NCBI RefSeq assembly: GCF_000829315.1
Contig: NZ_AP013028.1
Location: 1,218,061 to 1,250,060 of the forward strand
From: Wolbachia endosymbiont of Cimex lectularius
GTDB taxonomy: Bacteria; Pseudomonadota; Alphaproteobacteria; Rickettsiales; Anaplasmataceae
Direction of reading: 5' to 3'
DNA: 32,000 nt
Shown in pieces: positions 1 through 32,000 of the stretch. Position numbers and translations under genes: made by a program. The stretch's first letter is position 1, and the number at the start of each line of letters is the position of its first letter. The notes beneath the pieces are model-generated. The model made no database searches. It was not told the origin of the DNA and saw only the letters and a program-made list of their open reading frames with translations.

Positions 1-1210
1 GATATTGAATACCTGCCACATTAGAGAAAAAGCAGCAGAAAAGCTTTATTCAGAGCTTGGGAAGATCCATTCGTCACGAAAAAATAAGGAAATTACTATA
101 GTGGTAGCCGGATGTGTAGCACAAGCAGAAGGCGAGGAAGTGTTCAGAAGAGCTCCATTTGTGGACATCGTTGTTGGTCCACAGAGTATCGCTACTCTGC
201 CGGAGCTGATAGTTAAAGCAAACAGAAGTAAAGGTCATGTGATAAATACCGATTTTCCTGAGGTTGCAAAGTTTGATAAATTACCAGATGAGTGTTACGG
301 CAATAGCCAAGGGTCTTCTGCGTTTCTCTCCATACAAGAGGGTTGTGATAAGTTTTGTACATTTTGTGTAGTGCCCTACACCCGCGGGGCTGAATATTCA
401 CGGCCAGTAAATGAAATATTCCGTGAAGCGCTGAAATTAGTTGCAAATGGAGCAAAGGAAATCAATTTGCTTGGTCAAAACGTCAATGCTTACCACGGGG
501 AATGCGAAGGAAAAATATGGGATTTAGGAAAATTAATTGGTCATATCGCTAAAATTGAAAAGCTAGAAAGAATCCGCTATACGACCTCTCATCCGCGAGA
601 TATGCATGGATCTCTCTACTTGGCGCATGCGGAAGAGCCGAAACTCATGCCATTTATTCACCTACCTGTGCAGTCAGGTTCGAATGAAATATTACGCGTG
701 ATGAACAGAAAACACACTGCGGAGGAGTATTTGGAGATAGTAGATAGATTGCGCAAATTGAAACCTGAAATCGAATTTTCTGCTGATTTTATCGTTGGTT
801 TTCCTGGCGAAACCGAAAAAGACTTTGAGGAAACTATGAAGCTAGTGGAAAAAGTAAAGTACGCTCAGGCTTATAGTTTTAAATATAGCCCAAGGCCGGG
901 GACGCCAGGGGCAGAAAGGAAGGATCAAGTACCAGAAGAAGTTAAAACAGAGCGCCTTCTTCGTTTACAGAAGCTAATTAGTGCACAACAACTCGAATTT
1001 AATCAGAGTGTGGTAGGCAAGATTATTCCTGTTCTGTTTGGCGATAAAAAAGGCAAACATCAAAACCAAATTATTGGTAAAAGCCTATATATGCAATCAG
1101 TTTGCATTGATGATCCTGAGGATAAATATAGAGACAAGATAGTAAATGTGAAGATATTGGAAGCTCGGCAGAATAGTTTGCTAGGGACAGGAATGCTTTT
1201 GAATTTGTGA
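1..1210 (+). CDS. miaB: tRNA methylthiotransferase MiaB (5' end lies upstream of window)
   Basis: The frame is open to the window edge (continues from nt 2). It has the radical-SAM CxxxCxxC motif [15 protein letters not shown], the MTTase motif NTCHIREKA, and a C-terminal TRAM-like region. Confidence 0.9.
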
Positions 1211-1252
1211 TTTTCTAGAAAGTCATATATTCTCTAAATTTATCAAGTTAGA

Positions 1253-4200
1253 ATGAATATGAAGTCAAAGCATTATCCTGATACAACGAGTAGTTCTGAT
1301 TTTTCGTCGTTAGAAAAGGAAATCATAAAATTTTGGCAGGAAAGCAAAATTTTTGAGCGGTCAGTTGAGGAACGTTCCAAGGACAATTGTTTTGTCTTTT
1401 ACGATGGACCTCCATTTGCAAATGGACTGCCACATTATGGGCATTTACTCACTGGTTTCATCAAAGACGCATTTGCAAGATATCAAACCATACTACAAAA
1501 AAGAGTTGAACGTAGATTTGGTTGGGATTGCCATGGACTGCCGGCTGAGATGGGTGCGGAAAAGGAACTTGGAATATCCGGCAGAACTGAGATAGAAAAA
1601 TTCGGTATTGAAAAGTTCAATAACCATTGTCGTACTTCTGTGATGAAATTTTCATCAGAATGGGAAAAGTATGTAAATAGGCAGGCAAGGTGGGTAGATT
1701 TTCATAATGACTACAAAACCATGGATAAGTCATTCATGGAGTCAGTTATGTGGGCATTTAAGCAGCTTTATAATAAGGGTCTAGTGTATGAATCGGTGCG
1801 CGTTGTTCCCTATAGCTGGGCATGTGAAACTCCATTGTCCAATTTTGAAACAAGGCTTGATAATGCATATAAAGAAAAGACTAGCAAAGCTGTAACTGTT
1901 GCATTTGAGCTTTTAGAAAACCCGCAGCAGTTTAAACAAAAATGTAAGTTACTCGCTTGGACTACAACTCCTTGGACGTTGCCAAGCAACTTGGCACTGG
2001 CAATAGGGAAAGACATTGAGTATTGTGCAGTGTCAGTTCACTCCTTGGTGTCATTCCAGTGCGTGACGCTGGAATCTAGAGAGAAAGAAACCTGGATCCC
2101 AGTGTCAAGCACTGGGATGACAGAGAAGAGCGCTAAAATAACATCAGACCAACCTAATGAAATCTACATCTTCGCTGAAAGCTACCTGGAGAAGTTTATC
2201 AGCCACCTCGAACAAAACAATATTCCATATGAAAAATGCAATATAAAACTCAAAGCAGATGATCTTGTAGGTCTTTCTTATAAGCCACTGTTTGATTACT
2301 TTAAAGATACAAAAAATGCTTTCCGCGTTTTCATAGCAGATTATGTCACAGCAGAAGATGGTACTGGAGTTGTGCACACTGCTCCTGGATTTGGTGAAGA
2401 AGATTTTTATCTTTGCCAAAGCCATAATATTCCAGCCATTTGTCCAATTGATAACGGTGGAAAGTTTACTGCTGAAGTTTCAGATTTAGCTGGAGTTCAT
2501 GTTTTTGATACTAACGATACAGTAATAAAGAAGCTGAAAGAACAAGGAAATTGGTTCAAAACTGAGCAATATATTCACAATTATCCACACTGCTGGAGAA
2601 CTGATACTCCTTTAATCTATCGCACTATGCCTTCTTGGTATGTTACTGTGACAAAATTCAAAAGCAGAATGGTAGAGCTAAATAAGAAAGTTAATTGGAT
2701 TCCAAGTCATATAAGAGATGGTCAGTTTGGAAAATGGCTCGAAGGAGCACATGATTGGTCAATTTCACGTAATCGATTCTGGGGTACACCGATTCCCGTA
2801 TGGAAGTCAGACGATGCAAGATATCCAAGGGTAGATGTGTATGGTTCGATAGCGGAACTAGAGCGAGATTTTAATGTTAAAGTGGATGATTTGCACAGAC
2901 CATTTATTGACACTTTAACAAGGCCAAATCCTGATGACCCAACAGGAAAATCAGTTATGCGTCGTGTGCCTGACGTATTTGACTGCTGGTTTGAATCTGG
3001 CTCAATGCCATTTGCACAAGTCCACTATCCGTTTGAAAATAAAGAATGGTTTGAGAGTAATTTCCCGGCGGATTTTATCACCGAATATATAGCGCAAACT
3101 AGGGGATGGTTCTATACGCTTTTTGTGCTTTCGACTGCTTTATTTGACAGTGAACCATTTAAGAACTGCATATGCCACGGTGTTGTTCTCGATGTGAAAG
3201 GGCAGAAATTATCCAAGCGTTTGAATAATTATGCGGACCCAATGGAAGTGTTTGATAAATACGGTTCTGATGCACTACGTTTTCTTATGCTTTCTGGATC
3301 TATTGTTTGTGGTGGTAATTTGCTACTTGATAAAGAAGGAAACTCAATACGAGATGTTCTGAGAAACGTAATAAAGCCTATTTGGAACAGTTATCACTTT
3401 TTTACCATGTATGCAAATGCAGATGGAATTAAAGCTGAAGTTTGTAAGGATTACCAAAGCACTATTGATCGTTACATGATCTCCAAATGTTTTGAAGCTG
3501 TAGAAGGTATCCAAGCTTCTATGAACAACTACAATTCCCAAGAGGCTTGCAAAATTCTGATAGATTTTTTTGAAGTGTTAAATAATTGGTATATTCGTCG
3601 CAGTCGTGAGCGTTTTTGGAAAAGTGATTTAGATCAGGATAAGACTGACGCTTATAATGTTCTATATAAGGTTTTTTATTACATACTTCGGGCTGCAGCT
3701 CCTTTATTGCCGCTTACAACGGAAACTATATGGCAGGGGCTCAAATATCAAGAAACATCTGTTCATTTGGCTGATTTTCCACAATTAGAAAAGTTTAATA
3801 GCGAGCTCATTGCTAAGATGGATTTAGTGAGAGAGATATGCAACTCTGCACTCTCTATTAGAAACACCTTTAATATACGTATCAGACAGCCACTTGGCAG
3901 TATGATCATTTATCACAAGTCTTCCTGTAGTTTTCTTGAAGGTGAACCGCTTTCTGTTATCCCAGAGTTCTCTCCTATCATCCCAGGGTTCCCCCCTGTC
4001 ATCCCAGTGCGTGACACTGGGATCCAGTGTGCTGCAGACTCAAATGAATACCAAGAGATGATAAAAGATGAGGTGAATGTAAAAAGCTTGGAATTAGTAA
4101 ATAGACTTGAAGGTATTGCATCACTAGAGTTAAAACTAAATTTCCCACTACTTGGAAAGAAGGTTCCAGACAAAATCAAGAAACTAGTTCAATATGTCAA

Positions 4201-4636
4201 GGAGGAAAAATGGAGACAAGTTGGAAATGAGCGGATATTTCTAGGAGATGAATCAGAGAACTATATTATAGAAAAAGGTGAGTATGAACTATTATTAAAA
4301 GCAAACAGTAAATATTCCTCTGCGTTTGATAATAACAAAGGAGTTGTTATCCTAAACACTGAACTAAATGATGAATTAATTCTAGAAGGGCTCGCGAGAG
4401 ATGTCGTGAGGCTCATCCAGGAAACTAGAAAACAAGCTGATTTTCATATATCCGATAGAATCAGAGTAGTAATCAAAACAGAGGATGAGAAAATTAAAGA
4501 AACGGTGAATATGTGGAGTGAGTATATAAAAGAACAGACTCTTGCCTTATCTTTAGAAATTAATGTAGAAATTGAAACCAGCTTCTATTCCAAGGAATAC
4601 CAAGATTTGATTGTTGGTATTAAGTTAGATTGTTAG
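1253..4636 (+). CDS. ileS: isoleucyl-tRNA synthetase (long, type-2-like form)
   Basis: 1127-aa ORF with an ATG start. It has class I aaRS signatures PHYGHLL (HIGH) and KLSKR (KMSKS), plus WTTTPWTLPSN and WFESGSMP. It carries two in-frame palindromic-repeat insertions. Confidence 0.95.
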   Translation: MNMKSKHYPDTTSSSDFSSLEKEIIKFWQESKIFERSVEERSKDNCFVFYDGPPFANGLPHYGHLLTGFIKDAFARYQTILQKRVERRFGWDCHGLPAEMGAEKELGISGRTEIEKFGIEKFNNHCRTSVMKFSSEWEKYVNRQARWVDFHNDYKTMDKSFMESVMWAFKQLYNKGLVYESVRVVPYSWACETPLSNFETRLDNAYKEKTSKAVTVAFELLENPQQFKQKCKLLAWTTTPWTLPSNLALAIGKDIEYCAVSVHSLVSFQCVTLESREKETWIPVSSTGMTEKSAKITSDQPNEIYIFAESYLEKFISHLEQNNIPYEKCNIKLKADDLVGLSYKPLFDYFKDTKNAFRVFIADYVTAEDGTGVVHTAPGFGEEDFYLCQSHNIPAICPIDNGGKFTAEVSDLAGVHVFDTNDTVIKKLKEQGNWFKTEQYIHNYPHCWRTDTPLIYRTMPSWYVTVTKFKSRMVELNKKVNWIPSHIRDGQFGKWLEGAHDWSISRNRFWGTPIPVWKSDDARYPRVDVYGSIAELERDFNVKVDDLHRPFIDTLTRPNPDDPTGKSVMRRVPDVFDCWFESGSMPFAQVHYPFENKEWFESNFPADFITEYIAQTRGWFYTLFVLSTALFDSEPFKNCICHGVVLDVKGQKLSKRLNNYADPMEVFDKYGSDALRFLMLSGSIVCGGNLLLDKEGNSIRDVLRNVIKPIWNSYHFFTMYANADGIKAEVCKDYQSTIDRYMISKCFEAVEGIQASMNNYNSQEACKILIDFFEVLNNWYIRRSRERFWKSDLDQDKTDAYNVLYKVFYYILRAAAPLLPLTTETIWQGLKYQETSVHLADFPQLEKFNSELIAKMDLVREICNSALSIRNTFNIRIRQPLGSMIIYHKSSCSFLEGEPLSVIPEFSPIIPGFPPVIPVRDTGIQCAADSNEYQEMIKDEVNVKSLELVNRLEGIASLELKLNFPLLGKKVPDKIKKLVQYVKEEKWRQVGNERIFLGDESENYIIEKGEYELLLKANSKYSSAFDNNKGVVILNTELNDELILEGLARDVVRLIQETRKQADFHISDRIRVVIKTEDEKIKETVNMWSEYIKEQTLALSLEINVEIETSFYSKEYQDLIVGIKLDC
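2049..2122. repeat. palindromic repeat element (RPE/WPE-like), in frame within ileS, site 1
   Basis: Two inverted hairpin units: tgtcattccagtgcgtgacgctggaatctag and cctggatcccagtgtcaagcactgggatgaca. They are translated as SFQCVTLESREKETWIPVSSTGMT. Confidence 0.85.
3956..4027. repeat. palindromic repeat element plus two 21-nt half-units, in frame within ileS, site 2
   Basis: gttatcccagagttctctcct / atcatcccagggttcccccct / gtcatcccagtgcgtgacactgggatccag. They are translated as VIPEFSP-IIPGFPP-VIPVRDTGIQ. Confidence 0.8.
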
Positions 4637-4694
4637 TAGTTGCAAATTGTTAGTATTTATGCTATATTTTAGGTAATTGGGGTAAGGTTATGGT

Positions 4695-5078
4695 ATGAAT
4701 GCTGTTGTAGATCCTGGTGGAGTTATTGGCTTAACTAATGGTGGTTTAGGTAAAAAAGAACCTGTTGCTGTTTCCAGTTCGGTGAAAGAGGGGAAATTTT
4801 TTGGTGGTATGACTTCTGGTTTTAACGTTCCACTGAGTATATCTCGTTATAAAGGTTATGACTCTGACTTTTTTACTTCCTGGTATAATATACTAAGAGA
4901 AATATTTGAAGAGATAAAGGGAATGTGCCCGGAAAAACGGGTGTTAAATTTAGCTCTGTCAGTTTTAATGCTTCCTTATATTGCTTCTGTTTCATTGGGA
5001 TTAGTAGTATATAACAGATCTAAAGCAGACGGTAAAATACAAACCAGTCCGGAGGGAAATGAAACAAAAAAAAAGTGA
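4695..5078 (+). CDS. hypothetical protein with one C-terminal hydrophobic segment
   Basis: 127-aa ORF with an ATG start and a putative TM segment (VLNLALSVLMLPYIASVSLGLVVY). I recognise no family, and the RBS is weak. Confidence 0.4.
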   Translation: MNAVVDPGGVIGLTNGGLGKKEPVAVSSSVKEGKFFGGMTSGFNVPLSISRYKGYDSDFFTSWYNILREIFEEIKGMCPEKRVLNLALSVLMLPYIASVSLGLVVYNRSKADGKIQTSPEGNETKKK

Positions 5079-5083
5079 GGTAA

Positions 5084-5296
5084 GTGAAAGTACAGCAAAA
5101 AGATTGGCATATAGTGTTCTTGCTAGCAATAGCGATTCTTGTTAATATAGTTGTGCTTGTCACCTTAATTATTCCTGCAACACTAGCTTTGGCTACTTTT
5201 TATCTTTCGAATAAGAAGTTATCTCATTCTTTGATTGCTACTGTTAAAATAGGTAGTGGGTTGTATAAGAACCTGTTTAAAATCTTGGAAATGTGA
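5084..5296 (+). pseudogene. 5' fragment of a membrane protein gene truncated by IS insertion
   Basis: GTG-start ORF with a TM segment (IVFLLAIAILVNIVVLVTLIIPATLALATF). Its last 10 codons and stop codon are supplied by the IS left end, which begins at 5266-5268. Confidence 0.45.
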
Positions 5297-6128
5297 GGTA
5301 AAGTAAGCATAGATTAATAATGAGGTGTCTATGCAGAAAAGTTATCCAAGTAATATAAGTCAAGAGCAGTTTGAAAAAATCAGGCCAATTTTGGAGAGTA
5401 GCAAGCAGAAAACAAAACCAAGAAAACTTGATTTGTATGACGTATTTTGTGGGGTGTTGTACGTCTTAAAAAGTGGTTGTCAGTGGAGGATGTTACCAAA
5501 GGGTTTTCCAAGATGGGAAAGCGTATATTACTATTTTCGAGTGTGGAGTAAAAAGAGTGGAGAAGAGCCAAGCTTGTTGGAATTAGTCTTAAAAAAAATT
5601 AGTTGGAGAGGTCCGTATCAGCAATGGTCGGAAAGAGAAAACTAGCTTTTGTATAATTGATTCTCAAAGCGTTAAAAACGCAGATACTGCTGAAAAAAAA
5701 GGCTATGATGCAGGTAAAAAGATTTCAGGGATAAAGCGCCATATTGCAGTTGATACACAAGGTTTGCCACATGCAATTTATGTAACAACGGCAGAAGCAA
5801 CTGACCGTAGCAGTGCTGTGAAAATGGTCGAAAATGCTAAAGCAAACCTCTCTGAAGTTAAAAACATACTGGTTGATGCTGGCTACACAGGAGAAAATTT
5901 TGCAACACAAATAAAAGCTATCATTGGTGCGACTGTTGAAGTAATAAAGCGAAGTGAGTTACACACTTTCGTTGTATTGCCAAAAAGATGGGTTGTTGAA
6001 CGCTCTTTTGCCTGGTTAGAAAAGTGCAGGCGATTGTGGAAAAATTGCGAGCGGAAGCTCAACACTAGCTTACAGATGATAGTCCTCTCCTTCATTTCTC
6101 TCTGTTACGAAGATTTTAAACAGGTTCT
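5266..6128 (+). mobile_element. IS5-family insertion sequence (ISWpi-like, ~860 bp)
   Basis: 19-bp terminal inverted repeats: agaacctgtttaaaatctt at 5268-5286 and its reverse complement at 6110-6128. Internally it encodes a DUF4096-like N-terminal part and a DDE transposase. Confidence 0.85.
5325..5645 (+). CDS. IS5-family transposase, N-terminal part (frame 0)
   Basis: Contains LDLYDVFCGVLYVLKSGCQWRMLPKGFPRWESVYYYFRVW, typical of the IS4/IS5 N-terminal DNA-binding domain. The frame diverges from the DDE frame at the A8 run at 5591-5598. Confidence 0.8.
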   Translation: MSMQKSYPSNISQEQFEKIRPILESSKQKTKPRKLDLYDVFCGVLYVLKSGCQWRMLPKGFPRWESVYYYFRVWSKKSGEEPSLLELVLKKISWRGPYQQWSEREN

Positions 6129-6216
6129 AAGACGTACAACACCCCACAAAATACGTCATACAAATCAAGTTTTCTTGGTTTTGTTTTCTGCTTGCTACTC
6201 TCCAAAATTGGCCTGA
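5593..6216 (+). CDS. IS5-family transposase, DDE catalytic part (+1 frame relative to N-terminal part)
   Basis: The frame is open from 5593. DDE context is IIDSQSV ... LVDAGYTG ... VVERSFAWLEKCRRL. The ORF reads out through the right IR into the adjacent inverted IS fragment before it stops. Confidence 0.8.
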   Translation, partial: KKLVGEVRISNGRKEKTSFCIIDSQSVKNADTAEKKGYDAGKKISGIKRHIAVDTQGLPHAIYVTTAEATDRSSAVKMVENAKANLSEVKNILVDAGYTGENFATQIKAIIGATVEVIKRSELHTFVVLPKRWVVERSFAWLEKCRRLWKNCERKLNTSLQMIVLSFISLCYEDFKQVLRRTTPHKIRHTNQVFLVLFSACYSPKLA

Positions 6217-6330
6217 TTTTTTCAAACTGCTCTTGACTTATATTACTTGGATAACTTTTCTGCATAGACACCTCATTATTAATCTATGCTTACTTTACCT
6301 CACATTTTCAAGATTTTAAACAGGTTCTTA
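6128..6330 (-). repeat. inverted partial copy (~202 bp) of the IS left end
   Basis: The reverse complement of 5266-5468 matches 6128-6330 with a single mismatch by eye (cttggaaatg vs cttgaaaatg). It abuts the right IR of the full IS directly. Confidence 0.85.
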
Positions 6331-6439
6331 GAGATTTGTGCGAAGATAAAAATGATAAACTATTTGTTACACAAGATGCAGGGCACAATACCATACTAAA
6401 ACTATCAGCTAATATCCATTTAAAAATGGTATTGTACCT

Positions 6440-6667
6440 TTGCGTGATGAGATCAGGGGTATGCTTACAACTTCGATTCAAGGATTCACAGAAGCTATGG
6501 GAGAACTGTTGAAGTTAGACAAAAAAGATATTACATATGACAAACTGAAGGAATTGTTGAACGAGTTCAGACTGAAAGCGGTGGACAGTGTAGATTCTAA
6601 ATTGACAAGTCACTTAATACAAGATGCTTACAGAGTTGCCTTTATACAAGCAATCAAAATTGCATAG
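6440..6667 (+). pseudogene. fragment of a disrupted coiled-coil protein gene (ends at an in-frame TAG)
   Basis: It is in the same frame as ORF 6752-8440, and the TAG at 6665-6667 is the only stop between them. There is no ATG start, and the frame is open from 6413. Confidence 0.5.
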
Positions 6668-6751
6668 CAAAGAAGAAAAGAAGGTTTTTCATTAGAAGAA
6701 AGACTGAAAGAAGTATTAGTAGAACAAGAATTAAAAAGCCAAGGTAAGAAA

Positions 6752-8440
6752 TTGCCAACTGAAAAAGAGATTATAATAGAAGATTCAAAAAAAGCAGGAG
6801 AAGAAGTACCAGATACCTTAAAGGATAGTAATCTTCCTATGCTTAAAGTACAATGGAAACAGCTTATAACAGAAGGCAAAATAGCTAAAAGGACAGTAAT
6901 TAATGTTTGTAAGGATGTGTATCCTACAGAAACAAAGAAAGCTCTAAATAATGCTGAACAGGAGATTGAACGTTTAAGAAAAGTAAGTCGAGAGATGTGT
7001 AAAAAATTAGAAGAAGCACATAATAGAGGAAACGATAACTTAAGAGATGGCGCTTTAAAAGGGAAATTAGAAGATCTTTTTAAATTTGAAGGTAGTGATC
7101 AAGAGGTTGAGAGAAGGCTAATAAGATCGGTAATAAAAAGAGCTAAAAGTGAATTGAGACAATTGAGTATACTTGATAAAGAAGAGCCGGGCTTAGTGAG
7201 ACGATTAACACAATCTATGTGGGGTACATCAAGTCAGGATAAGGAGGAGCAGAGTCTAATGAAACGGCTTGAAGATTTAGAAAAAGAGGTAGAGGTTCTT
7301 TCGAGTGAGGAAGCTTCAAATAAAGTGAATGATTTTGTAGAAAGAATGTATTTAGAAATAAAACAGCATAAAGTGCAAGGGTTGCTTCAAGAACAAAAAG
7401 AGGGTGTCTTATATTCATGCAAGGTATTGAAAAGGTATGAATCGGATCTAGCAGAAACTGTAGAGACTTTTCGCAAGCAAGATCTGAGATATTTAGAGGA
7501 ATCTACATTTGAACAAACACTGAAAGATCAGAATGAGCGTTTAAAAGCTAAACTAAATGACAGGCAAAAGGGGCACCCGAGCATAGAGTCGATAAGAGAG
7601 CTCTTAAAAAATAACCAACAAATCCTAGAAACATTAGAACAATTGGAGTTGAAAAAAGAGGGATTATTGATAAATGAAAAAACAGAATATGATTACAAAG
7701 AAGAACTAACGTCTCGTGAAAAGATAAAATTTGCAATCATAGAAGATAAGCTGTTAGAAATAATAAAGTCTTCTAGTAAAGACAAACTGTTAAAGATAAT
7801 AGAAAAAGCTTTTTATAAGAGTGAACTGTTGGAAATAAAAGAGACTTCTAAAGATAAGCCGTTGGAAATAATAAGACAGGTAGCAATCAAGAGGTTATTA
7901 GAAAAAGCAGAACTTGAATATTGCTTAGCAGAGAAATGTATCAAATATCCCGTGATTGAAACGAAAAATAATATCAAACACTTTTGTCAGGCTTTATTGT
8001 CTCCTTTGATAGGCAATTTGGTAGAGAAGATAATAAATCATATACCAAAGGATAATAAGAGTAGTGCGTGGAATCTGACAAATTTATATAAACGTGCTTG
8101 TATCGCTGTTAATTATAATACACTTGGATTGTCAGCTATTGGAGGCGAAAATAGTACAGAAGGAAAGGCGTTAAAAGTGGCACACGACACTTATGAAGAA
8201 GTAAAGGAATTTCTTCAATATTTCGAGTCAAGTTATGAGGAAGTGGGTGGCTTGATAGGTAATGTGTTTTCCGATGACGGCGAAACATTTAAAAAGGATA
8301 TATGGCCTAAAATAAAAGACCATTTGTGTGAAATGTGGGATAGATTTTTTAAGGATATTGAATTTACATTGATTAGCAAAGATGAATCAAAAAATGTTAG
8401 CAAGGAACTAGATGAGGTAAGCATAATGCAGCCACAGTAG
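6752..8440 (+). CDS. hypothetical Lys/Glu-rich coiled-coil protein (probably the 3' bulk of a disrupted larger gene)
   Basis: 562-aa ORF that begins only at a TTG. It has heptad-like K/E/L-rich sequence and short internal repeats (DKLLEII / DKLLKII / SELLEIK / DKPLEII). I recognise no family. Confidence 0.55.
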   Translation: MPTEKEIIIEDSKKAGEEVPDTLKDSNLPMLKVQWKQLITEGKIAKRTVINVCKDVYPTETKKALNNAEQEIERLRKVSREMCKKLEEAHNRGNDNLRDGALKGKLEDLFKFEGSDQEVERRLIRSVIKRAKSELRQLSILDKEEPGLVRRLTQSMWGTSSQDKEEQSLMKRLEDLEKEVEVLSSEEASNKVNDFVERMYLEIKQHKVQGLLQEQKEGVLYSCKVLKRYESDLAETVETFRKQDLRYLEESTFEQTLKDQNERLKAKLNDRQKGHPSIESIRELLKNNQQILETLEQLELKKEGLLINEKTEYDYKEELTSREKIKFAIIEDKLLEIIKSSSKDKLLKIIEKAFYKSELLEIKETSKDKPLEIIRQVAIKRLLEKAELEYCLAEKCIKYPVIETKNNIKHFCQALLSPLIGNLVEKIINHIPKDNKSSAWNLTNLYKRACIAVNYNTLGLSAIGGENSTEGKALKVAHDTYEEVKEFLQYFESSYEEVGGLIGNVFSDDGETFKKDIWPKIKDHLCEMWDRFFKDIEFTLISKDESKNVSKELDEVSIMQPQ

Positions 8441-8443
8441 GTT

Positions 8444-11095
8444 TTAACTGTTTAGTTCTTTCACATCTGCTACTTTGTTGCAGATAACAGTAATGATATG
8501 ATTTGTTTTATCGCTATCACAGCCCATTTGAGCAAGTTCAGCGTTTCCACCGCAACCTCTTCCGGTTACAGTAGATACCAGCTCTTTTGCGCTGATCTTA
8601 TCAGTTAAGTCTTTGCTTACTTTGATAATCAGCACTGTTTTGTTTTTTTCCGTTGCTGTGAAAGCTATTACAGTTTTTGGTCTTTGTTGCTGCAGAACAA
8701 ATTTCCTTATTATACTTGCTGGAATGTCAGTGAAAACGTGGCTTACGAAATTCATTCCATTTATTTCAGTGCTTTTTGTGTTCTCTGTGCTTACGAGTTT
8801 TTTATAAAGGTTTTTTATTTTAGCTTCGGATTCCTTACGCTCTTGGATTAAAATACTGAGTCGGCTTATTATTTCGTTTACTGGCGCTTTTACGGATTCT
8901 GCGACTTTTTTCAAGTTGATTTCATTATCACGGACATAATTAATTGCTTCTTGACCGGTCAAAGCTTCGATCCTTCTTACTCCAGATGCAATAGAACATT
9001 CTGTTACTATCTTAAACAAGCCAATTTCTCCAGCGCGCTCCACGTGTGTGCCACCACACAACTCCTTTGAATCTCCAATGCTTACCACTCTTACTTGATC
9101 GCCATACTTTTCGCCGAACAATGCCATAGCTCCTTCGTCTATTGCCTGATTCATGCTCTGAATTTTTGTAGACGTGGAAAGATTTTCTCTGATTAGAGAG
9201 TTTACCATATCTTCTATTGCAAACAGTTGATCCTGAGTAACTTGAGTGTTGTGGCTGAAGTCAAATCTCAGTCTATCTGGTGCAACTAAGGAACCTTTTT
9301 GAGTAACGTGATCACCCAAGATTTTTCTCAATGCAAAGTGCAGAAGATGTGTAGCTGAATGGTTTCTTCTTAGGTCTTGCCTTCTCTCCTTATCAATAGT
9401 TGCTGTAACTGTGTCACCTTTACAAATTGAGCCAGATTTAACCACGCACCTGTGCAAATACAGGTCGTTAATCTTATTGGTGTTTTCCACTGTGATTACA
9501 CCTAGGTCTGGTGTCATTCCAGTGCGTGGCGCTGGCTGGATCCCAGTGTCAGCTACTTGGATAACAGAAGAGATAATGAAACTTCCGGTTTCCCCCGCCT
9601 GTCCACCTGATTCGCCATAAAAAGGTGTTTTATCAAGTATAATGGTTACCTTCTCTCCTTCTTTTGTAGAATCAATAACTTCATTTTTAGGAGAAATTAT
9701 GGCTATCACTTTTGCATCCTTTACCTCACTAAACTCATAACCGACAAATTCTGTTTTGCCAAATTCATCGATCAAATCGAACCATATTTGCTCAACAGAC
9801 TTTTCACCAGATCCAGCCCATTTAGCACGTGCTCTCTCTTTCTGCTCTTTCATTGCGTTATTAAAACCTTTTTGGTCAAAATTTATTTTCCTCTCTTTTA
9901 AAATATCAAGAGTGATATCCAGAGGAAACCCATAAGTGTCATATAGCTTAAACGCCGATTCTCCTGGCAGAGTATCGCCTGGTTTTAAATCTGCAGTAAA
10001 TTTTTCCAAAAGACTAATGCCTTTCATCAAAGTATCTTTAAAGTTCTCTTCCTCTGATTTTAACGTTGTCTCTATTGAGTTTTTAGCTCTAATTAGTTCA
10101 GGATAAACATCCCCCATATAAGCTGAGCTTGAGCTATCTATCAGCACTGGAAAAATGCGATGGAGTAGAGAGTCATTATATCCAAGCAGGTGGATATAAC
10201 GTGCAACTCTCCTGATTAATCTGCGCAGTACGTAATTTCTGCCTTCGTTTCCAGGAAGTACCCCTTCTGCAATGAGAAATATGGCTGCACGAAGATGGTC
10301 CGCGATGATTTTATGAGCTACTTTATTTTCTGTATTTCCACAGAGCTCTTGCGACTTATTTATCAGAGCAGAAAATAGATCAATATCATAGTTATCATGA
10401 ACGTTTTGCATGACAGCTGCTATTCTCTCAAGGCCCATTCCAGTATCGATGCATTTTTTTGGTAATTTTTGTAAATTACCCTCTTCATCTTTATTAAATT
10501 CCATGAATACTAGATTCCAAATTTCAACAACTCTATTGTCGTCTTGTAAGTTAGGTTTTGCATGGTCATAAAAAATTTCAGAACATGGACCACATGGACC
10601 AGTATTGCCCATGCTCCAAAAGTTGTCATCTGTTGCAATTCTGATGATTTTATCATCAGAAAAACCACTTACCTTGCGCCAAATCTCGTATGACTCATCA
10701 TCAGTGTGATAGACAGTTATGGATAATCTATTTTTGTCAAGAGACAATTCTTCAGTAATGAATTTCCACGCAAGTTCTATCGCAGTTTCTTTAAAGTAAT
10801 CACCGAAACTAAAATTTCCGAGCATTTCAAAAAATGTATGATGCCGAGTTGTATAGCCAACATTTTCAAGATCGTTGTGCTTGCCACCCGCTCTTAGACA
10901 CTTTTGACTTGAGACAGCGCGTTTCATCTCAGTTTTTTGTAAACCGGTGAAGATGTTTTTAAACTGCACCATACCAGCATTTGTAAACATGAGTGTTGGG
11001 TCATGCTCTGGGATCAAAGGAGAAGAAGAAACCTGCTCATGGTTGTTACTTATAAAAAACTTTATAAATCTTTCTCTAATTTCGTTTAGCTTCAT
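8444..11095 (-). CDS. alaS: alanyl-tRNA synthetase
   Basis: 883-aa ORF with [38 protein letters not shown] and the editing-domain motif HSATHLLH. It carries one in-frame palindromic-repeat insertion. Confidence 0.95.
9512..9566. repeat. palindromic repeat element, in frame within alaS
   Basis: tgtcattccagtgcgtggcgctggctggatcccagtgtcagctacttggataaca, decoded on the minus strand as [20 protein letters not shown]. Confidence 0.8.
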
Positions 11096-11287
11096 CGTTT
11101 TTATTGAGATTATCTATGCATAATAAGTTGTAATGAGAGTAAAATCAATTCATCGATCTAAATATTAATATATAAATTATTTAGTATAATAAAAGTAATA
11201 CTTACATAAAAATTTTAATAAAAAGACATAGACTGAAACTTTCGATTTGCTAGTATAGTGAATATTAATAAATTTAGGAGTAGATGT

Positions 11288-12337
11288 ATGACAAAAAGAT
11301 CAAAAAACGCCTCGCGAAGGGAAGAAATGACACCGTTTGAGGGAAGGGAAACAGTTACTATTTTTTCTAGCTTGGAAGACATAGAAAAAGGAAGAAAAAT
11401 ATACTTTTCATTAAAAGGAGAGGGTTTAACAATTGATGCTTTTAGTATATCTGACAATTCATACAGGTTACACTTTGTTGTTGGGATGACAAAAAAGATT
11501 CCCACTCCTGAAGGGCATTGTAGATTGATGATTAATAATATTATTTCAGATCTGAAGAGTGGGAGAATAAAAAGCAAAACAGAGTATGATTTCAGAAAAT
11601 TCGACGAAAGATATCTAAAAGATCTAAAAGGACTTTTAAGTCAAAAGACTACGACAACTAGTTTACAGGAAGAATCTACTACTGAAGAAGTTGAGCATGA
11701 GACGCAGGCTACTGGGGTTACTGATAGTACAACAACAGAATTATTTAATTCTAGCCAATCGGAAAGACCTACTACTGAAAAAGTTGAATATGAGGCGCAA
11801 GAAGATAGCGAATATTTCGCTGTAGAACCAGCTCCTTTAAAACAACAAAAACTTGATCTTGCACCAGATGAAACAACTGAAGAGATCAAACACGTAATGG
11901 AAGAAATAAAAAGGTCGAATGCTAGTCATGGAATTACAACTGAAAGTATAGAATATGCTAGGGATATGACAAGAAAAGATGTTGCTTTTTCCTTTAGTAA
12001 AGTCACGTCAAGAAACGTACCAGCATTTTCTGAGTTGAGTAGTACAAATGCGACATTACCTCAATTGTCAAACGAATCAGGGATTGCCGGCACAACAGTA
12101 GCAGGATTATCAACATTGAGTGCTTATATTATAGCACCAGTATTATTAGTAGCTGCTGTTACTGTGGGTGGATGCTGGTTTTTGCGTAAACAGAAGAAAG
12201 AAGATAGTTACGATGTTGAAAAAGCTGGTGTAGAAAATGAAGTAGAAGCTCCATTCTCTGAAGAGCAAAATTCTCTGCTTGATGAAGTAAACATTGAGCC
12301 AGGAACATATCGATCTTTCCGACTTGATGATATTTAA
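11288..12337 (+). CDS. hypothetical membrane-anchored acidic Thr/Glu-rich protein
   Basis: The ORF track starts at GTG 11258, but ATG 11288 lies 7 nt after an AGGAG (11276-11280). It has a single TM near the C-terminus (IIAPVLLVAAVTVGGCWFL) followed by a ~50-aa tail. Internal repeats are TTEEVEHETQA and TTEKVEYEAQE. Confidence 0.6.
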   Translation: MTKRSKNASRREEMTPFEGRETVTIFSSLEDIEKGRKIYFSLKGEGLTIDAFSISDNSYRLHFVVGMTKKIPTPEGHCRLMINNIISDLKSGRIKSKTEYDFRKFDERYLKDLKGLLSQKTTTTSLQEESTTEEVEHETQATGVTDSTTTELFNSSQSERPTTEKVEYEAQEDSEYFAVEPAPLKQQKLDLAPDETTEEIKHVMEEIKRSNASHGITTESIEYARDMTRKDVAFSFSKVTSRNVPAFSELSSTNATLPQLSNESGIAGTTVAGLSTLSAYIIAPVLLVAAVTVGGCWFLRKQKKEDSYDVEKAGVENEVEAPFSEEQNSLLDEVNIEPGTYRSFRLDDI

Positions 12338-12570
12338 TCAGTATGTAAAAGCCGCCATACTAAACTCTATTTATAAATTTTATAGGGTAGGAACGGAGGA
12401 AGGATGGTGGCTTAGATTACGATATGGAATTACTTAAGAGCACTCGTGAAAGTATGCGTATCAAGTAGTGATAAATGGTTTAAACATAAACTGAGTAATT
12501 TGCTCCTAAAGGCTTTTAGATTAGATCTCTTGCATAACCTAAACTAAGCAGAGAAAAAGCAAAGATTGTT

Positions 12571-12653
12571 AGGGTGTCATCCAAGTACCGAAATCCAAGA
12601 AAAAGGACGGTGTCATCCCAGCGCCTCCTTTCTTGTCATTCCAGTGCTTGACA
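12571..12653. repeat. cluster of palindromic-repeat half-units
   Basis: gggtgtcatccaagtaccg ... ggtgtcatcccagcgcc ... cttgtcattccagtgcttgaca. The last unit is interrupted by the MITE-like element. Confidence 0.7.
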
Positions 12654-12882
12654 CACAGCTGTACGAACATTGCAATTAGCAGGTAATTTGCGTAACAGAT
12701 GGTGTTATCCCAGTGCTCCGACACTGGGATCTAGCCTTTCCATAATCATCAAAAACGTCGTATTTTAACATAAAACAGCTACTTTTATACTCACCAACTT
12801 AATAAAATTCCTGGATGCCAGTGTCAGCTACTTGCATGACACCCTAGTGGTAGGCTCAAATCACAATGTTCGTACAGTTGTG
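12654..12882. mobile_element. MITE-like nonautonomous element (229 bp)
   Basis: 19-bp TIRs: cacagctgtacgaacattg at 12654-12672 and the reverse complement of 12864-12882 (18/19 match). It is flanked by the 9-bp direct repeat tgcttgaca (12645-12653 and 12883-12891). No ORF is present. Confidence 0.65.
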
Positions 12883-12905
12883 TGCTTGACACTGGAATCT
12901 AGGAT

Positions 12906-13412
12906 ACTACTTTAGTTATAAATATTTAAGGAATTTACCAAGCGAAAAAAAAGCAAAAGAAGCCCTGGTCAATATCTATTTTAATAACTTGGCGTTAATG
13001 TTCTATACGTTTGACAAGTAGCTGACCTTGGGGTTGTAAATACCCATAATTTATGATAAGGGAAACGTCAAAACTTGTCAAGCAATTTTTTTGTGAAAAA
13101 AATGAGATTGGTTAAATTTTTAACTAATTTTAAAAAAAGACAAAAAAAACCCTGCAACGTGAGTTGTTTACTGTTCTCTCAAAAACTTGGCGTCCGGTTC
13201 TCTCTTACACCGCTTAATAAGCGAGGTCCAGCTAATGTAGACAAAAAATTATAAAGACATGCAGTGTCCATGCTGCAAAAATAAAACATAACACGCCTTG
13301 TTTTATACTGTGCTTTTGTCACTTAATACAAGATTAAAGATAAATTTTAGGCCTAAAACACCCACAATTCTATTGCAAGGGGACTGGCGCAGGTTGTCAA
13401 GTAGTTTTTTTA
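12906..13412 (+). repeat. noncoding module, copy A (ends 80 nt upstream of dnaE start)
   Basis: Near-identical to the reverse complement of 27121-27620. It is homologous to 23126-23598 but more diverged. It ends in ggttgtcaagtagttttttt. Confidence 0.85.
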
Positions 13413-13491
13413 TGTCGGAACTCTTGAACAAGTTTTTGTTCCTCATGAGTAAATTAATGCTATTCTTTTATTACTGGTCTGAAGTTTTTTT

Positions 13492-16400
13492 ATGTTCATA
13501 CACTTGCGTGTTCACAGTGTTTATTCACTGCTTGAGAGTTCGGTCAAAATTGAGGAGCTGAGTAGCCTTTGTTTGCGGAATAAAATGCCAGCAGTTGCGA
13601 TAACTGATTCAGGTAACTTATTTGGCTCACTCGAGTTTGCAGAATATGCGGCAAGTAGAGGAATACAGCTAATAATAGGATGCAATATTATAGTTCGACG
13701 CTCAGAGCAAAATCTACCCATATTATTGCTTGCAAAAAACGAGCGAGGGTACGCTAATTTGGTCACTTTGGTGAGTGAGTCCTTTAGAAAGCGCGAAAAT
13801 AGCAACGATATTCCTTACGTTGATTTTAATGAGCTATTAAGTTTAAGTTCAGGCCTAATCGCCTTAACCGGTGGATATGACGGCATATTGGCTCAACTGT
13901 TGTTGAAGCAAGATAAAGAAACGATAAAAAGACTACTCTTAGCATTCAATGGTCATTTATATGTTGAATTGCAGCGTCATGGGCTTAGTAAAGAGTTGGA
14001 GCTCGAAGAAACCTTAATAGACTTTGCTTATCAGCACGATATACCGCTGGTTGCAACGAATGATGTATTTTTTCCCAACAGGTCTGACTATGAGGCTTAT
14101 GATATATTAACGTGCATATCAGAAGGAAGTTATGCTCTCGAGAATAACAGAAAGAAGCTAACTACTGAGCATTATTTCAAATCTGTGGCGGAAATGGAGG
14201 AGTTATTTAGCGATATCCCCGAAGCGATTTATAATACCTCAGTAGTAGCCAGACGGTGCTCTTACATGCCAAGAAGTAGGCAGCCTATTTTGCCTAAATT
14301 TCCTTGTCGAGAGAATAAAACTGAGAATGAAGAACTGAAGGAACAGGCAATTGCGGGGTTGGAACTCCGTATTGCACAATCTTCTTCTGTCATTCCAGCG
14401 CGTGACGGTGGAATCCAGGAAAAAAGAAATATGGATCCCAGTGTCAAGCACTGGGATGACACCCATGATGTTGATTTTAAGCAATACCACGATCGGCTAA
14501 ATTACGAACTAAGCGTAATAACTTCAATGAACTACGCTGGCTACTTTTTGATAGTTTCTGATTTCATTCGTTGGAGCAAAGCAAATGGCATTCCAGCTGG
14601 TCCAGGAAGAGGTTCTGGTGCTGGATCAATTGTTGCTTGGGCGCTGCAGATTACAGATCTTGATCCAATAAAATTTGGTCTGATCTTTGAAAGATTTTTA
14701 AATCCTGATCGTATATCAATGCCTGACTTTGACATCGATTTCTGCCAGGAAAAGAGAGATTTAGTTATTGACTATGTTCGTAAGAAGTATGGTTATGTTG
14801 CTCAGATAATCACTTTTGGAAAATTACAGGCAAGAGCTGTGCTGCGCGATGTTGGAAGGGTATTGCAGATGCCTTACGCTCAGGTGGATAAAATATCTAA
14901 AATGGTTCCGTTTAATCCGGTAAACCCTGTAACTTTATCACAAGCGATAGAGCTTGATCAAAATCTGCAGAAAGAAAGGGATAGCGATGAAGTAATTGCA
15001 AAACTCCTTGATATCTCTCTTAAGCTTGAGGGGATATATCGTCACGTTTCAACTCATGCGGCTGGAATTGTGATATGCGATCAAAAGTTAGAAAATTTTG
15101 TTCCTGTTTATTATGATCCAAATTCAGCTCTACCAATTACTCAATACAGCATGAAATATGTGGAGAAAGCTGGACTAATAAAGTTTGATTTTCTCGGACT
15201 TGGTACACTGACGCTGATAGATCATGTATGTCGTTTAATTAATTGTAATGAAAGAAAAATTGATATTTCCTCGGTTCCTTTAGATGATCAGAGAACCTAT
15301 GAAATGCTCTCAAGAGGTGATTCAATTGGAGTGTTCCAGCTTGAAAGTTCGGGAATGAGAGAAGCTTTAATCAAGCTAAAACCAGACTGTATTGAAGATA
15401 TCATCGCTTTGATTTCCCTTTATCGTCCAGGGCCGATGGATAACATTCCAACTTATGTTGCAAGAAAGCACGGGCTTGAAAAGCCAGATTATATTCATCC
15501 ATTACTCGAGGGGGTATTAAAAGAAACATTTGGAGTAATAATCTACCAAGAGCAGGTGATGGAAATAGCGCGTATTCTTTCTGGATATAGCTTAGCTGAA
15601 GCAGATCTACTGAGGCGTGCTATGGGTAAGAAAATCAAAGAAGAGATGGATAAACAACGTGAACTTTTCATCCAAGGAGCAACGAAAAATGGTGTTGATT
15701 ATGATAGGGCAAGTTATATTTTTGACCTTGTTGCAAAATTTGCTGGTTATGGATTTAATAAATCTCACGCAGCTGCATATGCAGTGATATCTTACCAAAC
15801 AGCTTACCTTAAAGCTAATTATCCATTGGAATTTTTCACAGCCTTGATGAATTTGAATATCGATGACAGAGACAAACTGAATTTATTTTATCATGCTGCA
15901 AAATTCAGTGGAGTTTCTGTTCTTTCACCTGATATAAACAAATCTAAAGCTGAATTTTCAATAGAGGGTGAACGCATACGCTACGGCATTGCTGCTTTGC
16001 GTAATGTTGGTTTTTCTATAGCAGAAGGAATAGTGAACACACGTTCAAGCGCTTATAAGGACATATGGGAATTCATTCAAAATTCGGGTCATATAATAAA
16101 TAAAAGAGTATTAGAAAGCCTAATTAAGTCTGGAGCATGTGATAGTGTGCATCAAAACAGAAAGCAGCTATATGAGTCAATAGACACATTGGTTTACTTT
16201 GCAAATAAAAATAGGCAGGATAAGGAATCGAATCAAGCTGTTTTGTTTGGCAATCTTGATGTTCTCAAGCCAAAACTTGAGGATGTAGAAGACTTCAATG
16301 AAGAGGAAAAATTAGAACATGAGTTATTTTCGCTGGGATTTTACTTAACTAATCACCCACTTGAGAAATTTAGGGCCCTTTTGAGAAAATTAAATATTGG

Positions 16401-16908
16401 ATTTATCGGAGAAGGTAAGACGACAAAAACTGCTGGCGTAATATTAAATGCACGTATGAGGACTTCAGAGCGCGGAAGATTTGTTATACTCACGCTTTCT
16501 GATCCCCATAATGTTTCTGAAATAGCATTCTATAATAACGAAATAATAGAGGAGAAAAGAAACTTATTTTCGCCCGGAACATTTGTGATAATTGATCTTG
16601 AGGCTTCGGAGAATACGACAAGATTAGCAGGAAAGGATATATCTGAATTTACGGAAAGGATCACTTCTGTAATGAAGAGGTTAGTGTTAACTGGGTGTGC
16701 GGATTCACAAACAGCTGCTATGGAATTAAGTTCGGTACTGAAAGATGGAGGCAGAACCAAAATCATGCTGGAACTTCTGCTTGAAAAGCATAAAGTGAGC
16801 ATCTTGTTACCAGGTGCATATTCAATCACCCCTCAAGCTGTTTGTGAGATATCCAATTTAAGCTGGATTAAAGGCATAGAAATTGATACAAATAGCTTGC
16901 TTATATAA
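13492..16908 (+). CDS. dnaE: DNA polymerase III alpha subunit
   Basis: 1138-aa ORF with N-terminal PHP motif HLRVHSVYSLLES, GPGRGSGAGS, PDFDIDF and FNKSHAAAYA. It carries one in-frame palindromic-repeat insertion. Confidence 0.95.
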   Translation: MFIHLRVHSVYSLLESSVKIEELSSLCLRNKMPAVAITDSGNLFGSLEFAEYAASRGIQLIIGCNIIVRRSEQNLPILLLAKNERGYANLVTLVSESFRKRENSNDIPYVDFNELLSLSSGLIALTGGYDGILAQLLLKQDKETIKRLLLAFNGHLYVELQRHGLSKELELEETLIDFAYQHDIPLVATNDVFFPNRSDYEAYDILTCISEGSYALENNRKKLTTEHYFKSVAEMEELFSDIPEAIYNTSVVARRCSYMPRSRQPILPKFPCRENKTENEELKEQAIAGLELRIAQSSSVIPARDGGIQEKRNMDPSVKHWDDTHDVDFKQYHDRLNYELSVITSMNYAGYFLIVSDFIRWSKANGIPAGPGRGSGAGSIVAWALQITDLDPIKFGLIFERFLNPDRISMPDFDIDFCQEKRDLVIDYVRKKYGYVAQIITFGKLQARAVLRDVGRVLQMPYAQVDKISKMVPFNPVNPVTLSQAIELDQNLQKERDSDEVIAKLLDISLKLEGIYRHVSTHAAGIVICDQKLENFVPVYYDPNSALPITQYSMKYVEKAGLIKFDFLGLGTLTLIDHVCRLINCNERKIDISSVPLDDQRTYEMLSRGDSIGVFQLESSGMREALIKLKPDCIEDIIALISLYRPGPMDNIPTYVARKHGLEKPDYIHPLLEGVLKETFGVIIYQEQVMEIARILSGYSLAEADLLRRAMGKKIKEEMDKQRELFIQGATKNGVDYDRASYIFDLVAKFAGYGFNKSHAAAYAVISYQTAYLKANYPLEFFTALMNLNIDDRDKLNLFYHAAKFSGVSVLSPDINKSKAEFSIEGERIRYGIAALRNVGFSIAEGIVNTRSSAYKDIWEFIQNSGHIINKRVLESLIKSGACDSVHQNRKQLYESIDTLVYFANKNRQDKESNQAVLFGNLDVLKPKLEDVEDFNEEEKLEHELFSLGFYLTNHPLEKFRALLRKLNIGFIGEGKTTKTAGVILNARMRTSERGRFVILTLSDPHNVSEIAFYNNEIIEEKRNLFSPGTFVIIDLEASENTTRLAGKDISEFTERITSVMKRLVLTGCADSQTAAMELSSVLKDGGRTKIMLELLLEKHKVSILLPGAYSITPQAVCEISNLSWIKGIEIDTNSLLI
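14389..14461. repeat. palindromic repeat element, in frame within dnaE
   Basis: gtcattccagcgcgtgacggtggaatccag ... atggatcccagtgtcaagcactgggatgaca, translated as VIPARDGGIQEKRNMDPSVKHWDDT. Confidence 0.85.
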
Positions 16909-16956
16909 AAAAGCTTTATATAATGAAATATTTAATCGGTATTAAAGGAAAGTATA

Positions 16957-17730
16957 GTGAATCTTTATGAATTTACTTTTATAGCACAACAGGGCTTATT
17001 ACAGCAAGAAGTAGAAGAAATGGTCCAGGAACTAGGTGTTTTATTGAGGAACATTAAAGCAGATATTATGCTTCAGCAAATCAAGGGTATTCTAAATGAC
17101 AAGCCCGCGCAACAGGAATCAGAGGTGCGTGCTAAAAACATTCAAGAAAGTTTAGTTGATTATTCTAATTTTTTGGAAGGTTTTGCAAAAATTCTATGGG
17201 TCGAATTAGAAAAAGATCTTTCAAATTTGAAAGAGGTAGAATCAAAAATTGATAAGGAATTGAAGGGTAGTCTAAAAGGTCTGGGAATAACACAAGATTT
17301 TATAAAACTTCCAGGGGGTGGTAAGCAAATTGCTAAGAATGCGTTTATTCGCAATACAATAAATACTTTAAAGGAAAATATTTCAGAGCATCTAATAAAG
17401 ATTTTTCAAGAGGTTTTAACAAGTTCCAAAGTAACAGAGCAAAATCGATTGAGTAAAGCATTAGAGGCGCTTTTAGGAAATGTTGAAGCTTCAGGATTGA
17501 TAAAGTATGAATATTGGGGTCTATTAGACTTTGCGTATCCGATAAATAAGATGAAGAGTGGTCATTATTGTATAATGTGCGTGAGTTCTACTTCAAGTAT
17601 TATGGATGAATTTGTGCGTAGAGTAAAGCTTAACGAAAATATCATTCGCCACTTGTCTGTTCGGGTTGATAAATTTTTTGAAGGTAAATCTCATATGATG
17701 AATAAACAAATTGAGGAGCAAAGCGCATAA
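16957..17730 (+). CDS. rpsF: 30S ribosomal protein S6 with a large internal insertion
   Basis: GTG start. The N-terminus (MNLYEFTFIAQQGL) and YEYWGLLDFAYPINKMKSGHYCIM match S6, and the gene sits directly upstream of rpsR-rplI. It is 257 aa, against the ~100-135 aa usual for S6. Confidence 0.85.
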   Translation: MNLYEFTFIAQQGLLQQEVEEMVQELGVLLRNIKADIMLQQIKGILNDKPAQQESEVRAKNIQESLVDYSNFLEGFAKILWVELEKDLSNLKEVESKIDKELKGSLKGLGITQDFIKLPGGGKQIAKNAFIRNTINTLKENISEHLIKIFQEVLTSSKVTEQNRLSKALEALLGNVEASGLIKYEYWGLLDFAYPINKMKSGHYCIMCVSSTSSIMDEFVRRVKLNENIIRHLSVRVDKFFEGKSHMMNKQIEEQSA

Positions 17731-18005
17731 TGACAAGAAAACGAAGTAATTTTAATGATTCTTATGTATCTGTAAATAACAGGACTGGGTTTAGGCGTTC
17801 TAAAGTTTGTCCTCTTGCTGCGTTGGGAGATGAGGAAATAGATTATAAGAATACGGATTTATTATCCAAATATATCTCTGACTATGGTAGAATATTACCT
17901 AGAAGATTAACAGGTGTGTATGCAAAAAAACAGAGGAAATTGCGCTTAGAAATCATAAGGGCACGTTTTTTATCTCGTATTCCTTACTGTACTAAAAAAG
18001 TTTAG
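17730..18005 (+). CDS. rpsR: 30S ribosomal protein S18
   Basis: 91 aa with IDYKNTDLLSKYISDYGRILPRRLTG..KKQRKL. Its ATG overlaps the rpsF stop (TAATG). Confidence 0.9.
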   Translation: MTRKRSNFNDSYVSVNNRTGFRRSKVCPLAALGDEEIDYKNTDLLSKYISDYGRILPRRLTGVYAKKQRKLRLEIIRARFLSRIPYCTKKV

Positions 18006-18012
18006 GTAATTT

Positions 18013-18498
18013 ATGTTAGTAATTTTAAAGGAAAATATAAGGACTCTTGGTAAGTTAGGCGAAATTGTGAAGGTGAAGCCTGGCTATGCACGCAATTTTC
18101 TTTTTCCACAAAAGAAGGCAGTTAAAGCTACTAAGGAGAGTATAGCAAAACTGGAGGAGCAGCGTTCCTTTTTAGAAGAGGAGAACATAAGAAAATTGAA
18201 TTTGGCAAAAGAGCTAGCAGCGTCTCTTGCTGGTAAGTTTGTGGTGTTAGTAAAGCAAGCTTCTGAGGATGGCAAAATTTTTGGTTCTGTAACAACAAGA
18301 GAAATTGCGAAATCTTTGCTGCAGGAGTGTGAAATTGATCACCGTAAAATATCCTTTAATGGAGCAAAAATAAGAAACTTAGGTGAGTATCAAGTGGGTA
18401 TAGAACTTCACAGTGAAGTAGTGGTACCAATCACTGTTCATGTTGTAAGGTCAGAAACAGATGCGCATGAGTTAAGACAGGTAAAATTACAAAGCTAA
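18013..18498 (+). CDS. rplI: 50S ribosomal protein L9
   Basis: 161 aa with N-terminal domain MLVILKENIRTLGKLGEIVKVKPGYARNFLFPQKKA. Confidence 0.9.
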   Translation: MLVILKENIRTLGKLGEIVKVKPGYARNFLFPQKKAVKATKESIAKLEEQRSFLEEENIRKLNLAKELAASLAGKFVVLVKQASEDGKIFGSVTTREIAKSLLQECEIDHRKISFNGAKIRNLGEYQVGIELHSEVVVPITVHVVRSETDAHELRQVKLQS

Positions 18499-18557
18499 AA
18501 GTCACAGCAACAAGAGAGTCAGACTGCAGAGCAAGAAGACATAAACGATAAGTAACC

Positions 18558-18600
18558 CCTTTCTTATCATCCCGATCCCTGTCCAACTAGCTGACACTTG
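18558..18600. repeat. degenerate palindromic-repeat remnant
   Basis: cctttcttatcatcccgatccctgtccaactagctgacacttg resembles the cctttcttgtcattccag and gtcagctacttg parts of the repeat family. Confidence 0.35.
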
Positions 18601-19022
18601 AAGTTGCTTGCGCTGCTTTATCTTTTCTCGAATGAATCATTACTAATTCATTAACACATCCTATTAAAAACCTAGAATACAACCATTGATCAAGTTATAA
18701 AATAATGGGTCAATCAGTAAATTTTTCGTTAAAAGTGTCGGCCAAAAGCCGCTCTGGGCAAGGTTTCGCGGGTGGGTTTTGCAGCAAGCAAAAATGTGTT
18801 TGCGTAATGTCCCATAGCAGGCTATAATAGACACAATATCAAATACTTAACAAAGAAAAAAAGAAAAGCAATAGCTGAGGGAAAATCAATGCTCACAAGG
18901 ATAAATTTAAAGAGACAGATGTTAAAACAGGTTGAAAATCTCGAAATAAATAGAGAAGATATTATTGAAAGGTTGTACAGTGTATGTATAATATACATAA
19001 CATAAAACTTTATAAAAGTTTA

Positions 19023-19051
19023 TTGACAACTTTACAATTAAGACTTATTAA
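19023..19051 (+). promoter_or_regulatory. sigma70-like promoter candidate for ORF 19100
   Basis: TTGACA (19023-19028), a 17-nt spacer, then TATTAA (19046-19051). It lies ~50 nt upstream of an AGGAG-type RBS and ATG 19100. Confidence 0.5.
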
Positions 19052-19099
19052 ATATTTGGTGCTGTAAAATTGAACTAATAAAATGTTAAAGGAGCAAAA

Positions 19100-20638
19100 A
19101 TGGTGAAGGATTTTCCAAAAGACAGCTGTAATTTAAGCGATAGCTCAATCTACAAGGCACTTATCAGAGAAGAAGACATAGCCGCAAATCAAAAGCTCCA
19201 AGAGATTCAAGGAGCTGCAGACGAGTTTGCTAGACAGGCAATTATTAATAAATTAAGACAAGCGGAGATCGAGCACGAGAAACTTAAACTAGAGTTTGAG
19301 CAGGAAGCTTCTGACAGAGTCGATAACATCCTATCCTATGTCGAGCTGAGTGCTGCAGAAAATGAGGAAAATTTTACAAGTGGTATAGATGGTTTGCTGG
19401 TGAAGCTTTTTAAATTTTTCAACTTCATGGATAGCGAGCTTGGAGTAGAGACAGATCCGCAAGTCTACGGGATGGTAAAGGATCGGGAAGAAAAGGAAAC
19501 TTGGCTTGCTGCGATAATAAAGTTTTTACGGGATAAATTTAATAAGCTAATCAAGGCAATCTTCTCTCGCGATTTGAGTTTCAGGGAACAGATTGATAAG
19601 GAGATAGGAAAGCTATTTGAGAGATTGTTCGGTGATAGTTTATCCCAGGAAGAGGAGGCAGCAATATTGGAACGTCTTGAGGCTCTTCGTAATCTGAAAT
19701 TAAAGCTTCAAATGTTTGTGGCTGGCTCAGTTATTACGGTGTTTATCGAGCTCTTTTCAGTTGAGCTCACAGCTTCAGTAGAAACAACCAAAGAAGAAGG
19801 TAAAGAAAAAACATCAGCGAAAGAAAAAGAAGCAACTAAAGAAGTTCATGAAATTATGGAAATAAAGTTGGATACGAAAGGGAGATATCAAATCGTCGTT
19901 TCAAGTTATCTTCTCGACTTTTCATCTGGTGTTGCAAGGCCAATCACTCTGACCAAGCAAGAGCTTGATCTTTTGCCAAAACCTCTGGCAAATTTGGTGC
20001 ATCGTGTGCAAGAATATGCTACAAGTAAGGAAAATAGTTGGGTAAAAGAAACAAAAGTGAACGAAAATAAGCAAGCGAAACAACCAGCGCAAAAACCAAA
20101 TGTAGCTGCACGTCCAACAAAAGAGCCGGGAAAAGTGCCTGGGACGAGTGGGGTGAAATTTTGTTTCAAGTCTTATGGAGAATCTATTAATTTCAACACA
20201 AGGCGTTCAAATGCTAATGTTAATAGTGTTAATGGGAAAAAACCCGAGTCTAATAATAAGCAAGAAAATAAGTTTGCCGGTTCCGAAAGGAAGCTTCTAA
20301 ATAATGATGTTAATAGCATCAACAAAGAAGGAGGCAAGTCTACTAATGGTCAAAAAGCAGATAGCTCTTATGCTAAACTTGCAACAAAAGCTGCTGAGAG
20401 GAACGCCAGAAAAAAATGTGCTGAAGCATCTACCAAGCACGATTATCCAATTGATCATTTTCAAGTTCCATCGGAAACTAATGGAAAGTCTCATGCTAGT
20501 GCTGAGCGTGAACCTAAACCTAAACAGAGTTCTGTGAATAATGCTCAACCAACAGGTGAGTGTAGAGATGTAAAAATTAATAATCATGTAGAATCAATAG
20601 GAAAGACACAAAAAGAAGCATTATCGAGGAGTAGATGA
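19100..20638 (+). CDS. hypothetical protein (orphan): coiled-coil N-terminal half, Lys/Asn/Ser/Pro-rich C-terminal half
   Basis: 512-aa ORF with an ATG preceded by aaaggagc. It has a central hydrophobic stretch (MFVAGSVITVFIELFSV). I recognise no family. Confidence 0.6.
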   Translation: MVKDFPKDSCNLSDSSIYKALIREEDIAANQKLQEIQGAADEFARQAIINKLRQAEIEHEKLKLEFEQEASDRVDNILSYVELSAAENEENFTSGIDGLLVKLFKFFNFMDSELGVETDPQVYGMVKDREEKETWLAAIIKFLRDKFNKLIKAIFSRDLSFREQIDKEIGKLFERLFGDSLSQEEEAAILERLEALRNLKLKLQMFVAGSVITVFIELFSVELTASVETTKEEGKEKTSAKEKEATKEVHEIMEIKLDTKGRYQIVVSSYLLDFSSGVARPITLTKQELDLLPKPLANLVHRVQEYATSKENSWVKETKVNENKQAKQPAQKPNVAARPTKEPGKVPGTSGVKFCFKSYGESINFNTRRSNANVNSVNGKKPESNNKQENKFAGSERKLLNNDVNSINKEGGKSTNGQKADSSYAKLATKAAERNARKKCAEASTKHDYPIDHFQVPSETNGKSHASAEREPKPKQSSVNNAQPTGECRDVKINNHVESIGKTQKEALSRSR

Positions 20639-20720
20639 CATGAGGAGTAGGACCATGTGAAATCAATAGGAAAAGATGAGAAGACAGTAGAGATGTCTTG
20701 ATAAATTGTTACATCCTATG

Positions 20721-20775
20721 GGCTACTTGGATGACAAAGAGGATGTCATTCCAGCGTGTGACGCTGGAATCTGGG
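20721..20775. repeat. intergenic palindromic repeat element
   Basis: ggctacttggatgaca ... gatgtcattccagcgtgtgacgctggaatctggg. Confidence 0.75.
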
Positions 20776-20824
20776 AGTATAAAAAAAACGAACAAAAATT
20801 TTTGAAAAAAAATAAAAAAAGTAT

Positions 20825-20853
20825 TTGCATTGATAATTTACTTGTAGTATACT
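20825..20853 (+). promoter_or_regulatory. sigma70-like promoter candidate for ORFs 20884 and 21124
   Basis: TTGCAT (20825-20830), a 17-nt spacer, then TATACT (20848-20853). It lies ~30 nt upstream of ATG 20884. Confidence 0.5.
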
Positions 20854-20883
20854 AATTACATAATATTTTTACTGGGGGTTAAT

Positions 20884-21087
20884 ATGCCAAACAATAACGA
20901 TAAAAAAGATAGTGGCAGTTCAAAAGGGTTTATTCCAAGTGACAGATTTGAGAAATACACTGGTCCTAACAAGGAAATACGTGATCAGTATGCAAAGTGG
21001 CAGCACGAACGTGAAAGTAGCAAGCCTAATACACAATTTGGTAGTAGTAGTGCTACTGGTGCCGGCAGTAGTAAAGGTAAAAGTTAA
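20884..21087 (+). CDS. small hypothetical Ser/Gly/Lys-rich protein (67 aa)
   Basis: ATG preceded by gggggtt. It lies 36 nt upstream of the next ORF on the same strand, downstream of a promoter-like site. The sequence is low-complexity and I recognise no family. Confidence 0.45.
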   Translation: MPNNNDKKDSGSSKGFIPSDRFEKYTGPNKEIRDQYAKWQHERESSKPNTQFGSSSATGAGSSKGKS

Positions 21088-21123
21088 TAATGTTGTTTAG
21101 TAACAATTTTAGTAGGGGTAGTT

Positions 21124-22980
21124 ATGAGTAATTCAGTAAAAGAGCTGGTCAATGCGTTTAATTTAAATAATTATGCTATTGATAAAGTTAACACTAACTT
21201 TACTGTAGAAGATAAAAAGAAAAAGATTGTTGGTTTATTTGCTAGCGATACTAATGTAGAGGAATATCTGCGGGAAGTAGGAGAGAAGGTAATAAAGCTG
21301 CACTATCGCACTAGAGAAGCGGCAAGTGAATATTATAACTTGCGGTGTTTTCCGTTTGTTTTAGGTACTAATGCTGATAAAAGGTATTTAGGTAAAGGTG
21401 TAATGGCAGTGGAGCTTGCAGATTCTGCAAATAAGGAAGTAATCCGTAACTTGAAGCTTCATTTTGTTAATGAATTTGAGAGGGTTATAGGGTTTCAAGT
21501 GATTGCAAGCCTAAGAGAAGAGGGAGTGACAGAGGAAGAAGCACGTAAGTGGGCAGAAGGAACTATACAAGTGGGAGCAATAAGTAGGTCTCTTCCTTAT
21601 CTGTGCTGTATAGCTTTTAGTGACGAGTACTTTAAGAGAGAGGAATATGATTCAGAGACTTTTGAGTTGTTTAAAGGAGTGTATATTCAAGAATTTAACT
21701 CAAGATTAAGAAAGTGTGGTCTTAAGAACTCGGATTTTTATGAATATAGGAATGGTATGTTGTACATTAAGGATGTTAGTGATAAGGTAGTCAAAAATGT
21801 GACAGAATATGTTAAAAAAGAAATAGCATTTGATTTTAGAACTCCAGGTAGTGTAGAGTCTAAAGTTGAAAATTGCAAAAATGTTCTTAATGATCTAATT
21901 TTTAAGTTTACGGGGAAATTAATTTATGGCTATGATTATGATGTCTTTACAGATGCAAAAAAAATAAAGTATGGTAATAGTTTTGCTCTTATACCTTTTA
22001 TAGAAGTGAATGGTCAGCTGCAATCTTTAAGCAAGGAAGATGTAGGTAAAATTAATAGCAAGTTAGGTGATGTTATAAGCGATATTAGAGGCAAAACTGA
22101 AAATCCACAATTTGCTAATTGTAAAGAGCCAGTGTATGCTATCTATAATAAAAGGATTACTCAGTTACTCCCTAGGATTATGGAGTCTCCAATTGCGTAT
22201 AATAGAGACTTTGAACGTTTTGAATTTGCAGTTAATCTTGAAAATCTTGGAAATCGGCAAAGGTCATTTTCACCCAATCCTGGTTCTGATGTGGAAGACT
22301 CACCAAGTTCATCACTTAACAAAACTGATTCTCCCATACGCTTCCCTAATCGATCTCCTTCTCTGTCGGAGGTAAATGGTTCAGTACGAAACGAGCCAGG
22401 GTACCGCGATTCTGTAGCTTCCAAAGGTTCCGAATTTTCCAAAAGAAGTAGTGGCTATTATTCAGAATCAGCGTCTTCAGTTGCTGATGCAGAGCCTAGT
22501 GCAGGACCTAGTACGAGGCCTAGTGATGAAAATTGGTTCTTTCGCGATTCTCCACGGGTTTCGTCGATGAGTAGTTCTTCAACTAGCGATTCTATATCAA
22601 GCAATGCGTCAGTTGGCACTGTTTTATCAGGTAAAGGTGGTTTACCCCACTTTAAGGCACAGTTAACGGGACCTGCGGGTTTTCCTGCTGCACGATGTAC
22701 TAAAGCTATGAAGGGAGTACCTACTGCAGTCGATAGTTTCAAATGTTCAGTGCATGGGCTAAGTGCTGTTACTGGTACAGCGACATTTGTCCCTGTTTCT
22801 GTCTCACATGTAAAGCCTGTGGGTTTTGAATATTTGAGGCATGATGAAAGTACTATAAAGAAATTTCTAGCAAATGGTGAAAGGGAGTGGGGTCGTTCTG
22901 GACAATCTGAGCATCGGTGGCAAGATGAAGAAAAACGTAGGTCTTCTACAAAACAGGCCACAAAGGAAAGGGTTTATTAA
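21124..22980 (+). CDS. hypothetical protein (orphan): ~370-aa AT-rich N-terminal domain plus Ser/Pro-rich GC-richer C-terminal region
   Basis: 618-aa ORF with an ATG preceded by taggggtag. I recognise no family. Composition shifts near nt 22260. Confidence 0.65.
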   Translation: MSNSVKELVNAFNLNNYAIDKVNTNFTVEDKKKKIVGLFASDTNVEEYLREVGEKVIKLHYRTREAASEYYNLRCFPFVLGTNADKRYLGKGVMAVELADSANKEVIRNLKLHFVNEFERVIGFQVIASLREEGVTEEEARKWAEGTIQVGAISRSLPYLCCIAFSDEYFKREEYDSETFELFKGVYIQEFNSRLRKCGLKNSDFYEYRNGMLYIKDVSDKVVKNVTEYVKKEIAFDFRTPGSVESKVENCKNVLNDLIFKFTGKLIYGYDYDVFTDAKKIKYGNSFALIPFIEVNGQLQSLSKEDVGKINSKLGDVISDIRGKTENPQFANCKEPVYAIYNKRITQLLPRIMESPIAYNRDFERFEFAVNLENLGNRQRSFSPNPGSDVEDSPSSSLNKTDSPIRFPNRSPSLSEVNGSVRNEPGYRDSVASKGSEFSKRSSGYYSESASSVADAEPSAGPSTRPSDENWFFRDSPRVSSMSSSSTSDSISSNASVGTVLSGKGGLPHFKAQLTGPAGFPAARCTKAMKGVPTAVDSFKCSVHGLSAVTGTATFVPVSVSHVKPVGFEYLRHDESTIKKFLANGEREWGRSGQSEHRWQDEEKRRSSTKQATKERVY

Positions 22981-23125
22981 TTTATTCACTACAACTAACC
23001 AAGGTCAGGGCTTTTGTCTTGGCCCTCTGGGGTTGTTTCTAAGCAAAAACTCAAATTAGACAAGAAGGTTTGAGCAAATTGGATCAGCTATATTTTTAAT
23101 ATTGGCGTTTTTTGTGTACTCTTGA

Positions 23126-23598
23126 ACTACTTTAGTTATAAATATTAAGAAATTCACCAGGCAGAAAAAAAGCAAAAGAAGCCCCGGTCGGTGGCTAATT
23201 ATTTATATGTACCTCAAATATCGGCGTTTTTATTCTCAACGCTACGATTCAGCTACTTTTAAATGCAAATAACCAAAACTGTAAACGTTAAGAAATTTAC
23301 TAAGCAGGAAAAAAAGCAAAAAAGCTCTGAGGCAACTAGTATTCAAATTCTCCCTTGTCTATTTGACGTTCTATACTGTCTTAAACGACTTATAGGCGCG
23401 TTTCAGCTTGTATAGGTAAAAACCTAGAAGTCTAGGTAAAATTAATAAAGACATAAGGTGCACATAGTGCAAAAATTTAAACATGAGACGCCAAATACCC
23501 TAAGTTTTTTGTCATTAACCTGCACAGATTGCGAAGATAAATAAATAGCTTCAGTACTGTGATAATGATATTGGCAAAGGTTGTCAAGTAGTTTTTTC
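23126..23598 (+). repeat. noncoding module, copy C (diverged; tandem ~130-140-bp subunits)
   Basis: It starts with actactttagttataaatattaagaaattcaccaggcagaaaaaaagcaaaagaagcccc, matching 12906-12968. It ends with ggttgtcaagtagtttttt, as copy A does. Confidence 0.7.
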
Positions 23599-23748
23599 TC
23601 ATTTCTATTGGGTAGCTTTTTTCCACTGCTGTCCATCCACTTTCTGTGTAGTGAGGATTGGTATTAGAAAAAGCCGTAGCACAAAAGTCTTGAAGCTTAG
23701 TGCAAAAGTTTATCAAAGAAATTTTAATATTGTGATCAGCATGCATAT

Positions 23749-24774
23749 TTACAACTCTAAACCTGGTAAATTCCCAGTAAAAAGTAGCACTCCTGAGATG
23801 AGTATTAGCCAAAGTACTGATATTGGCAGAAACACTTTCCAACCAAGACGCATTAGCTGATCATATCGATATCGAGGTATTGTTGCCCTAATCCAAATAA
23901 ATATGAACAACAATAAAGCTATTTTCAAGACAAACCAAATTAAACCTGGAATTTTATACAAAAAACTAAGCTCTAGAGGAGGATGGTATCCTCCTAAGAA
24001 AAATATTGTCATCATAGCGCTCGCTAAGATCATGTTTGCATATTCTCCCAAGAAAAAGAGGGCAAAAGGCATTGATGAATATTCAACATTATACCCAGAG
24101 ACAAGCTCTGCTTCAGCTTCTGGTAAATCAAACGGATGACGGTTAGTTTCTGCAAGAAGAGAGATAAAAAACACTATTGCCATAGGTATGAGTAGTAGAT
24201 CAACCCAAAATGGCATATTATGCTTTGTTACTACCATTTCTCCGAGATTTAGCGTGCCAGTTGTAACAACAACTGTGGCAACTATTAAGCCTATCGAAAC
24301 TTCGTATGAGATCATCTGGGCAGCTGACCTTATAGCGCCAAGAAACGCGTAATTGGAATTACTTGCCCAGCCTGCAATAATAATGCCATATACCTCTAAA
24401 GAGGATACAGCTAGCACATAAAGTACTCCAACATTAATATTTGCTATCACCTTAGGAATTACTGTCTGTTGCCCGTTTTCTATAATTACTTCAGCACCAA
24501 ATGGTATAACTGCCCAGGCGATTAATGCTAAAATAAAGGTGAGCATCGGAGCCATGATGAACAATATGGTATTTGCCCTAAATGGTATTATCGGCTCTTT
24601 AATCAGTAATTTAATTGCATCTGCAAATGGCTGTAATAGTCCAAAAGGTCCAACGACGCTTGGACCATGTCTTAGCTGAATTGCACCAATAAATTTGCGT
24701 TCGAAGTACACCAAATATGCTACTGAGAGCAGTAACGGCACCAAAACAAATAAAATGTTAACTAGCGTGTCCAT
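23749..24774 (-). CDS. nuoH: NADH-quinone oxidoreductase subunit H
   Basis: 341 aa, multi-TM, with [27 protein letters not shown] and [18 protein letters not shown]. Confidence 0.95.
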
Positions 24775-26806
24775 AGAAAGCCTTGGTACAATCTGCCATT
24801 ATTTTTGAAGCGCGGCTTATGGAATCTGTCATATAAAAATTATATTCTTTTAGGGCGAAAGGCGCACTGCTTAGTTTTATCTCGTCGCAGGTAATTGGCA
24901 CCCATTTGTTTTTTATCACCTGGTCAGCGTTTCTAAACTGTGGGCCTATAGTATCTAATTTTTTTTTCACGTCAAATAAACTATCATATGGGAAGGAGAG
25001 GCCCAGATATTGCGACAAATTTTTAATAATCAACCAGTCTTCCTTTGCTTCACCAGGGGGAAATACAGCTAAATTTGTTCTCTGCACTCGCCCTTCAGTA
25101 TTCACATAAGTTGCATATTTCTCTATGTATGTAGCTCCAGGTAGAATAACATCTGCTATATGTGCCCCTCTATCGCCATGATGACCTTGATAAATTACAA
25201 ATGTATTTTCTAACTTTGATGTGTCAATTTCATCTGCACCGAGAAGATAAACAGCTTCTATATCGCCACTTTCTGCTTGCTTTAGTATTTGGTTAGTGTC
25301 TTTTCCACCTTTTTGGGGAACAAATCCAATATCTAATCCACCAACTCGTGCTGCGGCTTTGTGCAGCACATTAAAACCATTCCAGTCATCTTTGACCATG
25401 TTAAAATTTTCTGCAATTGTGCCAGCTAAAGCTAAAATTGATTCGGAATCATCTCTTGTTAATGCATCTTGACCGATGATGATCATAGGGTTTTTAGCAG
25501 CGCTTAGCAGCTTGCAAAATTTGTGATTTCCTTTCGCTATTTCATTTAAAATGCTAGGATTATCGCCTAGCTTCTCAACATGATACAAATATTCAATGTC
25601 AGGACCAATGCTTGCAATAGGAAAGTTGCCTTGTAAATATCTTTTTCTTATACGTGCATTAATAATTGGTGCCTCTACTTTAGGATTTGTGTTTATAAGC
25701 AGGCATAAATCTGCATTCTCTATACCCTGAGTAGTGGTGTTGAACACGTATGATCCACGATTATTTTGTATAAGCTTTGCTCCATCCTGCCTACAATCTA
25801 TATTTGCTGAGCCAAGCTTATGCATCATTTCTTTTAGTAGAAGCATAGACTCACAATCCGCAAAATCACCTGCAATTGCAGCTATTTTGTTTGGCTTTGT
25901 ACTTCTTAGTTTTTTTGCAGCAACAGTTAGTGCTTCATTCCAATCAACCGGTGTTAATTTACCATCTTTCTTTATATAAGGTTGGTCAAGGCGTTGCACT
26001 TTTAGTCCATCGTAAGCAAAACGAGTTTTGTCTGATATCCATTCCTCATTCACTTCTTCATTGAGTCTTGGCAATATTCGCATCACTTCCGGACCGCGAT
26101 AATCGACTCTGATCGCACTTCCCACAGCATCGAGCACATCTATAGTTTCGCAATGTGATAGATCCCATGGACGCGCCTTAAATGAGTAAGGTTTTGAAGT
26201 TAAAGCTCCTACAGGGCAGAGGTCTATGATATTTCCAGATAACTCGGAGCTAATATGCCTTTTTATGTAAGTGCTGATCTCTACATTTTCTCCTCTACCA
26301 ATTCCTCCAAGTTCGTTTGTACCTGCAACATCAGACAAGAACCTAACGCATCGAGTGCAATGGATGCATCTATTCATTGCAGTTTCAATAAGTGGCCCAA
26401 AATGCTTTTTTGGTACAGCCCTTTTATGTTCATCAAGTCTGCTAGTTCCCTTTCCATAGGCCATTGTTATATCTTGCAAATCACACTCACCACCTTGATC
26501 ACAAATTGGGCAATCAAGCGGATGGTTAATTAGCAAAAACTCGAGCACTCCTTCACGTGCCTTTTTGACTTTTGGGGTATCAGTATGAATAATCATACCC
26601 TCTGCAACTGGTATTGCGCAAGAGGCTACTGGTTTTGGAGGTCCGCCTTCCACTTCAACCAAACACATTCTACAGTTACCGGCGATTGCTAAGCGCTCAT
26701 GATAACAAAAGCGTGGAATTTCAACGCCCACAGCTTCACAGGCTTGGATTATAGTAAGCCCAGCCTCTACTTCACATTCCTTAGAGTTAATGGTAATCTT
26801 AACCAC
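24758..26806 (-). CDS. nuoG: NADH-quinone oxidoreductase subunit G
   Basis: 682 aa with the 2Fe-2S region [19 protein letters not shown] and Fe-S motifs [14 protein letters not shown] and [10 protein letters not shown]. Its 3' end overlaps the nuoH start by 17 nt. Confidence 0.95.
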
Positions 26807-26819
26807 AAATTTAAACCCA

Positions 26820-27029
26820 CTATACAGCTTCCCACTTTATAGGATTACCACTTTCGTCTTGAACGAGACTACCATCCCCATATTCAGCGGACATATAATT
26901 CATACGTGAGTCGCGATCTATATATCTAACTGGTTTTACCGGTTTATCTTTATACATTTTTTGCTTAGCTTTCTGACGCTGAGTAGGGTTATTTTTACTA
27001 GCTGTTTTCGCTTTTCCGCCTGCTGCCAT
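26820..27029 (-). CDS. small basic hypothetical protein (69 aa), first gene of the nuoG-nuoH unit
   Basis: ATG lies 5 nt after a strong AGGAG. It ends 13 nt upstream of nuoG on the same strand, with a promoter-like site upstream. I recognise no family. Confidence 0.6.
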   Translation of the reverse strand: MAAGGKAKTASKNNPTQRQKAKQKMYKDKPVKPVRYIDRDSRMNYMSAEYGDGSLVQDESGNPIKWEAV

Positions 27030-27055
27030 ATGAACTCCTAAAAACTTCTCATTTT

Positions 27056-27083
27056 ATTTTAGCACTTAAGTGTACAGCGTCAA
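27056..27083 (-). promoter_or_regulatory. sigma70-like promoter candidate for the small ORF-nuoG-nuoH unit
   Basis: On the minus strand: TTGACG (27083-27078), a 16-nt spacer, then TAAAAT (27061-27056). It lies ~27 nt upstream of ATG 27029. Confidence 0.5.
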
Positions 27084-27120
27084 CATTAAATAACTTTAAA
27101 GTTTCAATGGATATCTAAAA

Positions 27121-27620
27121 ACAAAAAAACTACTTGAAAACCTTCGTCAATCCCCCTACCATAGTATTGTGGGTGTTTTAGGCCTAAAATTTATCTTTAA
27201 TCTTTGTATTAAGTGACAAAAGCACAGTATAAAACAAGGCGTGTTATGTTTAATTTTTGCAGCATGGACACTGCATGTCTTTATAATTTTTTGTCTACAT
27301 TAGCTGAGCCTCGCTTATTAAGCGGTGTAAGAGAGAACCGGACGCCAAATTTTTGAGAGAACAGTAAACAACTCACGTTGCGGGGTTCTTTTTGTCTTTT
27401 TTTTAATTAGTTAAAAATTTAACCAATCCCGTTTTTTTCACAAAAAAATTGCTTGACAAGTTTTGACGTTTCCCTTATATTATAAATTATGGGTGTTTAC
27501 AACCCCAAGGTCAGCTACTTGTCAAGCGTACAGAGCATTAACGCCAAGTTATTAAAATAGACATTGACCAGGGCTTTTTTTTCTCTATTCGGTAATTTCT
27601 TAATATTTATTGCTAATTGT
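27121..27620 (-). repeat. noncoding module, copy B (inverted relative to copy A)
   Basis: Its reverse complement aligns by hand with 12930-13412, with about 20 differences over a ~415-nt core. It ends 92 nt upstream of ATG 27029. Confidence 0.85.
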
Positions 27621-27640
27621 AATTCATGAATTGAGTAGGA

Positions 27641-27921
27641 GGGTGTCATGCCAGTGCTTGACACTGGCATCCAGGAATTTTATTAAGTTAGTGAGTATAA
27701 AAGTAGCTGTTTTATGTTAAAATACGACGTTTTTGATAATTATGGAAAGGCTGGATCCCAGTATCAAGTACTGGGATGACAAAAAAAGGGGCTACTCGGA
27801 TGACAAGAAAAGGAGTGCTGAGATGACAAGAAGATGGCACTGGTATGATAAGAAATGTGCTACTTTCATGACACTCTTCCAGTGAGGGTTGCTCTTAAAC
27901 TATAATGTTCGTACAGTTGTG
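27641..27921. repeat. palindromic-repeat cluster with a ~21-bp half-unit array and one MITE-type terminal repeat
   Basis: gggtgtcatgccagtgcttgacactggcatccagg at 27641-27675 and ctggatcccagtatcaagtactgggatgaca at 27751-27781. Five ...atgac(a)aga... half-units follow to ~27880. aatgttcgtacagttgtg lies at 27904-27921. Confidence 0.75.
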
Positions 27922-28061
27922 GGCTAAAAAACCATTCAAACAATAGTTTAGAGAGTTACTCAAACCTAGAAATCAGATCTTAGCCAACCAGCTCAGAGAA
28001 TTACTCCTTGTCATTTGTAGTGTACTGCATTAATATTTACGTGTTAATCCAGAAGATATTG

Positions 28062-29369
28062 ATGAATAATATTATAATTGTTGGTCTACAGTGGGGCGAT
28101 GAAGGAAAGGGTAAAATAGTAGATTATCTTTCTGAGAACGCAGACGTAGTCGTAAGATTTCAGGGGGGAAATAATGCAGGGCATACTATAGTAATAGATG
28201 ATGAGGTTTATAAATTAAATTTGCTACCTTCCGCTGTTTTAAGGACGGGCAAAATATCTGTTATAGGAAACGGTGTTGCTCTTGATTCACATGCTCTAAT
28301 CTCAGAAATAGAGTCATTAAAAACTAGAGGAATAGATATCAACCCGAGCAATTTGATTGTCTCTGAAAGCTGCTCATTGATACTTAATGTACATAAGGAC
28401 AAGGAAAAATTATTTGAAGATTTAAACGGGAATCACAAAATTGGCACAACAAACAAAGGAATAGGGCCGTGTTATGAAGATAAAGTTGGAAGAAGAGCTA
28501 TACGCCTTTGTGACTTAGAAAACGCAGATGAGCTCAATAATAGAGTGGATACTCTTCTGAATTATCACAATGCTATCAGGAAAAGCCTAAACTTTCAGGT
28601 AGTAAAAAAAGAAGAAATGTTAAAGGAAATTGAAGAGATCGCAAAAAAAATTCTTCCATACAAAAAGCCAGTGTGGAAAATATTGAACGATCTTGCAAGA
28701 GAAGGTAAGAAAATAATATTTGAAGGCGCCCAAGGCACATTTTTAGATATCGACCATGGGACATACCCTTTCGTTACTTCAAGCAATACCGTAGCATCAC
28801 AAGCAATAACAGGCTCGGGATTGTTTTCCAATGCCTATGTTATCGGTGTAGCAAAAGCTTATACAACAAGAGTAGGCAACGGTCCATTCCCTACTGAGCA
28901 GAAAAATGAAGTGGGAGATAGCTTATTTGCTATAGGCAAGGAGCTTGGAACAGTGAGTAATAGAAGAAGACGCTGCGGTTGGTTTGATGCAGTTTTAGTG
29001 CGCCAGGCAGTGCAACTTTCTGGAGTTTCAAGTATTGTATTAACTAAACTAGATATTCTTGACTCTTTTGACACAGTTAAAATATGTACTGGTTATAAGT
29101 GCAGTGGAAGAATATACGATTATCTGCCTGCATCACATTCAATACAAGGAGAATTGGAGCCGATATATGAGGAATTTCCTGGTTGGAAAGAAAACACTCA
29201 AGGCAAAAGGTCGGTTGAGGAGTTGCCTGCAAATTTGATGAGATATGTGAGAAAAATAGAAGAATTAATAGGTGTACCAATTTATCTAATTTCAACTAGT
29301 CCAAAGAGGGAGGACGTTATAGAACTTAAAGATTTTAAGTTTTCTGAAAGTATTTTTGCATCTTATTAA
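28062..29369 (+). CDS. purA: adenylosuccinate synthetase
   Basis: Has GLQWGDEGKGKIVD, GGNNAGHT, TTNKGIGPCYEDK and GAQGTFLDIDHGTYPFVTSSN. ATG 28062 gives the canonical N-terminus MNNIIIVGLQWGDEGKG. The track's upstream extension (28008) is hydrophobic and atypical. Confidence 0.93.
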   Translation: MNNIIIVGLQWGDEGKGKIVDYLSENADVVVRFQGGNNAGHTIVIDDEVYKLNLLPSAVLRTGKISVIGNGVALDSHALISEIESLKTRGIDINPSNLIVSESCSLILNVHKDKEKLFEDLNGNHKIGTTNKGIGPCYEDKVGRRAIRLCDLENADELNNRVDTLLNYHNAIRKSLNFQVVKKEEMLKEIEEIAKKILPYKKPVWKILNDLAREGKKIIFEGAQGTFLDIDHGTYPFVTSSNTVASQAITGSGLFSNAYVIGVAKAYTTRVGNGPFPTEQKNEVGDSLFAIGKELGTVSNRRRRCGWFDAVLVRQAVQLSGVSSIVLTKLDILDSFDTVKICTGYKCSGRIYDYLPASHSIQGELEPIYEEFPGWKENTQGKRSVEELPANLMRYVRKIEELIGVPIYLISTSPKREDVIELKDFKFSESIFASY

Positions 29370-29699
29370 CTGTTATCCAATAAAAAACGCTTATTTAGCG
29401 AAAAAAACACTTGCGCGGCTTTAAACATTAACCTATTATGCAAAACAGCTTTGCATAATGATGTATGGTGAAGGTAAATTCAGTGTATGACGAAAGCAAA
29501 AAGTTGAGCTCAAGTCTAACGCTTACAGTTATTTTCAACATTTCATTGTCAAGGTTTGTGTAGAGGAAGCTGTTAGCTTAAAATTTTTTTAAGAATATAT
29601 TAATTAAAATAGTGTAAATGTAGTGGAGGTGATACGTTTGATGCAATTAAAAGTTATTTTGTAAGTTTTTTTAAAGAAAACAAAGCAAAAGATTATCTT

Positions 29700-29891
29700 G
29701 TGAGTCTTTTTAAAGGAAGTAGAGCAAAGCATAAAGGGGAAAAAGTTTTCCTTACAATAAATGGATTGTGTAGTTTATATCACAAGGTGTTTCATTTAAA
29801 GAATAGCGAGAAGGTAAAGAACTTCACAGTTGATAGAGTGCTACCTTTGCTTGAGTCTTTCAAGGATGATATCAATAATTTAGAGAATTGA
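29700..29891 (+). pseudogene. small ORF, possibly a fragment of a decayed orphan gene
   Basis: GTG start only, and the frame is open from 29613 without an ATG. The next ORF follows 10 nt later in another frame. Confidence 0.3.
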
Positions 29892-29901
29892 GAGCCCCGC
29901 T

Positions 29902-30759
29902 ATGATGAAACTCCTTTGCTCAACTCCAGAATACGAAGAATTGCATGAAGATTTGAAAGAATTAAGTGATCTTGCCAGAAAGTGTGACTACGTACCTGGT
30001 TCCGAAAGCTACAAAGAATTTTGCTCTCTAGTAAGTGAGGTAGTACAAGGTTTTAAGCTACCAAATTTAAAAGACAAGATAAAATTCTTAGGGCTTCTCA
30101 AAGTAACAAAAAACCTCACAGCTACACGTAAGGCTTATAATGATGATTGGTTTTTTTGTGATGTAATAAACGATAAAGATTTTTAAGAGTACGTAAATGA
30201 AGCAGTAGGTGAAGAGGATGGACCTACTAGTAAGGACTTGAAGAAAGATATAGATAAATGTAGAGGGTTGATAAGGCAAGGAGAGGATATTGCAAGTAAG
30301 TATTTTAGAAAGAAAGAAGTAATTTTTCAAGCTTACTGTGAAGAAACTGAAGATGATAATAAGATTTTGAATGTAAATCTTATTAATTATGATAAAAGCA
30401 AGCCAATTAGAATTAGTGATATTTTACGGCAAGAGGAAGATGTTGATAAATTGGATATCTATTGTAGGTGGAAACGTGAAGTACGCGCTTTTCGGGGTGA
30501 GAATAATGAGAGACACTATAGATTTGAAAAAGGTGCGCATTATGAGATGACAAGCACCTGGTCTGTAGAAGATGAGTCTGGGAACACCTCAACTTGTACC
30601 ATGGTTATGGATGTGAGCAATAATAGTATAACTAAAATAGTGAAATTTAATGGTGAAAATTTTGAATCGCCATCGAAAGAATTTTTGGAACTAAGAGGCA
30701 GAATGAGGAATTATACATTCAAGGTTCGTCCTTATGTGATGCAGTGGAGGAATTCTTAG
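29902..30759 (+). pseudogene. orphan gene interrupted by an in-frame TAA
   Basis: ORFs 29902-30186 and 30238-30759 share one frame. The only stop between them is TAA at 30184-30186, and the intervening codons (EYVNEAVGEEDGPTSKD) are open. Confidence 0.5.
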
Positions 30760-31202
30760 AAATGCAGCGTAATAGAGAAGATATAATACGAAAAGGAGAG
30801 GATGGAAAGCATGACTCTTCATTGCCTGACGTTGTTGCTGGCAGTAGCTCTACTCCTTCTACTAACAACAATGCACCAGAGTCTACTGAAGAAGCTGCAA
30901 CTCACACAGGAGGTAATCCACTCCTAGATAATGACGAATTTTTTGATTGCACAGAAGATCTTAAGGGTGTTGTCGAAGGTGATAGGATTGACAGTCATGC
31001 TGCAGTTTCCCAGTTCCTACTACGCCTACTACCATGTCAAGGGAAAGGGACACATATCGTCTGCCTGGGTCCTAGCTGTGGCATATACCTTGAGCTAACA
31101 TGGTTAGAGCTTATACCAAACTCTCCATCTTATATTGAGGGTCAGATGCAACACCATATACTCTGTTTGGTGGGGCAATTTTGTTCTTTATGCCAAAGGT
31201 GA
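30744..31202 (+). CDS. hypothetical acidic protein or frameshifted continuation of the preceding orphan gene
   Basis: It overlaps the end of the previous ORF by 16 nt in another frame. The first ~85 aa look protein-like (acidic, Ser/Thr-rich). The last ~60 aa are Cys/Leu-rich and overlap the convergent GS-like gene by 92 nt. Confidence 0.35.
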   Translation: MEEFLEMQRNREDIIRKGEDGKHDSSLPDVVAGSSSTPSTNNNAPESTEEAATHTGGNPLLDNDEFFDCTEDLKGVVEGDRIDSHAAVSQFLLRLLPCQGKGTHIVCLGPSCGIYLELTWLELIPNSPSYIEGQMQHHILCLVGQFCSLCQR

Positions 31203-31839
31203 TACCTTCGGTTATTGCTGCAAGCACTTTTTCAAGGTTGCAGTCTGCTCCAGGGACGCGGTGTTCTAGGCGGCATTTATCGCCGGAATTGAGTATTCTT
31301 ATTGCAGCAGTTCTATTATTCACGCCCCAACTAACTGTGGTTGGGGTATGAATGTCTGGATATTGAAACCTGAGGTATGAATCATCATTTGGGGCAAAAA
31401 ATAACATGTGTTTTTTCATCATAGCGCATAATCCACCAATACTATGAATCAAGTAATCACTATACTTTTGTTCGCTACGGTAAAATAAGTTGCTGTTGTT
31501 TGAATCCACTAAATTGACATGCACGTTTAATGCACTGCCTGCTCTATCTAAGTAGGGTTTTGCTTTAAAGGAAGCATTCCCACCAAGTTTTTGTGCTGTT
31601 TCAGTAATTAATTCTTTTACTAATTCAAAATGCTCGATTAAGTTATTAGAATTGGTGTAACAACCACTTTTTATCTCATATTGATGTATGGAACTCTCTT
31701 TCTCGCAGAAAAATCCAAGTGAAGCTATTCTATTTTTAATATTACTAAGAAATAAATGCTCTTTTTCTATTTCTTCAATGTAAAATTCTAGCTCAATACC
31801 GAGTTTAGTATGACAACTTAAACCACTTAATATGATCAT
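31111..31839 (-). CDS. glutamine synthetase-like protein, catalytic-domain-only (truncated)
   Basis: GS catalytic motifs IELEFY, KPYLDRAGSALNVHVNL, NNRTAAIRI and RLEHRVPGADCN. It is only 242 aa and has no N-terminal beta-grasp domain. Confidence 0.8.
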   Translation of the reverse strand: MIILSGLSCHTKLGIELEFYIEEIEKEHLFLSNIKNRIASLGFFCEKESSIHQYEIKSGCYTNSNNLIEHFELVKELITETAQKLGGNASFKAKPYLDRAGSALNVHVNLVDSNNSNLFYRSEQKYSDYLIHSIGGLCAMMKKHMLFFAPNDDSYLRFQYPDIHTPTTVSWGVNNRTAAIRILNSGDKCRLEHRVPGADCNLEKVLAAITEGITFGIKNKIAPPNRVYGVASDPQYKMESLV

Positions 31840-32000
31840 AGATTTGCTTCAGTAAGTTTATATTAGGTTAGTTATATTTATATGAGCACTTTACTTTTTT
31901 GCCAATAAATTTAATATCTTATTTGTACATAATACATTATTATTTTTTTAGCACGCTGCTAATCCTTAACGCAAGCGAAGTTTTATTTGTTGAAAGAAAA

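Follow-up and report, generated by a model that had tools for sequence, protein, structure and literature searches.

Inverted noncoding modules around dnaE and nuoGH in a Wolbachia genome combine two types of dispersed, promoter-bearing repeats

Introduction

The Wolbachia endosymbiont of Cimex lectularius carries, in a stretch of 32,000 nucleotides of its chromosome (NZ_AP013028.1, positions 1,218,061 to 1,250,060; hereafter the window), two similar noncoding modules in inverted orientation, one upstream of dnaE (module A) and one upstream of a 69-aa ORF, s69, that precedes nuoG and nuoH (module B). Inversions between inverted IS or rRNA copies occur in bacterial chromosomes, and the initial annotation of the locus proposed that homologous recombination between A and B would likewise invert the 13.7-kb block that they enclose. 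The geometry is correct, as such an event would invert 13412-27122. The locus thus raises the question of whether the block does invert and, if not, what the modules are. We consider it probable that each joins, tail to tail, two self-transcribed noncoding repeats specific to Wolbachia, whose copies exchange sequence by ectopic recombination and supply homology for rearrangements.

Results and discussion

Extent and composition of the inverted modules

The two modules form a homologous inverted pair of about 0.7 kb, 12719-13411 (+) against 27123-27766 (-), which is far beyond chance; an ungapped repeat search of the window recovers their arms as segments of 82-245 nt at 90-94% identity. Gapped pairwise alignment, from which the block identities in Table 1 derive, gives 94.0% identity with 4 gap positions over a 466-nt core (27123-27590 on the B side). 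This agrees with the roughly 20 differences in about 415 positions counted previously. The description of the modules as noncoding, homologous and inverted is correct. Between their two homologous parts lies an unaligned middle of about 100 nt in A (12849-12945) and about 45 nt in B. The outer 150 nt (12560-12718 against 27767-27925) have only short palindromic units in common. The left margin of module A, with the direct-repeat families D1 and D2 and the inverted repeat I9, is alignable to module B at 53-73% only. At the opposite end, the repeat stops 80 nt before the ATG of dnaE (13492) and 93 nt before that of s69 (27029), in line with the distances first reported.

This picture needs two corrections. 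A module is not one unit but unites two repeat types that are unrelated to each other, a WsnRNA46/ncrwmel01-like element and a member of a ~0.5-kb family. The window also contains a third, more diverged copy of the latter (copy C), which had been missed, so that A and B do not stand alone in it. Pfam identifies dnaE, S6/S18/L9, nuoH, nuoG, purA and alaS among the genes of the window. With copy C present, inverted copies flank s69-nuoG-nuoH, and direct copies flank the stretch from dnaE to o618; the gene order from A to C is identical in GCA_051710405.1.

Table 1. Coordinates of the repeats, promoters, genes and A/B alignment blocks in the window
Feature	Position	Strand	Basis and remarks
Left margin of module A	12560-12684	.	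Wolbachia palindromic-element-type short arms, TGTCATCCCAG... units
WsnRNA46/ncrwmel01-like element, module A	12685-12860	+	Rfam RF02625, 44.0 bits, E = 3e-6; palindrome-closed
WsnRNA46/ncrwmel01-like element, module B	27625-27800	-	Rfam RF02625, 54.4 bits, E = 3.6e-9
Promoter-like site, module A ncrwmel01-like RNA	12718-12746	+	CCGACA-17-CATAAT; promoter scan
Promoter-like site, module B ncrwmel01-like RNA	27767-27739	-	TTGATA-17-CATAAT; promoter scan
Copy A, ~0.5-kb family	12876-13425	-	nhmmer with family HMM, E = 3.9e-105; two tandem units
Copy B, ~0.5-kb family	27115-27616	+	nhmmer, E = 4.3e-99 over 27115-27808; same subfamily as A
Copy C, ~0.5-kb family	23119-23618	-	nhmmer, E = 2.2e-121; other subfamily than A/B; downstream of nuoH
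Copy A unit-1 promoter	13372-13411	-	TTGACA-17-TGCAAT; A-tract 13403-13411, -35 TTGACA 13395-13400, -10 TGCAAT 13372-13377; read off the sequence, conserved across the family
Copy A unit-2 promoter	13053-13091	-	TTGACA-17-TATCAT (11/12), A-tract 13085-13091; promoter scan
Copy B unit-1 promoter	27134-27162	+	TTGAAA-17-TACCAT; promoter scan and alignment with A
Copy B unit-2 promoter	27453-27481	+	TTGACA-17-TATATT (11/12); promoter scan
Copy C promoter	TTGACA 23582-23587, 17 nt, TATCAC 23559-23564	-	+1 at 23552
Promoter-like site for s69 and nuoG	27056-27083	-	TTGACG-16-TAAAAT (with TG); promoter scan; outside repeat
o359 (359-aa ORF)	11258-12337
Genes between copies A and C	13492-22980	+	dnaE, rpsF, rpsR, rplI; two further ORFs, of 512 and 618 aa, lack a Pfam match
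o618 (618-aa ORF)	21124-22980
s69 (69-aa ORF), nuoG, nuoH	23749-27029	-	Pfam; bracketed by inverted copies C and B
A/B block	12719-12848 vs 27766-27637		91.5% (130-nt left part)
A/B block	12946-13054 vs 27590-27482		90.8%
A/B block	13055-13127 vs 27479-27407		95.9%
A/B block	13129-13329 vs 27406-27206		96.5%
A/B block	13330-13411 vs 27204-27123		90.2%

The WsnRNA46/ncrwmel01-like element

The left 175 nt of each module form a long hairpin closed by TGTCATCCCAGTG...CACTGGGATGACA arms. The minimum free energy fold of the element in module A is a single long hairpin (-40.7 kcal/mol, z = -2.25), whose arms align to the stems of RF02625. Both elements share hairpin and arms with ncrwmel01 (Woolfit et al., 2015; PMC4349823), together with a promoter-like site at a matching distance, but they differ from the Rfam family in that their full-length matches to the model, at 44 and 54 bits, fall below its gathering score of 65.3 bits. 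The model also matches both strands, as well as shorter, arm-only copies inside ileS and dnaE, and therefore mostly recognises the palindromic arms. The 5' RACE clone of ncrwmel01 from wMel (PMC4349823, supplementary Table C) aligns to 12751-12841 (88%) and to 27734-27644 (91%). The CATAAT boxes end at 12746 in A and 27739 in B, the site in A ending 4-5 nt before the base aligned with the 5' end of the clone, and the start of an ncrwmel01-like RNA is predicted near 12750 (+) and near 27735 (-). At the sequence level, both elements are homologous to the mapped wMel transcript, and a corresponding RNA is predicted for the present strain.

A dispersed ~0.5-kb family

A search with nhmmer, whose profile derives from 89 copies of other genomes, finds exactly three copies of the ~0.5-kb family in the window. 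Copy A ends sharply at 13411, where 48 BLAST matches at other loci stop as well (13410/13411), and has its left boundary near 12910, with the conserved 3' block at 12910-12939. More than 120 Wolbachia loci are among the matches listed for a 30-nt inner pattern, and of two complete Wolbachia chromosomes, one has at least 20 copies in its sampled parts and the other at least 19. These are dispersed and intergenic, and no ORF stays in frame across subfamilies. They lie in either orientation relative to neighbouring genes: of the downstream neighbours, 25 are co-directional and 32 convergent (p = 0.43), and of the upstream ones, 53 are divergent and 70 co-directional, so that orientation across the family is random. 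Alignment and consensus place a hairpin at +1, then a U-rich tract and a conserved GTAAATTYCTTAA 3' block; by eye, the element ends have ACTACTT and a few more bases in common (about 11 of 15), at most a candidate terminal inverted repeat. A clean empty orthologous site was found at neither of the two sites compared, which carry another subfamily or a rearrangement.

In the literature we found neither a description of these repeats as a family nor a name for them. As far as their description goes, the wMel repeat families without similarity to known elements listed by Wu et al. (2004; PMC368164), such as family 8 with its 45 copies, are similarly multi-copy, intergenic and annotated without a function, and repeats are noted there at rearrangement breaks; the comparison is by description, and we do not equate them with the ~0.5-kb family.

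Promoters and transcript starts

The 5' end of the family element, in A, B and C alike, carries a sigma-70-type promoter made up of an A-tract and TTGACA, 17 nt, TAnnAT. Among 123 copies, retrieved by a pattern inside the transcribed body, 107 have TTGACA (with at most one mismatch), 16-18 nt and TAnnnT, located 79-93 nt upstream of that pattern, as opposed to 9% of random segments; the -35 hexamer is perfect in 101 copies and the spacer exactly 17 nt long in 105. Column conservation across the family is 0.99 in the -35 hexamer and 0.91 in the -10, against 0.76 in the spacer.

Two 5' RACE clones from wMel, IGR-1021 and IGR-1047 (PMC4349823, supplementary Table C), match the family HMM with E-values of 2e-57 and 6e-54, and both start at the base aligned with 23552 of copy C, 7 nt past the -10. 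They are thus members of the family, with 5' ends exactly where the conserved promoter would place the +1, and the IGR-1047 clone has the U-rich tract and the GTAAATTTCTTAA block in common with it; they differ in belonging to other subfamilies, being 72-80% identical to copy C and less similar to A and B. Their authors did not name them sRNAs, and membership in a repeat family is absent from the main text (PMC4349823); family motifs recur in the primers for several of the wMel intergenic regions chosen there for intergenic transcription. Published RACE therefore demonstrates start sites for two wMel copies, and transcription of the copies in the present strain is probable by homology. In copy A, unit 1 is predicted to start at 13365, placed by homology to the wMel RACE 5' ends, and has a T-rich end at 13132-13152, and unit 2, whose promoter site recurs in every A-type copy, to start near 13046, with a T-rich end at 12944-12965. 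Unit 1 of copy B has its predicted +1 near 27169 and points to purA.

Given that the modules are similarly oriented and take up the entire spacer ahead of each of the two genes, they could be shared cis-regulatory regions for dnaE and nuoGH, or portable promoters: the ncrwmel01-like promoter points to the gene, the promoters of copy B aim at purA from 0.6-0.85 kb away, and the wMel IGR-1021 transcript reportedly runs on beyond its intergenic region (PMC4349823, Table 4). However, the two strong, conserved promoters of each module face away from dnaE and s69, contrary to the idea of upstream control regions, the orientation of copies towards their neighbours is random, copy C sits at the 3' end of nuoH, and s69 has a promoter-like site of its own outside the repeat. 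We consequently regard a cis-regulatory role as improbable.

The preferred reading, tail-to-tail repeats with their own transcripts, would place in each module a ~175-nt palindromic-arm element, whose promoter points to the adjacent gene, next to a ~0.5-kb member. The latter has at its start an A-tract and a sigma-70 promoter close to consensus, and continues into a predicted transcribed body of about 240 nt, with the hairpin at +1, the U-rich tract and a second, shorter unit, which in the A/B subfamily has its own promoter. As the ~0.5-kb element would be transcribed away from dnaE and s69-nuoG, the two RNAs of a module would converge.

A single observed orientation of the 13.7-kb block

If A and B were an active substrate for inversion, the block would flip, with both orientations coexisting or alternating. 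In favour of this are the inverted orientation of the arms and their 94% identity over 466 nt, which includes exact stretches of sufficient length for RecA-type recombination, and the rearrangement breakpoints that relatives have at these elements. Yet no junction-covering assembly shows the inverted isomer. Both modules lie on the 38.9-kb contig JBPESZ010000002.1, which matches the window in its orientation at 99.99% identity, and all other junction-covering assemblies of the strain agree, as consensus sequences in which a minor isomer could go unseen. The order alaS, o359, dnaE ... nuoH, nuoG, s69, purA ... glnA is the sole one seen in the strain, and the Wolbachia of Paracimex has an identical s69-to-purA junction. 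Moreover, no recombinase gene adjoins the arms, no site-specific recombinase domain, as expected of an invertase-type switch, occurs in any window ORF scanned, and only one orientation, where a programmed invertible segment would have two, is found among all contigs retrieved. We infer that programmed inversion is absent, and consider an actively inverting block quite unlikely. The locus resembles IS- or rRNA-mediated inversions in having inverted homologous arms of several hundred bp around a gene block, and differs from them in that no inverted isomer is observed and the arms are noncoding transcription units rather than IS or rrn copies. For the window, this does away with the notion that dnaE and nuoGH sit in a special invertible cassette; its supposed arms are ordinary representatives of repeats scattered in abundance between the genes of Wolbachia.

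Synteny breaks and cassette switching in relatives

The comparison with related genomes suggested by the initial annotation does reveal breakpoints at these elements. In the Gx481 MAG, dnaE and its module adjoin dapB/pstB/dxr instead of o359 and alaS, and purA is present without the 0.5-kb element and nuoGH; in other genomes, TrcR-rho-gatB or an IS110 element lies upstream of s69. Homology to six other Wolbachia contigs covers about 23428-27169 and stops in or beside copies C and B, and s69-nuoG-nuoH with its flanking copies is, by these alignments, the conserved unit in relatives. The sites upstream of s69 and downstream of nuoH hold different subfamilies among genomes whose flanking genes are 95-98% identical. 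Breaks of synteny at the elements and different subfamilies at the same site together point to ectopic recombination as the mechanism, with the proviso that some of the breakpoints come from short-read MAG contigs, which may be chimeric at repeats. Most likely, the family consists of small stand-alone transcription units that persist as repeated DNA; their copies would exchange sequence by ectopic homologous recombination, as a replacement of cassettes at fixed sites, and homology for chromosome rearrangements would be a by-product.

The high identity of A and B had been taken to imply recent duplication or conversion between them, unless selection was at work. That they are recent duplicates, or are kept alike by mutual gene conversion, would fit with A being the closest relative of B in our set (94.0%, against at most 93.1% for other copies) and with the different subfamilies that other Wolbachia have at the B site, which indicate that this site was overwritten at some time. 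However, copies in four other Wolbachia genomes resemble A as closely (92.0-94.6%) as B does, with copies of other species equally close or closer to it (94.6%, 94.4%, 94.4% and 94.2%), so that neither event is supported. The best-conserved central part, 96.4% identical between A and B, is at 93-97% in every comparison, and the 6% divergence of the pair approximates that of four-fold sites between the strain and its Gx481 relative, which argues that the pair is not recent. We therefore find this origin highly improbable. A point against the preferred reading is that A-type copies are 92-96% identical between genomes with only ~80% identical four-fold sites, for which neutral repeated DNA alone is not enough, and selection or recent exchange between strains is needed.

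RNA structure and possible function

The ~0.5-kb family could, as a possible if doubtful alternative, represent trans-acting regulatory RNA genes under purifying selection, with subfamilies as functional variants and recombination as incidental. In line with this are the conserved promoter hexamers around a spacer free to vary, the identity of A-type copies just described, the many one-sided changes to G-U in the +1 hairpin on the transcribed strand, and the match of family motifs to primers of the regions studied by Woolfit et al. (2015). Against it, recent exchange between strains could equally give the high identity, no target or partner protein is known, and the thermodynamic and covariation signals are lacking or weak. 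RNAalifold finds almost no consensus structure (-1.7 kcal/mol), the fold z-scores are +0.66, +0.70 and -0.44, and covariation in hand-set helices is marginal, with 38 of 500 shuffles reaching the observed score. The +1 helix is paired in 88% of alignment cells, with many G-U pairs, and is weaker in A and B (6 of 7 pairs, mostly G-U). Taken together, the fold, z-score and covariation results do not demonstrate a structured functional RNA. A combined scheme, multi-copy RNA genes under selection, each with a near-consensus promoter, whose interchangeable bodies are swapped between fixed sites by gene conversion, seems to us unlikely. If such RNAs were functional, Wolbachia, with its few transcription factors, would have a changeable repertoire of abundant RNAs that regulate its genes or are directed at the host, and their pairing with the convergent ncrwmel01/WsnRNA46-type RNA in A and B would make a sense/antisense control unit.

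Whatever its function, the 0.5-kb family appears to be among the commonest promoter-bearing units of Wolbachia genomes. It breaks short-read assemblies, several MAG contigs ending inside an element, and is discarded by transcriptome studies that drop multi-mapping reads. A proper description would aid assembly and annotation, the assessment of "intergenic sRNA" candidates (Woolfit et al., 2015) and the study of Wolbachia rearrangements.

Correia repeat-enclosed elements of Neisseria are likewise dispersed, intergenic, transcribed and associated with rearrangements, and have promoter activity. They are 100-155 bp long, end in clear inverted repeats and duplicate a TA target, whereas the unit described here runs over ~0.5 kb from promoter to U-tract, with neither terminal repeats nor target duplications demonstrated.

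A split transposase of the IS5 family, at 5325-6216, is the sole mobile-element protein among the ORFs scanned.

Composition of the inverted modules

The spacer upstream of dnaE (module A) and that upstream of a 69-aa small ORF preceding nuoG (module B) are inverted copies of each other, as the initial annotation had stated and as a repeat finder and a three-way alignment bear out. In a gapped pairwise alignment the homology falls into a left and a right block (Table), with a non-alignable stretch between them; the outer 150 nt of the modules have only short palindromic units in common, and the repeat ends 80 nt upstream of the ATG of dnaE and 93 nt upstream of that of the small ORF. When module A was compared by BLAST with the retrieved loci, two independent sets of matches emerged, one over ~12910-13411, with a very sharp end at 13410/13411 (n = 48 matches), and one over ~12615-12885. 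Judged from these alignments, two repeat types are joined in each module. Both belong to Wolbachia-wide families of transcribed noncoding repeats, of which the arms are ordinary members. The genes confirmed by Pfam in the window are ileS, alaS, dnaE, those for S6/S18/L9, nuoH, nuoG, purA and a glutamine-synthetase fragment; ARAGORN found no tRNA genes in it, and no Rfam family reached its gathering threshold anywhere along it.

Repeats and other features located in the window
Feature	Position	Strand	Detail	Basis
Left block, A vs B	12719-12848 vs 27766-27637		91.5%	gapped pairwise alignment
Right block, A vs B	12946-13411 vs 27590-27123		94.0%, 466 nt, 4 gap positions	gapped pairwise alignment
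Copy A	12876-13425	minus		family profile
Copy B	27115-27808	plus		family profile
Copy C	23119-23618	minus	overlooked in the initial annotation	family profile
Second internal promoter, copy A	13081-13053		11 of 12	promoter scan
Second internal promoter, copy B	27453-27481		11 of 12	promoter scan
GTAAATTYCTTAA	12925-12939; 23250-23262			family consensus
ncrwmel01 clone, module A	12751-12841		88%	5' RACE clone alignment
ncrwmel01 clone, module B	27734-27644		91%	5' RACE clone alignment
WsnRNA46-type palindromic element	2035-2141		arm-only, shorter; inside ileS	Rfam
WsnRNA46-type palindromic element	3985-4038		inside intact reading frame (ileS/dnaE set)	
WsnRNA46-type palindromic element	14370-14480		arm-only, shorter; inside dnaE	Rfam
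IS5-family remnant	5266-6330		DUF4096 5325-5645, DDE_Tnp_1 5764-6216	
359-aa ORF	11258-12337			
rpsF ORF	16957-17730		257 aa	mechanical call
512-aa and 618-aa ORFs	19100-22980		no Pfam match	
69-aa ORF	26820-27029	minus	no Pfam match	

A promoter-bearing repeat family of about 0.5 kb

The right-hand element belongs to a dispersed family. A profile of this family, built from 89 copies that all come from elsewhere than this genome, picks out three copies in the window and no more. The 8-kb pieces sampled from two complete chromosomes contain at least 20 copies in one and at least 19 in the other, and a 30-nt pattern from the repeat interior matched more than 120 stretches among genome contigs, which is a lower bound; among the matches listed, every carrier is either Wolbachia or a MAG labelled "Rickettsiales bacterium" whose genes are Wolbachia-like. 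Several MAGs have family copies at their contig ends. In the literature searched, including full-text searches with promoter-motif strings and with Wolbachia plus 'miniature inverted-repeat', we found no description of the family as such.

The 5' end of every copy, on the strand opposite dnaE, consists of an A-tract, TTGACA, 17 nt and TAnnAT. In an unbiased test on 123 copies fetched by an inner pattern, this promoter lies 79-93 nt upstream in 107, with a perfect TTGACA in 101 and a spacer of exactly 17 nt in 105, while 9% of random segments show the same pattern; conservation is 0.99 in the -35, 0.91 in the -10 and 0.76 in the spacer. Two RACE clones from wMel intergenic regions, IGR-1021 and IGR-1047 (PMC4349823), belong to the family (E = 2e-57 and 6e-54), and the 5' base of both aligns with position 23552 of copy C, 7 nt past the -10; the IGR-1047 clone extends through the first U-rich tract. 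Family motifs also occur in the primers listed there for IGR-392, IGR-446, IGR-921, IGR-1035 and IGR-1049. The A/B subfamily carries a second, internal promoter. Outside the promoter, the most conserved stretch of the family consensus is GTAAATTYCTTAA, found directly after each U-rich tract and reaching at least 90% in several columns.

The modules are not the control regions of dnaE and the nuoGH unit. Their strong promoters are predicted to fire away from dnaE and the small ORF, and to converge with the ncrwmel01-like transcript described below; moreover, the orientation of the family relative to neighbouring genes is random, without bias, which argues against a general gene-promoter role; on this ground a portable promoter or shared regulatory region was rejected.

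As to the nature of the 0.5-kb RNA, some small ORFs, for instance MFNFLHYVHLMSLLISPRLLGFSLYKLKRAYKSFKTV, are found repeatedly within a single subfamily, and a coding function was rejected because frame and stop position change between subfamilies, with no ORF keeping its frame across them. Four hand-set helices, rich in G-U pairs on the transcribed strand, are compatible with a structured RNA, with 88% of cells paired vs 29-42% with partners slid; their covariation is marginal, RNAalifold yields almost no consensus structure for the family (-1.7 kcal/mol), and folding gives z-scores of +0.66 on the sense strand, +0.70 on the antisense strand and -0.44 for another subfamily, on which grounds this reading was rejected as well. 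The element has no meaningful match in Rfam. A phage origin was discarded: a phage genome collection gave no match, and an exact pattern search over 2.9 million viral contigs was likewise empty.

The WsnRNA46-like element

The left part of the modules matches the Rfam family WsnRNA46 (RF02625) across the full model with 44 and 54 bits, below the gathering score of 65.3, and this was the only known RNA family matched in the window. It folds into a single long hairpin (z = -2.25). Both modules align with the 5' RACE clone obtained for ncrwmel01, an RNA of wMel (PMC4349823, supplementary Table C), and in each a promoter-like site ends 4-5 nt before the aligned stretch. Further elements of this type lie within ileS and dnaE, two of them scoring 60 and 54 bits, again below the gathering score; both reading frames are intact despite them, and the elements appear to be translated insertions.

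Divergence of the two copies and the question of inversion

The initial annotation took the high identity of the pair to imply recent duplication, gene conversion or selection. The pair is neither recent nor specially homogenised. Over the right block, A is as near to the copies of four further Wolbachia genomes (92.0-94.6%) as to B, and B is 90.6-93.1% identical to these copies. The best-conserved central tract reaches 96.4% between A and B and 93-97% in every comparison, and an A-B-specific conversion tract was rejected because this tract is equally conserved in all of them. With four-fold-site identity of the flanking genes as the neutral baseline, at 89-94% (Gx481 MAG), ~86% (Nx346) and ~80% (Penenirmus auritus Wolbachia), the A/B subfamily is conserved better than synonymous sites across some genomes, so that selection or recent exchange between strains is needed; such conservation is not particular to the A-B pair.

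Assemblies that cover the junctions are all in the window's orientation, as is the single contig spanning both modules, and there is no sign of an inverted isomer among them. Identity to the window is 99.9% over 12500-13511 in a contig from the MAG of the Tyrophagus putrescentiae symbiont, 99.99% over 8730-32000 in GCA_051710405.1 (JBPESZ010000002.1, 38.9 kb), and 100% over the covered parts in GCA_051710345.1; three further assemblies have 10,278-bp contigs equal to 13277-23554, with ends inside module A and inside the third copy. The observation behind the proposed inversion is right and its interpretation only partly so: the arms could recombine and relatives break at such elements, but the inverted isomer itself is not seen.

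Synteny breaks and cassette replacement

Comparison with relatives places breakpoints at these elements. Window homology to six other contigs covers ~23428-27169, ending in or beside copies C and B; the neighbour beyond the copies is purA in this strain and the Paracimex Wolbachia, TrcR-rho-gatB in four contigs and an IS110 fragment in one. In the Gx481 MAG, dnaE and its module adjoin dapB-pstB-dxr, not the 359-aa ORF (for which an exact look-up gave no result) and alaS, and purA is accompanied by an ncrwmel01-like element without the 0.5-kb element and nuoGH. That synteny blocks end at these elements is consistent across MAG contigs, with some caution because these are short-read. For wMel, Wu et al. 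(2004) had already reported numerous families of repeats and also the presence of repeats where rearrangements break the genome.

Among genomes with 95-98% identity in the flanking genes, the subfamily at one and the same chromosomal site differs. At the site before the small ORF, the GTGGGTGTTTTAGGCC type is found in the window, and three different GAAGCTATT... types occur in three compared contigs (L122, L126, L084), with flank and promoter identical; downstream of nuoH, five genomes show four different bodies and one shows a rearrangement.

Other features of the window

The IS5-family remnant, whose transposase is split, has unusually long inverted arms (213 nt, 98% identity) and is also a dispersed repeat, in which contigs of several MAGs end. 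The 69-aa ORF always directly precedes nuoG. At least 22 contigs from Wolbachia with 2-5% difference in nuoG have it at 100% identity, and it is apparently a genuine small protein under conservation. In one lineage of metagenome/Logan contigs (L122, L124, L125, L127), nuoG is broken up into ORFs of 107 and 568 aa and nuoH is reduced to 265 aa, which suggests decay of complex I genes. The S6 domain is confined to residues 165-236 of the rpsF ORF, which is called with 111 aa on a near-identical contig; the long extension at the N-terminus is possibly untranslated. The order of the 512-aa and 618-aa ORFs is kept in this strain's assemblies, and a relative of the 618-aa protein, at 46% identity, is present in the Wolbachia of Tettigetta isshikii. 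Just past the window's right end (L121, 1-877), dnaA directly follows the glutamine-synthetase fragment, and the window therefore ends ~1 kb from dnaA.
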